NCBI GenBank assembly: GCA_046351475.1
Contig: JAXLYL010000026.1
Span: 1 to 64,000, forward strand
Source of the DNA: Polyangiaceae bacterium
GTDB taxonomy: Bacteria; Myxococcota_A; Polyangia; Polyangiales; Polyangiaceae
Direction of reading: 5' to 3'
Length of the DNA stretch: 64,000 bases
Positions 1-64,000 of this stretch are shown piece after piece; the first letter of the stretch is position 1; the number at the start of each line of letters is the position of its first letter. Below the pieces are notes generated by a model. The model saw nothing but the letters and a program-made list of their open reading frames with translations, was not told where the DNA came from and did not search any database. The position numbers and the translations under genes are program-made.

Positions 1-1146
1 CCTGGGGCGTGACGATGGCGTCGTTCGTCGAGCTCGCGACGCCCATTTTCGACGAGGACACGCGGCCCGCCGAATCGCGGAGCGACATGGACGGGGGCAC
101 TTCCGAGGCGGGAAGGACGAGCGTCGCCGCACCGAGTCCGGCATCCCGCGTGATGGAGGCGGCCCGCTCCGCGGGGACGCGCGCCCGCTTCCGCGCGTAC
201 GGCAGCAACGCGATGGCGAGCTCCGCGGCGTTCGGGAAGCGGTCGGCGGGATTCTTCTCGAGGCACCGCCTCACGATGCGCACGAGCGCGTCCGGAACGG
301 CCGGATTGAGGGCCTGGAGGTCCCGGGGCGCTTCGTTGTTGATCCGGATGACGAGGCTCGTGAAGGTCTCGCCTTCGAAGGCCGTGTCGCCGGCGAGGAG
401 TTCGAACAGCACGGCGCCGAGGGACCAGATGTCCGTCCGATGGTCGACGTCGACGGTCGACTTCAGTTGTTCGGGGGACATGTAGAACGGCGAGCCCATG
501 ATCTGGGTCGTCTTGGCGGAGCGGACGTCGACGTCCGAGGCCTCGCCGGTGAGTGCGGCCTTCGAGATGCCGAAGTCGAGCAACTTCGCGATGCGCATGC
601 CACCGCCGCGCTCGACGAGGAACAGGTTCTCGGTCTTCACGTCACGGTGGACGATGCCCCGCGCGTGCGCCTCCGCGAGGCCGTCGCAGATCTGGATGAC
701 GTACTCGACCGCGTCCTCGACGGGGAGCGCCCCGGTCTCGGCGAGGACGACCGAGAGGTCCTTTCCCTCGAGGTACTCCATGACCATGAACGGCGCGCCG
801 TCCGGCAAGGTGCCGATGTCCATGACACGGGCGACGTGTTCGCTGGTGAGCTGCACGGCGGCGCGCGCTTCGCGTGCGAACCGCGCGACGATCTCGCCGT
901 CCGACCGCGCCTCGCGTTTCAGGAACTTGATCGCGACGCGCTGGCCGAGGTGGATGTGCATCGCCTCGACGACGACCCCCATCCCACCTTCCCCGATGGT
1001 GCGAACCACGCGGTACTTGTCCGCGACGAGGCTCCCGGGCGCGATGGACGGGGAAGCCGTCGGCGCTTCGCCCGACGCGGGTTCGGTGCTCGGATTCGTC
1101 TCGGATCCGAGCGCGACGGTGTGGCCCTTCCCAGTTCCCACGGAAG
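1..1146 (-). CDS. Hanks-type Ser/Thr protein kinase. The C-terminus runs off the window start, and the start is near a GTG/Met around 1100-1150.
   Basis: The reverse-strand translation reads ...YRVVRTIGEGGMGVVVEAMHIHLGQRVAIKFLK...HRDVKTENLFL...DFGISK...GSPFYMSPEQ...DIWSLGAVLFELLAG.... These are canonical kinase subdomains I to IX. The frame is open to position 1. It is absent from the ORF track because no stop lies inside the window. Confidence 0.75.
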
Positions 1147-1264
1147 AAAGGATAACGACGTTTCGGCCCCCGTCGTCACCGAATCGTCGCCGTGAGGTCG
1201 GTTCGACCCCTCCCCCTCCCTTCGCCCCGCAAAGTTCGCGCGTCCGCGCCGAAAGACCCACACC

Positions 1265-2071
1265 ATGCGCATCGTCAGTTGGAACGTGAACGGCCTCCGA
1301 TCCGTGCTCTCGAAGGGATTCCGGGAGTGGTACCCGGCGGCGCGCGCGGACGTGGTCGGCGTGCAGGAGGTTCGCGCGACCCGCGAACAGGTGGAGACCG
1401 ACGGTCCGCTGTTCGCGAAGGTCCACGGCCGATACGACTCGGCGAAACGCCCCGGATACAGCGGCGTCGCCCTCTTCTCGAAGCGCGCCCCCGACGAGGT
1501 CGTGGCGAGCCTGGGATCGGACGCGTTCGACGACGAAGGTCGGTTTCAGCTCGCGCGGTTCGGCAAACTCGTCGTCGTCAACGCGTACTTCCCGAACGGA
1601 AACGGCAAGAACCGGGATCTCTCGCGCATCCCCTACAAGCTCGCGTTCTACGCGAAGGTGTTCGAGCTCCTCGAACCGATGAAGAAGAAGGGCGTTCCCA
1701 TCCTCGTCATGGGCGACTTCAACACGGCGCACAAGGAGATCGATCTCGCGCGTCCCAAGGACAACGTGAAGACGAGCGGCTTCCGTCCGGAGGAACGCGA
1801 GGAGTTCGATCGGTGGGTGCGTAGCGGATGGACCGACACGTTCCGCATGTTCGAACCCGCCGGCGGTCACTACTCGTGGTGGAGCAACCGGCCAGGCGTG
1901 CGCGAGAAGAACGTCGGCTGGCGTATCGACTACGTGCTCGCGTCGCAGGGCGCCGTTCCCTTCGTGAAGAAGGCCTTCATCCACGGGCACGTCACGGGCT
2001 CCGATCATTGCCCCGTGGGCGTCGACCTCGCGGACGACGTCGTGGGGCCTCCGTCGAAATCGAAGCGTTGA
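1265..2071 (+). CDS. xth: Exodeoxyribonuclease III / AP endonuclease
   Basis: The 268-aa product starts MRIVSWNVNGLRS and carries ...VVGVQEV..., ...NAYFPNG..., ...MGDFNTAHKEIDL... and ...WRIDYVLAS...GSDHCPV. This is the ExoIII/APE1 EEP fold with its catalytic motifs. Confidence 0.9.
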   Translation: MRIVSWNVNGLRSVLSKGFREWYPAARADVVGVQEVRATREQVETDGPLFAKVHGRYDSAKRPGYSGVALFSKRAPDEVVASLGSDAFDDEGRFQLARFGKLVVVNAYFPNGNGKNRDLSRIPYKLAFYAKVFELLEPMKKKGVPILVMGDFNTAHKEIDLARPKDNVKTSGFRPEEREEFDRWVRSGWTDTFRMFEPAGGHYSWWSNRPGVREKNVGWRIDYVLASQGAVPFVKKAFIHGHVTGSDHCPVGVDLADDVVGPPSKSKR

Positions 2072-2422
2072 CCCCCCTCTCGGACCACGATTTCCGACGC
2101 CACCGCACGGAGTTCGATCGGGCTGGACGGCACGGTTCCTTCCGGAGATCACGGCATCGCGCGTACCAACTTTCGCACGCGCGACCTTCCGATATCGATT
2201 GCGGTGCGCGTGGCGCGATCCAGATCACTCGTACCGCCATGGGATGAGAGCTTCCGTCCGAACGACACTCCGTCGACCCGCGTCGCCCGAGCGCGCCGCC
2301 CGCGTCCGTGAGTGTCCTGCCCCGTCCGGAGGGTGAGTCGCCCACCCCGCGGACGGCGCATCCGTGTGCGCTCGTGCACGCGGGTTCGTCGTCATGGAAC
2401 GTCGTTCGAAAGGAGGCCCGTC

Positions 2423-4465
2423 ATGTCGGCGATGGGCACGTGGAGTTGGGTGAGTCCGGTTCTCGGCATGCTCGTGTTCGTGGTCGTCGCGTTCGTCCTC
2501 CTCGGGATCCGATACATCCCGAACGATCGCGTCGGCGTCGTGGAGAAACGATGGAGCCTCCGGGGATCGGTCGAGAGCGGTCTCATCGCGCTCGAAGGAG
2601 AGGCGGGATTCCAACCCGACGTGCTCCGCGGTGGCCTTCATTTCCGCATGCCGCTCCAGTACGCCGTGCACGTCATGCCCCTCGTCACGATTCCGCAGGG
2701 TCGGATCGGCTACGTGTTCGCGCGTGACGGTGTCCCGCTCGCGGCCACGCAAGCGCTCGCGTCGAACCTCCGGGCGAAGGACTTCCAGGACGTACGGGAC
2801 TTCCTCGGACGCGGCGGCCAACGTGGCCCTCAGCGCGCGATCCTGCGCGAAGGAACCTACGCCATCAATCTCGCGCAGTTCCTCGTCGTCACCGAGAACA
2901 CCGTCTATTCGCTCCGCCTCAACGCGGACGAGGACGCGGACTTCCGCCGCATGGGCGCGACCGTGCAGGAGCGGGACGGCTTCCGTCCCGTCGTGCTCCA
3001 GGGCGCGGACGATCTCCTCGGCGTCGTCACCGTCCAGGACGGTCCGAGCCTCGCGCAGGGCGAGCTCATCGCCGACGTCGTGGGCGACGATCCCGCGGAC
3101 CCGTCGACCTACCACGACGACTTCCAGGACCCGGAGAAGTTCCTCGCCGCGGGCGGACGCCGTGGTCGCCAGCTGCAGGTGTTGGTCGAAGGCACGTACT
3201 ACGTGAACCGGCTGTTCGCGACAGTGGAGAAGATCCCGAAGACGGTCATCGAGGTCGGTACCGTGGGCGTCGTCGTCTCGTACACGGGCGCCACCGGCAA
3301 GGACCTCACGGGAGCGTCCTACAAACACGGCGAACTCGTGACGAAAGGCGAGCGTGGCGTGTGGAGCGAGCCCCTCCTTCCCGGAAAATATGCGTTCAAC
3401 ACGTACGCCGGAAAGGTCGTGTGCGTACCGACGACGAACTTCATCCTCAAGTGGACGCGCGCGGAGGTCGGTGCGCACCGCTTCGACGAGAACCTGTCGG
3501 AGGTGTCCCTCATCACGAAGGACGCGTTCGAACCGTCCCTTCCCCTTTCGGTCGTCGTGCACATCGACTACCGGAAGGCCCCGCTCGTCATCCAGAGGTT
3601 CGGCGACATCAAGCGCCTGGTCGAGCAGACCCTCGATCCGATGGTGGCCGCGTACTTCAAGAACGTCGGTCAGACGCGCACGTTGATCCAACTCCTGCAG
3701 GACCGCAGCGTCATCCAGGCGCTCGCGGGCGAGGAGATGCGTGCCAAGTTCTCCCACTACAACCTCGAACTCGAGGAAGTGCTCATCGGCACGCCGACCT
3801 CCGCGGAGGGCGACGCGCAGATCGAGACGATCCTCACGCAGCTCCGGGCGCGGCAGGTCGCCGAGGAACAGATCGAGACCTACGCACGCCAGGAGAAGGC
3901 GGCCGTCCAGGAGCGTGAACTCCGGGAAGCCGAAGCGCGTGCTCGGGCCCAGGAAAAGCTCACGGAGTCCGAACTCGACATCACGGTCCAAAGCAACGAA
4001 GGCAAAGCGGCGTACCAACGTGCGGTGCAACGCGCGTCGGAAATGCGCACCCTCGCGGAAGCGGAAGCCGACCGTACTCGTCGACTCGCCGAAGCGGAGG
4101 CCGACAAGACCGCCCGTGTCGGCATCGCGGCGGCCATCGCGATCGAGGAGCAGGTCCGCGCGTACGGCGGCCCGAAGTTCCAGCTCACGCAACAGGTCAT
4201 GAACCGCTTCTCGGAGGCCCTCGAGCGCTCCGGCGTCGACGTCGTGCCGAAGGTCGTCGTGGGCGGAGGCAAGGACGGGGTGGTGAACGCTCCGGGCAAC
4301 GTGCTCGAGACGCTGCTCACGCTGCTGCTCTCCGAACGCGTCGGCGAAGGGGTCGTGACGGGACGGGTGCCGGCGCCCGGGGACGCCCGTACGGACGCCG
4401 TGCGGGACAAGATGAAGAGCGAGCTCGTCGCCCTCCTCGACGGGAAGACGACGCGCTCGTCCTGA
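2423..4465 (+). CDS. SPFH/band-7 flotillin-like protein (YqiK/FloA-like)
   Basis: AGGAGG at 2411-2416 precedes the ATG at 2423. The N-terminal TM helix is WSWVSPVLGMLVFVVVAFVLLGI. An SPFH domain follows (IPNDRVGVVEKRW...), then a long Ala/Glu/Arg-rich coiled-coil tail (AEEQIETYARQEKAAVQERELREAEARARAQEKL...). The upstream part of track ORF 2312 is R-rich and is not used. Confidence 0.85.
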   Translation: MSAMGTWSWVSPVLGMLVFVVVAFVLLGIRYIPNDRVGVVEKRWSLRGSVESGLIALEGEAGFQPDVLRGGLHFRMPLQYAVHVMPLVTIPQGRIGYVFARDGVPLAATQALASNLRAKDFQDVRDFLGRGGQRGPQRAILREGTYAINLAQFLVVTENTVYSLRLNADEDADFRRMGATVQERDGFRPVVLQGADDLLGVVTVQDGPSLAQGELIADVVGDDPADPSTYHDDFQDPEKFLAAGGRRGRQLQVLVEGTYYVNRLFATVEKIPKTVIEVGTVGVVVSYTGATGKDLTGASYKHGELVTKGERGVWSEPLLPGKYAFNTYAGKVVCVPTTNFILKWTRAEVGAHRFDENLSEVSLITKDAFEPSLPLSVVVHIDYRKAPLVIQRFGDIKRLVEQTLDPMVAAYFKNVGQTRTLIQLLQDRSVIQALAGEEMRAKFSHYNLELEEVLIGTPTSAEGDAQIETILTQLRARQVAEEQIETYARQEKAAVQERELREAEARARAQEKLTESELDITVQSNEGKAAYQRAVQRASEMRTLAEAEADRTRRLAEAEADKTARVGIAAAIAIEEQVRAYGGPKFQLTQQVMNRFSEALERSGVDVVPKVVVGGGKDGVVNAPGNVLETLLTLLLSERVGEGVVTGRVPAPGDARTDAVRDKMKSELVALLDGKTTRSS

Positions 4466-4544
4466 ATCGTCGCCCGGTTCGCGAACCCGGACCGGCACGA
4501 GGCGCGGCGGCGGCGAATGGCGTAGGTTGAGGGAATCTCGAACC

Positions 4545-4875
4545 ATGGATGCTCTCGGAATCGCCTTCGTCGTCGTCGTCGTCGTCGCTTTCGTCGCGCT
4601 CGCGTACGCGGCGCGACGTGCGCTGACGCTCTGCGAGATGCGCGCCGAAGGCGGAACGCTCGTCGTCGTGCGCGGGGCACCTCGCACCTTCGGTCCTCGG
4701 CGATCTGCGGGACGTCGTCCGGCGCGATCGCCTCCATGTCACGATCCGGGTCGTGCGGAATCGCCGGGCGCACGTGGAGACGAGCGGGCACGTCGATCCC
4801 GGCACGCTCCAGCGTCTGCGCAACGTCGTCGGGACCGTGCCGTACGCGAAGCTCGTCGCGGGGGCCCGTTCCTGA
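4545..4875 (+). CDS. Small membrane protein downstream of flotillin, apparently frameshifted near 4680 (possible NfeD-like partner)
   Basis: From the ATG at 4545 the frame reads MDALGIAFVVVVVVAFVALAYAARRALTLCEMRAEGGTLVVVRGAP, then decays into Arg-rich junk. The +1 frame continues as protein-like ...VLGDLRDVVRRDRLHVTIRVVRNRRAHVETSGHVDPGTLQRLRNVVGTVPYAKLVAGARS* and stops at 4873-4875. The junction between frames is not resolved. Confidence 0.3.
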
Positions 4876-4893
4876 TGCCCCTCGGCGCGCGGC

Positions 4894-5833
4894 TCAGGCA
4901 CCGTTCGGCGTTCGTTTCATGGTGAGGACGAGCACGCCTCCCGTCACGAGGAGCGCGGCGAGGATCGTCACACCGTCGACGCGTTCGTGTCCCAACGTGG
5001 CGCCGAGGACGATGGCGACCACCGGGTTCACGTACGCGTAACTCATGGCGAGGCTCGGCCGCGTGTTCTCGAGCAAATAGGCGTAGGCCGAGAAGCCGAC
5101 GTACGAACCGACCACCACGAGGTACGCGAACACCAAAAGGACGCGTGTCGACACGGGCCAGGGCCACGGCTCGCCGAGCAGCCGCGAGACGACGAACATC
5201 AGGGCACCACCGCCCACCATCTGCGTGCCCGCGCCTGCCATTCCCCGCGCGACGTCGATCTTCCGCCCGAGGAGCGATCCGAAGGACCACGTGACGGGAC
5301 TGAGGACGAGGACGACTCCCGCGGCGCTCCGGAGTTCGACGCCACCGCGGAACGCGAGCAACGCCACGCCGGAAAGTCCCACGCCCACGCCGAGGGCTTC
5401 GTCGACTTTTGGTCGTTCGCCCCAGAACGACCCGACGAGGAGCGCGAAGAGAGGGGTGGTCGCCACGACGATGGCCGAGAGACTCGAGCTCACGCTCCGC
5501 TGCGCGATGGCGACCGCGCCGTTCGAACACACGAAGAGGAAGAAGCCGACGAGCGTCGCGTTCCCCCACTGCTTCGGGGTCGGCGACGGAGCTCCCCGGA
5601 GTCGCGCGGTCGCGAGCATGGCGGAACCGGCGAGGACGAACCGGAACGCCCCCATCGTGTACGGGGGCAGCTCCGTGATCGCGACCCGCATGGCGAGGTA
5701 CGGAACCCCACACGAGGTAGACGATCACGAGCGCGAACAGGACCTTGGTCGTCACGCGGCCCCTCCCCGCCGCCGTCACGTCGGTCCCGCCGGCGTTCCC
5801 GGGCGGCTCGGCGGACTCGGTGCGTTCGGTCAT
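4894..5833 (-). CDS. EamA/DMT-family transporter with an internal frameshift near 5700 (pseudogene or sequence error)
   Basis: The N-terminus MTERTESAEPPGNAGGTDVTAAGRGRVTTKVLFALVIVYLVWGS lies in one frame (track ORF 4739..5833). The rest, ...YLAMRVAITELPPYTMGAFRFVLAG... with about 9 TM segments, lies in another (ORF 4894..5691). The canonical WGS(T)YLA junction is broken at plus-strand 5698-5706, consistent with a 2-bp deletion or 1-bp insertion. Confidence 0.7.
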
Positions 5834-5956
5834 CGGGGTTTCCGAGAATAGATCACGAAAGCGGAAGTCCGTGTAGGCTCTCGCCCCGAACGCTTCCGCG
5901 CGCGGGCCCCTTCCCGCGCGACACGTCCTTCACGGAAATCCCAGAGGAGTCCTCCC

Positions 5957-6415
5957 ATGAATCGTCGCGAAGCCCTCATGAGCACCGGTGCCATCCTCGT
6001 TTCCGCGTCCGCGGGCGCGATCGCGTGCGGCGCGCACAACGCGGTCGCCGGCGCCACGGCGACGCCGACGGCGGGCGGCGGCAGCCCGGATCACGCGTTG
6101 GCCGACGCCGCCCACGACTGCGTGCACCACGGGGACGAGTGCATCCAGCACTGCATCGGCATGCTCGCGTCCGGCGACACGACCATGATCGGGTGTCTGA
6201 AAGCCGCACAAGAAATGGTCGCCGTGAGTGAAGCTCTGGCGAAGTTGGCGCTCATGGGGTCCTCGCGCCTCGGCGTCCTCGCGAAGGCCGCGGTGGAATT
6301 CTGCACGGCTTGCGAAGCGGAATGCCGCAAGCACGCCGGGCACCACGAAGTGTGCCGCGCATGCGCGGACGCGTGTGCCAAGACCGTGACTAGCGCCAAG
6401 AAGTATGTGAGCTAG
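5957..6415 (+). CDS. Cys-rich four-helix-bundle copper-binding protein (DUF326/YhjQ-like) with an RR signal
   Basis: The product starts MNRREALMSTGAILVSASAGA, a Tat-like RR signal. Several Cys/His motifs recur (HDCVHHGDECIQHCIGM..., CLKAAQEM..., FCTACEAECRKHAGHHEVCRACADACAKT), as is typical of DUF326 copper storage and binding proteins. Confidence 0.65.
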   Translation: MNRREALMSTGAILVSASAGAIACGAHNAVAGATATPTAGGGSPDHALADAAHDCVHHGDECIQHCIGMLASGDTTMIGCLKAAQEMVAVSEALAKLALMGSSRLGVLAKAAVEFCTACEAECRKHAGHHEVCRACADACAKTVTSAKKYVS

Positions 6416-6428
6416 ACCAGGCTCCGTC

Positions 6429-7382
6429 ATGGGGATCGGGAGACTCGTCACGGCTGCGTCGTGTTTCGTGGTGTGCGCCCTGGGCGCTTCCGCGAGCTTG
6501 GCCGCGCCCGCGAACACCCCGGCGGAAGTCACCGCGGCGGCGGTCCCCGTTCCCCAGGCCAGTGAACGTCCGGAGCTCGTGCTCCCTGCCGGCCTCTACT
6601 TCCGATCGGGCCACTTCGAGATGGCGGCGTGCACCGGATGCAAGGCGCCCAAGGTCGTGGCGACCGCCGGCATCTTCGCGAACGCGAAGGAAGCCGAGAA
6701 TGCGGTGAAGACCCTCGCGGAGGGTGCGCTCCCCGTGGGTTACCCCTGGGTCGTGCACACGGACGAACTCGGACTCGCCGATCCCTCGATGCGTGGCATC
6801 GCCGTGGTCACGGGGCTCTTCGCGTCCTACGAGGACGCCAACGCCTGGCGCGCGGCGAACACGGTGAGCGTGGCGAACGCGCGCCTCACCGCCCTCGCGG
6901 ACGACGACGAGTACGGTGAGCGGTCCAGGAAGGGCGTCGATTCCGACTTCCAACGGTCCATCGTCGTCCAGCTCGACGCGAGCGAAGACGTGCCCGCCTA
7001 TTCCGAGGAGGACCTCGCGCGCATCGAGAAGACGTCGGCGTTCGAACCTCAGGATCTCGCCGCGCTCGCCCCGAAGTGTCGCGTCTCCGGAAAGTCCGTC
7101 TTCACCTTCCCCCGTGAGCGCAATCGCGGCAGCGAGCTCGTGACGCGGTTCCATCGCGCCATGGTGCCCGTGCGCTGCGGCCGCTCGGTCGCGTTCGTCC
7201 CCGGATCCTCGACGCGGTTCGAGACGGTGGTGGGCCGTGGCAAGGACGGTCGAGGATTCCTCCGGCAGGTGGTCGACGTCGTGAGCGACGAACCCCGCGT
7301 CCTCGAATGGCGCCTGGACGTCGCCGCGAGGCCCGGAACTCGCGGCAAGAGCCACGTGTTCCGTCGCGCGACCGGTTCCTGA
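6429..7382 (+). CDS. Secreted hypothetical protein
   Basis: The signal peptide is MGIGRLVTAASCFVVCALGASASLAAPA. The frame is 317 aa with GC3 bias and I recognise no domain. Antisense ORF 6390..7418 is R-rich and is rejected. Confidence 0.5.
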   Translation: MGIGRLVTAASCFVVCALGASASLAAPANTPAEVTAAAVPVPQASERPELVLPAGLYFRSGHFEMAACTGCKAPKVVATAGIFANAKEAENAVKTLAEGALPVGYPWVVHTDELGLADPSMRGIAVVTGLFASYEDANAWRAANTVSVANARLTALADDDEYGERSRKGVDSDFQRSIVVQLDASEDVPAYSEEDLARIEKTSAFEPQDLAALAPKCRVSGKSVFTFPRERNRGSELVTRFHRAMVPVRCGRSVAFVPGSSTRFETVVGRGKDGRGFLRQVVDVVSDEPRVLEWRLDVAARPGTRGKSHVFRRATGS

Positions 7383-7438
7383 GCTGACGTCCATTCGAGA
7401 CGTGCCGGGTTTCGACACAGCGCGTAACGTGTCGGGCC

Positions 7439-8419
7439 ATGGGCAAGATTTACGACGACAACTCGCGGTCGATCGGTCGCACTCCCCTCGTGCGCATCGC
7501 TCGGTTGGGCAAGGGTAAGAAGGCCACGGTCGTGGCGAAGATCGAGGGCCGCAATCCGGCCTACTCGGTCAAGTGCCGCATCGGCGCCGCCATGGTGTGG
7601 GACGCCGAGAAGCGAGGTGTCCTCGGCCCCGGAAAGACCATCGTCGAAGCGACGAGCGGCAACACCGGCATCGCCCTCGCCTTCGCGGCGGCCTCCCGCG
7701 GCTACGAATGCGTGCTCACGATGCCCGAGACCATGAGCATGGAGCGGAGGAAGGTGCTCGTCGCGTTCGGCGCCAAGCTCGTGCTCACGCCAGGCGCGCA
7801 GGGCATGAAGGGCGCGATCGCGAAGGCCGAAGAGCTCGCGTCGAGCGATCCGGCTCGGTACGTGCTCATGCGCCAATTCGACAACCCGGCGAATCCTCGC
7901 ATCCACGAGGAGACGACGGGCCCCGAAATCTGGGAAGACACGGACGGCGCCGTCGACGTGTTCGTCGCCGGCGTGGGGACGGGCGGGACGATCACGGGCG
8001 TCTCCCGCTTCGTCAAGAACACGAAGGGGAAGAAGATCCTCACCGTCGCGGTCGAACCCGCGGCGTCTCCCGTGATCACGCAGACGCGCAACGGCGACGA
8101 AATCAAACCTTCGCCGCACAAGATCCAGGGCATCGGTGCCGGATTCGTCCCGAAGAACCTGGACATGACCATGGTCGATCGCGTGGAGACCGTGACGAAC
8201 GAGGAAGCCATCGAGATGGCGCGCCGCCTCGCGCGCGAAGAGGGCATCCTTTGCGGCGTGTCGTGCGGTGCGGCGATGACCGCGGCCCTCCGACTCGCCG
8301 ACGAGGACGCGATGGCGGGCAAGATGATCGTCGTCGTCCTCCCGGACGCGGGCGAGCGTTACCTCACGGGCCCGTTGTTCGAGGGCATGTTCACGGACGT
8401 CGAGAAGGCCACGGCATGA
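7439..8419 (+). CDS. cysK: Cysteine synthase A (O-acetylserine sulfhydrylase)
   Basis: IGRTPLVRI..., the PLP lysine in ...[14 protein letters not shown]..., and ...GNTGIALAF... and ...[10 protein letters not shown]... form the PALP fold. The product is 326 aa. Confidence 0.92.
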
Positions 8420-9396
8420 ACGACGGGGACGGAAGGGCACCGGACGACGTCGTCCGGTCCCTCGTCGCGAGTTACCGCGACGACCGACGGGGACAGCACA
8501 TCGATCGCCGCTTCCTGCCCTCGCGGGACGAGGTCGTGCACGTCCTCGGACTGCTCCTCCGCCTCCTGTACCCGGGCTACTACGGCGCGCACGACGTCGC
8601 GTCGGAGGACGATCTCACGGCCCACGTGAGTGCCCTCGTGTCGGAAGCGTCGGCGAGTCTCGCGCGTCAGATCGAACTGTCGATCCGGTACCAGGACGAA
8701 TGCCGAGAACCGTGTCCTCCGGGAGCGGGCGGTGCGGACGCGGATTCCGCCGCACGCACGTCGGCCACGCGCATCACGGCGTCGTTCCTCGGACGACTCG
8801 CCGATCTCCGTCGTCGTCTCCTCGACGACGCCGAAGCGGCGCTCGAGGGAGATCCCGCCGCCGTGAACCTCGACGAGATCATCCTCGCGTACCCGGGGTT
8901 CCTGGCGACGACGGTCTATCGGCTCGCTCACGAACTCCACGTCCTCGGCGTCCCGCTCGTCCCGCGCATGATGACCGAGTGGGCCCACACGCAGACCGGG
9001 GCCGACATCCACCCGGGTGCGGTCCTCGGGGAACGGTTCTTCCTCGACCACGCCACGGGCGCCGTGATCGGGGAAACCACCCGCATCGGCGACGACGTGA
9101 AAATGTACCAAGGGGTCACACTCGGAGCCCTTTCGCACCCTCGTGGACCCGACGGACGGGTGATTCGGGGAACCCAGAGACACCCCACGGTGGAGGACGG
9201 CGTGACCCTCTACGCGAATGCGACCGTCCTGGGCGGCGACACGACGATCGGGCGCGGATCCGTGCTCGGAGGGTCGGTGTTCGTGACGCGAACGGTGGCG
9301 GCGGGCTCGCGAGTCTCCTTGAAAGGCCACGACGTTCGTGTCAACGCCAGGGGCTCCGATGCGAACGCCGACGTCCCCATCGACTTCGAAATCTGA
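8416..9396 (+). CDS. cysE: Serine O-acetyltransferase
   Basis: The ATG at 8416 overlaps the cysK TGA in an ATGA motif. The product has an N-terminal SATase helical domain (LLYPGYYG..., [17 protein letters not shown]) and left-handed beta-helix hexapeptide repeats (...[40 protein letters not shown]...). Confidence 0.9.
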
Positions 9397-9448
9397 GGCC
9401 GGAACCCCCACGATTCCGGGGGTTCGGGCCCGAACGCCCCTCGCTCCC

Positions 9449-10129
9449 GTGGGGTCCACCTTCGCCCGTTCGGTCGTCGCGGCCCTCGCCGCGGTCTCCC
9501 TGGCCGCGTGTGCGGTCGGCGCCAAGGGCGACATGGAAGACGAGGGGACCGAATCCGACGCGGGCGACGTCGCCGAGACCGGTCCCCTCGCGCGGGACAT
9601 CGATGCCGGCAAGAAGGACGGGGGCACGTCGAAGCCCGATGCGGCCCCCGACGGCGCCACGGCGAAGCCCGACGCGGCCACCGAGACGAAGGACGGAAGT
9701 GCGGCGGACGCCACGGCGCGCGACGCGGGCACGACGGCGGACGCGTCGACGCCGGAAGCCTCCGTCGTGCTCGACGCGTCGACGGACGACGACAGTGGCG
9801 CCGTCTTCCAGGGGACGGCGTCGTGGACCACGGACGCGACCGCGCACCGTTGCCAGCGCCTCGCGCGGTTCGCGTACGATTGCCCGGCGAACGGCACCCC
9901 CGCCGACATCTGGGGCAACTACATCTACACGGACGACTCCTCCATCTGCACGGCCGCCGTCCACGACGGCAAGATCGACCTCGCGTCGGGCGGTCGGATC
10001 GTGGTCGAGATGCGGCCCGGCGAGAACATCTACCGGAGCTTCACGAAGAACGGCATCACCAGCAAGGACTACACGGTGGCCACCGGCCAACCTCAGTGGC
10101 CCTGCAGCTTCGTCCTCTGGCCGTACTGA
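9449..10129 (+). CDS. Lipoprotein with a C-terminal LCCL domain
   Basis: The start is chosen at the GTG giving (M)GSTFARSVVAALAAVSLAAC, with a LAAC lipobox. The track start at 9338 would overlap the cysE tail. An Asp/Ala/Thr-rich linker follows. The C-terminus is CQRLARFAYDCPANGTPADIWGNYIYTDDSSICTAAVHDGKI...GGRIVVEMRPGENIYRSFTKNGITS, the LCCL fold. Confidence 0.65.
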   Translation: MGSTFARSVVAALAAVSLAACAVGAKGDMEDEGTESDAGDVAETGPLARDIDAGKKDGGTSKPDAAPDGATAKPDAATETKDGSAADATARDAGTTADASTPEASVVLDASTDDDSGAVFQGTASWTTDATAHRCQRLARFAYDCPANGTPADIWGNYIYTDDSSICTAAVHDGKIDLASGGRIVVEMRPGENIYRSFTKNGITSKDYTVATGQPQWPCSFVLWPY

Positions 10130-10187
10130 GCGGCACTGACCGGCATTTTCCCGTCACGCGTCGGGTCCGGTATCCTGGTCGCCCACC

Positions 10188-12005
10188 ATGGCGAACCCGC
10201 CGCGACGGAAAGACGACCCGACGCCACGCGTGAGCGTTCCTCCCGCGCGTTCCTCGGGGTCGATCCGTCCGAGCCGAGCGCCATCGGCCCCGAGTCTTCC
10301 GCCCGCCGAGGAGCAAGGGCTCGACGAGGTCGAACGCGCCCTGTCGCTCATGCAAGGGCGGGATCCGAAGTACGAGCGCGCTCTCCGCGAGACACGGGAG
10401 GCCGCCGAGAAGCACGCGCGTGACGTGGCGGACGCCGAGGCGAAAGCCACGCAACGTGCGTGGACGCGACGCGCGATCGGTGTCGCGGTCCTCCTCGTCG
10501 TCGCGGCCACGGGGGCGTTCGTCGTGAAGCGCGTCCAGACGAAGAAGCGTCTCGACAAGGCGCTCGATCCTTTGTCCGCGAAGTTCGTGGCGGAAGGGTT
10601 CACGTCCGTTCCCGGGTCCTTCGCGTCCCTCCCGACGTCGACGGAGCTCGACTCCGACGGGCAGAACTGTTTCGTCGTCGTCGCCACGGAAGGATTCGCG
10701 CTCGATCACGGGGGCGTGACGGTCGACGGCAAGGGGTCGTTCGGGTTCTGCACCTGCGGCCCGGAAATGATCACGGCGAAGGCGACGCCGGACGGCGCCG
10801 AGCCTTCGGGCGTCCGCCTCCTCCGCGGGGACAACCGTCGCGTCGGCGGCATCCGCGCGCTCCCGTTCATGAAACACCAGCCGGACGTCGTCGGAGCCGG
10901 GGGCACCGAGTGTTCCGAAGATCAATTCGATGCGTGGCTGGAATCCGGGCACACGACGTCGACGTCCACCGATCCCCCGTGGCTCGCGGCGAGGACGAAG
11001 GGACTGCCGAAAGGCGCGGTGGGATTCGCGATCGTCGCGAACGCGGCCTCGACCGATCCGGGGGCGATCGCGAACGGCGCGGCCGAGCGGTGTTTCGTGG
11101 CCGTCGCCGAGAAACCGTCCGCGACGTTGCGGTTGCGATGGAAGGGAGGCGAACGCGTCGTCGACTCCGCCGGCGCGTATCTCGGATGGTGCGCGAAGGA
11201 AGCCGCGAGCGCCACGGTCCTCCGGGAAGGTGGAGGCGAGGTCGCGGTCCTGGCCGCACCGGCGTCGTCGACAGGCGGCGTGATCGGTCTCGAAGAGATC
11301 GGCACGCGCGTGTTCGGCAACACGATGCCGACGTGGGCCCCCCCTTCCGATCTCGACTGGAGTGCGCGCTTGTCCCTCCTCGCGAGTACTCTCTCCGATT
11401 CGCAGGTGACCACCGTGCAGATGGCGGCGTTCTCGCACGCGTCGCCCACCACCCGGGTGGTGGCGCTCTCGGTGGACGGTCCCCTCGGTTCCGCGGCGTT
11501 CGACGACGATCGCTTCCATTGCGCTCCCCTTTTCGACGCGAAAGCGCGCGGGTCCGTCTGCACGGAACCGACCCACGAATTTTTCGTGCGCATCGCCAAG
11601 GTGAATCGCGGCGGCCTCGCCGAGGGCGCCCTTCCCCTCTGGATGCAGGCGATCGCCGGCGCGACGAAGACCCCCCAGTCCGCGGCGGTCGAAGGCCGAC
11701 TGCTCGCCCTCGCACGACGACTCACGTCCGAAGGGTTCGTTCCCACGTTCCTCGAGGCCGCCACCGAACACGAATTCGGAATCGAGATCTTCGGTCGGAA
11801 GGGCGAGGACGCGGTCGTCGCCGTGGGGGTCGCGTCGAAGCCTCCCTACGCGTTCCCGTACACGAACGACGCCGGGTGGTCCCTCGAGGACGTGCCCGCG
11901 ATCATTCCACTCGAAGAGGGGCACGTCGTGTCCCTCGCGGCGAAGCCGGCGCCGTCCGCTCCCGTGAGTGAGCGACGGACGGTGGTCTTCCGACGCAAAA
12001 AGTGA
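10188..12005 (+). CDS. Hypothetical single-pass membrane protein (605 aa)
   Basis: The ATG is at 10188. It has a charged N-terminus and one TM helix (AIGVAVLLVVAATGAFVV). The large C-terminal region has internally similar Cys-containing modules (NCFVVVATEGFALDHGG... and ERCFVAVAEKPSATLRL...). The opposite-strand ORF 10056..12044 is Arg-rich junk. Confidence 0.55.
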   Translation: MANPPRRKDDPTPRVSVPPARSSGSIRPSRAPSAPSLPPAEEQGLDEVERALSLMQGRDPKYERALRETREAAEKHARDVADAEAKATQRAWTRRAIGVAVLLVVAATGAFVVKRVQTKKRLDKALDPLSAKFVAEGFTSVPGSFASLPTSTELDSDGQNCFVVVATEGFALDHGGVTVDGKGSFGFCTCGPEMITAKATPDGAEPSGVRLLRGDNRRVGGIRALPFMKHQPDVVGAGGTECSEDQFDAWLESGHTTSTSTDPPWLAARTKGLPKGAVGFAIVANAASTDPGAIANGAAERCFVAVAEKPSATLRLRWKGGERVVDSAGAYLGWCAKEAASATVLREGGGEVAVLAAPASSTGGVIGLEEIGTRVFGNTMPTWAPPSDLDWSARLSLLASTLSDSQVTTVQMAAFSHASPTTRVVALSVDGPLGSAAFDDDRFHCAPLFDAKARGSVCTEPTHEFFVRIAKVNRGGLAEGALPLWMQAIAGATKTPQSAAVEGRLLALARRLTSEGFVPTFLEAATEHEFGIEIFGRKGEDAVVAVGVASKPPYAFPYTNDAGWSLEDVPAIIPLEEGHVVSLAAKPAPSAPVSERRTVVFRRKK

Positions 12006-12194
12006 GGAAAATTCCGCTCTCGATGGGGCGGATCCGCGACGCACCGGGTCACGACGCCGCGAACGTGACGCCGCCCGCGATTTCCCGGGACTTTTTCGGC
12101 TTGGGACGGACGCGGCGCAATCCCGTGGCGCACCCCGGGGGCCCGCGGTAGTGCCTACCTCGCCCTACATCGGGGCCAACGCGAGGTTGCCTGC

Positions 12195-12986
12195 GTGCTC
12201 GTTCCGTCGTCCCCGTCCGCCACGTCCCGACTTCCCGCCCCGTTCCGACCCGGCTTCCGGGTGCTGCCGGCGCTCCTGGTCACCCTCGCCGGCTTCGCCC
12301 TCGTGGCGTGCAGCGCCGATGGCTCGGGGACCGGGGACGAAGGCGGCGACACACCCGCGGCGACCGGAGAGGACGGCGGCGCGCCCGGTGCGACGGGAGC
12401 GACTCCCGGGTCGAACCCCTACGACGTGCCCGCCCGTCCGGCCGATGCGGGCGTGAGCGCCCTCCCGCCGTGGGAAGTTCCGGATGCCTCGAAGGACGCC
12501 AAGTCCACCACGACCGAGCAGACCGACGCGGGAACCAAGCCCGCGGTGCCCGCCGAATCCTGTGCGGCGGACGGCGCGTGCACGGCGCCGGAAGACATCG
12601 GTTCGGTCAGCGGCGACGAAGGTGCCGGGACGATTTCGCGCCAAGGTTCCAAGTCGGCGTGGTTCTCGGTGCGCCTCACGCAGAACGCGCAGGGTTGGAC
12701 GTACTCCTCCATGAAACTCCGCGGGAGCCTCATCGCGCCGGCGAACGCCGCGTTCGAACTCCACATGTACGTCGACACCGCCGCTGACAAGCTCCAGTGC
12801 ACGGGACCGACCGCGAGCGCCGGCAACGGCGTGGGCGCCACGAGCCAAGCGAGTCTGAAGTGGGACACCGGTTGGCTCGACTATTCGGACCAATCCCGCA
12901 CGGTCGTGGTCGAAGTGCGGCGCACGAGCGGGGAGTGCCGACCGAACGAGAAGTGGAGCCTGCTGCTCGAAGGCAACCGCGAGTAG
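12195..12986 (+). CDS. Hypothetical lipoprotein
   Basis: The signal and lipobox are ...VLPALLVTLAGFALVAC (alternative GTG near 12261). An acidic, Gly-rich linker precedes a C-terminal domain with 4 Cys. Confidence 0.55.
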   Translation: MLVPSSPSATSRLPAPFRPGFRVLPALLVTLAGFALVACSADGSGTGDEGGDTPAATGEDGGAPGATGATPGSNPYDVPARPADAGVSALPPWEVPDASKDAKSTTTEQTDAGTKPAVPAESCAADGACTAPEDIGSVSGDEGAGTISRQGSKSAWFSVRLTQNAQGWTYSSMKLRGSLIAPANAAFELHMYVDTAADKLQCTGPTASAGNGVGATSQASLKWDTGWLDYSDQSRTVVVEVRRTSGECRPNEKWSLLLEGNRE

Positions 12987-13053
12987 AGGGGCTCCCCGCG
13001 CGCGCCACGGTTCGGGTTGACGTGCACCCGGGTTCGGGACGAGTCTCCGCCCC

Positions 13054-13869
13054 ATGGCGCACTCGTCCCTCCCCTCACGTCGCTCCATTTCCTTGCTCAC
13101 GGTCCTGCCCCTCGGCGCCGCACTCGCCGTGGGAACCTGCGCGGCCCTCCTCGCGGCCTGCGGCGACGGCGACGGCACGGGCGTCGTCGCGGACGGTGGA
13201 CTCCTCGACGGGACCACGAACGGCAACGGCGACGCCGCCGGCGACGGCGCCACCGTCGACACGGACGGGAGCGTCGTCCCCGCGGACGCCGAAGCCGACG
13301 GCACGACGGGCGACGGCGCCACCACCTCGACCGACTCCGGGACGTCGAACGACGGCGGGGGCACCCCGACCGACGGAGGCACGCACGCGGACGCTTCCGC
13401 CGACGCGGCGAGCGACGTCTTCGTCCCGTGCCATTCCCTCGTGCAACGCGGTGCCGTGATCCAAGAGACGAACGTCGCGAGCCCCCTCCCGTCGTTCGAT
13501 CCTCCCGGCACCATCGCGGCGGGCGCGTACAAGCTCACGGCGGTGCGCGTCTACACCGGTGTCTCGGGCGGAACGGGAACCACGGGACTCACGCGCCAGG
13601 AGACCCTGGAGATCGATCCGCCGAGCCCCATCTCGGTGTCGATGCTGACGGTCGCCACCGAAACGCCCGCGGGCGATCCGCCGACGACGACCTACGAGAC
13701 CCGTCGCCTGTCGTTCCAGAACGACGGCGGCGTGTCCGTGAGCGAACTCTGCGCCGCGAACTTCGTCGGCCGGACGGTCTACCAGTCCACGGGTGCGGAC
13801 GCCGGCGCGGAGTTCCGCATCGTTCTGCCGCCGGGCAGCAACCGCGTGCTCACGTACACGAAGGACTGA
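13054..13869 (+). CDS. Hypothetical lipoprotein
   Basis: The N-terminus MAHSSLPSRRSISLLTVLPLGAALAVGTCAALLAAC carries a lipobox. A long D/G/T-rich linker precedes a C-terminal domain. Confidence 0.55.
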   Translation: MAHSSLPSRRSISLLTVLPLGAALAVGTCAALLAACGDGDGTGVVADGGLLDGTTNGNGDAAGDGATVDTDGSVVPADAEADGTTGDGATTSTDSGTSNDGGGTPTDGGTHADASADAASDVFVPCHSLVQRGAVIQETNVASPLPSFDPPGTIAAGAYKLTAVRVYTGVSGGTGTTGLTRQETLEIDPPSPISVSMLTVATETPAGDPPTTTYETRRLSFQNDGGVSVSELCAANFVGRTVYQSTGADAGAEFRIVLPPGSNRVLTYTKD

Positions 13870-14011
13870 GCGCTTCCCGAAGCGTTTCTTGAAACGACGT
13901 GCGGGCGCGCGTGTGCGGCGAGCCCGCGACACGTCTCCCACGATCCCACACACGAGGTGAGCGGCCGCGTCGGCGATCCCATCCGCGGGCGATTGTTCTA
14001 TCCTCGGAGGC

Positions 14012-15493
14012 GTGACCCGCGAGGAAGTCTGGTCCGCCGTCAGCGCCTACCTGAGCGAGGAGTTCGGCAAGCTCGTCGTCGTGCGTGACGTGCGACGGGT
14101 GCGACGCGTCGCCGGCGATTGCTGGGCCGTGGTCGTCGCGATCGTGAACTCCGCGGGCGACATCCCCGTGCAGGAGCTCAGCGTCGACGAAGACGGCGTG
14201 ATGACGCCCACCCTCGACGGCGACGACATCGCCGCGGCCATCCGGAAGGCGACACCGACCGAGAAGAAGCCGGCCACGGACGACTTCGGCCTTTCGGGCA
14301 TGGGAGGCATGGGCGGCGGTCTGCTCGACGATTTCGACGACCTCGTCGTCCCGCCGGAATCCATCCCGCCGGGTGAGGGCGCGGACTCGCTGCGTTCGAA
14401 GATCGAGGAGTTCCTCGCCGCGGGGGACGACTTCTCCCTCCGGCAAGTGCGCGAGCTCCTTCCGCACCTCTTGGCGGATCCCGATCGGCGTGGCGCCACG
14501 CTCCTCCGCATGGCGGCGGTCGAGAAGCGTCTCGCCGAGCCGCAGATCGCGATGCAGTATCTGGAGGCCGCGTCCCGCGAGTTCGCCGACAGGTTCGACC
14601 TCCCCTCCCTCGAACGTGCGGCGGCGATGGCCATCGAGATCGTGGGCGGCAAGGAATTCTCGGCGACGCCCATCCACGCCATCCTCGAACTCGCGCGTTC
14701 GAAGGTGCGCCCGCTGCAGAACGTCTTCGACTGCAAGATCTTCGCGCCTCTCCAGGGCGACCAGCGCGGTTGGCTCGTGGAAAACTTCGAGGTGCGCACG
14801 CTCTCGCCCAACGAGATCCTCGTGCGTGAAGGGCAACCTTCCGAGAACGTGTTCGTCGTGAAGAGCGGCCTCCTCGGCGTGCTCCTCGACACGACGAACG
14901 GCGGCAACCGACTCGTGCGCTGCTGTCCGCCGGGCCTCCTTCTCGGCGAGACGAGCGTCAGTGCGGACGACGATCCGCGGTGCACGGCGACGCTCCGGGC
15001 GCAGACCGTCACGGAAGTCTGGGAGATGCCCGGTGCCGTCCTCAAGATGGTCATGGACAAGGACAAGGCCCTCTCCGATCGCATCATGGCCACGCGCCAG
15101 CTCCATCGCATCGACTCGTTCTTCTCGATGCACGAGAGCATCGGCGGACTCGACGTCCTCGTCCGCGACGAACTGCTCTCGGCCATCGACCGCGTCGAGA
15201 CCTTCGCCTCCGACACGACGATCCTGAAGTCGGGCGTCGTGCCGGAATCGGCGTACCTCGTCGCGCGAGGGAGTCTGTTCCTCAAGGATCCCGAGCACGA
15301 GAACGCGGCGCCCGTCACCGTCGCGGCCGATCACTTCTTCGGCGTGCGCGACGCGCTCCACCAGATCCCGTCCGCGCTCGAGGCCGTGGCCACGTCGGGC
15401 ACGCAGGTGGCCATCCTCGACGCGGGCAAGCTCCGCGCGCTGTCCGAGCGGAGCCCCGATCACGTCGTGGCCGTGCTCGAACGGCTCGGCTGA
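14012..15493 (+). CDS. Protein with tandem cyclic-nucleotide-binding (cNMP) domains and an unknown N-terminal domain
   Basis: GGAGG at 14006-14010 precedes the GTG at 14012. Two CAP-family cNMP-binding beta-barrel signatures are present (...ILVREGQPSENVFVVKSGLLGVLLD...LLLGETSV... and ...TILKSGVVPESAYLVARGSLFLKD...HFFGVRDAL...). There is no HTH or other output domain. Confidence 0.7.
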   Translation: MTREEVWSAVSAYLSEEFGKLVVVRDVRRVRRVAGDCWAVVVAIVNSAGDIPVQELSVDEDGVMTPTLDGDDIAAAIRKATPTEKKPATDDFGLSGMGGMGGGLLDDFDDLVVPPESIPPGEGADSLRSKIEEFLAAGDDFSLRQVRELLPHLLADPDRRGATLLRMAAVEKRLAEPQIAMQYLEAASREFADRFDLPSLERAAAMAIEIVGGKEFSATPIHAILELARSKVRPLQNVFDCKIFAPLQGDQRGWLVENFEVRTLSPNEILVREGQPSENVFVVKSGLLGVLLDTTNGGNRLVRCCPPGLLLGETSVSADDDPRCTATLRAQTVTEVWEMPGAVLKMVMDKDKALSDRIMATRQLHRIDSFFSMHESIGGLDVLVRDELLSAIDRVETFASDTTILKSGVVPESAYLVARGSLFLKDPEHENAAPVTVAADHFFGVRDALHQIPSALEAVATSGTQVAILDAGKLRALSERSPDHVVAVLERLG

Positions 15494-15789
15494 GGTCCGT
15501 CGGTTCCCGAAGACGGCCCCTCACGCGTGGCACGGTTCCGTTCCGCACGGAACGACGCGGCGCCGTGCGTCGAAGGTGCGCGTCGCGTCCAGGAAGCGCC
15601 CGGAATCGCGGGCCGAAATGGCCGGGTGGTCGATGGCCGGACAGGCTCCGGACGTGGGCCACGCGCGACGTCTGGATCGATCGCGATCTGGATCGAACCA
15701 CTCACAACGTAGCGAGATGTCCGGACTTTTCGAGTCTCGATCGACGGAACGGCGATCTGTTTCCGGGTTCACGTCGTACGCTCTTCATC

Positions 15790-16833
15790 ATGACGAAGCT
15801 GCGTCCCTCCTCCGCTCCGACGTTCCTCACGACCGCCCGTCTGCTCGTCCTCCCCGCCTTCGCCGTGCTCGCGGCGTGCAGCTCGGCCTCCGCGCCAACC
15901 GGTACGAACGATCGAGGCACCCAGGGCGACGAGACGTGGGGAGACGGCAAGTCGCTCTCGGGCACCGTCACCATCGGCTCCTCGTCGACGGTGACGATCA
16001 AGGCCGGGGCGAAGATCACGGTGGCCGCGAACACGAAGATCGTGGTGAAGGGCAGCCTCAAGAGCGAGTACGGCGACAAGCACGCCATCGTGGGCGGCAC
16101 CGAGGATTGGGAGGGCATCGACGTGGAGGACGGCGGCTCCATCGAGCTCGACGGCGTGGACGTCGGTCGCGGCAAGGTGACCTTGAACGTGAAGGCCGGC
16201 GCGGTCGTCGCGACGTTCCGTCGTGGAGTCATCGCGGGCGCCGCGGAAGCGTTCCACGTGGAAGAGGGCGCGCAGCTCAACGTGGACCACCTCTCGGTCA
16301 CGGCGGGTGTGGGTACGTCACGCATCGCGGGCAAGCTCGTCGCGTCCTACATGGACTTCGACGGCAACGGGCAGGACGGCATCGCGACCGACGGCCCCAA
16401 GGCCTACGTCGACATCTCGGACTCGCTCCTCCACGGCAAGGGCGGCAACGACGACATGCTCTGGGGATCGAGCGGAGGCCACTTTCGTGTACAATACACG
16501 GAGATCTACAACGCCCACTGCTCCTTCCACTTCGACAACATCAACACGTTCGACATCTCGTACGTGTGGTCCCACAACAACCTGTACGGCATGATGCTCG
16601 ACGGTTCCGAGGGCGAGGGTTCGCGCACGATCACGAACACCAACTTCACGGACAACACCGCCCTCGCCCTGCAGGAAGACCAGACCGCCACCAACGGCGC
16701 GATCTCGATCACGAACTGCTACTTCGACGGGAACAAGGGCGGCAAACAAGTCTTCCGGCCCGACACGAAGATCAAGGTCTCGAACGACGCGAACGCGAAG
16801 ATCCCCGGCACGGGTCCCCGCCCGGAGAAGTGA
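15790..16833 (+). CDS. Lipoprotein with right-handed parallel beta-helix repeats (pectate-lyase-like fold)
   Basis: The N-terminus MTKLRPSSAPTFLTTARLLVLPAFAVLAAC carries a lipobox. Gly/Asn-rich beta-helix coils repeat (...NTNFTDNTALALQED...ISITNCYFDGNKGG...). Confidence 0.6.
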   Translation: MTKLRPSSAPTFLTTARLLVLPAFAVLAACSSASAPTGTNDRGTQGDETWGDGKSLSGTVTIGSSSTVTIKAGAKITVAANTKIVVKGSLKSEYGDKHAIVGGTEDWEGIDVEDGGSIELDGVDVGRGKVTLNVKAGAVVATFRRGVIAGAAEAFHVEEGAQLNVDHLSVTAGVGTSRIAGKLVASYMDFDGNGQDGIATDGPKAYVDISDSLLHGKGGNDDMLWGSSGGHFRVQYTEIYNAHCSFHFDNINTFDISYVWSHNNLYGMMLDGSEGEGSRTITNTNFTDNTALALQEDQTATNGAISITNCYFDGNKGGKQVFRPDTKIKVSNDANAKIPGTGPRPEK

Positions 16834-16917
16834 CCGGAACTCGCGGAGACTCCCCAGCGGGGTCGGCTTCCGGGCCGGCCCCGCTTTCGTTTCACGGCGT
16901 CGGTCCGGGCCGTCGTT

Positions 16918-18264
16918 TCAGGGCTTGGACTCCGCCAGGAGACGCACGGCCGTGCGGAGCTGCACGTCGGCGGCGAGCCGCTCCTTCGCGTCCCGCATGC
17001 CCTCGAGCCGTTCGAGGGACTTGGGGTCCATGGCGGTCTCGATGTCGGGCGCCATGCCCACGCCCTGGAACGCTCGGCCGCCGGGGGACTGGAAGAGGTG
17101 CGTCGTGAACTTGGCGGCGTAACCGTTCGGAAGATCGTCGATGGTCTGGACGCTCCACTTGCCGAGCGTCCGCGCTCCTACGAGGGTCGCCTTGACGTCC
17201 TCGGCCAACGCCGCCGCGACGAACTCGCCTCCGGAGGACGTCTCGGAGTCGACGAGCACCACGGTCTTCCCGAGCGGGAGGACGGGCTTGCCCTTCGAGA
17301 CGATGCGCTCGTCCTTGCCGTCCCGCCCGACGACGCGGACGATGGTCGCGCCTTCGGGGACCATGAGTTCCGCGGTGGACACCGCGTCGTCGAACCCGCC
17401 TCCATGGTTCGAGCGGAGGTCGACGACGAACGACGTCGCGCCGTCCTTCGCGAACGTCTCGAGCGCACGGCGGACGGCCGGCGGCGTCTTCGCGGAGAAC
17501 GCCTTGATGCGCAGGTAACCGATCTTCCCTTCGAGGAGCGAATGATCCACGGCCTCGAACGGCACGGTCCCGCGTTCGACGGAGAACGGGAGGAGCTTGT
17601 CGTCCCGGAGGACGACGAGGGACACCTTCTCCCCCGCCTTGCCGCGGATGTCGCCGACGACGTCGCGGAGCGTACGACCGCGCCCGATCTTGCCGCCCAC
17701 GGACACGATGCGATCGCCCTGGGCGATGCCCGCCTTCTCGGCGGGTGAACCCGGGATCACGCCGAGCACTTCCGAGTGGCCGCTCGCGTCGTCGAACCGG
17801 ATGTGCACGCCGATGCCGACGACCTCGCCCTTCAGATCGACCCGCAGCTCGCGCACTTCCTCGGGGGAGAGCAACGCGTTCCACTTCTTCATGGGTGGGT
17901 CCGCGTACGTGAGCATCCCGCGCACGGCCGCCCGCCAAAGATCGTCCTCGGTGATTCCGTCCCGGTAGTAGCGCTCGAGGAGCGCCTCCTTGAGCTTGCG
18001 AAAGTTCTTCTCGCCACCCTCGAACTTCGCTTCGGGAACGGAGTCGTCGTCCTCGGGGGCGGGCGTGTCGGGCCCCTTCGCGACGGCGTCGCTCGGACGC
18101 GCGCCGCTCCCGGGGACGGAGGACACGCCCTTGGACGAGGACGCGTTGGTCGGCGACGACGACGTCCCGGCGTCGCCGTTGCACGCGGGAAGGAGGCCGA
18201 CGACCGCGAAGAGGGCGAGGGCGCGGAATGGAACGGGACGGTGAGACGATGGACGCGTGTGCAT
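16918..18264 (-). CDS. ctpA: Carboxyl-terminal processing protease (S41 family, PDZ domain)
   Basis: The N-terminus MHTRPSS...ALALFAVVGLLPAC has a lipobox and signal. A PDZ domain follows (GIGVHIRFDDASGHSEVLGVIPGSPAEKAGIAQGDRIVSVGG). The S41 catalytic region is TVVLVDSETSSGGEFVAAAL... Confidence 0.85.
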   Translation of the reverse strand: MHTRPSSHRPVPFRALALFAVVGLLPACNGDAGTSSSPTNASSSKGVSSVPGSGARPSDAVAKGPDTPAPEDDDSVPEAKFEGGEKNFRKLKEALLERYYRDGITEDDLWRAAVRGMLTYADPPMKKWNALLSPEEVRELRVDLKGEVVGIGVHIRFDDASGHSEVLGVIPGSPAEKAGIAQGDRIVSVGGKIGRGRTLRDVVGDIRGKAGEKVSLVVLRDDKLLPFSVERGTVPFEAVDHSLLEGKIGYLRIKAFSAKTPPAVRRALETFAKDGATSFVVDLRSNHGGGFDDAVSTAELMVPEGATIVRVVGRDGKDERIVSKGKPVLPLGKTVVLVDSETSSGGEFVAAALAEDVKATLVGARTLGKWSVQTIDDLPNGYAAKFTTHLFQSPGGRAFQGVGMAPDIETAMDPKSLERLEGMRDAKERLAADVQLRTAVRLLAESKP

Positions 18265-18346
18265 GGGACCTCGGGAGATTCGCGACGTTCGGAGGGACGG
18301 GGCGGCGGAAGGGACCGGCTCGGACCGGGATCTCCGCACGCCGCAC

Positions 18347-18766
18347 TCAATAGATGCGCAGGCTGCCCGGCAGCTCCTGGGACGTGTCGACCTGCTCGGA
18401 GGTCGCCTTCGGCGCGGCGAGCCCCATCGCGCGCTCCACGACGACGGGCGCCACGCGGACCAGGAGCGCGACGAGGATCGCCGCGGCGAAGCTCTGGTAG
18501 AGCGGCACGGGGCGGCGCCAGAACGGCAACGTGACGGGACGCTTCACGAACGCCAGGGCCACGTCCCGCCGGAGCGCGGCGCGTGCGGCAGAGGAAGGCC
18601 GCGCCGATTCTCCGCCGCCCCGATCGAGGCGCTGCTTCAGACGCATGAACACGCGGAGGCACTCCGTGCACCCCACGAGGTGCGTCTCGACGCGCTCGCG
18701 GGCGTCGTCGTCCTGGGTGCCGAAGTGGTAGCCGACGAGTTCGTTCCGAATCAGGGCGCAATCCAT
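18347..18766 (-). CDS. Zinc-finger anti-sigma factor (ZAS/RsrA-like) with a C-terminal TM anchor
   Basis: The product starts MDCALIRNELVGYHF... and carries ...ETHLVGCTECLRV..., the HxxxCxxC ZAS motif. A hydrophobic segment follows (AAAILVALLVRVAPVVV). Its start overlaps the 3' end of the sigma gene by 16 nt. Confidence 0.7.
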   Translation of the reverse strand: MDCALIRNELVGYHFGTQDDDARERVETHLVGCTECLRVFMRLKQRLDRGGGESARPSSAARAALRRDVALAFVKRPVTLPFWRRPVPLYQSFAAAILVALLVRVAPVVVERAMGLAAPKATSEQVDTSQELPGSLRIY

Positions 18767-19299
18767 GGCGCGAGCTCCCGTTGCAATCGATGGACGAGTT
18801 GGGACATGCGGGACTTGATGGTCCCCGTGGGGATCTCGAGGAGGCTCGCCATCTCCTCGTAGGAGAGGCCGGCCACGCGGAGGTGGTAGACGGCGGCGAG
18901 GGGCTTCGAGAGTCGACGGACGGCGTCCTCGAGGGCGCCCTCGAGCTCGCGACGTTCGAGGACGTGCTCCGCCGAGGGGCGCGGATCCGGATCGGACGGT
19001 TCGTCGTCGAGGACCTCGTCGCGCGCGGCCTTCTTCAGCCGCTTGCGTGCGAGGTTCTTCGCGCACGTGTAGAGGTAGGCCCGGAAGCCTCCGGCCTCGA
19101 ACCGGAGACCTTCCGCACGCAAGGTGGCCATGAACGCCTCGTGGAAGACGTCTTCCGCGTCGGCGCGGCTCCCTGTGACGGCGAGCACGAACCCGAAGAG
19201 GTTCCTCTCGTAGCGCGCGTACAGGCGATCGAACGACGTGACATCGCCCGCGCGGACGCGCTCGTAGAGGTCCTCGTCGGACTCGGTCCCCACCGCCAT
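18751..19299 (-). CDS. ECF (group IV) RNA polymerase sigma factor
   Basis: From the ATG at 19299 the product is MAVGTESDEDLYERVRAGDVTSFDRLYARYERNLFGFV...VFHEAFMA (sigma-70 region 2) and ...LAAVYHLRVAGLSYEEMASLLEIPTGTIKSRMSQL... (region 4 HTH). Confidence 0.85.
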   Translation of the reverse strand: MAVGTESDEDLYERVRAGDVTSFDRLYARYERNLFGFVLAVTGSRADAEDVFHEAFMATLRAEGLRFEAGGFRAYLYTCAKNLARKRLKKAARDEVLDDEPSDPDPRPSAEHVLERRELEGALEDAVRRLSKPLAAVYHLRVAGLSYEEMASLLEIPTGTIKSRMSQLVHRLQRELAPWIAP

Positions 19300-19480
19300 G
19301 GCGGAAGAGGAACCCCGGTAGGAGCGAAAGGTTCGAAAAAAGATCCGGTCCCCCCGTCGATTTCGCCGGGCCGTCCGGAAACGTCGGACGGCGGACACCG
19401 CGACAAAACATGAACGGCGCCTCCGGGTGACCGGGGCGCCGTTCGCGGGGACGTGGATTCTCGGCCTTCGCCGAGAGTCT

Positions 19481-21757
19481 TCAGTTGAAGTAGGGCTGGA
19501 TGGCCTTCTCGATGCGGACCTGGAGATCCTCCGCCTGCGCGAGGTCCGCGCCGGTCAGGGAGATCTTGCCCGCGAGGAGGGCTTCGCGCGCCTCACGGAG
19601 GACCGCGAGGGCCTCACCGCTCTGGAGCTTCTTCAGGATGTCGACGCAGACGCGACGGGTCTCGTAGGAGCGGACGCCGTCGACGTTCATGAGGTTGCCG
19701 CGGAGCTCGGCGACGATCGCGGGCGTGAGCTGCGCGTCCGTCGGAGGATCCATGGCGAAGGTCTCACGATCGGCCGCGGGGTCGATGTAGAGACGCTTCA
19801 GGGTGCGTCGCGCGACGATGTCGGCGTTCTTGCCGTAGCTCGCGTTCGCCGCGAGGATCGCCGGGTCGATGGGCGCCTTCACGGGCGCGATGGCGATTTC
19901 CCAGGCGGCGAGCTTCGTCGCCGAGTCCTTGCCCGCCCGCACGAACTGGAGGATCGGGTTCAGGGTCTTGTTCGGCGGCGAAGGGTTCCGGCCGTTGACG
20001 TAGTCGTTGACGACGCCGTTGTAGGTCGGAGCGTAGAAGTCGACGAGCGGGTTCGCACCCTTGTCGAAGCGGTTGCACTCCGGATCCTTCGCGGTGTCGG
20101 CGTCCGTGCAGAAGCCGGTGGCGTCGGGCAGCGTGTCCGAGAGGTTGTAGAGGTAGCGGATGGCCGCGATGTCGTGCGGACCGGGTCCCTCGACCGCGAT
20201 GTCGTCGACGGTGGTGAGGTAGTCCATGATCGAGGACGAGGGCGCGTTGGTGGTCGCACCGACGTTCGAGCCGCGGAAGTTGTGGCGGAGTCCGAGGTCG
20301 TGGCCGATCTCGTGGAGCACCGTGTTCTTCACGTAGCGCCAGACCTTCTCGACCTTCGTCAGAGGCTTCGCGGCGGGCGCGAGCGGGCCCGCGGTGTCGG
20401 CGCCTTCGGAGACGTCGCCGTCGCCGTCGCGGAACGCGGGAGCCCAGAGCATGCAGGGCTTCTCACCTTCCGGCATGCCGGCCCACGTGAGCTCCTGGAG
20501 CTGCGGCTTGGGCTGACGTGCGAGCGGGAGGGGACGCGCGCGCTTGCCGTCGGCCTTGTCGTCCACGAAGGACGCGTCGGCACCCGTGAGCCAGCTCGCG
20601 TTGATGTAGACGCTGGCGCCGCGGATTTCGCCCGAGGTCGGATTCGTGCGCCAGTTGGCGAACGCCGCGCCGTAGCTCGGGTCCGCGTCCCAGATGAGAT
20701 AGTTCTTGTCGTCGTCGGCGTAGGACTCGTCCGGCGTGGCGACGGACGCTTCGAAGACCTTGAAGCCGAAGACCTGGTTCCAGTCCTCGATGCCGTGCTT
20801 CAGCGCGTCCACGAGGTTGTATTGGACGTACTTCGGGTCCGCGCCCATGGCCGCAGCGTGGTGCGAGATGACCCACTTGATGGGCTGCATGCCGGGGTGG
20901 ATGTTCCACTTCACCGGGTTCTGCACCGTCTTGCCTTCGTTGGGGACGATGCGTACGTCGCTCACGAAGTAGTAGGGCTTCGGCGGGAGCGGGCGCGCCT
21001 GGAAGTCCGCGCCTTCCTGGTACTTGCGGAGCGCGATGCCGAGCGTGCCGCTCGTCTTGTACGGGTTCGACTCCGCCTTGCCGGACGCGTCCGGATCCGA
21101 GACCGTGCCGTAGCCCGAGAACACTTGCTCGTACGTGACGCCGTCCGAGATCTTGCGGAAGCGCTGCGAGAACGCGACTTCCGTGACGAAGCGGTCCTGG
21201 GTGTACGTGCTCATGACGCCGAACTTGTCGAGACCGGCGGCCGGGTCGATGAGGACGTATTGGTCCGAACCGAGCATGCGGTTGAAGGGCGCGTAGTCGG
21301 TGACGATCGGGAACGCGTCGACCACGAGGTTCGGATCGAAGGTGTCGCTCGTCTTCGTGCGATCGCTCACGTCGAAGATGAAGAGCTTGCCGTTCTGCAC
21401 CGAAAACGAGATGACCCGCGTTCCGAGGGAACGCGCGGCGCCGTAGCTGACGGCTCCGGGGAAGTACTGCTTCATGAACGCGGAGAGGAACCACTTCGAC
21501 GCGAGGTCGCTCTTGCGGATCGCGAGGTAGAAGCTCTGCTCCGCCGTGGGCGCCGCCGTGCCGAGGGGCTTCAGCGTCTCACCGTGGAGTGCGGTCTCGG
21601 CAGGAGACTCGGAGCGGTAGACGGGGACGAACGTGTCGCCGCCCTTCAACGCCACTTCGTCGGTCGGGGCCGAATCCGACGAGCAGTGCGCCGTCATGGC
21701 GCAAAGGACAACCGTTCCGAGTTGCGCGGCCATCGCCGCATACCGGGTCAAACGCAT
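19481..21757 (-). CDS. Secreted zinc-dependent metalloprotease (HEXXH)
   Basis: GGAGGC lies upstream of the ATG at 21757. The signal peptide is MRLTRYAAMAAQLGTVVLCAMTAHC. The catalytic motif is VLHEIGHDLGLRHNF...SSIMDY. The mature protein is about 735 aa. Family assignment is tentative (it resembles the DUF4953/DUF5117-type zinc metalloproteases). Confidence 0.8.
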   Translation of the reverse strand: MRLTRYAAMAAQLGTVVLCAMTAHCSSDSAPTDEVALKGGDTFVPVYRSESPAETALHGETLKPLGTAAPTAEQSFYLAIRKSDLASKWFLSAFMKQYFPGAVSYGAARSLGTRVISFSVQNGKLFIFDVSDRTKTSDTFDPNLVVDAFPIVTDYAPFNRMLGSDQYVLIDPAAGLDKFGVMSTYTQDRFVTEVAFSQRFRKISDGVTYEQVFSGYGTVSDPDASGKAESNPYKTSGTLGIALRKYQEGADFQARPLPPKPYYFVSDVRIVPNEGKTVQNPVKWNIHPGMQPIKWVISHHAAAMGADPKYVQYNLVDALKHGIEDWNQVFGFKVFEASVATPDESYADDDKNYLIWDADPSYGAAFANWRTNPTSGEIRGASVYINASWLTGADASFVDDKADGKRARPLPLARQPKPQLQELTWAGMPEGEKPCMLWAPAFRDGDGDVSEGADTAGPLAPAAKPLTKVEKVWRYVKNTVLHEIGHDLGLRHNFRGSNVGATTNAPSSSIMDYLTTVDDIAVEGPGPHDIAAIRYLYNLSDTLPDATGFCTDADTAKDPECNRFDKGANPLVDFYAPTYNGVVNDYVNGRNPSPPNKTLNPILQFVRAGKDSATKLAAWEIAIAPVKAPIDPAILAANASYGKNADIVARRTLKRLYIDPAADRETFAMDPPTDAQLTPAIVAELRGNLMNVDGVRSYETRRVCVDILKKLQSGEALAVLREAREALLAGKISLTGADLAQAEDLQVRIEKAIQPYFN

Positions 21758-22106
21758 TCGTAGCCTCCAGGACGGGACCGAACCCCAAGCTGAGAGAAGA
21801 GTCGCTGTAGGTGGGCTCGCGTAGGTGGATGTCGCACACATCCTATCCCCCACTCTCCCACGAGTGGTTCGGCGTAGTCCCAGGTGGGAATGGGGTCAAG
21901 GCGATCCACCTGTCCGACGCGGCAACGTGCGTTTCTCTGCCGCAGCGACACGGTTCGGACCGCGGTCGTTGGGACGACGTCGCGCCACTTCCGGGAGAGC
22001 GTCGCGACGCGTACAACGTCGACAGAGAATTCAGAGTGCCGTTCGTGCGGTGATCCCACTGGTCGCCGCGGGATCCGACCTTCGACGCCTGCATGGGATT
22101 TCCCAC

Positions 22107-22775
22107 ATGACGCACACCGCCACGTCCTGCTCCACGCTCCGCCGGATCGACCGTCGTACCGCTCTCGTGTTCGCGTGCGTCGTCGCGTGCGCGAGCGTCG
22201 CTTGCTCCAATTCGAAAGCGGGGTCGACGGAAACGACGGCCGACGGAGGAAGCCCCGACATCCTCCTCGAGGGATCGGTGACCGACGAGATGCAGGTCGC
22301 TTTCGAGAGCGCCATCGAACAGAAGGCGCCCGTGAAGGACACCGAACGGGGCCCGTTGCTGAACGGTCCCGCGGAAGGGAGCGTGCTCGACCCCGCATCG
22401 CCTCCGACGTTCCGTTGGAAGGTGACGGCGTCGAACGATCGCACCGACGTCGGAGGCGGCGTGCCTTCGCGCCTCGCGACGTTCCTCCGCGACGGGCTCT
22501 GGGGCGGTCTCTGGGGCGAAGGTGTCGCGCACGCGCACGGGACACCGACGACCGGATCGGTGACGTTCCTCGTGTTCTCCTTTCCGGGCGACGACAAGGC
22601 GATCCGGGTGCTCACGAGCCGGAACGAATTCACGCCGACGGCGGAGCAGCTCCAGAAGCTCGCGAAGAGCGGCCAGGACGTGACGCTCACCCTCACCGGT
22701 TTCGTGGCCGACGAAAACCGCGTGTCGGACGGACCGTTCGTGGGCAGCACGAACCGGTTCACGGTCGCACGGTGA
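22107..22775 (+). CDS. Hypothetical lipoprotein
   Basis: From the ATG at 22107 the product is MTHTATSCSTLRRIDRRTALVFACVVACASVAC, with a lipobox. Its TGA overlaps the next gene's GTG in a GTGA motif. Confidence 0.5.
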   Translation: MTHTATSCSTLRRIDRRTALVFACVVACASVACSNSKAGSTETTADGGSPDILLEGSVTDEMQVAFESAIEQKAPVKDTERGPLLNGPAEGSVLDPASPPTFRWKVTASNDRTDVGGGVPSRLATFLRDGLWGGLWGEGVAHAHGTPTTGSVTFLVFSFPGDDKAIRVLTSRNEFTPTAEQLQKLAKSGQDVTLTLTGFVADENRVSDGPFVGSTNRFTVAR

Positions 22776-24037
22776 CGCAGCGTCCGCGCGCCGCACGACG
22801 CGCCGTCGTGACCGGCGTCGTCGCGTCGATCGCGACGGCACTCGCCATCGTCACGTCGACGGCGTGCACGAGCGAGACGCCCGCGCCCACGGTGACCTAC
22901 GCGCCCTACGACGGCGTGGCCTACCCCGCCACGCGATCGCCGGTGGCGGTCCCCGAAGGTGGCGCGTTCCTCGTCACCGACAGTCGTTCGGACACCCTCT
23001 CGTTCGTGGGCGTGGCCTCCGGCGACAGGTTCGCGACGCTCCCGGTCGGTCGGGATCCGGTCACCATCGACGGCCCGCACCACGCCGCACTGGACCGTGC
23101 CGGCGGCTTCCTCTACGTGGCCCTCTCCTATCCCTCGATTTCCGGCGCCACCGGTCCGCACGCGGCCCATGCCTCGAGCATCGTGCCGGGATGGGTGCAG
23201 AAACTTTCGCTCCCGACGTTCCGTCCCGTCGGGCAGACGCGAGTCGACGCGAACCCGGGGGACATCGTCGTGTCCGAGGACGGCAAGCGCGTCGTCGTAT
23301 CCCACTTCGATCTGCCGCGCGCGCTCACGTTCACCAAGGATCCGGAGGGCGCCAAGGCGACCCTCGCGGTCATCGATCCGACGACGATGCCGGCCACGGG
23401 TTCCGGTCCGTCGACCAAGATTCCGACCTGCCTCGCGCCCCACGGCGTCGTCCTGTCGAAGCCGGACGGCGCCAAGGCGTTCGTCGCGTGTTACGGCGAG
23501 GACGCGATCGCGGTCGTCGATCTCGCCGACCCCGCGCACGCGGTCGAACGGATCGCGGTCGACGGCTCGACCTTCCGTGGGACTGTCTCGTACGGGCCCT
23601 ACGCGCTCGTGCTCTCGCCCGACGGGACGACCCTCGCCGTGAGCTCCACCGAAAGCAAGGACGTCCGGTTCTTCGACGTCGCGTCGCGCACGTTCGACGC
23701 CAGCCGCACGCTGAAGACCGAAGGGGCCCCGTACTTCACGTGGTGGTCGGAAGACGGGAAGGAACTTTTCGTGCCGACGCAGACACCGGACGCGCTCCTC
23801 CGTGTCGACACCACGGACAAGAACCGTGTCGTCGCGTCCGCGCGCTTCGATGCGCGGTGCGGCAAGCCCCACGTCGTGACGACGGACGCCACGCGGGCCT
23901 TCGTCGTGTGCGAGGGGAACTACGTGGACCCGGGAACTCTGGTCGTGCTCGACCGGACGACCCTCGCGGTGACGAAAGCGACGCCCCTCGGTGTCTACCC
24001 CGATTCGATCACGCTCCTCACGGGAGGCGCGCCGTGA
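22772..24037 (+). CDS. Beta-propeller lipoprotein (YVTN/lactonase-like repeats)
   Basis: The GTG start overlaps the upstream TGA. A lipobox is present (...ALAIVTSTAC). Repeated propeller blades occur (...GGFLYVALS..., ...DGKRVVVSHFD..., ...GAKAFVACYGEDAIAVVD..., ...DGTTLAVSSTESKDVRFFD..., ...TRAFVVCEGN...). Confidence 0.6.
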   Translation: MTQRPRAARRAVVTGVVASIATALAIVTSTACTSETPAPTVTYAPYDGVAYPATRSPVAVPEGGAFLVTDSRSDTLSFVGVASGDRFATLPVGRDPVTIDGPHHAALDRAGGFLYVALSYPSISGATGPHAAHASSIVPGWVQKLSLPTFRPVGQTRVDANPGDIVVSEDGKRVVVSHFDLPRALTFTKDPEGAKATLAVIDPTTMPATGSGPSTKIPTCLAPHGVVLSKPDGAKAFVACYGEDAIAVVDLADPAHAVERIAVDGSTFRGTVSYGPYALVLSPDGTTLAVSSTESKDVRFFDVASRTFDASRTLKTEGAPYFTWWSEDGKELFVPTQTPDALLRVDTTDKNRVVASARFDARCGKPHVVTTDATRAFVVCEGNYVDPGTLVVLDRTTLAVTKATPLGVYPDSITLLTGGAP

Positions 24038-24789
24038 GGGCCGGGCCGTTCGCGACGTCGGTCGTGGGTCTCGCCGTGGCGATCGGGTGCGGTCCGAAGG
24101 AGGCCCCCGAGGAAATCACGCGCACCGCGGTCGAACGCGGCAAGGAGGTCTTCGCGTCCCCGGCGTTCGTGAAGACGTCGAAGAACGCGTACGCGTGCGC
24201 GACGTGCCACGAGGCCGAGAGGGGCTCCGGAGGCGACACGATCTTTCCCGGCGCGCCGCTCGCGGGAGCGACGAAGCGCACCTCGTTCTGGGCGGGCGCG
24301 GAGGTCGAGTTCGTCGACGCCGTGAGCCAATGCGCCTACTGGTTCATGCTGAAGGACGGCCCCGTCGACCCGGCCGACGCCGACGCGCGCGCGCTCTGGG
24401 CGTACCTCGACTCCCTTCCCGCGGGCGACGCCGACGTCGCGCCGCAGCCGTTCACGGTCGCCTACGCCGTCGCGGACGTTCCCCGCGGGGACGCCACGCG
24501 CGGCGAGCCTCTCTACCGTCGCGCGTGTTCGAAGTGCCACGGCGCGAAGGGCACGGGCGTCGGCAAGCTCGTGCCGCGTGCGTCGACGTTGCCGGATCAA
24601 ACCATCGCCGATCACCCGTCCGACAAGTACTCCGCCCAGGACGTCCGGCTCGTCTTCGTCGAGAAGGTACGGCACGGCGGCTTCGTGGGTTACGGCGGCC
24701 AGATGCCTCCCCTCGCCCGCGAGCGGCTGTCGGATCAGGACCTGGGCGATGTCCTCGACTACCTCGGGGTGGTGGGCGGCGCTCCCTGA
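24034..24789 (+). CDS. Di-haem c-type cytochrome lipoprotein
   Basis: The GTG start overlaps the upstream TGA. The signal and lipobox are VVGLAVAIGC. Two CxxCH haem-binding motifs are present (CATCH and CSKCH), each followed by Met-containing segments. Confidence 0.75.
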   Translation: MRAGPFATSVVGLAVAIGCGPKEAPEEITRTAVERGKEVFASPAFVKTSKNAYACATCHEAERGSGGDTIFPGAPLAGATKRTSFWAGAEVEFVDAVSQCAYWFMLKDGPVDPADADARALWAYLDSLPAGDADVAPQPFTVAYAVADVPRGDATRGEPLYRRACSKCHGAKGTGVGKLVPRASTLPDQTIADHPSDKYSAQDVRLVFVEKVRHGGFVGYGGQMPPLARERLSDQDLGDVLDYLGVVGGAP

Positions 24790-27327
24790 GCGGGAGAGGG
24801 CGCGGTCGGAGGCGTCGCGGCGGTGGGGACGGGCGGTGCGGGCGCACACGTCGGCTTGTTCGGATAGAGGAGGTAGTTCTCGCGTTTCGTACGGAAGGAC
24901 GCGAGCGCGGGCGCCCAGGTCGCCTCGATCGCGGGAACCGACTTGCCCGACGCGAGCGCGTCCATGGCCTTCGCGTTGGCGAGGAGCTTCACCACGTCGG
25001 CCTGGTGCCATTCCGACGGATGCACCCGCGCGATGGCCCTGGCCAACGCGAGCCCTGCGCGCACGGGTTCGAACTTCGATCGGGACGCCACGCGGAGCGC
25101 GATGCCGTTGCAGGTCTTGCCCTTGTGCGGGTTCACGGTGGGAGTGAACGACGTCGTGGTCGCGACGACACCTTCGGGCTTCTCGGCGACGAACGCCGCG
25201 AGGACGGCGGTCGCATCCATCCAGGGGGCGCCCACGTGTTCGAACGGCGTGTCGGTACCGCGCCCCACGGACACGTTGGTTCCCTCGACGAGTCCGACGG
25301 CGGGATACAACAGCACCTCGTCGATCGTGCGGAGGTTCGGGGAAGGCTTCGTCCACGGGAGACCGGTGGCTTCGAAGTAGTCGGCACGCCGCCAACCGCG
25401 CATGCGCACCACGTCGAGCCGGGCACCGACGTGCCGATCCGCGTTCATCAAGTACGCGAGCTCGCCGAGCGTCAGTCCATGACGGACGGGCAGCGGATGG
25501 TACGCGAGAGCGGAACGTCCGGTCGTCTCGAGCAGCGGTCCCGCGACGTCGACGCCGTCGATCGGATTCGGACGATCGAGGACGACGAAGCGGAGACCGC
25601 GAGCGGCGGCGGCGTCCATGGCGTTCCGGAGCGTGGAGACGTACGTGTAGTAGCGGGTGCCGGCGTCCTGCACGTCGAACACGAGCGTGTCGAGTCCCTC
25701 GAGCGCCGAATCGGGCGGCGCGAACGCGTCGCCGTAGAGGCTCGTCACGGGGAGACCCGATCGCGGGTCCACACCGTCCTTCACGTGACCTTCCTTGTCG
25801 CCGTCGAGGCCGTGTTCGGGGGCGAAGAGACGGAGCAGGCGCACTCCCGGAGCATGGACGAGGAGATCGATGGTCCGCTCGCCGTCCTTCGCACGGCCCG
25901 AAACGTTCGTCACGAGGCCGACGTTCGCGCCCCGAAGGCGCGCGAAGTCCTCGCTCCGGAGCACGTCGATGCCCGTCTCGACGACTCCCGCGGCGTCGAC
26001 GCACGGGCCGGCGTCCCCGCGACCGCGCTCCGCGAGGGCGACACGTCCCGCGACCGTGCCCACGAGGGAAGCGAACGCGTTGACCGCGCCCTTGCCGTCC
26101 GGATGGACACGGTTCGCGAGCATGATCGCGAACGACTCCGTCTCCGGATCGATCCAGAACGACGTGCCGGTGTACCCGCCGTGACCGAACGCCCTCGGGG
26201 AGGCGGTGTCCCCGCGGTTCGCGGAGAACTTCGTCCGCACGTCCCAGCCGAGGGCGCGAACGCCGCCGACGACGTCGTGGGGAGCGATCCAGGCGTCCAC
26301 CGTCTTCTTCGAGAGGATGCGGACGCCCCGGTACGCGCCGCCACCGAGGATCATGCGCGCGAACCGGGAGAGGTCCGAAGCCGTCGCGAAGAGCCCCGCG
26401 TTGCCCGCCACGCCTCCCAGAAGGTACGCCCGAGGGTCGTGGACGAGCCCACGCGCCCAGTCTCCCTCGCGCCATTCCGTGGGAGCGATGCGGGGCTTGA
26501 GGAGCGCGGAGGGTCGGAACCCCGTGTCCGCCATGCCGAGGGGCTCGAACACTTCGCGTCGCACGAAGGCCGCGAGGTCGTCGCCCGAGACACGCCGCAC
26601 GATCTCCTCGGCGAGGATGAAGCCGACGTCCGAGTACACGAATTCGGATCCCGGCTCCCGCGCCAGTCCGCGGGCGAGGATTCGGGCGAGGGCGTTCGCC
26701 CGCCCGGACGCGTAGTCCTTCTTCGGCGTCTCGATCGGGAGGCCCGCCGTGTGGGTCATGAGCTGACGCAACGTGAAGGGCTTCACGCGGTTCCACTCGG
26801 GGAGGACGTCGGAGACGGGCGCGTCGAGGTCGAGCTTGCCGCGATCGACGAGCACCATGATCGCCGTCGACGTCGCGACCGGTTTCGTGATCGAGGCGAG
26901 ATCGAAGATCGTGTCGACCGTCATGGCCTCGCGGGTCGGCACGAGGGATCGCATGCCGTAGGCCTTCCGGAAGAGCACCGTGTCCTTGCTGCCGACCACG
27001 ACCACCGCGCCGGGGAACTTCCGGTCGCGCACGGCATCCCGTGCGGCCGCGTCGATCTCGGCGAACCGGGCGTCGTCCACGGTCGCGAGACCGTCGTCCA
27101 CCGGTTCGGCCAAAGGACCCGTGATCGAAGGTCCGGCGTCCGGGAAGTCGGCTTCCGGGAGCACCGCGACCGGGACTTCGGGCGACGCCCCGGGAGGAGC
27201 GACGGGAGGGGGCACGTCGTGGGGAGGACGGGCGACGCTGCAGGCGGCCGCGAGGAGGACGACTCCGCTCGCGAGGAGGCGGCCCCGCCGAGCCCCACGC
27301 TCTCCGATCCCGCGATCACGCGCCATG
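24759..27327 (-). CDS. Fusion lipoprotein: serine beta-lactamase-fold hydrolase plus C-terminal DUF1343 (NamZ-like exo-beta-N-acetylmuramidase) domain
   Basis: From the ATG at 27327 the product is MARDRGIGERGARRGRLLASGVVLLAAAC, with a lipobox. The SxxK motif is LASITKPV, followed by the YSDV... and HGGYTGTSFWIDP motifs of a class C / PBP4-like fold. The C-terminal half (DUF1343-like) has the conserved segments ...VGLVTNVSGR... and ...VFDVQDAGTRYYTYV... The upstream portion of track ORF 24759..28280 is not used. Confidence 0.8.
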
Positions 27328-27422
27328 CCGGCAAGCGTAGCAAGGAGCTCCCCGGGCGGTACACGACGGCCCGGCACGCCCTCGCCCCTTCCGCATTCCT
27401 CCGCGTGCGCTACTCTCCATCC

Positions 27423-27773
27423 ATGGCCGACGGCACGTTCTCCCGACCCCGCACGTTCGACGACTACCTCCGCTCGTACCGGGACGATCACCAGCATCCG
27501 GTGAACCGGCTCTGCCACATGATCGGGGTGCCGATGATCGTGGCGTCGCTGCCGCTCATTCCGACGGTCCCCCCGGTGGGCGTCTCGCTCTTCGGCGTGG
27601 GGTGGGGGTTCCAGTTCGTCGGACATGCCTTCGAAGGAAAGAAGCCGTCCTTCGCGCGGGACCTCCGGTACCTCGCCATCGGTCCCGTGTGGGCCGCCAT
27701 CGAGTGGACGGAGCTCGTCACGGGCAAGAAGTTCTACGAGCTGCCCGAGACCGAGCCGAAGCCCACGTTCTGA
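27423..27773 (+). CDS. DUF962 (Mpo1-like) family small membrane protein
   Basis: The 116-aa product starts MADGTFSRPRTFDDYLRSYRDDHQHPVNRLCHMIGVPMIV... and carries ...GWGFQFVGHAFEGKKPSF... The conserved His residues and hydrophobic core are typical of DUF962. Confidence 0.6.
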   Translation: MADGTFSRPRTFDDYLRSYRDDHQHPVNRLCHMIGVPMIVASLPLIPTVPPVGVSLFGVGWGFQFVGHAFEGKKPSFARDLRYLAIGPVWAAIEWTELVTGKKFYELPETEPKPTF

Positions 27774-27942
27774 TCGGTTCCGAGCGGACCCGACACCGAG
27801 CCGCCTCGGACTCAGAGCGACGAGCGTCTCGAAGGCGGCTCCATCGCGACTTCCGTGGACGGGGGCGTTCGGATATCCTCGGGGCCCCGTGTCCTCGAAC
27901 GTCTCCGCTGCCGTGACCATCGATCCGGCGCTCGTCTCCGCC

Positions 27943-28842
27943 ATGCTCTCGCGACGCATCCTGCTCGTGACGGGCAAGGGGGGCGTGGGGAAGACCGCCG
28001 TCGCCGGTGCCTTGGCCCTGGCCGCACGGGACGCGGGCAAGCGCGTGCTCGCCGCCGAGATCGCGTCGGAGGACTCGGCACCTTCGCCGCTGGCGCACGC
28101 ACTCGGTGCCGCGGCGTCCGACGACGATCCCATCGAGGTCGCGCCGGGCGTGAAGACCGTCCGTATCGTCCCGACCATGGGGCACCACGAGTTCCTCCGC
28201 GACACCATGCCCATGCGTTGGATGGCGGACGCCGCCATGAAGTCGGCCGCGATCCGTCGCTTCCTCGTGGCGGCGCCCACGCTCTCGGAGATGGGCGTCC
28301 TCTACCGTCTGCTCGACCTGACGCGCGCGCGGCATCGCGAAGGCGGCTACGAACACGAGATCATCGTCGTCGATCTCCCCGCGACCGGCCACGCCCTCGC
28401 CCTCACGCAACTTCCCGAAGCGATGTTGCGCATCATCCCCGGTGGCCCCATCGTCGCGGCCGTGAAGGAGGGCCTGGCACTGGTCACCGATCCGGAGGTC
28501 GCCATGGCGGTGGTGGTCGCTCTCCCCGAGACGCTTCCCGTCAGCGAGGCCATCGAACTCTCGCGTGGCTTGATGAAACACAACGTGCCGTTCGGGTGCC
28601 TCGCCTTGAACCGCGTTCCTCCGAATCCGTTCTCGGAGGAGGAGCGGGCACACGTGGAGCGACTCGTGGAAGGCAAGGGCGACGTCCTCGGCCTCCGTTC
28701 CGTACGACGCATCGACCGCGCGCGTGCGGCGACGGCGCGCATCCACGCCGAGCTGGGGCGCCCCCTCCTCGCCCTTCCCGACCTCGCGGTGCGTGCCGCG
28801 AAGGTCTCGGAGGGGCTCGCCTCCGTCCTCCGCGCGACATGA
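27943..28842 (+). CDS. ArsA/Get3-family P-loop ATPase (paralogue 1)
   Basis: The product starts MLSRRILLVTGKGGVGKTAVAGALA (deviant Walker A), and carries ...IIVVDLPATGHAL... (the ArsA switch-like DxPxxGH motif). An upstream GTG near 27889 is an alternative start. Confidence 0.75.
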   Translation: MLSRRILLVTGKGGVGKTAVAGALALAARDAGKRVLAAEIASEDSAPSPLAHALGAAASDDDPIEVAPGVKTVRIVPTMGHHEFLRDTMPMRWMADAAMKSAAIRRFLVAAPTLSEMGVLYRLLDLTRARHREGGYEHEIIVVDLPATGHALALTQLPEAMLRIIPGGPIVAAVKEGLALVTDPEVAMAVVVALPETLPVSEAIELSRGLMKHNVPFGCLALNRVPPNPFSEEERAHVERLVEGKGDVLGLRSVRRIDRARAATARIHAELGRPLLALPDLAVRAAKVSEGLASVLRAT

Positions 28843-28860
28843 GTCCTTCGTGAGCCAGCC

Positions 28861-30009
28861 ATGAGACCACGGGCGGAGAACGTGCCGACCTACCTCGATC
28901 AGCTCGTACGCGAGAAGCGCGTCATCGTGTGCTGCGGCGCCGGCGGCGTCGGCAAGACGACGACCTCCGCGGCCATCGGTCTCGCGGGTGCGGCGGCCGG
29001 GAGGCGCGTCCTCGTGCTGACCATCGATCCGGCGAGGCGCCTGGCGGAGGCGATGGGCATCCCGGAGAGCGGCAAGTCCCCTGCCCTCGTCCCGCGCGAA
29101 CGCCTCGACGCCGCCGGGCTCGCCGATCACGGCGAACTGCACGCGTGGATGCTCCAGCCGGCCGTCGTCTTCGAGGACATCGTCAACCGGATGTCGGAGT
29201 CGCGTGCCCACGCCGAGAAGATCCTGGCGAACCGCCTCTACCGCGCGCTCTCGAGCCTCATCGCGGGCATGCAGGAATACACGGCCGCCGAGGCGCTCTA
29301 CACGCTCTCGTCGAGCGGCAAATACGACCTCGTCGTCCTCGACACGCCCCCTTCGCGGAACGCGCTCGAGTTCCTCGAAGGTCCCGGCAAACTTTCGCAG
29401 TTCCTCGACGAGAAGGTGATCGGCCTCTTCCTCCCGAAGAAGTCGAGCGGTCTGTTCTGGAAGCGGGCCACCGAATTGGTCGGCACGGTGTTCGGGCGCG
29501 TGTTCGGCGAAGGTTTCTTCGGCGACATCCAGGAGTTCCTGGGTCTGTTCTCCGGCATGTTCGCTTCCATGCGCGAACACGCGACCGCCGTGCGCGAACT
29601 CCTCCAGTCGGACGACGCGTCGTTCGTCCTCGTCACGAGCCCCGAGCCGACCGCACTCGCCGAAGTGGCGTTCTTCCGTCAACGCATCCTCGACATGGGT
29701 CTCCCCTTCGCGGGGTACGTCCTGAACCGGAGCTGGGCGTACACGAGGGGATTCGAGTCCCCCGAGTCGTTCGACGTCCCCGCGGACGCGCCCGATCTCG
29801 TGCGGAGCGCCCACGAGAAGCTCGTGGCGTTCGCGAACGAGGAAAGGGAGCGGGCGGCTCACGATCGGGATCTGCTCGCGAAGTTGCGCGAGGCCTCCGA
29901 AACGGTCTCGGCCGTCGCGAGCCCTCACCTCGGCGAGGGCATCGAGGACCTCGCCGGACTCGTGAACCTCGCGCGATCGCTCACCGCGACCGGTTCGGCG
30001 CGCGGCTGA
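28861..30009 (+). CDS. ArsA/Get3-family P-loop ATPase (paralogue 2)
   Basis: It contains ...RVIVCCGAGGVGKTTTSAAIG... and ...DLVVLDTPPSRNALEFL..., and is 382 aa. It pairs with paralogue 1, 18 nt downstream. Confidence 0.8.
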   Translation: MRPRAENVPTYLDQLVREKRVIVCCGAGGVGKTTTSAAIGLAGAAAGRRVLVLTIDPARRLAEAMGIPESGKSPALVPRERLDAAGLADHGELHAWMLQPAVVFEDIVNRMSESRAHAEKILANRLYRALSSLIAGMQEYTAAEALYTLSSSGKYDLVVLDTPPSRNALEFLEGPGKLSQFLDEKVIGLFLPKKSSGLFWKRATELVGTVFGRVFGEGFFGDIQEFLGLFSGMFASMREHATAVRELLQSDDASFVLVTSPEPTALAEVAFFRQRILDMGLPFAGYVLNRSWAYTRGFESPESFDVPADAPDLVRSAHEKLVAFANEERERAAHDRDLLAKLREASETVSAVASPHLGEGIEDLAGLVNLARSLTATGSARG

Positions 30010-31306
30010 CGACCGGAGTCTTCGCCACGGCGCCGTCGTCGTGGGAATCGACACGGAAGGGCGACACGTCCACGCGGACGCGTGTCCCGCCGTGCGTGGG
30101 CCCCGTCGCGTCGCCTTTCGCCTCCGAGGTCGCTTCGTCGACGAAGGTCGCGTCCCGGACGCCGAGCGCCTCGGCGCGCGCCTTTCGGTAGGCCTGGAGG
30201 AGACGGTGTTCGTCGGCGCCGCGCATCAACTTCGACACGGCGAAGACGACGAACAAGGACACGAACATGATGGCCATGGACTGGGCGCCCCGGACGAACG
30301 GCCAGCCGAGGGACCACACGATCCACAGGATCGGAGGAATGGGATTGAATCGCATGCCGACGGCGCGACGGAAGCGCTTCAGCTCGCGACGCGTGGGAAG
30401 CTCCGCGAACACGAACGTGTCCGGAGACGCACGCCGTTCGCTCCGAACGTCCCGCCCGCGCCGTCGATCGCGCTTCCCCGGGGACGCGCGCGACGTTCCT
30501 CGCGACGTCGCGACGGCTTCCCGCAGATCCCGGGGCCGGTCGTCGGGGTTCGGGGAGAGCATGGCTGCGAGGAGGCGTCGCAGGGACTGCGGGACGCGGG
30601 GCCCGAGCGCCCGTTCGACGTCGAGTGCGAGGCCGGAGTGAGGCAGATTCTCGGGCTCTTCGCGGGTGAGGAGCGCGAGGACCGTGGCTCCCGCTCCGTA
30701 GAGATCGGTGGCCGGCATGGCGCGGCCTTGGAACTGTTCGGGCGCCATGTACCCGAAGGTTCCGACGACCGTGCTCCCACCTTCGGGCCGGAGGCGATCG
30801 CGCACCGAACCGAAGTCGACCAGCGCGAACGAGCCGTCGGGGCGACGGACGACGTTCGCGGGTTTCACGTCGCGGTGGACGACCGGTGGCGATCGACCGT
30901 GGAGCGTCGCGAAGACGTCGGCGAAGGTCGCCAGGAGGGCCCAGGCGTCGTCCGGCGTGAAAGGCGCACCGCGGGCCTTCCAGGCGCGGAGGTCCTCGCC
31001 GTCGATCTTTTCCATGACCAACCAGAGCGCGCCGTCCTCCTCGAAGTGCTCGCGGTAGGCCGGCAACGAGGGATGGGCGAGGCTCGCGAGCACCCGGGTC
31101 TCCCGTTCGGCGAGTTCGACGTCCTTCCACCGACTCGCCGTGCGGAGGACGAAGCACTTCATGGCGACGAGACTGCCGTCCCTGTGATCGGCGGCCTCGT
31201 AGGTCGTGCCCTGGCTTCCCTCGCCGAGGACGCGGAGGAGCGAATAGCGCCCGTCGCGCACGCGCCGCGGAAGTTCCCGTTCGGTCGGGAGGGGGGTGCC
31301 CGGCAC
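29981..31306 (-). CDS. Ser/Thr protein kinase with a C-terminal double-TM region
   Basis: The GTG at 31306 is preceded by AAGGAGG. The kinase domain reads ...YSLLRVLGEGSQGTTYEA...LVAMKCF...HRDVKPANVV...DFGS...GTFGYMAPEQ... The C-terminus has two hydrophobic helices (IPPILWIVWSLGWPFV and MAIMFVSLFVVFAVS). Its 3' end overlaps ArsA2 convergently. Confidence 0.8.
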   Translation of the reverse strand: MPGTPLPTERELPRRVRDGRYSLLRVLGEGSQGTTYEAADHRDGSLVAMKCFVLRTASRWKDVELAERETRVLASLAHPSLPAYREHFEEDGALWLVMEKIDGEDLRAWKARGAPFTPDDAWALLATFADVFATLHGRSPPVVHRDVKPANVVRRPDGSFALVDFGSVRDRLRPEGGSTVVGTFGYMAPEQFQGRAMPATDLYGAGATVLALLTREEPENLPHSGLALDVERALGPRVPQSLRRLLAAMLSPNPDDRPRDLREAVATSRGTSRASPGKRDRRRGRDVRSERRASPDTFVFAELPTRRELKRFRRAVGMRFNPIPPILWIVWSLGWPFVRGAQSMAIMFVSLFVVFAVSKLMRGADEHRLLQAYRKARAEALGVRDATFVDEATSEAKGDATGPTHGGTRVRVDVSPFRVDSHDDGAVAKTPVVSRAPNRSR

Positions 31307-31320
31307 GCGCGCGCCCTCCT

Positions 31321-32187
31321 TCAGCCGTCGACCAACATGGACACGGGGACGGGCTTCCGGAGGATGCGCTCGAGGGTGCGAACCGGCGTGCCGCACGGCG
31401 GCTTCACGTACTTCGCGTTCTGGTGATCGTCGGACGACGCCGTCCAGAATTTTTTCTTCGCCTCGGCGCGCTGGCGGAACGCTTCGGCGACTTCGGGCTT
31501 GTGGCGGGACGTGTAGACCTCGAAGCCGCTCGCGAAGTCGAGGACCCGGTCGGTCGCCTCCTTGTCCCGGTAGCGGGTCGGATGGGCGACGATGTCCACG
31601 GCGCCGTCGGCGCGGATGGCCTCGATGGACTCCTCGGGCGTCCAGCCGAAGAGCTCGCGGTCGTCGTTCCAGAACTTCCAGTGGTGGTCCCGGAAGGACT
31701 CGAAGAGCGGACGATCCCGTTCGACGACGCGATCGATCATGGACTGCAGGGCGGGAAACATCGGAGGAGGCAACCGCTCGAGGTCGGCCCGCCCGAGGCG
31801 TTCGTTGGCGTCCGCGGGAAGCGAGTCCATCCACGCGAGGACGAACGCTTTCCACTTCTCCTGGACGCGGAGACCACGACGCCAGAACGCGGTCTTCTCG
31901 AGACCGCTCCCTTCGAGGACGTCGGCCGGCCAATAGGCGAGCACGTGGAATTGCTCGGCTTCCTTCGTCCCGAAGTGGAGGAACGACGTCACCTCGAGGG
32001 CGGGGAGATAGACGATGCCGGACTGGGCCGCCGCGATCGACGCGCGGCGGACGGCGGCGAGCACGTCGTGATCGGCGACGGCGATCGCCTTGAAACCGTG
32101 TTGCCTCCGGAACTCGACGTAGTCCTCCGGCGTCGCGCGTCCGTCCGAGAAGTACGTGTGGCCGTGGAGATCCGTCGGGACGAACAT
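31321..32187 (-). CDS. PHP-domain metal-dependent phosphoesterase
   Basis: From the ATG at 32187 the product is MFVPTDLHGHTYFSDGRATPEDYVEFRRQHGFKAIAVADHD..., carrying PHP motifs I and II. It ends 15 nt upstream of the kinase start and is co-directional with it. Confidence 0.75.
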   Translation of the reverse strand: MFVPTDLHGHTYFSDGRATPEDYVEFRRQHGFKAIAVADHDVLAAVRRASIAAAQSGIVYLPALEVTSFLHFGTKEAEQFHVLAYWPADVLEGSGLEKTAFWRRGLRVQEKWKAFVLAWMDSLPADANERLGRADLERLPPPMFPALQSMIDRVVERDRPLFESFRDHHWKFWNDDRELFGWTPEESIEAIRADGAVDIVAHPTRYRDKEATDRVLDFASGFEVYTSRHKPEVAEAFRQRAEAKKKFWTASSDDHQNAKYVKPPCGTPVRTLERILRKPVPVSMLVDG

Positions 32188-32252
32188 GGGGCAAGTGTAG
32201 CGCACGGAGGACGGGACGGCCGGCGATTCGCCGAGTTTCCCGGGCGGGAAGC

Positions 32253-35200
32253 GTGGCGTATCCTGGAGCGATGGACCGCCGTGACGGAACGGGAAACGCG
32301 CGGTTCGCGTGGCCGACCCCCGCGCGTTCGGTGGCCCTCGCGGGAGAGATCGGGGACTGGCAGAACCACGCACCGTTCCGCCGTCAGGACGACGGGACGT
32401 TCGCGCTCGACGTGCGCGTGACCCCGGGCGTCCACGCGTACAAGTTCGTGGTCGACGGCGAATGGGTCCTCGACGGCTCGAATCCTCGGACGCGCAACCG
32501 CGCCGGCGACGTCGAGAACGTCCTCGTGGTGGAGGGAACGGAGGAACCGCTCCTCCACGCCGCGGCGCCTCCGTTCCTCGTGGAGGACGATCGGGGTGGC
32601 GTCCTTCTTCGCGTGGCGTTGCGTCGCGAGGCGGTTCCTTGTCCTTCGTCCTTCGTCGTCGTGTGGCGCGAAGGGGCCGACCTCGGAGAGACGCGCACTC
32701 CCCTCCTCCGCGTCGACGTCGAAGGCGAACACGATCTCTACGAAGTGCATCTGCCCACGTCGGCGGCGCGCCTCCTGTACCACTTCGAGCTCGACGGCCG
32801 CTCCTTCGGACGTGCGACCGACGCGGAGGGCGCCCCGACGGTCGCGCCATCGAAGGAGACGGTCCCGTTCACCTTCGACCCGAAGGGCGTACGGGAACGC
32901 GCGCCGGACTTCTGGGGAGACGCGGTCGTCTACACGGTGTTCGTGGACAGGTTCCGGCCGGAGACGGACCTGGAGAGTTGGGGACGCGAAGCGTGGAGCG
33001 CCGACGAGTCCAAGCGGACCTTCGCGGAGGGCACCTCGAGGGACTCCGGAGATCCCTCGACGTGCTGGCCGATCTCGGCGTGAACGTGCTCCACCTGACG
33101 CCCGTCCACGAAGGTGCGAGCAACCACAGGTACGACTTCGTGGATCCGACGAAGGTGGACCCGGCGCTGGGAGGCGACGCCGCGTTCGCGCGTCTCGTCG
33201 AAGATGCGCACTCGCGGGACATGCGAATCTTGCTCGACTTCTCGTTCGTCCACGCCGGCGCCGGGTTTCCCCGTGCCGAGGACGTGATGCTCCACGGGCG
33301 TTCCTCCGAGTGGGCGGCGTGGTTCCTCTGGGACGACGAAGGAGCGCTGCGGCACTACGGCAAGCGGAAGGACGCGCCCCTCGTCGACCTGACCCATCCG
33401 GAGGTCGCCGACTGGGTCGTGTCCCTCGCCGAAGCGTGGGCGCGCCGTGGCGTCGACGGCTTCCGACTCGACATGGCCGCCGAAGTGCCGCTCGAGCTCG
33501 CGGAACGCGTGAGGACGACCTTGCGCCGCTGGCGGCCCGAGTCCGTGGTCCTCGGCGAGGTCGTTCCGGCGCACGCTCACCGGTGGACGACGGCCGGTGC
33601 CGTGGACGCCGCGACCGACTTCGGCTTCCACGGCGCGGTCACCGCGTGGCTCGCCGAGGGACGTACCGACGCCGCGGCCTTCGTCCGCACGTGGCGGAGC
33701 TCCGCGCGCCTCCGGGGAACTCCGGAGTCGGCGGCCGTACGGTTCTTGTCGACGCACGACCATGTCCGGTTCGAGAGCCTCGCGATGCGGAACGGTCGTA
33801 CGGATCGCGTACCCGTGGGACTCGTGCTCCTCGCGACGGTACCGGGAGTGCCCATGCTCCTCTACGGCGAGGAGACGGGCATGGGCCACGACGCACGCGA
33901 ACTCGCCCCCGAGAACGTCTGGGCGGACCGCGCACCCCGACCGTGGTCGGACGCGGTCCATGCGCGCCACGCGCTCCTCCGCTCCCTCTTCCGGCTGCGG
34001 AAAGAGCATCGCGCGCTCCGAGGCGGGTCGTTCGAGTTCGTGCACGACGGGGAGGACGTACTGGTCTACCGGAGGCGTGCGGGGCGCGACGTCGTCGACG
34101 TCGTGCTGCACGCGGGTGCGGGCACGCGCACGCTGTCTCTCGAGGACGAGACCTTCCCCAACGCACGGGTCGCCGTCGTGTCCGGGGACGCGACCTTCGA
34201 AGGCGGAAGCGCGACGCTCCGGGGTCCCGGGGCGCTGGTGCTCGTCCGCGACGACACGCGCGAGCGGGGGACGACACGTGTCCACCTCGTGCGCGCGAAC
34301 GAGGTGAGGAAAGATCGGGCCTTCGTCCACGGAGACGTGCGGCCCGCCGCCCTTCCCGTGCGTCTCGACTTCGCGGTGACGGAACGGTGCAATCTCCGGT
34401 GCGTCCACTGCATCACGAACGCCCCCGAACGGACCGCGAACGGAAGCGCACGCACGCTCTCGCGCGCGGTCCTCGACGCGCTCGCGCCCGATCTGGCGTT
34501 CGCGCGGTACTTCGGCTTCGTGCACGGCGGCGAATCGTTGACGGCCCCCGTGTTCTTCGACGTCCTCCGGACGATCCGGGAGGCGCGCGGCGCCGAGCCC
34601 ACCGTGGTGCACCTCCTGTCGAACGGCGTCCTCCTCCACGAGCGGAACCTGCATCGTCTCTTCGACGCCGGAGTGAATTCCCTCTCGGTGTCCCTCGACG
34701 GCGCGACCGCGGCCACGAACGACGTCCTCCGGGTGGGCGGCAAGCTCGAGGCGATCCTCGCGAACGTGGCAGCGGCCGTGCGCATCCGCGCCGAACGGAA
34801 CATCGACGTGCGTCTCGGCATCTCCACGGTCGTGATGCCCGCGAACGTGGACGAACTCCGGGAGCTCGTGGACCGTGCCGTGGACGTGGGTGTCGACTGG
34901 GTGAAGCTCGAGGAGCTCGTCCCGGTCAACGCGTTCTCGCGGAAGGCCCTTCCCGACTACGACGCGGCGAACGTGCGTTCGGCCATCCTACGGGCGGCGG
35001 AACACGGGCGAGCTCGCGGAATCCGCATGGTCGAACACGTCGGGGCACCGGACGTGTGGCGATGCCGTCTCGACGCGCGAACGGAAGCCTTCCTCGCCGA
35101 CGACGAATTCGCGAACCGGAGCTCCATCCACCCGTGCCGTGCCCGGTGGGACATCGCGTGCATCGAGCCGGACGGGGACGTGCGCATCGGGGACTTCTTC

Positions 35201-35341
35201 GGACGGGTCCTCGGCAACGTCCTGCACGCCCCCCTCGACGAACTTTGGCGTTCGTCCGTGGCGGCGGACGAGCGGAGGGCGAGTCAGGTCGGACGGCTGT
35301 GCGGCCCGACCGGTCCCGTCACGTGCGTTGACGGCGGATGA
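32253..35341 (+). CDS. Apparent three-domain protein: CBM48 (glycogen-binding) + GH13 alpha-amylase-family catalytic domain + radical-SAM/SPASM-like domain. The frame is interrupted by a 1-bp frameshift near 33045.
   Basis: The CBM48/E-set domain is FAWPTPARSVALAGEIGDWQNHAPF...HAYKFVVDGEWVLD. The GH13 region reads VFVDRFRPETD..., [frameshift], ...GGHLEGLRRSLDVLADLGVNVLHLTPV, with ...DMRILLDFSFVHAG..., ...GVDGFRLDMAAEVP... and ...VVLGEVV... Continuing in the same frame with no stop: ...VRLDFAVTERCNLRCVHCITN (CxxxCxxC radical-SAM cluster motif) and a C-terminal Cys-rich SPASM/twitch-like region (VWRCRLD...HPCRARWDIACIEPDGDVRIGDFFGRVLGNVLHAPLDELW...CGPTGPVTC). Confidence 0.6.
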
Positions 35342-35903
35342 CGAGACCGCCGCCGGGCGACGTACGCAGGACACGTTCGCCCGGACGGGTGGGTGGAGCG
35401 GGAGGCACCAGGGATGCCTTCACGGAGGAACCGCGGAGGCTCAGGGGACCCGCGTCGTCGTCGAGGGCATCGTCGTCCTCGGACGCCCGTGACGTCGCGC
35501 TCCGTCGCGGATTTCCCCTGGCGACCGACGTGTTCCGCCCGACGGAAGCCGGGGTGCCGTCGATGGCGGCGAGCGCGGCGAGCAACAACGCGGGATCATC
35601 GACCACGGTTCCCGGCATCGTGACCGTGATTTCGGAGGGATGATGGCGCGACGCGGGCGCGCGACTTCCGGGACCACGGCTCGACGGAACCGGCGGCGGG
35701 AAGGACGACGGCCCCTTCGAGAGCGGAACCCCGGAACGGGGTGGCCCGCGGCGCGATCGGGGCGAATCGGATTCGGGAGCGCCGTCGAGGGCGTCCATGC
35801 CGCTTTCGCGGAACGCACGGCCGACGGCCAAGAGGATGTCGTCCACCAACCGATCGACCATGCGGTCGATCGAACGTCGGAGGGCCACGGACTCGCTCAT
35901 CGC
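35319..35903 (-). CDS. Hypothetical protein (low-complexity, weakly supported)
   Basis: The N-terminus MSESVALRRSIDRMVDRLVDDILLAVGRAFRESGMDAL is helical, followed by a P/S/G-rich region. No other frame in 35.34-36.40 kb looks coding. Confidence 0.2.
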   Translation of the reverse strand, partial: AMSESVALRRSIDRMVDRLVDDILLAVGRAFRESGMDALDGAPESDSPRSRRGPPRSGVPLSKGPSSFPPPVPSSRGPGSRAPASRHHPSEITVTMPGTVVDDPALLLAALAAIDGTPASVGRNTSVARGNPRRSATSRASEDDDALDDDAGPLSLRGSSVKASLVPPAPPTRPGERVLRTSPGGGLVIRRQRT

Positions 35904-36404
35904 GGATTCACTCCTCGAAGGAGGCACGGGATGGAAGGAGAGGGAGACACGAGACGGAACGAGGCACGAGACTAACGAACCCGACGGCCCGTGCGCGAGG
36001 GACATCGATGGCGGAGTGGGCGCCTTCGGTGGATCCCCGAAGGTCCAGGGTGGATCGTGGGTCGTCCGAACGGCCGGAAGCGCCCATCGAATTTCCCGAG
36101 GGATCGGAGAGGTCTGTGGGGAAATGCGCGAGCACGGATCCTGCTAACGCGTCGGCGGCGCCGGCGATCGGCCCCGATTTTCGTCGCTTCTCCCCCTCCC
36201 GGTTTTCAACTTCCACTCCGAACTCCCTCCACACGAACCGTTCCGGTTCGCGGAGCTTTGCCGATGCGTCTTGCTTCGCATGGGTGTGGCCGTCGTGTGC
36301 GCGCCGCTTCCCGATTCCCGTCCCACGAGGGACCGTCCTCACCGCGTTCGTCGACGTCCGCGCCGCCATTCCGCGTGCGAACCTCGGCCCCCCTCGCGCG
36401 GTTC

Positions 36405-36566
36405 GTGTGCGATACACGGGGCGCGAACCTCGTGGAGTACATCCTCCTCGTGGGCGTCGTGGCGCTCATCGCCATCGCGGGCTTCAAGGCCTTCGGCACG
36501 AAGGTGCGCGGCAAGGTGGACGAGCAAGCCGGTTCCGTGGGCGGAATCAACGGAGCGGCACAATGA
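36405..36566 (+). CDS. flp: Flp/Fap-family type IVb (Tad) pilin
   Basis: The 53-aa product (GTG start) is (M)CDTRGANLVEYILLVGVVALIAIAGFKAFGTKVRGKVDEQAGSVGGINGAAQ. The G/EY cleavage motif and hydrophobic helix are typical of Flp pilins. Confidence 0.65.
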   Translation: MCDTRGANLVEYILLVGVVALIAIAGFKAFGTKVRGKVDEQAGSVGGINGAAQ

Positions 36567-38485
36567 GCGCCCTCCGTTCCCGCCTGCGGGGTCCCATGGG
36601 TCGCGCCGCCCTCCTCGCGTCGGTCGCCGCCGCCGCGGTTCCCGCGTGTTCCAGTTCCTCGACGTCCCCGGTCGGCGCGCCGTCGCCTCCGGACCGCGAA
36701 GCCGTTCCCGTGACGTTCCAGGAGGGTGTGCTGCGTGTCGACGGCGTCTCTGCGGACGACGTACGGGTCGAACCGCAACGCCTCCTGTTTCCCGTGGCGA
36801 CCCACGCCGACGTCGGTCGGAAGCGACCGGGGGACGTGCTCGTGGGGGACCGCGCTTCGGCGAACGCGTTCCTCGCGGCGTCCACCGCGGGAACGACGGT
36901 CGGCAATCCCCACGGCTTCCTCCGACGCGTGGTCTCCGTGGTCCGTGAAGGGGACACCTTCGTCGTCGCCACCGAGAACGCCTCCCTCGTGGACGTGGTC
37001 CGCGAAGGTGAACTCGCAGGGGTCCTGCGCGTCGAAGACACCCCCACCGTTCGCGTCCAAGGCCTCTCCGGATCGAAGGACGTGGGCACTTCGGGTTCCC
37101 GTTCGCTGCCGTTCGACTTCTCGGGCACGCCGCTCTTCGACGTCACGGAACGGGTGGACCTGGGAACCGCGACCGCCGGCGCCACCGGGAAATTCCTCGG
37201 AGTCCACGCCGAAGGAAAGGTGGTCCGCGGCACGGTCCTCCTCGAACCCTCCTGGGACGTGGGCGCACGCGTCACCTACGATCTCCTCGCCCTGAAGGCG
37301 AAGGTCGACCGAGCCCACGTCGTCGCCACGGGGCACCTCGCGAGCGAGGTCACCGTGGAACTCGTTCTCGTCCTCGAGGGCGACGCCTCCGGAGACGACC
37401 TCGCGCGCGCCCTGGCCAAGGCCCTCGGCGCGACGGGAGGGGATCCGTCCGTCACGTCGCCGCAGAAACGGTTGGTCGAGCGGGAGGTTTCCCTCGGCAG
37501 CCTGTCGTTGGGTCCGTTGAAGGTGCCGGCCAGTGCGAAGGTCACGGCCGATCTCGCGTGTGATCTGGAGTTCGGCGGTCCCCTCCGCACCACGTTCGGC
37601 GCCACGGCTTCCGCGGACGTCACCGCCGGATTTCGTTACGAAGGCGGAGTGATCTCGCCGGTCTTTTCGAAGGCCGGGTCCTTCGAGCCGACACCCGTGA
37701 CGGTCGAAACCGGCGCCGCCCTACGAGCGCGTTGCACCGTCACGCCGCGGTTCGAACTCGACTTGTTCGGCGTCGCGGCGGCGGAAGTTTGGGCCACGCC
37801 ATGGGCCGCCCTCGGAGTCGCCTCCTCGTGCGGCGCAGCAGGGTCCGGCGCGCCGACCGCCACCGCGAGGGCTTCCGCGCGCGCGGGTCTCGGAGCGTCC
37901 GTCCACGGGAAGGTGGACGTGTTCGGCCTCGCCTCGTGGGAGAAGGCGTGTTCGTTGTTCGAGGTGGCGAGTCCGGCCCTCGACGCGAACGTGGCGACTC
38001 CTCCGGGCGTCGTGACGACGTGCCGGGCGTTGCCGAACGCGACCGAACCTTCCCTCGCGGAGGCGCCGTTGGCTTCGTGCTTCGGGGAAGCGTCTTCCGG
38101 TGTATCGGGCACGGGCTCAGGAACGGGCACGGGCTCGGGCTCGGGAACGGGCACGGGCTCGGGCGCGAGTTGCCGGGCTTCCGGCGAAGCCCTGCCCTCG
38201 GCATGGACGTGCGCCGACGCGCGGTACGGCGACTGCCACTGCGATTGCGGATGCGGCGCGGCGGACAAGGACTGCAAGGCCGGAGAATGCTCCGCCTGCG
38301 AGCACGACGTGTGCACCGCCGGTTCGGCCCTCGGCCGTTCGTGCACGGGGGACGGTCAAGGAGGCGCGTGCATCCGCGCCATCTGCGATGCCGATCCCTA
38401 CTGCTGCGAGAGCGGGTGGGGCGTGAGCTGCGTGGACAAGGTGAAAGCCGGTCTCTACGGGTGCACACCGCGCGATTGCCGGTGA
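36563..38485 (+). CDS. Large lipoprotein with a (GTGSG)n linker and a C-terminal Cys-rich domain
   Basis: The ATG overlaps the flp TGA in an ATGA motif. The lipobox is LLASVAAAAVPAC. The product is 640 aa, with GTGSGTGTGSGSGTGTGSG repeats. The C-terminus reads CHCDCGCGAADKDCKAGECSACEHDVCTAGSALGRSCTGDGQGGACIRAICDADPYCCESGWGVSCVDKV. Confidence 0.6.
   Translation: MSALRSRLRGPMGRAALLASVAAAAVPACSSSSTSPVGAPSPPDREAVPVTFQEGVLRVDGVSADDVRVEPQRLLFPVATHADVGRKRPGDVLVGDRASANAFLAASTAGTTVGNPHGFLRRVVSVVREGDTFVVATENASLVDVVREGELAGVLRVEDTPTVRVQGLSGSKDVGTSGSRSLPFDFSGTPLFDVTERVDLGTATAGATGKFLGVHAEGKVVRGTVLLEPSWDVGARVTYDLLALKAKVDRAHVVATGHLASEVTVELVLVLEGDASGDDLARALAKALGATGGDPSVTSPQKRLVEREVSLGSLSLGPLKVPASAKVTADLACDLEFGGPLRTTFGATASADVTAGFRYEGGVISPVFSKAGSFEPTPVTVETGAALRARCTVTPRFELDLFGVAAAEVWATPWAALGVASSCGAAGSGAPTATARASARAGLGASVHGKVDVFGLASWEKACSLFEVASPALDANVATPPGVVTTCRALPNATEPSLAEAPLASCFGEASSGVSGTGSGTGTGSGSGTGTGSGASCRASGEALPSAWTCADARYGDCHCDCGCGAADKDCKAGECSACEHDVCTAGSALGRSCTGDGQGGACIRAICDADPYCCESGWGVSCVDKVKAGLYGCTPRDCR
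38107..38166 (+). repeat. In-frame 15-nt tandem repeat (gggcacgggctcrgg)n encoding a (GTGSG)n linker
   Basis: The sequence gggcacgggctcaggaacgggcacgggctcgggctcgggaacgggcacgggctcgggc lies inside the 36563..38485 CDS. Confidence 0.8.
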
Positions 38486-39363
38486 ATCCCTTTCGCGAAC
38501 GACACGAGGTGCGCGTTCACCGCGTCCCTCGCGTCGTGCTGGACCCAGTGGCCCGCGTCGTCGAGCCATTCCATGCGGAGGTTCGGCACGAAGCGGCGCG
38601 GCGGCTCCGCGATCTCCGGACCGAGGAACCGGTCGTGACGGCCCCACACGACGAGCACGTCGACGTCGATGGGTCGCGGCTTCCGCGTGCGAAATCGGGC
38701 CACGTCGCGGAACGCGGCCCGGTAGTAGGCGAGTCCACCGCGCATGCCTCCCGCGCGTCGGGCAGCGTCCACGTAGGGCGTGGTCTCCTCCCGCGGAAGC
38801 GTCTCGAACGCACGACGGACGCCTTCGTAGCCCCGGAACCGGAACAGGGCCTCGGGCACCTTGGGCAGTTGGAAGAGGAACATGTACCAGCTGCGTCGGA
38901 GCTGCTTCAGGGTGCGGAGCCCCTTCATCATGGCCACGGGATGGGCGCAGTTGAGGACGGCGAGGCGGGTCACTTCGTCGGGCCGGTGCATGGCGAAGTT
39001 CCACGCGACGTGGCCGCCCCAATCGTGTCCCACGATCATGGCCTTCTTCGCGCCCGTGGACCGAATCACGGCGGACACGTCGTCGAGCAACGTGTCCATG
39101 CCGTAGGCCGCCACGCTCTTCGGGGCGTCCGATTCGTTGAAGCCACGCATGTCCGGCGCGACCACGTGGAACCCCGCGTCCACGAGGGCACGCATCTGGT
39201 GACGCCACGACCACCAGAACTCGGGGAATCCGTGGAGGAACACCACGAGGGGGCGCCCCTTCCCCTTCCCTCCCTCGACGACGTGCAACGTGACCTCGCC
39301 GGAGGTGACGTGCCTGTGCGTGAAGTCCTCGTCGTTCCAGGTCCCGTTCATGGCGCTCTCCAA
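38455..39363 (-). CDS. Alpha/beta-fold hydrolase (epoxide hydrolase / haloalkane dehalogenase-like)
   Basis: The product carries ...PLVVFLHGFPEFWWSWRHQ... and ...MIVGHDWGGHVAW... (nucleophile elbow HDWGG), with a C-terminal His. The likely start is the Met at 39351. Confidence 0.8.
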   Translation of the reverse strand: MESAMNGTWNDEDFTHRHVTSGEVTLHVVEGGKGKGRPLVVFLHGFPEFWWSWRHQMRALVDAGFHVVAPDMRGFNESDAPKSVAAYGMDTLLDDVSAVIRSTGAKKAMIVGHDWGGHVAWNFAMHRPDEVTRLAVLNCAHPVAMMKGLRTLKQLRRSWYMFLFQLPKVPEALFRFRGYEGVRRAFETLPREETTPYVDAARRAGGMRGGLAYYRAAFRDVARFRTRKPRPIDVDVLVVWGRHDRFLGPEIAEPPRRFVPNLRMEWLDDAGHWVQHDARDAVNAHLVSFAKGIHRQSRGVHP

Positions 39364-39379
39364 GGTCTCGTCGGGTTCG

Positions 39380-40012
39380 TCAGGTTCGTCGGCCCACCAT
39401 GGCCGACCACGGCCGCTCGGACTCGGGCACGTCGTTCGGGCGCAGGTACGACGACACGAGCGTGAACCCGGAAGCGACGAAGAGCTCCTCCCAGGTCGTG
39501 CGGGTCAGGTAGCTCCCGTACCGCTCCCCCTTCCAACCTTCCCGATCGTGATCGAAGGATCGTGGATTCGATCCGAAAAGGACACCTCCGGGCACGAGGC
39601 ACGCGCGAAGACGGGCCATCACGTCGGGCAGGATCCGCCGGGGAACGTGGAAGAGGGACGCGTTCGCGAAGACGCCGTCGAACCGTGACGACGGGAGATC
39701 GAGGTCGAAAAAACTCTGGTGCCAGACCTCCGCGCCCGATCGTTCCCGCGCGCGCCCCACGAACTCCGCCGAACCGTCGAGCCCCACCACGTCGTGACCC
39801 ATGGCGCGGAACGCGACGAGGTCTCTCCCGGGGCCACATCCGAAGTCGAGGATACGGAGCGAAGGTCGGTTCCCGAGGGCGCCCGTGAGCGCCTCGTAGT
39901 TCTGGGTGACGTCGTGATCGCGCGTGCCCTCCCAGAACGCGTCGGCATTCGCGTCGTAGTGGCCCAGGGTGCGTCGAGCGATGGTGCCGAGATCGTCTTC
40001 CGTCACGGACAC
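39380..40012 (-). CDS. Class I SAM-dependent methyltransferase
   Basis: Motif I is ...LRILDFGCGPGRDLVAF... The post-I acidic residue is in DVVGLDGS... The product is 210 aa. Confidence 0.8.
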   Translation of the reverse strand: MSVTEDDLGTIARRTLGHYDANADAFWEGTRDHDVTQNYEALTGALGNRPSLRILDFGCGPGRDLVAFRAMGHDVVGLDGSAEFVGRARERSGAEVWHQSFFDLDLPSSRFDGVFANASLFHVPRRILPDVMARLRACLVPGGVLFGSNPRSFDHDREGWKGERYGSYLTRTTWEELFVASGFTLVSSYLRPNDVPESERPWSAMVGRRT

Positions 40013-40194
40013 CTTCGTACTTCAGGGTTCTCCAGCGCGCCAGAGTGGCCGGGATTCCGCACCCGACCGTGACCCGCTCGTCACTTCGTCAATCGACGCC
40101 ATGAAGGGAAGCCCCTCGTCCGTCACGGGTTCGTCGAACGGGGCCGTGAGGCGCACTCCCGCGACGTCGCGAGCCCCTCGACCTGGAGATCCCC

Positions 40195-41004
40195 ATGCCC
40201 ACGTCTTTCCGGCGCCGCTTCCGAGGCGTCCGCATCGCCGCCTCGTGCCTCGTCGTCGCCCTGCCTCGTCTCGCCCACGCCGCGGACGCGCCGTCGCCCC
40301 CCGCTCACGCGGAGACGGTCCCGTCTCCCGTCGGCGCCGATGCCGCGCCCCCGTTCGCGTCACCGGGTCGCGTGGTGACCTCCCTCGGCGGAGCGTCCTA
40401 TTCGTCGGTGGGCGCCCTCGGACTCGGGGGTCTTTCCGTGGGTCCCCTGACGTTCGCGTCGTCGATGACGACCGTGTCCCCCCCCGGAGACGGTACGGTC
40501 GGACAATCCCGCACTTCCGTGGGATTCGTCCCGGAAGTCGACGTGTTCGTGTCGCGCCGGGTGACCCTCGGCGGGACGCTCGCCGTCACGGGCGCGCGGT
40601 CGTCCTATTCGACGCGGACCGAAGGGCGGACGACGACCTCGGAATCGTCGACGTTCTCGTTCGCCCTCAAGCCCCGCGTCGGTCTCGCGTTCCCACTCGG
40701 GAAGAACGTCGTCTTCTGGCCACGTGTGGAAATCGGGCCTTCGTACACGCGTTCCCAGGGCAGCCTCACCGTCCCGGGGGACACGTGGGCCGTGGAAGGA
40801 ACGCTCCGTGCGGGCTTCGTGGTGCCCGTCCACGCGCGTCTCGCGTTCGATCTCGGACCGTCGTTCACGACCACGGCCGCGTTCTCCTCCACGACGACGA
40901 GCGCGGCGGGCGTCGTCGGGGCGGCGTCGGTCGGTGGTGCCCTCGGGACCACCGACGTGTCGTTCGGCCTCGGATTCCAGGGCCGCCTCCTGCTCACGTT
41001 CTGA
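40195..41004 (+). CDS. Outer-membrane beta-barrel protein (hypothetical)
   Basis: The signal peptide is MPTSFRRRFRGVRIAASCLVVALPRLAHAADA. Alternating amphipathic beta-strands follow, with a C-terminal ...GLGFQGRLLLTF ending in aromatic Phe. Confidence 0.55.
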   Translation: MPTSFRRRFRGVRIAASCLVVALPRLAHAADAPSPPAHAETVPSPVGADAAPPFASPGRVVTSLGGASYSSVGALGLGGLSVGPLTFASSMTTVSPPGDGTVGQSRTSVGFVPEVDVFVSRRVTLGGTLAVTGARSSYSTRTEGRTTTSESSTFSFALKPRVGLAFPLGKNVVFWPRVEIGPSYTRSQGSLTVPGDTWAVEGTLRAGFVVPVHARLAFDLGPSFTTTAAFSSTTTSAAGVVGAASVGGALGTTDVSFGLGFQGRLLLTF

Positions 41005-41033
41005 AGGTCCGGCGGAATGCTACGCTTCCCGGG

Positions 41034-42275
41034 ATGCCCCTCGTCACGTACGTGACCGACGTCGAAGGGATCGGCGCGAAGCTCGACACCTTCGTCGCCG
41101 AGAGCCCCTGGCTCGCGTACGACACCGAAGGGCGCCTCGAGCTCCACGACGACGCGACGTTCGTCTTCGGCGGCGATGCGGTCGATCGCGGTCCGGACGG
41201 CCGCCGTGTCGTACGGACGCTGCTCGACGCGAAGGAGCGTTACGGGGACCGGGTCGTCCTCGTGGCGGGCAACCGGGACATCAACAAGCTCCGGCTCCCG
41301 CGGGAACTCGAGGGAGCGCCTCCGCCGTGGCTCCGCGACGTCCCCGTGGGGAGTCCACGCGCGGTGGTCCTCCGCGCGATCCTGGCGAACACCATGGGCG
41401 CACGCGCCGCGTTCGACCACAGACAGGACGAATTGCGCCGGGAGGGCGTCGACGCGGACGACGACGCCGTCGTCCGGAGTTTTCTCGACGATCTCGCGCC
41501 CGGCGGTCCCCATCTCCGCTACCTCGAACACGCGGTCCTCGCCTTCCGATCCGGGTCGACGTTGTTCGTGCACGGTGCGGTGAGCGGCGAGAGTCTCGGT
41601 CACGTTCCCGGGTGCGATCCGGAACCGGACGTCGATCGCTGGATCGATCGCCTGAACGCGTTCTACCGATCCCAGATCCGCACGTTCGCCGAACGGGACG
41701 CGTCGAAGGAAGCGTCCCTCGCGCACACGGCCGTGCCCTACGCACCGCTCGTGAAGTACCAGGCCCCCGTGTTCGGTTCGGGCCAGAACCCGTCGAGCGT
41801 CGTCTACGGCCGGACGGTCGACGAGGCGAACAATCCCGTGCTCCCCGACGACGAAGCCATCGCACGGCTCGTCGCCGCCGGAATCCGACGCGTGGTCGTG
41901 GGACACACTCCGAGCGGCGACACGCCGACCATCCTCCGGGGCGAAGGTTTCGAGATGATCGTCGCCGACAACTCCTACGGCAGCCTCGACTGGGGCGCCG
42001 GGGTGGACGTGGACGAGGACGGCGTGACGATCCGAGGTCGCGCCACCCTCGAATCGGGGGACGTCGTCTCCGTCGGGTTCTCGACGCACGGCACCGCGTG
42101 GCCTCACCTCGGCTCGCGGGACGTCGCGACGGGCGAAATCGTGAAGGGCCCCGTCGCGGACGGACGTTCGCTCCTGTTCAAGTACGGACCACGGTTGAAG
42201 CTCGTGCAGCGGGCCGTGCACGCCGACGACCTCCGAGGACGACGCTTCGCTCCCGCGCGGGCCGGGAATCGCTGA
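41034..42275 (+). CDS. Calcineurin-like metallophosphoesterase family protein
   Basis: The motifs ...FVFGGDAVDRGPDG... and ...VLVAGNRD... follow the GDxxDRG...GNH[DE] pattern. The product is 413 aa. Confidence 0.65.
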   Translation: MPLVTYVTDVEGIGAKLDTFVAESPWLAYDTEGRLELHDDATFVFGGDAVDRGPDGRRVVRTLLDAKERYGDRVVLVAGNRDINKLRLPRELEGAPPPWLRDVPVGSPRAVVLRAILANTMGARAAFDHRQDELRREGVDADDDAVVRSFLDDLAPGGPHLRYLEHAVLAFRSGSTLFVHGAVSGESLGHVPGCDPEPDVDRWIDRLNAFYRSQIRTFAERDASKEASLAHTAVPYAPLVKYQAPVFGSGQNPSSVVYGRTVDEANNPVLPDDEAIARLVAAGIRRVVVGHTPSGDTPTILRGEGFEMIVADNSYGSLDWGAGVDVDEDGVTIRGRATLESGDVVSVGFSTHGTAWPHLGSRDVATGEIVKGPVADGRSLLFKYGPRLKLVQRAVHADDLRGRRFAPARAGNR

Positions 42276-42310
42276 CCTTCCGGACGGCGCGGGCCGAAGT
42301 CCCGGCGCGG

Positions 42311-44092
42311 TCAGGGACCGACCGTCGCGACCCCGAACGCCTGATCGAACGTCGCGGAGAAACTCACGGGCGGGATACCCGCGGGCACGTTCGGTCCGAT
42401 GGGCACCCCCAGGTCGATGCGGAAGACGGACCTGTCGAGCTGCGGGAGGAGAACGCGGACACCGCCGCCCGTCCCGAAGTGGGCCGTGCGTGCGCTCCAT
42501 CCGTCGAACGCGCCGCCCGCGTCGAGGAACGCGACCGCCGCGACCTGGCAGGAGAAGATCTCGAGGGGACGCGAACGGAACTCGAGGTTCGTCACCGTGG
42601 CGTCCTTGCCGGCGAAGAAGTTGCTGGGGTACCCGCGGAGTCGCCCCGCGCCGCCGAGGAACGTCGTGCTCCGGAGGTAGTTCCGGTACCGGGAGATGGT
42701 GCTGGAGTCGAGGACCAGGCGTCCCGCACGCGTCCGCGGCGAGACGAGACGCGCGTTCACGGAGACCGACGCGTCGGCGACGCGCGTCGGTTCCGCTTCG
42801 GTGACCGACTCGACTCCGAGGCGCGCGAGACCGTCGCCCATGGGCACGCTGTACTGGGCGGCGCCGAAGAATCCCCAGAAATTGCGCGTGGAGCCGAGCG
42901 CCGTGGTCACAGGATAGACGCGGAACCACACGTCGTGCCCGAGACGGAAGTCTTCCTGGAGCGCGAGGGTCTCGAAATCGAGGACGCGGAGGAAGTTCGT
43001 CGTGTACACGCGGGCCTGGAAATACGGCGCGACGCGCGTGTCGGAGGTGGGCACTCGCGTGTCCTTGAAGTCGGCGACGGCGACGGGATCGTAGGCCGAG
43101 AGGTCGCCCGTCGAGTACTGCGCTTTCGACACGTTGAGGCCGAGCGTGACGTCCACCTTCTTCGCCCAACCGAAGGACCTGGTCACGTAGTTCGAACTCG
43201 TGAGCGTGTCCGTGCGGTAGCTGAAGGGGATGAGATCCGCGCCCGGCGTCTTCTTCGAGTCGAAGGACCCGAGTCGCGCGTTGACGTAGCGCCGGGTGAC
43301 CTCGTTCAACCATTCGACGCCGCCGCCCACGCCCCATTCGGTCTGCGTGGAGAAGAGGGGTCGTTCGATGCGGAAGCCACCGTAGGACCCTTCGGACTTG
43401 CCGGTCTTCTGGTTGAAGATGACGTGGGCTTCCGCGACACCCGAGACGCGCGAGCCGAGGATGCGCGGGACGACGTACCGCGCGCCGAGCCAGAACGAGA
43501 GCGGCAGGTACTGGTAGCGGACCGCCGCCGTCTGCTGCGTCCCGAGGATGTTGGTCTCCGTCGGCTGGAGCACGAGACGTTCGAGACCGCCGGTGCCGAC
43601 GGCGACGTCCCAACTGAGACGGAGACTCCAGACGTCCTTCGTGATCACGACGAGGCGCACGTGTTCCGGATCGTGGCCCTTGAACGGCGCGACGATGACC
43701 AGGGACAGTTGCGGGAGTCGGCGGAGGTTCCGGGCGGTCTCGTCGGCGAGGACTCCCACGTAGGGCTCCCCCTGCTTCTGGAGGACCTCGCGGGAGATGA
43801 CGTAGTTGCGGCTCGTGACGTGGAAGGCATTGAGGAACCCCGGAGCCGGATCGCGCTTCTCGATGACTTCGAGGGCGACGATGTCGATGCTCTCGATGGG
43901 CTTCCCGTCGGGAGTGGGATCGAGTTCCGTTCCGAGCCTCTCGGCGGCGAACGCGAGGGACTCCTTCTCGTAGGGCGAATACGCGCCCTTCTTGGAAACG
44001 GGGACCGCGGATTGGGCCCACGCCGGGCGGACCGGGCACGCGACGAGACCTCCGCACGCCGCGAGTGCCGCGAGGACCGTCCGGAGTCGCAT
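42311..44092 (-). CDS. Omp85-family outer-membrane protein (BamA/TamA-like, surface antigen D15)
   Basis: From the ATG at 44092 the signal peptide is MRLRTVLAALAACGGLVACPVRPAWAQS. A POTRA-like region precedes a C-terminal 16-strand barrel ending ...FSATFDQAFGVATVGP. Confidence 0.75.
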   Translation of the reverse strand: MRLRTVLAALAACGGLVACPVRPAWAQSAVPVSKKGAYSPYEKESLAFAAERLGTELDPTPDGKPIESIDIVALEVIEKRDPAPGFLNAFHVTSRNYVISREVLQKQGEPYVGVLADETARNLRRLPQLSLVIVAPFKGHDPEHVRLVVITKDVWSLRLSWDVAVGTGGLERLVLQPTETNILGTQQTAAVRYQYLPLSFWLGARYVVPRILGSRVSGVAEAHVIFNQKTGKSEGSYGGFRIERPLFSTQTEWGVGGGVEWLNEVTRRYVNARLGSFDSKKTPGADLIPFSYRTDTLTSSNYVTRSFGWAKKVDVTLGLNVSKAQYSTGDLSAYDPVAVADFKDTRVPTSDTRVAPYFQARVYTTNFLRVLDFETLALQEDFRLGHDVWFRVYPVTTALGSTRNFWGFFGAAQYSVPMGDGLARLGVESVTEAEPTRVADASVSVNARLVSPRTRAGRLVLDSSTISRYRNYLRSTTFLGGAGRLRGYPSNFFAGKDATVTNLEFRSRPLEIFSCQVAAVAFLDAGGAFDGWSARTAHFGTGGGVRVLLPQLDRSVFRIDLGVPIGPNVPAGIPPVSFSATFDQAFGVATVGP

Positions 44093-44142
44093 CGCCGATT
44101 TCGTGCGCGCGTTCGTGGCCAAGAGAGACGAGAATACCCGAC

Positions 44143-45318
44143 ATGCTCGACGTCTCGCGCGAAGAACGGCGGCGCGCCCTCGCCCGGAAGGAAGCCCTGA
44201 GGCTCCGGGTCGGGATCGCGACGTTCGCCGTCGGCGTCGCGCTGGGTGGGGTCCTCCTCGCGACGATCTTCGTCGTCCCCGCACTCCAGGGACCGGACTC
44301 CGGAGTCCGTCTCGCGCGCATGGGACGGGCGGCCCTCCTCGCCGTGCCGGCGTGCCTCCTCTACGCCACCGTCCCGAAGTTGGTCGACCGCTTCGATCCG
44401 GAACCCTGGACAACGCTCCTCGCCACCTACGTGTGGGGCGCGTTCGCCGCGTGCGGCATCTCGGCGGCCGTCACGTCCGCCGTGTCCCTCGCGGCCGGAC
44501 GACTCGGTGGACCCGTCGCGGCCGACTTCTTCGGATCCGTCGTGTGCGCACCGGCGATCGAGGAACTCACGAAAGGCGCCGCCGTGTTCGGCGTCTTCTT
44601 CTTCGTGAAGCGGGAGTTCGACGGCATCGTCGACGGCATCATCTACGGAACGTTCGTGGGGCTCGGCTTCGCGACCCTCGAGAACGTCGTCTACTACGCC
44701 CGCGCCATCGGGTCGGGGGACGCCGCGCTGGCCGGTACGTTCGTCCTCCGTGGCGTCCTCGCGCCGTGGGGTCACCCGTTCTACACGGCGATGATCGGCA
44801 TCGGCTTCGGCTTCGCGCGGGAGGACCACACGATGTCGCGGAGGAAGTGGGCACCCGTGGTCGGCTACGCCCTGGCCGTCCTGCTCCACGCCGGGTGGAA
44901 CGCGACGGCGTTCGTCTCCACCATCACGGGGGCCCCCATCGCCGTCCTGTCCTTGCCCGTGTGGTTCGTGTTCGTGTTCGCGTTCGCGGCCATGGTGCTC
45001 GTGCTCGTGGCGCGGAAGGGACGCATCCTCCGGGAGTTCCTCGAGGACGAGGTCGCCCTCGGTCACATGAGCCCCGCGGAGGTCGATCATGTGTGCGACG
45101 CCGGCGTCCGCATCCGCTCCCACTTCGCCGTGCACCCTTCGGCGGATCTCGCGTTCGTGGCGGTCGCGTCCCGCCTCGCCCTGAGCAAGTGGCATTCGGT
45201 GCGGGCCATGCGCCTCGGCGTTCCCACCGTCAGCGCCGAATTCATCCTTCCGCTGCGGAAGCGACTCGGGGAACTCCGCCGGGAGCGAGGGCCGATTCCC
45301 GCGAAAAACGGGCCTTGA
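44143..45318 (+). CDS. PrsW-family intramembrane metalloprotease
   Basis: The product has multiple TM segments with conserved ...CAPAIEELTKGAAVF..., ...GLGFATLENVVY... and ...LHAGWNA... motifs (EExxK, FxxxE, HxxxN). Confidence 0.75.
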   Translation: MLDVSREERRRALARKEALRLRVGIATFAVGVALGGVLLATIFVVPALQGPDSGVRLARMGRAALLAVPACLLYATVPKLVDRFDPEPWTTLLATYVWGAFAACGISAAVTSAVSLAAGRLGGPVAADFFGSVVCAPAIEELTKGAAVFGVFFFVKREFDGIVDGIIYGTFVGLGFATLENVVYYARAIGSGDAALAGTFVLRGVLAPWGHPFYTAMIGIGFGFAREDHTMSRRKWAPVVGYALAVLLHAGWNATAFVSTITGAPIAVLSLPVWFVFVFAFAAMVLVLVARKGRILREFLEDEVALGHMSPAEVDHVCDAGVRIRSHFAVHPSADLAFVAVASRLALSKWHSVRAMRLGVPTVSAEFILPLRKRLGELRRERGPIPAKNGP

Positions 45319-45359
45319 ACTCCGGGGAATCCGGAGTTAGTAACTCATATATGAGTTAC
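45318..45359. promoter_or_regulatory. GC hairpin (aactccgg-ggaa-ccggagtt) immediately followed by a perfect 20-bp AT-rich palindrome GTAACTCATATATGAGTTAC, in a convergent intergenic gap
   Basis: The sequence was read directly. The 8-bp stem and 4-nt loop lie at 45318-45338. The palindrome gtaactcata|tatgagttac lies at 45340-45359. It is 25% GC against a roughly 70% GC background. Confidence 0.5.
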
Positions 45360-45544
45360 GAACCGCCCCCGCCGTCCCGGTCCGACGAATCCCAGGCAAG
45401 GGACCGTGAGTCTTCGGCGCGTCCGCGCGCGGGCGCACCGTGGAGCGTGCTCTGGTTCGACCCGCCGCCCGACGAGACCACCGGCGACGTTCCCACCAAC
45501 GACGACTGACGCGTCGCGCCGCGTCGACGTGTCCCGCCTCCCGT

Positions 45545-47095
45545 TCAGTCGGCGAGGACGGCGCGTTCGTGGGCCCAACTTCGCAGCGCGCCCACGCGTT
45601 CCGACATCGTGACGGACAGCGGGATCGTCCGTTCGAGTTCGTCCTGGATGTGTCCGTCGGTCAGTTCGACGTTGTCGGAGAACGCGTCGAACAGGGCGGC
45701 GACGATCACCTGCTCGAGTTCCGCGCCGCTGAATCCTTCGGATGCACGTGCGAGTCCGGCGAGGTCGTACTGGGACGGATCGCGGCCACGACGGAGCAGG
45801 TGGACCGCGAGCACGCCCTCGCGCGCGGTCCGGTCCGGCAGGTCGATGAAGAAGATCTCGTCGAAGCGTCCCTTCCGCATCAATTCGGGCGGGACGTTCG
45901 TGACGTCGTTCGCGGTCGCGAGGACGAACACGCGTGCCGTCTTCTCCTGGAGCCACGCCAGGAACGTCCCGAGGACGCGGCGACTCACGCCACCGTCCGA
46001 CTCTCCCGACGTCCCGAACGCCTTCTCGAGTTCGTCGATCCAGAGGACGATGGGCGCCATGGTCTCCGCCGTGCGGAGAGCGCGCTTGAGGCTCTTCTCG
46101 GTCTCGCCCACGTACCTTTGGTAGAGGTTCGACGGGTCGAGGCGCACGAGAGGCATTCCCCATTCGCCCGCGACCGCCTTCGCGGAGAGCGACTTGCCGC
46201 AGCCCTGCACGCCGAGGAGCAGGGCGCCCCGAGGCGGCGTGAGGCCGAATTGGGCCGCACGCTCGGGGTCCCGGAACGCGGCGCCCCGCTTCCGGATCCA
46301 CTCCTTGAACCGCGAGAGTCCGGCCACGTGCGCCATGGTGTGGTCGTGCGGGAAATACTCGAGCACACCCGTCCGCTCGATGATGCGCTGTTTGCCGTCC
46401 ACGATCTTCACGAAGTCGGCCCGGGCCAGTCGGCCACCCTCGACGAGGAGCTTCGTGAGGATGCGCCGCACCTCGAAGAACGTGAGGCCCTTGACCTGAT
46501 CGAGGAGCGCCGACATGTCCTCGCGCGAGAGCTCCATGGACACGGCGTGCCGTTGACGCACCTCCCGGAGCACGGCCGACATGAACTCCCGGTATTCCTC
46601 CGCCGTGGGCTGCTGGAGCTCGATGTGCGTGAAGAGCGGCTCGACGTCCGACGTGAACGTGATCTCCGGCGCCGCGATCACGATGGCGCCGCGGTGGCGC
46701 GAGAGCTTCCGGTAGATGTCCTTCATCCGGGCGATGACGATGGGATCGTCGAGGTACTTCTCGAAGCCGCGAAGGTGGTAGATGGACTCGCGGTTGGCGT
46801 CGTCGATGAACGCGAGCGCGCGCGCGGGGTCGTCGGTCCCGTGGACGCCGACGCGATCCTCGTCGCTCGTGATGATCCCGCGGTGCGGGAGCCAAGTGAC
46901 GAGCGGAATCCCGAGGTCCTCCGACGTGGCCTGGAGCAGCGCGATGACGCGATCTTCCTCGATGGTCTCGATGGCGATGAGCGGGTGATGGGCCTCGAGA
47001 ACCGTCCGGAGCTCCTCCACTTGTTCGCGAGGAGCGTGGACGTGCTGTTCGCGCGGGGCGTGATCGGAAGGACTCATCGAACTCCGAGGGTACAC
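45545..47095 (-). CDS. AAA+ ATPase (classic AAA family, N-terminal substrate-binding domain)
   Basis: Walker A is ...GALLLGVQGCGKSLSAKAVAGEWG... Walker B is ...IVLWIDELEKAF... A second region of homology is present (...VFVLATANDVTNVPPELMRKGRFDEIFFIDLP...). The alternative start is the Met at 47077. Confidence 0.8.
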   Translation of the reverse strand: MYPRSSMSPSDHAPREQHVHAPREQVEELRTVLEAHHPLIAIETIEEDRVIALLQATSEDLGIPLVTWLPHRGIITSDEDRVGVHGTDDPARALAFIDDANRESIYHLRGFEKYLDDPIVIARMKDIYRKLSRHRGAIVIAAPEITFTSDVEPLFTHIELQQPTAEEYREFMSAVLREVRQRHAVSMELSREDMSALLDQVKGLTFFEVRRILTKLLVEGGRLARADFVKIVDGKQRIIERTGVLEYFPHDHTMAHVAGLSRFKEWIRKRGAAFRDPERAAQFGLTPPRGALLLGVQGCGKSLSAKAVAGEWGMPLVRLDPSNLYQRYVGETEKSLKRALRTAETMAPIVLWIDELEKAFGTSGESDGGVSRRVLGTFLAWLQEKTARVFVLATANDVTNVPPELMRKGRFDEIFFIDLPDRTAREGVLAVHLLRRGRDPSQYDLAGLARASEGFSGAELEQVIVAALFDAFSDNVELTDGHIQDELERTIPLSVTMSERVGALRSWAHERAVLAD

Positions 47096-47147
47096 GACCC
47101 GCGCTCTCCGTCATGTTCGTGGACACGTTCGTGGTACCCTGGGGACG

Positions 47148-48218
47148 ATGGAACGAACCCCGCTCCGATTCCTGGTGGTGGGCGCGGGCGGCGTCGGCGG
47201 CGTGCTGGCGGCGAGGCTCGTGGAGTGCGGGTACGAGGTCGTGACGTGGACGCGGAGCGCCGTCCTCCGGGAAATGATCCGGACCCGGGGCTACGAGCTC
47301 CGTACCGGTACGGGGGATCGCCTGGTGCGCGGCTTCGCCACGACGGATCCGCCCTCGGGCACGTTCGACTTCGTCCTCCTCACGACCCAACCCAAGGACG
47401 TCGAGGAGGCGGCGCGGCGCGCGATGCCCTTCAAGGATCCGGACGGGGCGCTCGTCTGCCTCCAGAACGGCCTCTGCGAGGAACGGGTCGCGCGCATCGC
47501 GTCGGCGGACGACACGTTCGGAGCCGTCGTCGGCTGGGGCGCGTCCTCCCCCGCCCCCGGAGTCTTCGTGGAGACCGCTCGGGGCGGGTTCACGATCGGT
47601 CGCGTCGACGGACGCCGGGATCCCCGCCTGTTCGACCTCGCCTCCGCGCTCGGCCGCGTGGGCGAGACCGAGATCACGGAGAACCTGGCCGGCAAACGCT
47701 GGAGCAAGCTCGCCCTCAACTGCGCCATCTCGACGATCGGCACCCTCGGAGGTGACCGCCTCGGTACCCTCATGCGTCATCGCTTCGTCCGCCGGCTCGC
47801 CCTCGACACCATGAGCGAGGTCGTTAAGGTCGCGCGCGCCGAAGGCGTCACGCTCGAAAAGGTGGCCGGCACGCTCGATCTCGACTGGATCTCCCTCACC
47901 CACGAGGAGCGTCGTGCGAAGCTCGCCGCCAGTCTGGGACTGAAACATGCCCTGCTCCTCGCGGTGGGCGTGCGTTTCCGGAGGCTCCGGAGCTCCATGC
48001 TCGCGGGCCTCGAACGCGGAGAGGCACCGTCGGTGGATTTCCTCAACGGCGAGGTCGTGACGCGTGCCGCACGTCACGGCGTGGACGTCGCGGTGAACGA
48101 ACGCCTCCGCGAGAGCGTCTGGGCCGTCTCACGAGGCGAAGCGACGCCGTCGGTGGCGTTGGTCCGCGCGATCTACGACGCGACGGGCCCGCGGGGTTCG
48201 GTCACACGCGCAGCGTGA
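47148..48218 (+). CDS. 2-dehydropantoate 2-reductase family oxidoreductase (ApbA/PanE-like)
   Basis: The N-terminus MERTPLRFLVVGAGGVGGVLAARL carries the Rossmann GxGxxG. The C-terminal ApbA_C-like helical domain follows. Confidence 0.8.
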   Translation: MERTPLRFLVVGAGGVGGVLAARLVECGYEVVTWTRSAVLREMIRTRGYELRTGTGDRLVRGFATTDPPSGTFDFVLLTTQPKDVEEAARRAMPFKDPDGALVCLQNGLCEERVARIASADDTFGAVVGWGASSPAPGVFVETARGGFTIGRVDGRRDPRLFDLASALGRVGETEITENLAGKRWSKLALNCAISTIGTLGGDRLGTLMRHRFVRRLALDTMSEVVKVARAEGVTLEKVAGTLDLDWISLTHEERRAKLAASLGLKHALLLAVGVRFRRLRSSMLAGLERGEAPSVDFLNGEVVTRAARHGVDVAVNERLRESVWAVSRGEATPSVALVRAIYDATGPRGSVTRAA

Positions 48219-49137
48219 GCGCGCGGGGCAGGAGCTCCACGGTCAACGGAAGGCTGCCGAGCGGTTCACCGTCGACGTCGAGCAGGAGCGGCTCGGCGTT
48301 CGGCACCGGGGCGTTGGTGACGGTGATCTTCCGCGCGCGGAAGTGGGTCACGTCGGGATTGGAGAGGTGCTTGCCTTCGTAGATGGTCTGCGAATGGCGC
48401 ACGAACGCGATCTTCGACGGGGCGTCCATGGAGACCACGTCGAAGAACCCGTCGTCGATGGAAGCTCGCGGAGCGATGTGCATACCGGCACCGAAGAACG
48501 AGCCGTTGCAGATGGCCAACATGTACGTCCAGAGCTCGCGGGTCTCGGTGCCTCCTTCGCCTTCGGAGGTGCACACGACCTTCGTCCGCGTGGACGCGAC
48601 GAGGGCCTTCACCGAAGCCGCGAGGTAGGTCGCCTTCCCTCCGAATCGTCCCGACGAACCGGCGACGAACTTGTCGACGAGGCCACCCATGCCGGCGGAG
48701 AGCACGTTCACGAACGTCCGCTCGGCGGGGCGCCCGTCCGACACGAACGTGGCCCGGCCGACGTCGACCTTCCGCGACGTCCCGCGGGCGATGGCATCGA
48801 GGTAGCGATCGAGCCGGTGCTCGAGACCTACCGATTTGCGGAAGTCGCCTCCGGTCCCCTGCCCGACGATGCCGAGAGCGGTGTCCGGTTTCGACGAGCG
48901 GAGGATGCCCGCGGCCACCTCGCTGATGGTCCCGTCCCCGCCGACGGCGACGACCAGGGCGCGCCCTTCGTCGGCTGCCCGATGGGCGAGCGTCACGGCG
49001 TGGGCGCGTTCCTCGGTGCGCACGAGATCCACGGGACCGAGCGCGCGTTCGATGGCAGCCACGAGATCGGACTCGACGCGGCCCGTCTTGCCACCCGCGG
49101 AGCGGGGATTGAGGACGACGACGGGCTTGGTGCTCAC
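48202..49137 (-). CDS. Diacylglycerol-kinase-family lipid kinase (DAGK_cat; YegS/BmrU-like)
   Basis: The GTG start overlaps the upstream TGA in a GTGA motif. The product carries ...PVVVLNPRSAGGKTG... and ...LVVAVGGDGTISEVAAG... (the GGDG motif). Confidence 0.75.
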   Translation of the reverse strand: MSTKPVVVLNPRSAGGKTGRVESDLVAAIERALGPVDLVRTEERAHAVTLAHRAADEGRALVVAVGGDGTISEVAAGILRSSKPDTALGIVGQGTGGDFRKSVGLEHRLDRYLDAIARGTSRKVDVGRATFVSDGRPAERTFVNVLSAGMGGLVDKFVAGSSGRFGGKATYLAASVKALVASTRTKVVCTSEGEGGTETRELWTYMLAICNGSFFGAGMHIAPRASIDDGFFDVVSMDAPSKIAFVRHSQTIYEGKHLSNPDVTHFRARKITVTNAPVPNAEPLLLDVDGEPLGSLPLTVELLPRALTLRV

Positions 49138-50228
49138 GGCGTGTCGGACGAGCGGAACGTGTCGGCCGCGGACTTCGCCTTCGCCGCCATTTCGGTCACG
49201 AGATCGGCGAAGGGCGTCGCTTCGTCGCGCGACTCGGGCCACACGACGCCGCGGTCGCGCAGATCGGCGACGGTGTCGGTGAGCGTCTCCATGGGATCGC
49301 GCGAGACGAAACCGAGCTCGTTCTCGGCGCGGGATGCGTCGAGGTACCAATAGTACTGGGCCATGTCGAGGCTCTGGGCGTCGACCGGGAGCCGCGCTCC
49401 GAGACTCTTCGCGAGCTTCTCGAAGAGCGAAACGCCGACCTTGGCCACCTCCGGCGCACGCGGAACGGGCAGCCACGGCGCGGAGACTCCCGAGACCCGC
49501 TCGAGCTTCGCGAAGAACTCGCGGAGCGTGAGATTCACGGCGCCGACGAGGTACGTCGCGCCCGGCTTTCCCTTCTCCATGGCGAGGAGGAGCGCTTGCG
49601 CCGCGTCGCGCACGTCGACGAACGAGATGCCGCCCGGCGGTACGGCGGGGATCTTCTTCTCGAGGAACAGACGCACGTCCTCCGTGGAGGAGCCACGGAG
49701 ATCTCCGGGACCGAGCAGGAGCGTCGGATTCACGGACACCACGTCGAACGCCGGGCCGTTCATCGCGAGGGCTGCCTGCTCGGCGAAGTATTTGGCGCGG
49801 TAGTACGGCCAACGGTTGAGGATGCCGATGGGCCTCTCGTCGTCCTCGGTGGCGATACGATCGGGGTCCTCGCTGACGGCGATGGTGCCGCTGGAGGACA
49901 CGAACACCGCACGACGGACACCCGCGTCACGGGCGGCCTCGAGCACGGTCTTCGTCCCGCGGACGTGCACCGTGTACATCTCTTCGGCGTCGGCCGCGCT
50001 CCGCGACACGCGCCCGGCGGCATGGAAGACGCCGTCCTTTCCCTTGGCGACGGCCTTCACCGCCGCGGCGTCGGTGATGTCGCCCCGGACGACCTTCACG
50101 CCCGCGGGGAACGACCGCGCGTGGGCCTCGCGCGCGAACGCCGTGACATCGTGTCCGGCTTCGACCAAGGCGAGGACGAGGTGGGTTCCGAGAAATCCGG
50201 TCGCGCCGGTGACGAGGTACTTGGCCAC
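49134..50228 (-). CDS. NAD-dependent epimerase/dehydratase (extended SDR; 3beta-HSD-like)
   Basis: The N-terminus is MAKYLVTGATGFLGTHLVLALVEAGHDV. The active-site YxxxK is in PYYRAK. The product is 364 aa. Confidence 0.8.
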   Translation of the reverse strand: MAKYLVTGATGFLGTHLVLALVEAGHDVTAFAREAHARSFPAGVKVVRGDITDAAAVKAVAKGKDGVFHAAGRVSRSAADAEEMYTVHVRGTKTVLEAARDAGVRRAVFVSSSGTIAVSEDPDRIATEDDERPIGILNRWPYYRAKYFAEQAALAMNGPAFDVVSVNPTLLLGPGDLRGSSTEDVRLFLEKKIPAVPPGGISFVDVRDAAQALLLAMEKGKPGATYLVGAVNLTLREFFAKLERVSGVSAPWLPVPRAPEVAKVGVSLFEKLAKSLGARLPVDAQSLDMAQYYWYLDASRAENELGFVSRDPMETLTDTVADLRDRGVVWPESRDEATPFADLVTEMAAKAKSAADTFRSSDTP

Positions 50229-50237
50229 GGGAACTCC

Positions 50238-53200
50238 TCAGGAGAGAGCGAACACTTCTTGGAACGTGTAGAGGAGCGAAGGGTCGTTCGACTTGATCGC
50301 ACCCGAGAGGAACTCCGCGGGACTCGGCACGTACGCCTCACGGACGATCTTGGTGAAGATTTCGGGGCTCGTCTTGAGGACGCAGTCGGCCTGGAAACCT
50401 TCCGGTTTACCGGGCGTGATCTGGCAGCCGCTCTTGTCGACCTTCACGGTCCACTTCGCGTCGGCGTCTCCGCCGAGCGTGAAATAGAACGAGACGGGCT
50501 TGTCGACCTTGTCGGCGCGGAACTTCTTGCCGAGTTCGTCGAACACGCGGACGAGCGGGTTCGCCTTCTCGTCGAGTTCCGACGAGCCGACGCCCACCTT
50601 CGAGAGGTCGAGCAGACCTCCGTCGCGGAGCGCGAGGACGGCTTGCCGCGCGATGCGTGCGACCTCGCGGGCAGCGTCCGAATTCGACATGCCTTGCGTG
50701 AGGCGACGCAGATCGGCGACGGCCAAGGGAAGACCGATGCGCGCCACGATCTCGCGCTTGGTCGGCAGGATGGAGCCCTTCGGCATCGCGCCGTGGGTCC
50801 CGCCGAGGTAGATCGGCAGGATGTCGACGCCATTCGCGAGGGCGAGCTGGCCGATCAGGGGCTTGAACTCGGTGACCTCGCCGTTCGGGCTCCGCGTGCC
50901 TTCGGGGAAGATGAGGACCGTCTTGCCGCTCCCGATGACTTCGCCCGCCTGACGTAGCGTGCCGCGGAGACCCGCATTGCGATCGATGGCCTGGAGGTTC
51001 GAGAAGTTCTCGAAGAACGTCTTCCGGACGCCGCCCTCGAAGAAGTAGTCCTGGGCGGCGAGCGAGACGATCTCCTCCCCGTAGGTCCCGAGGGCGTGTC
51101 GCACGAAGCCCATGTCGAGGTGGCTCGCGTGGTTCGAGACGACGATGGTGTTGCGGTTGTGCGGGATGTGGGCGCTGCCGAAAACCCGCGACTTCATGCC
51201 GGTGCCGTAGAAGACGTCCTGCAGGCGGCCGATCATCTTCTTGCCGAAGTCCTGCACGGCGGGAGGCACGTCGAACGCGACGGGCGCCGAGCCTTCGATG
51301 GACTTCGTGCGCGAAGGCGCCTTCGAGCGCGGAGCGTGCACCAGGGCCTCGACCTCCGCGACCGTTCGGCAAGCGGCGAGTTGGTCGTGATCGACCGCGC
51401 CGCCCTTCGACTCGAGGATCTCGTGGAGTTCCGTGAGGAGGAGCGAGTCGAAGCCGAGGTCCGCCTTGAGTGTCATCTCCGGCCGCACCTCGCCCAGGGG
51501 GAGGTTCTTGAGGACGGAGATGGCGACGCGGACGTTGGTGGTTCCGGGCGCCGCCTCGAGCGGACGCGTGCTGCCGACGAGATTCCGCTCGATGGTGGCC
51601 TTCACTTCGCCGCGCTTCACCTTGCGGGTGGAGGTGCGGGGGAGCGCGCTGTCCTGGAGCTGTACGACGGCGGGCTGCTCGCCGTAGGGCAACTTCGCGA
51701 GGGCCGATCGGAGGCTCTTCATCGCGCGCTCCATGCGCTCCGCGCGGTCCACGCCGTCGTCCTTCTTCGGCACGCCCAGACAGGCGACCTTCTCGGAACC
51801 GCCGCGGGTCGTGATGCCGACGATGGCGAACTCTTCGATGTGTTCGACCGCACCGACGCGGCGCTCGACGTCGTCGGGGTAGACGTTCTCGCCGGTGGTG
51901 GTGACGATCACGTCCTTGGAACGACCGACGATCTGGAGTCGACCGGCCTTGTCGAATTTGCCCAGGTCACCCGTGTGGAGCCACCCGTCGGCGTCCACGA
52001 CACCTTCGGTCGCATCGGAGCCGGTGTAACCGGCCATGACGTTCGGGCCCTTGGCGACGATCTCGCCGACACCGCGATCGTCCGGGTCCTGGATCTTCAC
52101 CGTGACGCCCGGGATCGCTTTGCCGACCTGCCCGGCCTTCGACTTCGGCGACGGGTTCGACACCGTGAGCACCGGCGCGGCCTCGGTGAGACCGTAGCCT
52201 TCGGTGAGGTGCAGACCGAGACCCGCGAACGTGTCGAACGTCTCGGCGGGGAGCGAGGCGCCGCCCGAGATCAGGTACTTCACCTTGCCGCCGAGCGCGG
52301 CGTGGACGGGTCCGAAGAGGAGGCGTCCGACGTCGACACCGAGCGTCTTGCCGAGGAAGCGGTTCGCTTCGGTGCCGAGCGAGACGGCCATCTCGAACGC
52401 GGGGCCTTTCCCCTTGATGTCGGTGGTGATGCGTCGCTCGAGCATCTGCCAGAGCGCGGGCACGCCCACCATCGCCGTCGGACTCGCCTTCTTGAGCGCG
52501 TGCGAGAGGCGATCGCCCGTGAGCTCGTCGAGGTAGACGACGCGGGCCCCGCGCGTGAGCGGCAGCAGCATGCCGCACGTGAACTCGAACGTGTGGTGGA
52601 GAGGGAGCACGGAGAGCACGGCCTGTCCCGGCTTCAGCGGGAAGAGCGGCGCGAGCGACGCGACGAGCGCCGTGAAGTTCTTGTGCGTGAGCATCACGCC
52701 CTTGGGCGTGCCGGTCGTGCCGCTCGTGTAGATGAGGCTCGCGACGTCGTCGTCGTCCACTTCGACGAGCGGGGGCGAGAGCGGCGCTTCGTCGGTGAGG
52801 GACCGGAGCCCGAGGACGGTGAGCTTCCGATGGGTCGCGCGCACGTGTCCGCCGGACTTCTTCTCGACGTCGGCGTCCCAGACGGCGGCGAACGCTTCGG
52901 ACTCGCGCACGATCGTCGCGAGCACTTCGGGTTCGAAATTCGGGTCGACGGGGACGACGGTGCCGCCCGCGACGAGGATGCCGAAGTAGGCGATGACCCA
53001 GTCGGGGTGGTTGTGGCCGGCGAGGACGACGCGGTGCCCCTTCTGCACGCCCGCCTGGGCGAGTCGTGCCGCCACGGCGTCGGCCCGCTTCTCGAACTCG
53101 CGGTAGGTGATCCGCGAGAGTCCGTCGGTCTCGACGCGCTGGAGGCACGTCGACATCTCGTGACGACCCGCCATCTGGCGCATCATCGTGACGAGGGTCT

Positions 53201-54854
53201 CGTGGGCGCGGAGCGGCTGCGTCTCCTTCTTCAGGCGACGATCCATCTCCGGCATGATGAGCTTCTCGAGCGTCGGCATCTGGACGTCGCGCATCCAGTC
53301 GGCCCAGTCGAGGCTCTCGGGAGCCCAGGGGAGCTTCGACTTGTCCTCGTCGGAGAGGCGGGCGTAGGCGGCGCGCGTGTTGGAGCAGTCGAACGGACCG
53401 TTCTCGAGCACCGTGAACGGGGCGAAGAGGTGGAAGATCTCGCCGATCTTGGTCTCGCGATAGGCGACCGCGTCGAGGGACTTCGCGGCGGAAGAGAACA
53501 TCTCCGCGGTCGGTCCCACGGCCGCGGAGCGGAGAGCCTTCGCGAGGTTCTTGGAGGCCTTCGCGATCGCGGGAGGTCCGATGCGATCGAACGTCTCGAG
53601 CGTCACGCTCTGGGGCTCGACGTGCGCCTGGTAGAAGTTGAGGAACGGGTTGCCGCCCTTCTTCTGGTAGTAGCGGCGCTTGTAGAGGCCGATGAGTTCG
53701 GCGAAGCGCGCGACGGTGCACGGGTTCACGTCGGCCGCGCCGAACTGGTAGACGGCCTTGGGGGTGCCCTCGAGCAGTTCCGCGAGCGCCATGATCATGC
53801 CGGCCGCGACGTAGTCGCTCGGAATGAGATCGAGCGAGACCTCGGCCGCCGGGATGTTCACCTGGCCCTTCATGGCCATGTAGAGGATCGGCGCGGACGT
53901 GCTGACGCCCTCGTTCCATCCTTCGAACGGGAACGCGACCGTGGTCTCGCAGCAGGCGGGGCGCGCGATCGTGAAGCGGAGGCCGCTCTTCGCGACGAGC
54001 TGCTCACCGATGCTCTTGGTGTACGTGTAGATGTTCGGCCAGCCCCAGTGCGTCGCGCGGTCCTTGCCGACCTCGACGAGCATGTCGCTCACGTACTTGC
54101 GCTTCACCTTCGCGTACTCGGACTCGTACGCCGGCCCCTCCGAAGGCTCACCTCGATCGCGGAGGTTCTTGAGGGCCTTCTCCCGGAACTCGCTCTTGCG
54201 GAACGCGTCCTCGGAGCGGTGCTTCGCCTGGGCGACGAGCTCGAGGCATTCGGCGACCTCGCGCTCGGGATCCCACGCGTCCCGTCCAAGCTCGTCGCAC
54301 CGCGGGTACGGGTACTCGCCCGGCGGCACTTCGAAGATGGGGCCCTTCCGGCGACCGGCGACGTAACAGGTGCTCGTGTGGAAGAGCGGTGTGTCGCCGA
54401 GCGTCTTCGCGAGATCGACGACGTTCTTGGTGCCGAACGCGTTCGCGTCGAGTGCTTCGTCCAAGGGCGGATTGAAGTCGACGACGCCGGCGACGTTCAC
54501 GACGGCGTCGAGGGTGCCCTTGAGATCCTTGAGGAGACCGGGTTCGATGCCGCAGTTCGGACGACCGACGTCCCCGTCGATGGGGACGATCTTGCTCTTC
54601 AGGAACTCTTCGAACTGCGGCCCCGGGTACTTCTCGCGCAGGGGCTCGAAGCAGCGGGACGTGGCGATGTCCTTCCAGAAGCGCTCCTCGGTGGTCTGCT
54701 TCTTCGACGACCGGACCAGGAGGAAGATCTTGCCGATCGACGGGTAGCGATCGAGCAGCATGGCGAGCATCACCTTCCCGAGGAAGCCGGTGCCTCCGAG
54801 GAAGACGAAGCGCGTGCCGTCGAGCAAGCCTTGGACGTCGAGCGGTTCCTTCAT
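50238..54854 (-). CDS. Multidomain lipid-biosynthesis enzyme, ElbD-like ether-lipid type: fatty-acyl reductase (NAD_binding_4), acyl-AMP/CoA ligase, ACP, 1-acyl-sn-glycerol-3-phosphate acyltransferase (AGPAT) and SCP2-like domains
   Basis: From the ATG at 54854 the product is MKEPLDVQGLLDGTRFVFLGGTGFLGKVM... The FAR/'male-sterility' region reads ...TSTCYVAGRRKG...YTYTKSIGEQL. The AMP-binding domain carries LIYTSGTTGTPKGVMLTH and ...HTGDLGKFDKAGRLQIVGRSKD. The PP-binding DSL motif is TLKADLGFDSLLLTEL. The AGPAT H(x)4D motif is VVSNHASHLDMGF, with ...IFPEGTRS. The C-terminal SCP2-like region is ...YFTLGGDADAKWTVKVDKSGC...LSGAIKSNDPSLLYTFQEVF. The product is 1538 aa. Confidence 0.85.
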   Translation of the reverse strand: MKEPLDVQGLLDGTRFVFLGGTGFLGKVMLAMLLDRYPSIGKIFLLVRSSKKQTTEERFWKDIATSRCFEPLREKYPGPQFEEFLKSKIVPIDGDVGRPNCGIEPGLLKDLKGTLDAVVNVAGVVDFNPPLDEALDANAFGTKNVVDLAKTLGDTPLFHTSTCYVAGRRKGPIFEVPPGEYPYPRCDELGRDAWDPEREVAECLELVAQAKHRSEDAFRKSEFREKALKNLRDRGEPSEGPAYESEYAKVKRKYVSDMLVEVGKDRATHWGWPNIYTYTKSIGEQLVAKSGLRFTIARPACCETTVAFPFEGWNEGVSTSAPILYMAMKGQVNIPAAEVSLDLIPSDYVAAGMIMALAELLEGTPKAVYQFGAADVNPCTVARFAELIGLYKRRYYQKKGGNPFLNFYQAHVEPQSVTLETFDRIGPPAIAKASKNLAKALRSAAVGPTAEMFSSAAKSLDAVAYRETKIGEIFHLFAPFTVLENGPFDCSNTRAAYARLSDEDKSKLPWAPESLDWADWMRDVQMPTLEKLIMPEMDRRLKKETQPLRAHETLVTMMRQMAGRHEMSTCLQRVETDGLSRITYREFEKRADAVAARLAQAGVQKGHRVVLAGHNHPDWVIAYFGILVAGGTVVPVDPNFEPEVLATIVRESEAFAAVWDADVEKKSGGHVRATHRKLTVLGLRSLTDEAPLSPPLVEVDDDDVASLIYTSGTTGTPKGVMLTHKNFTALVASLAPLFPLKPGQAVLSVLPLHHTFEFTCGMLLPLTRGARVVYLDELTGDRLSHALKKASPTAMVGVPALWQMLERRITTDIKGKGPAFEMAVSLGTEANRFLGKTLGVDVGRLLFGPVHAALGGKVKYLISGGASLPAETFDTFAGLGLHLTEGYGLTEAAPVLTVSNPSPKSKAGQVGKAIPGVTVKIQDPDDRGVGEIVAKGPNVMAGYTGSDATEGVVDADGWLHTGDLGKFDKAGRLQIVGRSKDVIVTTTGENVYPDDVERRVGAVEHIEEFAIVGITTRGGSEKVACLGVPKKDDGVDRAERMERAMKSLRSALAKLPYGEQPAVVQLQDSALPRTSTRKVKRGEVKATIERNLVGSTRPLEAAPGTTNVRVAISVLKNLPLGEVRPEMTLKADLGFDSLLLTELHEILESKGGAVDHDQLAACRTVAEVEALVHAPRSKAPSRTKSIEGSAPVAFDVPPAVQDFGKKMIGRLQDVFYGTGMKSRVFGSAHIPHNRNTIVVSNHASHLDMGFVRHALGTYGEEIVSLAAQDYFFEGGVRKTFFENFSNLQAIDRNAGLRGTLRQAGEVIGSGKTVLIFPEGTRSPNGEVTEFKPLIGQLALANGVDILPIYLGGTHGAMPKGSILPTKREIVARIGLPLAVADLRRLTQGMSNSDAAREVARIARQAVLALRDGGLLDLSKVGVGSSELDEKANPLVRVFDELGKKFRADKVDKPVSFYFTLGGDADAKWTVKVDKSGCQITPGKPEGFQADCVLKTSPEIFTKIVREAYVPSPAEFLSGAIKSNDPSLLYTFQEVFALS

Positions 54855-54874
54855 GGTCGTGCCGTGCCTCCCGC

Positions 54875-56455
54875 TCAGACCGTCACGTCCGCCATGCAGA
54901 TCGGCGGCATGTGGAGCATGGTGATTTCGGGCGAACGCGGCCCCGTGTCCTTCGCCATGTCGAGCGCCTCGCCCATGGATCGGGCGGTCTCCCATCCGAG
55001 GATCTTCGGGATGTATTCGTTGTCCGCACCGACGACGATCACGCGTCCCAAGTGCTGACGACCGGCCTCGCCCCAGTACCACATGAAAAAGGGATGGGCC
55101 GGGTGGTACGCGTGGCCCGTGCGGTACATCTGGATGTAGGCCGGGTTCGACGCGAACTTCTTCTCGTAACGCTTGTGAAGTTCGACGGCGTCGCGCGTCT
55201 CGGGAAGCAGGTTGTGGACGAACTCGATGTACGGCGCGTGGTGTTCGCGATCGAACTTGTCCGTGCACGGATGGGTGATGATCATCGTGCCGCCCTTCTT
55301 CACGAGGGGCGCGTTCCGGTAGCAGTTGAAGAGGTACCCCTGCGCCATGACTTGAACGAGCAGCGGGTTCAGGAACGAGTTCACGTTGTACGGGCTGATG
55401 TACGGGATGCCCGTGACCATGATGTCGGCCTGGCCCTTGATGGGCACGAGGTACTGCTCGAACGACTTCGCGATCGTGTGCTTGTGGACCGCTTCCGTCT
55501 CGCCGGCGAACACGCCCGTGACGCCGAACGGCGACGGCACGCGCTGGAACACGGCCTCGCGCGCGGGTTGCGGCACCTTGTCGAGCGTGAAGCGGAGGGC
55601 CTTGAGCGCCGTCTTCTCGGCGGACGTGAGGTCGTCCTCGTTCTTGTGGAGGAACTCGAGCGGGCGATCGAACATGCGGTTGTTGATCGTCGTCTCGATG
55701 GTGAAGACGTTGAGGTTCTTGTTCGTGACGCGGCCCATGCGCTCGACGGAGTCCGCGAGGGCGCTCTTCGAGGGGTCCATGTACGAGTGGCACGCCCGCA
55801 TGGTCTTCGGGTTGTGGTGCGCCATCAGGCTCTTGTAGCCGCAGAGACCGACCGTGACCGACTTGTGCCCCCCGTCCATCGGGACGAGATTCAAGTTCAC
55901 GTAGATGACGAGATCCGCCTCGACCGCCTTGCGATTGAGTTCGACGACTTCGCCCTGGTCGGTCGTGCCGACCATCTTCATCCCTTCGGGATCTTCCGCG
56001 TCGTGGTTGTAGAGGCGGTGCGGGTAGTACGCGTCGAAGATCTTCGAACCGACGATGTGCCGAATCTCCGGCCCCGTCATGCGGCGGTGCACGGACGTCG
56101 CGATGATCATCTCCACGTCGTCGACGCCGTGGTTCGCGAAGAGTTCGAGGAGGATGGTGAGGACGCGTTCGCGGATGTCGGGCGCACGCATGGGCGGGAG
56201 AGGGAGCGAGATGTCGTCGATGGCGATGACGACCTTCATGCCCGGACGGAGTTTCGAGTGCAGCGGGTCCGCGTTGTACGGGTGGTTCAGGGCGTAACGG
56301 ATCGCGGCGTCGACGTCGCGGAGCGGCTCGAGCGGAGGGCGCGGATAGACGACGCGCGTTCCGGCGGGCATGTCGACTTCGACGAGGCGGTCACCCGAAA
56401 AGATGGTGCGCGGGGCACTCTTGCGATCGAGGGTGACGACGAGCGGATGACTCAT
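54875..56455 (-). CDS. LarA-like (DUF2088, lactate-racemase family) protein
   Basis: The 526-aa product carries ...MKVVIAIDDISLPLP... and ...VPMDGGHKSV...SLMAHHNP... These resemble the DUF2088 core, including the GG-x-K lysine and His cluster that tether the Ni-pincer cofactor in LarA. The assignment is by motif resemblance only. Confidence 0.5.
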   Translation of the reverse strand: MSHPLVVTLDRKSAPRTIFSGDRLVEVDMPAGTRVVYPRPPLEPLRDVDAAIRYALNHPYNADPLHSKLRPGMKVVIAIDDISLPLPPMRAPDIRERVLTILLELFANHGVDDVEMIIATSVHRRMTGPEIRHIVGSKIFDAYYPHRLYNHDAEDPEGMKMVGTTDQGEVVELNRKAVEADLVIYVNLNLVPMDGGHKSVTVGLCGYKSLMAHHNPKTMRACHSYMDPSKSALADSVERMGRVTNKNLNVFTIETTINNRMFDRPLEFLHKNEDDLTSAEKTALKALRFTLDKVPQPAREAVFQRVPSPFGVTGVFAGETEAVHKHTIAKSFEQYLVPIKGQADIMVTGIPYISPYNVNSFLNPLLVQVMAQGYLFNCYRNAPLVKKGGTMIITHPCTDKFDREHHAPYIEFVHNLLPETRDAVELHKRYEKKFASNPAYIQMYRTGHAYHPAHPFFMWYWGEAGRQHLGRVIVVGADNEYIPKILGWETARSMGEALDMAKDTGPRSPEITMLHMPPICMADVTV

Positions 56456-56519
56456 GAACGGGCTCCAAGGGTTCGGACGGAGGCGCGGCGAGGAAGGCAG
56501 CGCCTTGGAGGATGCGGCG

Positions 56520-57242
56520 CTACGCGTGGACGGCGGGGCCGGATCGCTCCTTCAAGTTCAGGATCGGCCAGCCGTACGTGTTCGCGAGCCGTGCGAGGCG
56601 CGCGTCCGGGTTCACGGCGGCGGGGTAACCGACGACGGAGAGCATGGGCACGTCGGAGTAGCTGTCCGAGTAGGCGAAACACTGCGCGAGGTCGTGGCCG
56701 TTCGCGCGGGCGTGCTCGCGAATCAGGCGCGCCTTTTCGGGTCCCGCGACGACGGGCCGAAGGAGGCGTCCGGTGGCGTGGCCGTCCTTGATCTCGAGGC
56801 GGTTGGCGATGATGCCCGTCGCGCCGATGTGGGCCGCGAGCCGCTCCATCAAGAAGTCGAGCGCACCGGAGACGAGGACCACGTCCTGCCCTTCCTTGCG
56901 GCAACGGGACACGAGGGCCTTCGCCGACGGGAACAGCGCGGGCTTGATGACCTTGTCGAACGCTTCGTCCGCCAGACCGTGGAGGCGGTCCTTCGACGTG
57001 CCCTCGTAGGAACTGAAGAGGAGCTCGTTGAAGACGCGCCGATCCTGCATCTCCGCGAGGGCCATGCGCGGCGCACCGAACAACGCGCGCGCGACTTTCG
57101 CGACGCTCTGGACGGGGCTCTGCTGGTTCAGCAGGTAGAAGACGGTCGGATGAACGAGGTTCGTGCGGACGAGGGTGCCGTCCACGTCGAAGTAACTGGC
57201 TGCCACGCGGGGGGTATTCGTATGCCCAGCCCCGTGTGTCAA
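56520..57242 (-). CDS. HAD-superfamily hydrolase (subfamily IB, phosphoserine-phosphatase-like)
   Basis: The HAD motif I is ...ASYFDVDGTLV... Motif II is ...VVLVSGALDF... Motif IV is ...YSDSYSDVPML... Confidence 0.7.
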   Translation of the reverse strand: MTHGAGHTNTPRVAASYFDVDGTLVRTNLVHPTVFYLLNQQSPVQSVAKVARALFGAPRMALAEMQDRRVFNELLFSSYEGTSKDRLHGLADEAFDKVIKPALFPSAKALVSRCRKEGQDVVLVSGALDFLMERLAAHIGATGIIANRLEIKDGHATGRLLRPVVAGPEKARLIREHARANGHDLAQCFAYSDSYSDVPMLSVVGYPAAVNPDARLARLANTYGWPILNLKERSGPAVHA

Positions 57243-57374
57243 CCTTTGGGGGCACGTTCACGCGCGCAAAGCGGCGGAAAATGGCTCTCCGCGGCCCGCG
57301 TTACACGGTGCGCATCGGGGTGCGCACCCGGACGCCTTCCGGGCGTCTCCAGGTGCGGCGTGCGGAAGTTCGGC

Positions 57375-58211
57375 TCAGGGGACGACCCAGATCGCGCCCT
57401 GCATGCCCGGGTGGAAGTTTCCGCACACGAAGCCGTAGGTCCCCGCGGTCGGGAACGTGGCCATCTGGGACGTACCGGTGTTCGCGAGCCCACCGATGGG
57501 GTTGTTCGCGTCGCCCGGATCCTGGGGAGGGACGATGACCGGGTGGATGTTGAAGCCGACCTGGGCGGTCTCGAGCGTGAACAGGACGCTCTGACCCGCC
57601 TTGACCTTCATGCAACGGGCCGCGGTCGTCCCGACGGTGAAGCCCCACACGACGGTGCGTTCCGCGTTCGCCGCCGTGCGATCGACGTAGTCCGCCGCGT
57701 CGCAGTTCTGGATCTCGAGGGCCGCGTTCTCGCCGCCGGAGTCGCTCGCGTCCGACCCCGCGTCGGCCGCGGCGTCGGAGCCGGCGTCCGTCGCGCCCGC
57801 GTCGGAGGCATCGGAGCCGGCGTCGGTCGCGCCCGAATCCTGGGTCGTTCCAGAATCGCCCGCGTCGTTCCCGGCATCACGGCCGGCGTCACCGCCGCCG
57901 TCGCGACCGCCGTCACCGCCGCCATCGCCACCTCCGTCGCGGCCACCGTCCGTCGCGGAACCGTCGCGCGCGGCATCGGCCGCGGCGTCCGTCGTGACGG
58001 GCGCGTCGGAACGCGCGTCGACCGACGAGGAGCCATCGGTGGTCGTGCTCGAATCGGAGCCCGCGGACGAATCGGCCGCGGACGCGTCCCCGAGGTCGAC
58101 GCCGCTGCTGCCGCTGCAATGGGCGAGGCCGACGGAGGCGGCGAGCACGAGCGCGACCGGCGCGGTGGACGACAGTGTGACGATGAGCGTTCGGCGCGTC
58201 GAGATGTTCAT
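57375..58211 (-). CDS. Secreted cupredoxin (type-1 blue copper protein) with a long acidic low-complexity linker
   Basis: From the ATG at 58211 the product is MNISTRRTLIVTLSSTAPVALVLAASVGLAHC. A roughly 130-aa D/G/S/A-rich linker follows. The C-terminal cupredoxin domain has copper ligands in ...IHPVIV... and ...GTYGFVCGNFHPGMQGAIWV (Cys-x2-His-x2-Met). Confidence 0.75.
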   Translation of the reverse strand: MNISTRRTLIVTLSSTAPVALVLAASVGLAHCSGSSGVDLGDASAADSSAGSDSSTTTDGSSSVDARSDAPVTTDAAADAARDGSATDGGRDGGGDGGGDGGRDGGGDAGRDAGNDAGDSGTTQDSGATDAGSDASDAGATDAGSDAAADAGSDASDSGGENAALEIQNCDAADYVDRTAANAERTVVWGFTVGTTAARCMKVKAGQSVLFTLETAQVGFNIHPVIVPPQDPGDANNPIGGLANTGTSQMATFPTAGTYGFVCGNFHPGMQGAIWVVP

Positions 58212-58325
58212 GGTGCAGAGACCTCCCCGGAAATCGGTGCGCGCCGGACTCGGAACGAGAATGAGAACGGGTCCTGGAAAGGACCGCGACCAGGTGTGGT
58301 ACGACGACGCGCGAGGGAAAAAGGT

Positions 58326-59336
58326 ATGGCACGACTCGTCCGTCTGGAGAAAGCACCGTTTTCGGCTCCTTCCGTGGCCCACGGCGACACGGTGGGGTTC
58401 GCGACCCGGATCTTCGGGTTGGCGATCCTCGCGTTCGCCGCGGCTTCGTGCGCAGGCAAGCCCTCGGCGACCGTGAACGCGGGCGTCGGTTCCGCCGTTC
58501 CTTCGGATGCCGGCACGGGTCCGTCGACCGCGAACCCGTTCGAAGGCCTCGACGTCGCAGTGGCGACCGTCGCGAAGGTCGTCGCGCCCGACATGACGGC
58601 CGAAGGCTTTCCCTTCAAGGAGATGCTCGCGCCGGGTGGCCGCGCCCAAATCGGACTCACGTTGGCGGCGGGTCGCTGTTACGCGATCGTCGGCGTGTCG
58701 AAGGATGGCGCGATCGACGAGTTGGGACTCGAGCTCCTCTCGGCCCCGCTCTTCACGACGCCCATCGCCCAGGGTGTGCGCCAGCCGAAGGTGTCCGTCC
58801 TCGGTCCCACGCCGGCGCACCTGTGCATCGACGCGAACGCGCAGGGGGCGTTCAAGCTCGACGTCATCGCCGCCCGAGGGAGCGGCCCCGTCGCGGTGCA
58901 GCTCTTCGCGAAGGCGAACGGGACGGCGACGGCCACCACGCCCGCCGGGACCGACAACGGCGAAGCGGCGCTCAAGTCCGCCCAGGCCAAACTCGCGCCG
59001 GGCATGGAGGCCGAAGGACCTCCCACGACGCAACGCCTCGAGACGGGCGGGCACTTCGGCATGAGCGTCAACCTGGTCGGCGGCAAGTGTTACACGCTGC
59101 TCGCGGCCTCCCCGCAGGGCGCGATCACGGACGTCGAGATGACGCTCCTCATGCCTCCCTTCTTCACCGTGCCCGTCGAGTCCGACAAGCGGACGGACAA
59201 CGTGGCGGCGATCGGCGGCGGAGCGACACCCCAATGCCCGATCACGCCGGTCCCGATCCCGTACAAGGTCGACGTCGCGGCGAAGAAGGGGTCCGGCCCG
59301 TTCACCTTCCAGCTCTTCTCCAAGACGAAGAAATGA
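58326..59336 (+). CDS. Lipoprotein with two internally repeated domains (hypothetical)
   Basis: The lipobox is in ...[13 protein letters not shown]. Two similar halves are present (...[22 protein letters not shown]...LELLSAPLF... and ...[22 protein letters not shown]...[11 protein letters not shown]...). Its TGA overlaps the pgi ATG. Confidence 0.55.
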
Positions 59337-61006
59337 AATCCCTCCCGGAGTCGGCCGCGTACGCGGCCCTGGCCCGCCACAAGGACACGCTCGCGTCCAC
59401 GACGATGCGGGAGCTCTTCGCGAAGGATCCGGGGCGCGCCGCGCGGTTCTCGCTCGAACTCGGCGACGTGTTCTTCGACCCGTCGAAGAACCGCGTCACC
59501 GACGAGACCATGGATCTCCTCGTCGCGCTGGCGAACGAGAGGGGCGTACCGGAGATGATCCGGGCGATGTTCGCCGGCGAGAAGATCAACGGCACGGAAC
59601 ACCGGGCGGTCCTCCACACCGCGCTCCGGAACCGCGGCGCCGATCCCGTGTTCGTCGACGGCAAGGACGTGATGCCGGACGTGCGTGCCGTCCTCGCACG
59701 GATGCGCACGTTCACGGACGACGTCCGTTCGGGCCGCCACGTAGGACACACGGGCAAGGCGATCCGCACGATCGTGAACGTCGGCATCGGAGGTTCGGAT
59801 CTCGGTCCGGTCATGGTCACCGAGGCACTCAAGCCCTACGGGCGCGGAGGCCCCACCCCGCGGTTCGTGTCGAACATCGACGGAACGCATCTCGTGGAGA
59901 CGCTGAGGGACCTCGATCCGGAAACGACGCTCTTCGCCATCGCGTCGAAGACCTTCACGACCCAGGAGACGATGACGAACGCGCGGAGCGCGCGGGATTG
60001 GCTCCTCGGTAAACTGGGTTCGAAGGACGCCGTCGCGAAACATTTCGTGGCGCTCTCGACGAACGAGAAGGAAGTGGCAGCGTTCGGGATCGACACGGCG
60101 AACATGTTCCCCTTCTGGGACTGGGTCGGCGGTCGCTATTCGCTGTGGTCGGCCATCGGGCTTTCCATCGCGTGCGCCATCGGGATGGATGCGTTCGAGG
60201 AGATGCTCGGCGGCGCCCACGAGACCGACGTGCACTTCCGGACGACCACGGACCTCCGGAAGAACGTCCCCGTCGTGATGGCGCTCCTCGGCGTGTGGAA
60301 CGCGAATTTCTGGGGCGCACACACGCACGCGATCCTCCCCTACGACCAGTACATGCACCGGTTCGCCGCGTACTTCCAACAAGGCGACATGGAGAGCAAC
60401 GGCAAGAGCACGACGCGCGAGGGGAAGCGCGTCACGGGCTACGACACCGGCCCCGTGATCTGGGGAGAGCCCGGCACGAACGGGCAGCACGCATTCTACC
60501 AACTGATCCACCAGGGCTCGCGGCTCGTACCGGCGGACTTCATCGCGCCGATCGAGACGCACAATCCGCTGGGCGACCATCACGCGATCCTCCTCGCGAA
60601 CTTCTTCGCGCAGACGGAAGCGCTCATGCGCGGCAAGACGGCGGACGAAGCCCGGAAGGAACTCCAGGCGAAGGGGCGAGGCGGTGCGGAACTCGAAGCG
60701 CTCGTTCCGCACAAGGTGTTCACGGGCGATCGTCCGACGAACTCGTTCCTCGTCCAGAAAATCACCCCGAAGACGCTCGGCACGTTGATCGCATTGTACG
60801 AACACAAGATCTTCGTCCAGGGCGTGATCTGGGACATCTACAGCTTCGACCAGTGGGGCGTGGAGCTCGGCAAGGAGCTCGCTTCGAAGATCCTCCCCGA
60901 GCTCGCGGCACCGGGGGACGTCACGTCCCACGACGCCTCCACGAACGGCCTCATCAACCGGTTCAAGGCGCGCCGCGCCGGCAGCATCCGTCACGGAACC
61001 GGCTGA
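59333..61006 (+). CDS. pgi: Glucose-6-phosphate isomerase
   Basis: The 558-aa product carries ...[19 protein letters not shown]..., ...[17 protein letters not shown]..., ...[11 protein letters not shown]... and ...[17 protein letters not shown]..., all PGI signatures. Confidence 0.92.
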
Positions 61007-61054
61007 ATTCGCCCGTTTCGCGCCGTCGAAGCGTGCACTTGCCGACGTCGAAGC

Positions 61055-61801
61055 GTGGTAGAACGGCCGGCCATGAACGACTCCGGCCGTCACCGCGCAC
61101 TCGGTCTCCTTTCACTCGCCGCGACCGCGTTCGCGTCGTCCGCACTCGCCCTCGCGGCGTGCGGCGGCGGAACGGAACCCGTCGACGCCACCGACTCGGG
61201 GACGGACGCGACGACGAGCTCCGACGGCGCGACCACGGCCCGCGACGGTGCGACGTCGCAGGGCGATTCCGCCGCCACGACGGACGGCGGCACGACGTCC
61301 ACCGACTCCGGCACCAAGGACTCCGCGCCCGCGAACGACGGTTCGTTCGATCCCGGCGAGCGCGCCGCCGACGCGGCCGTGTTCTGCGGATCGAGCACGT
61401 GCACGGCGGGTCAAGTCTGCTGCGGTTCGTACGACCCCGACGCGGGCCTGCAGGGCGTGTGCGCCACGTCCTGCACCGACGGAGCCGCTCCCGTCGCGTG
61501 CGACGGTCCGGAGGATTGCACCGGTTCCACGAAGACGTGCTGCGGCACGGTCAAGCTCGGCGCGGGCAGCATCCCGGATTGCCCGATCGCGCAGGCGTCG
61601 TCGGCGTGCCGCGCGACGTGCCAGTCCCAGGTTCCCTTCTCGTGCCCCGGCACCGCGACCATCAAGGCATGCCAGGCCCCCGCGGACTGCGCCGGCGACA
61701 CGCAGGGATACACCACCTGTTGCGAGTTCACGTTCCGCAGCATCACGCAGAAGTTCTGCGCGAACGCCCTCATCAAGAACTTCGCCTCCCGGTGCCTGTG
61801 A
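61055..61801 (+). CDS. Cys-rich lipoprotein (hypothetical)
   Basis: The lipobox is in ...LGLLSLAATAFASSALALAAC. A D/G/T/S-rich linker follows. The C-terminus has 20 Cys in CxxC/CC patterns (CGSSTCTAGQVCCGSY..., TKTCCGTVKLG..., YTTCCEF...). The alternative start is the Met at 61073. Confidence 0.5.
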   Translation: MVERPAMNDSGRHRALGLLSLAATAFASSALALAACGGGTEPVDATDSGTDATTSSDGATTARDGATSQGDSAATTDGGTTSTDSGTKDSAPANDGSFDPGERAADAAVFCGSSTCTAGQVCCGSYDPDAGLQGVCATSCTDGAAPVACDGPEDCTGSTKTCCGTVKLGAGSIPDCPIAQASSACRATCQSQVPFSCPGTATIKACQAPADCAGDTQGYTTCCEFTFRSITQKFCANALIKNFASRCL

Positions 61802-61809
61802 GGCCCTCG

Positions 61810-63312
61810 ATGCCGATGCGTACGCGTCTCCTCACCGTCCTGGCTCTCGGGTCCGTCGTCGTGTCCGCCACGCTCGTCGCGGCCTGCACCACGCTCCCGC
61901 GACGCGAAGTGTTCCGCAATTCGTTGGGCGCCGTCTCGACCATCGAGCAGGGGACGCCGCTCACGCTGAAGCGGTGGGAGCTCGTGGGGCCGCGTCCGAA
62001 GGACGGCTTCCACGTCGTCAAGAATCCCGACGACTGGCGCCTCCTCTTCCCGAATCCGGCGCAGGGTTCCTACCCTGCTCTCCCGCGGAGCTTCAACTTC
62101 TCGAAGGAGATGGTGGTCATGGCCGCGGGCGGCGAAGACGCCGAGGATCTCGAGGTCCGCGCGGTCGTCTACACGGACACGACGCTCCACGTGTACCTGA
62201 CCGAGACCGTCCCCGGCAAAGGTTGCCCGAAGCCGAACCGCGCGCAGCCCATCGTGGACGTGCGCTTCACCGAACGCGTGGATCGGGACACCATGTTCCA
62301 CCTCGACTCGATCCGCGGCAAGCCGTGCGCGGCGCCCCTCGGCGCGGAGATCGCTTGCAAGATCCAGTCGAAGGGCACGGCGACGTCGCCGCTCGTCGCG
62401 GAGCTCGGGGACGTCGTGGCGTGCTCGGCGGTGAAGAACAAGGAACCGGGAGCCATCCCGATCATCGAGCGCACGTGGAACTTGGCGGAGTCGCCGGAAG
62501 GTTCGACGTCGAAGCTCACCATCGCCGAAGGCAGCCGTGACGTCACGTTCCCCATCGACACGTTCGGCCAATACTCCGTCCGCTACCAGCAGGAGGACGA
62601 GGCGAGCCGCACGACCATGGGAGGTGCCATCGTCCAGGCCGTCCCGCCGACGGGAGCGTTCGTCGCCGAGCTCGCGTGGACGAAGTTCGATCCTCAGGAC
62701 GATCCGTCCACGTTCCCGCGTGTGGAGCTCCACGCCGTCGACGTGCGCACGCAGAGGGAGCCGTTCGAGGGTCGGGGCTTCCTCGGCGACGGACGCCTCG
62801 ACTGCGCGACGGAAGGCGCTCCGCGTCCCTCGTGGTGCTCGGCGCAGAAGAGCACGGCGTCGGCCTTCGTGAAGGTCCCGCACAAGGACGGCAAGTTCCA
62901 CGCGTACGTGAAGTACGTCGACGATCGCTTCTACGGTGCGCCCGTCGCGTGCGTGAAGCTGTTCCACGACGGCAAGGGCACGGACAAGGTCTGCGATCCC
63001 ACGGTGCGGAAGGCCGGCAGCGTGTGGGACGCGGGAGCGTTCGATCTCGCGACCGGCGAGTTCGAGGCGACGAAGGCGAAGCGCGTCGCCGCCGAGAAGG
63101 CTGCCGCGGAGAAGGCAGCCGCCGAGAAGGCCGCGGCGGACAAGGCGCTCGCGGACAAGGTGGCCGCCGAGAAGGCCGAAGCCGAGCGGCGGGAGGCGGA
63201 GAAGGCGGAGACGAGCGACAAGCGCGACGCCGGCCCCGCACCGCGGAAGAGCGACGTCGTCGAGCTCGACACGCCGCCCACGTCGACGGCTCGGCCGCCG
63301 AGCAAGAAGTAA
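61810..63312 (+). CDS. Lipoprotein with a C-terminal (AEKAAA)n coiled-coil/repeat tail (hypothetical)
   Basis: The N-terminus MPMRTRLLTVLALGSVVVSATLVAAC carries a lipobox. The globular region has 8 Cys. The tail is ...AEKAAAEKAAAEKAAADKALADKVAAEKAEAERREAEKAE... Confidence 0.55.
   Translation: MPMRTRLLTVLALGSVVVSATLVAACTTLPRREVFRNSLGAVSTIEQGTPLTLKRWELVGPRPKDGFHVVKNPDDWRLLFPNPAQGSYPALPRSFNFSKEMVVMAAGGEDAEDLEVRAVVYTDTTLHVYLTETVPGKGCPKPNRAQPIVDVRFTERVDRDTMFHLDSIRGKPCAAPLGAEIACKIQSKGTATSPLVAELGDVVACSAVKNKEPGAIPIIERTWNLAESPEGSTSKLTIAEGSRDVTFPIDTFGQYSVRYQQEDEASRTTMGGAIVQAVPPTGAFVAELAWTKFDPQDDPSTFPRVELHAVDVRTQREPFEGRGFLGDGRLDCATEGAPRPSWCSAQKSTASAFVKVPHKDGKFHAYVKYVDDRFYGAPVACVKLFHDGKGTDKVCDPTVRKAGSVWDAGAFDLATGEFEATKAKRVAAEKAAAEKAAAEKAAADKALADKVAAEKAEAERREAEKAETSDKRDAGPAPRKSDVVELDTPPTSTARPPSKK
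63088..63210 (+). repeat. In-frame 15-nt tandem repeat encoding (AEKAA)n
   Basis: The unit gccgccgagaaggctgccgcggagaaggcagccgccgagaaggccgcggcg... lies inside the 61810..63312 CDS. Confidence 0.8.
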
Positions 63313-63486
63313 CGTCGCTGTCGTGAATCCGACACGCGGTTCCGACCGCGTGGGCGGGCGCGCGCGCGGAGCACGCGTTGACATGGGGACGTCCGACCTT
63401 AGGTTCGACGAATCCCGCCGCACCTCCTTCGTCACCGTCCTCCGAGGCGGGGGCGGATCGACGGGCCTCTCTCCACGGAGCCCACG

Positions 63487-64000
63487 ATGACCCAGCTACG
63501 AGGGGGTGCCCGCGCGCCCCGTTCCCCGTTCCCTCTCCTCCCCCTCCGCACGGGAGTCCTCTTCCCGTCGTCCGTGATCACGCTCCCGGTCGGACGGGAA
63601 CGTTCCATCGCGCTCCTCTCGTCCTTGGACGCGGGCGCCATCATCGGTGTGGTCGCCCAGAAGCAATCGAGCACGGTCGAGCCGACGTTCGAGGACATGC
63701 ACGGCACCGGTACCTACGCGCGGGTCGATCGCGTGGTGCGCGTGAGCGAACGGGAGCTCCGGGTCGTGCTCACGGGCCTGGGTCGTTTCCGCCTCGACGG
63801 TCTCGAGGCCTCCGAACCGTACTTCCTCGCGCGCGCGACCCCGCTCGAGGAGGAAGGGGAGGACGATGGCGAGAGCGAACGTCTCGCCCGCGCGCTCGTC
63901 GCCGAGTTCAAGAGTGCCACCAAGGACGGCGGTCGTTCCTTCGGAGACCTCGACGGCGACGACCTGGAGCCCGCCATCGTGGCGGACCGCGTCGCGGCGG
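63487..64000 (+). CDS. lon: ATP-dependent Lon protease, N-terminal (LON substrate-binding) domain; 3' end runs off the window
   Basis: The ATG is at 63487. The product starts MTQLRGG...PLLPLRTGVLFPSSVITLPVGRERSIALL..., the start of a LonA N-domain. The frame is open to the window end. Confidence 0.7.
   Translation, partial: MTQLRGGARAPRSPFPLLPLRTGVLFPSSVITLPVGRERSIALLSSLDAGAIIGVVAQKQSSTVEPTFEDMHGTGTYARVDRVVRVSERELRVVLTGLGRFRLDGLEASEPYFLARATPLEEEGEDDGESERLARALVAEFKSATKDGGRSFGDLDGDDLEPAIVADRVAA

Follow-up and report, generated by a model that had tools for sequence, protein, structure and literature searches.

The gene cluster at 48202..57242 of the window (the whole 64-kb stretch of DNA analyzed here, from an uncultured myxobacterium) is in all likelihood the Polyangiaceae version of the known elbB-elbC-elbD-elbE ether-lipid operon, not a new pathway, and is largely ordinary. 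The M. xanthus operon (MIBiG BGC0000871; elbA-E are MXAN_1531-1527, PMC13012113), whose composition and genetics are covered in PMC9131029 (summarising Lorenzen et al. 2014), was obtained for comparison as locus L081 through MXAN_1529, and its gene table reads SDR(elbA)-HAD(elbB)-Lar_N(elbC)-ElbD-SDR(elbE). By reciprocal BLAST, four window genes are the counterparts of elbB-E, with order and strand preserved, at identities over essentially full lengths of 44% for ElbB, 54% for ElbC (MXAN_1529), 42% for ElbD and 46% for ElbE. The original prediction had recognized the likeness of the large enzyme to ElbD, and its general expectation that the pathway makes an ether or fatty-alcohol glycerolipid appears right. 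It erred in describing the flanking genes, the LarA-like one above all, as unlike any known set, because, apart from the kinase gene, they match elbB, elbC and elbE of M. xanthus and keep their order. It had also held that gene-for-gene collinearity with a characterized elb cluster, accessory genes included, would speak against novelty; four genes proved collinear, which is most of that correspondence, with a kinase and an SCP2 tail additional and elbA absent.

Both operons lie on a single strand with short or overlapping junctions and share the order HAD, LarA-like protein, FAR-ACS-ACP-AGPAT enzyme, SDR. The window operon differs in a C-terminal extension of ~105 residues with an SCP2 fold on its ElbD, in a YegS-type kinase translationally coupled after elbE, and in the lack of elbA; by homology, the kinase and the tail are the only additions to the M. 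xanthus set. In BLAST, the sole window gene matched by M. xanthus ElbA is the elbE homologue. Since elbA insertions left the ether lipids of M. xanthus unaffected (PMC9131029), elbA is not taken as a defining function.

Third-position GC and the reading of the ORFs uphold five co-directional minus-strand genes as first proposed, with intergenic gaps of 64, 20 and 9 nt and a final 4-nt GTGA junction in which the GTG start of the kinase overlaps the SDR stop codon. A GGGAGG Shine-Dalgarno sequence lies 13 nt 5' of the multidomain gene, and the catalytic motifs are intact across the operon (GGTGFLG, YTYTK, TSGTTGTPKG, GYGLTE, GFDSL, NHASHLD, FPEGTR, GGDGT and DVDGT). The gene upstream of the HAD gene encodes an unrelated secreted protein. 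The intergenic region between them (57237..57360, minus strand) holds, following the preceding gene, a GC hairpin (GACGCC-cggaa-GGCGTC) and then a TTGACA hexamer, and is a probable operon boundary and promoter region; this reading is only suggestive, because a consensus scan gave no full sigma-70 promoter.

The elbB homologue (56520..57242, minus strand) encodes a HAD-IB phosphatase with a DVDGT motif, matching Pfam HAD PF12710 at 7e-37 and TIGR01490 with 131 bits against a cut-off of 98.3. The TTG at 57242 had been given as its start; GTG at 57206, yielding 228 residues, is more likely, since the TTG opens the TTGACA hexamer and homologues skip the first ~14 residues. At the other end of the operon, the elbE homologue (49134..50228, minus strand, 364 residues) encodes an extended SDR of the NAD-dependent epimerase/dehydratase family (Epimerase PF01370 at 8e-38) with GATGFLG and YYRAK motifs; its 46% identity to M. 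xanthus ElbE compares with 28% to ElbA. The last gene (48202..49137, minus strand, 311 residues) has DAGK_cat and YegS_C domains, a GGDGT motif and a TIGR00147 score of 126.1 bits against a cut-off of 118.65, matches that place its product in the YegS/Rv2252/BmrU family as a putative lipid (DAG-type) kinase.

The elbD homologue (50238..54854, minus strand) encodes a multidomain enzyme of 1538 residues, identical to database protein P0001, annotated ‘MAG: Polyangiaceae bacterium’, and 42% identical to M. xanthus ElbD over residues 5-1420 (1449 columns). Its order of domains is fatty-acyl reductase, acyl-adenylating ligase, carrier protein, AGPAT-type acyltransferase and SCP2-fold domain. HMM annotation confirmed the assignments made for all five genes, in this case with NAD_binding_4 at residues 20-351, AMP-binding at 567-943, PP-binding at 1117-1171 and Acyltransferase at 1223-1350, together with a weak Sterile match. 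The SCP2 assignment of the ~105 C-terminal residues (50238..50560, minus strand) holds at the level of the fold and is marginal at the level of sequence. The tail scores 15.3 bits against PF02036, under the Pfam cut-off of 21.3; phmmer relates it to the SCP-2L domain of human MFE-2 (1IKT) at 5.5e-5, and 17 of 18 homologous ElbD tails match PF02036. In the AlphaFold model residues 31-135 are ordered (pLDDT ~74-85), and the best 40-odd Foldseek matches in the PDB are all SCP2-fold proteins or domains. The domain had been presented as an extra relative to ElbD, which is correct for M. xanthus; it occurs, however, across ElbD proteins of Polyangiales and Bradymonadales. Among the ElbD proteins compared, those of a Kofleriaceae-like group and of M. 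xanthus have none.

The elbC homologue (54875..56455, minus strand, 526 residues) encodes a LarA-superfamily protein. It matches Lar_N/DUF2088 (PF09861) at 2.7e-38 and 131.7 bits, as anticipated, and NCBIfam NF052592 (LarAH14/15/16) over residues 6-524 with 833.6 bits (cut-off 740). By sequence it is an ElbC homologue that goes with Group 15 of Desguin et al. 2020. Dataset S2 (PMC7583248) assigns both MXAN_1529 and sce8293 to LarAH Group 15, and Desguin et al. describe that group as myxobacterial LarA homologues of ‘unknown function’ and Group 14 as actinobacterial. In a phmmer alignment to 6C1W (L. plantarum numbering), K198, H214, D81 and H123 of ElbC correspond to the Lys184 tether, the nickel ligand His200, Asp72 and the catalytic His108 of LarA, and all four are invariant, across phyla, in 145 sequences (41, 76 and 28 homologues). 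The second catalytic histidine, His174, aligns with N189, and 141 of the 145 sequences have Asn at this position, for which Dataset S2 shows a gap in Groups 14 and 15 (PMC7583248). As His174 is needed for two-way racemization, we do not call ElbC a racemase; it is better described as a putative enzyme of the nickel-pincer-nucleotide type that has one catalytic histidine. LarA homologues of Groups 14 and 15 share this pattern, retaining the lysine tether, the nickel-binding histidine and one catalytic histidine, with Asn where the second would be. The positions of LarA Arg75, Gln295 and Lys298 are likewise not conserved in Groups 14 and 15, and these losses together with that of the second histidine argue against a free 2-hydroxy-acid substrate and true two-way racemization.

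Compared with the LarA superfamily, then, ElbC shares a full-length match, the fold, the lysine tether, the nickel-binding histidine and the first catalytic histidine, but is ~100 residues longer and has Asn for the second. Its best PDB matches in sequence (1.3e-32) are the Group 17-type proteins of Blautia wexlerae (9q3j) and Streptococcus plurextorum (9q2u/9q3k), and the AlphaFold model (pLDDT 86) is closest to 9q3k (TM 0.77/0.84). These single-histidine proteins have the same Asn, and the Group 17-type holo form carries a covalent nickel-pincer cofactor (Protein Sci 2025). Identity to ElbC is only ~20%, and they occur in carbohydrate-gene contexts, in contrast to the lipid operon of ElbC. 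Genes for cofactor synthesis had been said to be missing from the window. Domains of larB, larC and larE were found in none of 48 of the 49 predicted window genes (all but the truncated one at 63487-63999) or two extra ORFs, a result that holds for these genes and not for the remaining genome, nor were they among the conserved neighbours in 80 related loci. Our literature search found no paper linking ElbC or ether lipids to nickel-pincer chemistry.

The order HAD-LarAH-ElbD-SDR is kept in Polyangiales and in all seven Bradymonadales loci, and the full five-gene order in at least seven other genomes (L001, L007, L022, L023, L037, L038 and L041). Of 24 Polyangiales loci, 16 have a kinase gene next after the SDR gene, an arrangement absent from the Bradymonadales, Kofleriaceae-like and M. 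xanthus loci. The SCP2 tail and the coupled kinase are lineage traits, common to many Polyangiales genomes. The linkage of LarA homologues to lipid genes extends further. Among 80 Group-14-type metagenome loci picked solely for their LarA similarity, the gene directly downstream of the LarA homologue is an AGPAT gene in 63 of 64; upstream there is a HAD gene in 47 of 49 and a fatty-acyl reductase gene in 34 of 36. The actinobacterial-type module has neither ligase nor carrier domain, and it includes in addition a Zn alcohol dehydrogenase and a GMC oxidoreductase.

Two other known systems bear comparison. The eukaryote-type aerobic pathway (FAR1, GNPAT, AGPS and alkyl-DHAP reductase; MXAN_1676-1674) has reductase, acyltransferase and SDR functions in common with the window operon, and in M. 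xanthus its end products are of the same lipid class as those of elb (PMC9131029). The window operon, in contrast, has a LarA-type protein and no AGPS, with ligase and carrier domains fused in; no AGPS or FAD-linked oxidase domain was found in the operon or in the same set of scanned window genes (48 of 49 plus two extra ORFs). The elb-like clusters of sponge symbionts (Poribacteria and Acidobacteriota; PMC9426513, bioRxiv 10.64898/2026.06.23.733905) have an ElbD homologue and ElbB, in some cases with four core genes arranged as here, but belong to other phyla, and many retain only elbD and elbB. DAG kinases and acyltransferases adjoin them, and the LarA-like gene is not discussed (bioRxiv 10.64898/2026.06.23.733905).

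In M. xanthus, elbD is needed for 1-O-alkyl and vinyl ether phosphatidylethanolamine, elbE inactivation yields fewer ether lipids, and the in vitro activity of ElbD concerns the ligase and carrier domains, not the reductase or acyltransferase (PMC9131029). Supplying elbD by itself gave partial rescue of an elbB insertion presumed polar (PMC9131029); this argues either that ElbB and ElbC are to some degree dispensable or that polarity was incomplete. Against this background, the ligase domain would adenylate a fatty acid and load the carrier domain, the N-terminal reductase would convert the thioester to an aldehyde or alcohol, and the acyltransferase domain would acylate a glycerol-phosphate-type acceptor, with the SCP2 domain possibly holding a hydrophobic intermediate. 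ElbC may occupy the slot of AGPS in the eukaryote-type route; with its cofactor tethered to Lys198 and His123 as partner, it could shuttle hydride in a hidden-redox reaction on a secondary alcohol group carried by a lipid intermediate and not on a free 2-hydroxy acid. ElbE would be a ketoreductase, ElbB would remove phosphate from alkyl(acyl)glycerol phosphate, and the kinase may re-phosphorylate alkyl- or alkylacyl-glycerol, controlling how ether lipids divide between neutral and phospho forms. The roles of ElbB, ElbC, ElbE, the SCP2 domain and the kinase are proposed from family membership and from filling slots against the mammalian pathway. Besides the elbB rescue, points that count against the scheme are the modest 42% identity of the window ElbD to the characterized enzyme, the lack of larB, larC and larE among the scanned window genes, and the inactivity of the Frankia LarAH14 protein towards the 2-hydroxy acids offered to it.

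It is highly improbable that the locus encodes a dedicated pathway not seen before, in which an accessory set of HAD, LarA-like, SDR and kinase genes, unlike any characterized elb cluster, tailors an unusual glycerolipid. The kinase and SCP2 tail missing from the M. xanthus operon and the elbA missing from the window would fit such a pathway, as would the fact that none of the literature matches listed names ElbD together with SCP2. The reciprocal BLAST pairing already largely refutes it: HAD, LarA-like protein and SDR are exactly ElbB, ElbC and ElbE in identical order, and elbB-E gene clusters are described from all three suborders of myxobacteria (PMC9131029). The kinase and the tail, moreover, recur in dozens of genomes, and DAG kinases beside elb-like clusters are already on record in the sponge-symbiont work cited above.

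Two further readings, each unlikely, concern the chemistry. The reductase-HAD-LarA-acyltransferase module might form no ether bonds and instead make a different class of reduced lipids, such as those based on long-chain alkane-1,2-diols or fatty alcohols, with the LarA-like enzyme setting or inverting the stereochemistry of an intermediate of the 2-hydroxyacyl or 2-hydroxy-alkyl kind and the M. xanthus ether phenotype being specific to the ElbD fusion. Characterized LarA relatives do work at C2 of 2-hydroxy acids, the composition of the actinobacterial-type module is compatible with such products, and a gene for an Mpo1-like 2-hydroxy-fatty-acid dioxygenase lies at 27423-27773, though 20 kb distant. 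M. xanthus genetics, however, links elbD with alkyl ether lipids (PMC9131029), and the residues lost from Groups 14 and 15 weigh against it. It is similarly unlikely that ElbC is a cofactor-less, non-catalytic LarA relic that serves ElbD as a subunit for scaffolding or lipid binding, with no nickel chemistry. The missing larB, larC and larE in the scanned window genes and the lost second histidine would suit a relic; so would the Frankia LarAH14 protein, inactive in vitro on the 2-hydroxy acids tried, and the Blautia wexlerae protein (9q3j), which was an apo-protein after co-expression with cofactor-synthesis enzymes. A relic is not expected to retain the cofactor residues, yet the lysine tether, nickel-ligand histidine, Asp72 equivalent and first catalytic histidine are invariant; ElbC is also the best-conserved protein of the operon (70-85% identity, against ~60% for ElbD), and the solved structure nearest to it, 9q3k, shows a holo enzyme that binds the cofactor covalently and has the same His-to-Asn change.

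The operon itself is of a known kind, and its gene of interest is elbC, which encodes a putative nickel-pincer (LarA-type) enzyme found together with lipid genes. The comparative linkage between LarA homologues and lipid genes is the most useful by-product of the analysis.

The five genes at 48202-57242 on the minus strand have recognizable families and intact catalytic motifs throughout, and Pfam and NCBIfam annotation bears out the domain assignments of the original prediction. The first gene encodes a HAD-IB protein, the fourth an extended SDR and the fifth a YegS/BmrU lipid kinase (Pfam and NCBIfam), and the multidomain enzyme contains the Pfam domains NAD_binding_4, AMP-binding, PP-binding and Acyltransferase. 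The second product shows the DUF2088 (Lar_N) match on which the LarA-like reading had been staked, and matches NF052592 ('LarAH14/15/16') over its full length at 833.6 bits, where the cut-off is 740. In Myxococcus xanthus, the ether-lipid operon consists of elbA (SDR), elbB (HAD), elbC (function unassigned), elbD and elbE (SDR) (PMC9131029). Its locus tags run from MXAN_1531 to MXAN_1527 for elbA-E (PMC13012113), so elbC is MXAN_1529, which database annotation already labels LarA-like. Desguin et al. 2020 list MXAN_1529 in LarA-homologue (LarAH) Group 15 as of 'unknown function', in a group that also holds Anaeromyxobacter, Corallococcus, Stigmatella, Haliangium and Sorangium cellulosum sce8293 (Dataset S2, PMC7583248). 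The M. xanthus locus, reached from the partial MXAN_1529 sequence in that dataset through the exact protein, encodes an SDR of 326 aa, a HAD of 221 aa, a Lar_N protein of 536 aa, ElbD of 1470 aa and an SDR of 342 aa.

At the sequence level, the window carries an elbBCDE operon, since BLAST pairs four of its genes with ElbB (HAD, 44% identity), ElbC (LarA-like protein, 54%), ElbD (multidomain enzyme, 42% over residues 5-1420) and ElbE (SDR, 46%, versus 28% to ElbA). The proposed resemblance of the multidomain enzyme to ElbD is thus upheld, and the view that its accessory genes differ from any known set is not, because the HAD, LarA-like and SDR genes are elbB, elbC and elbE. Collinearity and orthology with a characterized elb cluster largely hold: elbBCDE is shared, but the lipid kinase and the SCP2 tail are absent from the M. 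xanthus operon. The operon itself is one further elb operon, from an uncultured member of the Polyangiaceae and of a kind already known.

With a G+C content of ~69%, the window holds many long spurious ORFs, and the operon genes were picked out by third-position GC and by a codon-usage gene call. The two gave five consecutive minus-strand genes, as predicted: HAD (56520-57242), LarA-like (54875-56455, 526 aa), multidomain enzyme (50238-54854, 1538 aa), SDR (49134-50228, 364 aa) and lipid kinase (48202-49137, 311 aa). The reported spacing of 64, 20 and 9 nt and the GTGA overlap at the last junction were reproduced exactly. The start of the HAD gene was revised, as it is more probably GTG 57206 than TTG 57242, because the latter forms the first half of a perfect TTGACA hexamer (region 57237-57360) and homologues do not extend over the first ~14 residues. 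The same region contains a GC-rich hairpin 3' of the stop codon of the upstream gene (57375-58211, minus strand). The product of that gene is secreted and rich in Asp, Ser and Gly, carries a cupredoxin-like motif at its C-terminus and had no match in a Pfam search. Sigma-70 and terminator scans gave no signal above chance. At the other end, a convergent ApbA/PanE ketopantoate-reductase-family gene (47148-48218, plus strand) overlaps the 3' end of the kinase gene by 17 nt and recurs in convergent orientation in 11 related Polyangiales loci. It may have a functional tie to the operon, for example by serving as a 2-ketoreductase.

Elsewhere in the window, a single 1010-aa ORF (32309-35341, plus strand) begins with an AMPK1_CBM-like glycogen-binding region, followed by the catalytic domain of an alpha-amylase (aa 241-527) and by a radical SAM domain (aa 690-856). 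This is an unusual fusion unless two genes have been merged; alpha-amylase and isoamylase genes also lie a few kb from the M. xanthus elb locus. A small Mpo1-like protein of the 2-hydroxy-palmitic acid dioxygenase family (PF06127; 27423-27773, plus strand) is lipid-related and encoded 20 kb from the operon. An 801-aa protein (24759-27164, minus strand) fuses a serine beta-lactamase-family domain to the N- and C-terminal domains of NamZ, an exo-beta-N-acetylmuramidase. Two Ser/Thr protein kinases and an ECF sigma factor (2-1141, 29981-31306 and 18347-19299, all minus strand) fit a myxobacterial genome, and the small gene after the ECF sigma factor, without a Pfam match, may encode an anti-sigma factor.

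The SCP2 domain predicted on ElbD stands as a fold, on the evidence of phmmer, homologues and a structural model, and its Pfam score in the window protein is only marginal. The tail matches the SCP-2L domain of human MFE-2 by phmmer, PF02036 is matched by 17 of 18 homologous ElbD tails, and the top Foldseek matches of the AlphaFold model are all SCP2-fold proteins. The window ElbD has an identical counterpart at NCBI, from 'MAG: Polyangiaceae bacterium', and its next relatives, among the matches listed, are ~60-64% identical. Related loci were compared in a set of 80 species representatives; the GTDB scan with ElbD matched exact peptide words and for that reason did not pick up Myxococcus. M. 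xanthus was likewise not among the 120 best matches of protein searches with the window ElbD or with the SCP2-less ElbD of locus L064, and a representative search with the LarA-like protein gave no Myxococcus names. The order HAD-LarAH-ElbD-SDR is frequent in Polyangiales and present in 7/7 Bradymonadales loci, and the same five-gene order occurs in 7 loci. Polyangiales and Bradymonadales ElbDs possess the SCP2 tail, but those of a Kofleriaceae-like group, including locus L064, do not, and the tail is likewise missing from M. xanthus ElbD. The kinase follows the SDR in 16/24 Polyangiales loci, and DAG kinases adjoining elb-like clusters were previously recorded in sponge symbionts (bioRxiv 10.64898/2026.06.23.733905). 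An SCP2-tailed ElbD with a coupled lipid kinase is therefore the norm in the Polyangiaceae clade; no paper pairing ElbD with SCP2 was found among the matches listed. Fifteen related loci (L012, L024-L026, L029, L037-L039, L044, L052, L054, L059, L067, L068, L071) have an extra divergent PlsC-type acyltransferase on the opposite strand just upstream of HAD, a homologue of which was not found in the window.

Of the proteins that the operon encodes, ElbC shows the strongest conservation (70-85% identity). Aligned to Lactobacillus plantarum LarA, it keeps Asp81 (Asp72 in LarA), His123 (His108), Lys198 (the Lys184 tether) and His214 (the His200 nickel ligand), and has Leu84 in place of Arg75 and Asn189 in place of His174. 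These residue states are common to 145 homologues from three independent sets, with Asn at the His174 site in 141/145. The ElbC AlphaFold model (pLDDT 86) most closely resembles 9q3k, a single-histidine nickel-pincer enzyme in its holo form; the paper describing that structure calls Groups 14, 15 and 17 uncharacterised (Protein Sci 2025). A Frankia Group 14 protein had no activity on the 2-hydroxy acids assayed. An identity as D-gluconate 2-epimerase was considered for the LarA-like gene and rejected, as it rests on another 'LarAH15': the protein so named in JBC in 2024 is from Phytophthora and is assigned there to the GntE branch, with a GntE-like catalytic pocket. Because Group 15 of the 2020 scheme is described as lacking the second catalytic histidine, we infer that the two names come from separate numbering schemes. 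Genes for the nickel-pincer cofactor had been noted as missing from the window, and indeed no larB, larC or larE domain was detected among 48 of its 49 predicted genes (all but the truncated gene at 63487-63999) and two extra ORFs, nor among the genes conserved around related loci.

The genomic association of this LarA clade extends well beyond myxobacteria. Metagenome contigs were scanned with a Group 14 and Group 15 alignment, and the 80 loci kept (L083-L162), chosen by LarA similarity alone, are Group-14-like, with 59-75% identity to Frankia LarAH14. An AGPAT-type gene lies directly downstream of the LarA homologue in 63/64 cases, with a HAD upstream in 47/49 and a fatty-acyl reductase upstream in 34/36. 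The conserved set comprises a reductase (or reductase-HAD fusion), a Zn alcohol dehydrogenase, the LarA-like protein and an HX4D acyltransferase; in metagenome locus L154 (6390-16389), for example, the LarA gene comes after a fused reductase-HAD and a Zn alcohol dehydrogenase and before an HX4D acyltransferase, a GMC oxidoreductase and an SDR. Cultured carriers of the Group 14 module include Kribbella flavida, Nocardioides and Frankia. Given these counts in LarA-chosen loci, the clade belongs to the core of a reductase-HAD-LarA-acyltransferase module, and its linkage with these genes across distant lineages is near-obligate. No published description of the Group 14 gene set was found in the literature searched.

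In M. xanthus, alkyl and vinyl ether lipids need elbD, as does iso-C15 aldehyde, elbE influences ether-lipid levels, and the ElbD ligase and carrier domains are active in vitro; most steps of the ElbD route are described in review as uncharacterised (PMC9131029). In the proposed pathway, a fatty acid would be activated, loaded on the carrier and reduced, and a glycerol-phosphate acceptor acylated, with the SCP2 domain possibly holding a lipid intermediate. The HAD would act as a lipid-phosphate phosphatase, the kinase would reverse that step, the SDR would serve as a ketoreductase, and ElbC could be a hidden-redox hydride shuttle on a secondary alcohol of the lipid. Of the enzymes in the mammalian scheme, FAR1, GNPAT/AGPAT, the phosphatase and alkyl-DHAP reductase are each represented in the operon, but alkylglycerone-phosphate synthase (AGPS) is not, and ElbC has no mammalian counterpart; by analogy, this is suggestive, and only suggestive, of ElbC in the AGPS slot. 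An elbB insertion in M. xanthus, presumed polar, was partially rescued by elbD alone (PMC9131029), which counts against an essential ElbC. Whether ElbC binds the cofactor and is required for normal ether-lipid output is, in our estimate, an evenly balanced call. A stronger form, which we consider unlikely, has ElbC transiently oxidizing the sn-2 hydroxyl of acyl-glycerol-phosphate, passing the hydride to the cofactor, enabling acyl-for-alkyl exchange at C1 and returning the hydride, so that one redox-neutral enzyme would cover both AGPS and alkyl-DHAP reductase.

The orphan ElbC of the ether-lipid papers and the orphan LarAH Group 15, with one catalytic histidine, of the nickel-pincer papers are the same protein. 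No paper was found joining LarA, DUF2088 or nickel-pincer with ether lipids or plasmalogens, and this identity, with its tight linkage to lipid genes, thus appears not to have been discussed before. It touches the wider question of how the ether bond is formed by the ElbD route. Group 14/15 LarA homologues may supply the core catalysis, dependent on the nickel-pincer cofactor, for a bacterial pathway to alkyl ether or reduced glycerolipids that does without AGPS, a pathway which may be present in Myxococcota and in Group 14 lineages (actinobacteria in the Desguin dataset). If the sn-2 oxidation mechanism were true, aerobic bacterial ether-lipid synthesis would be nickel-dependent.
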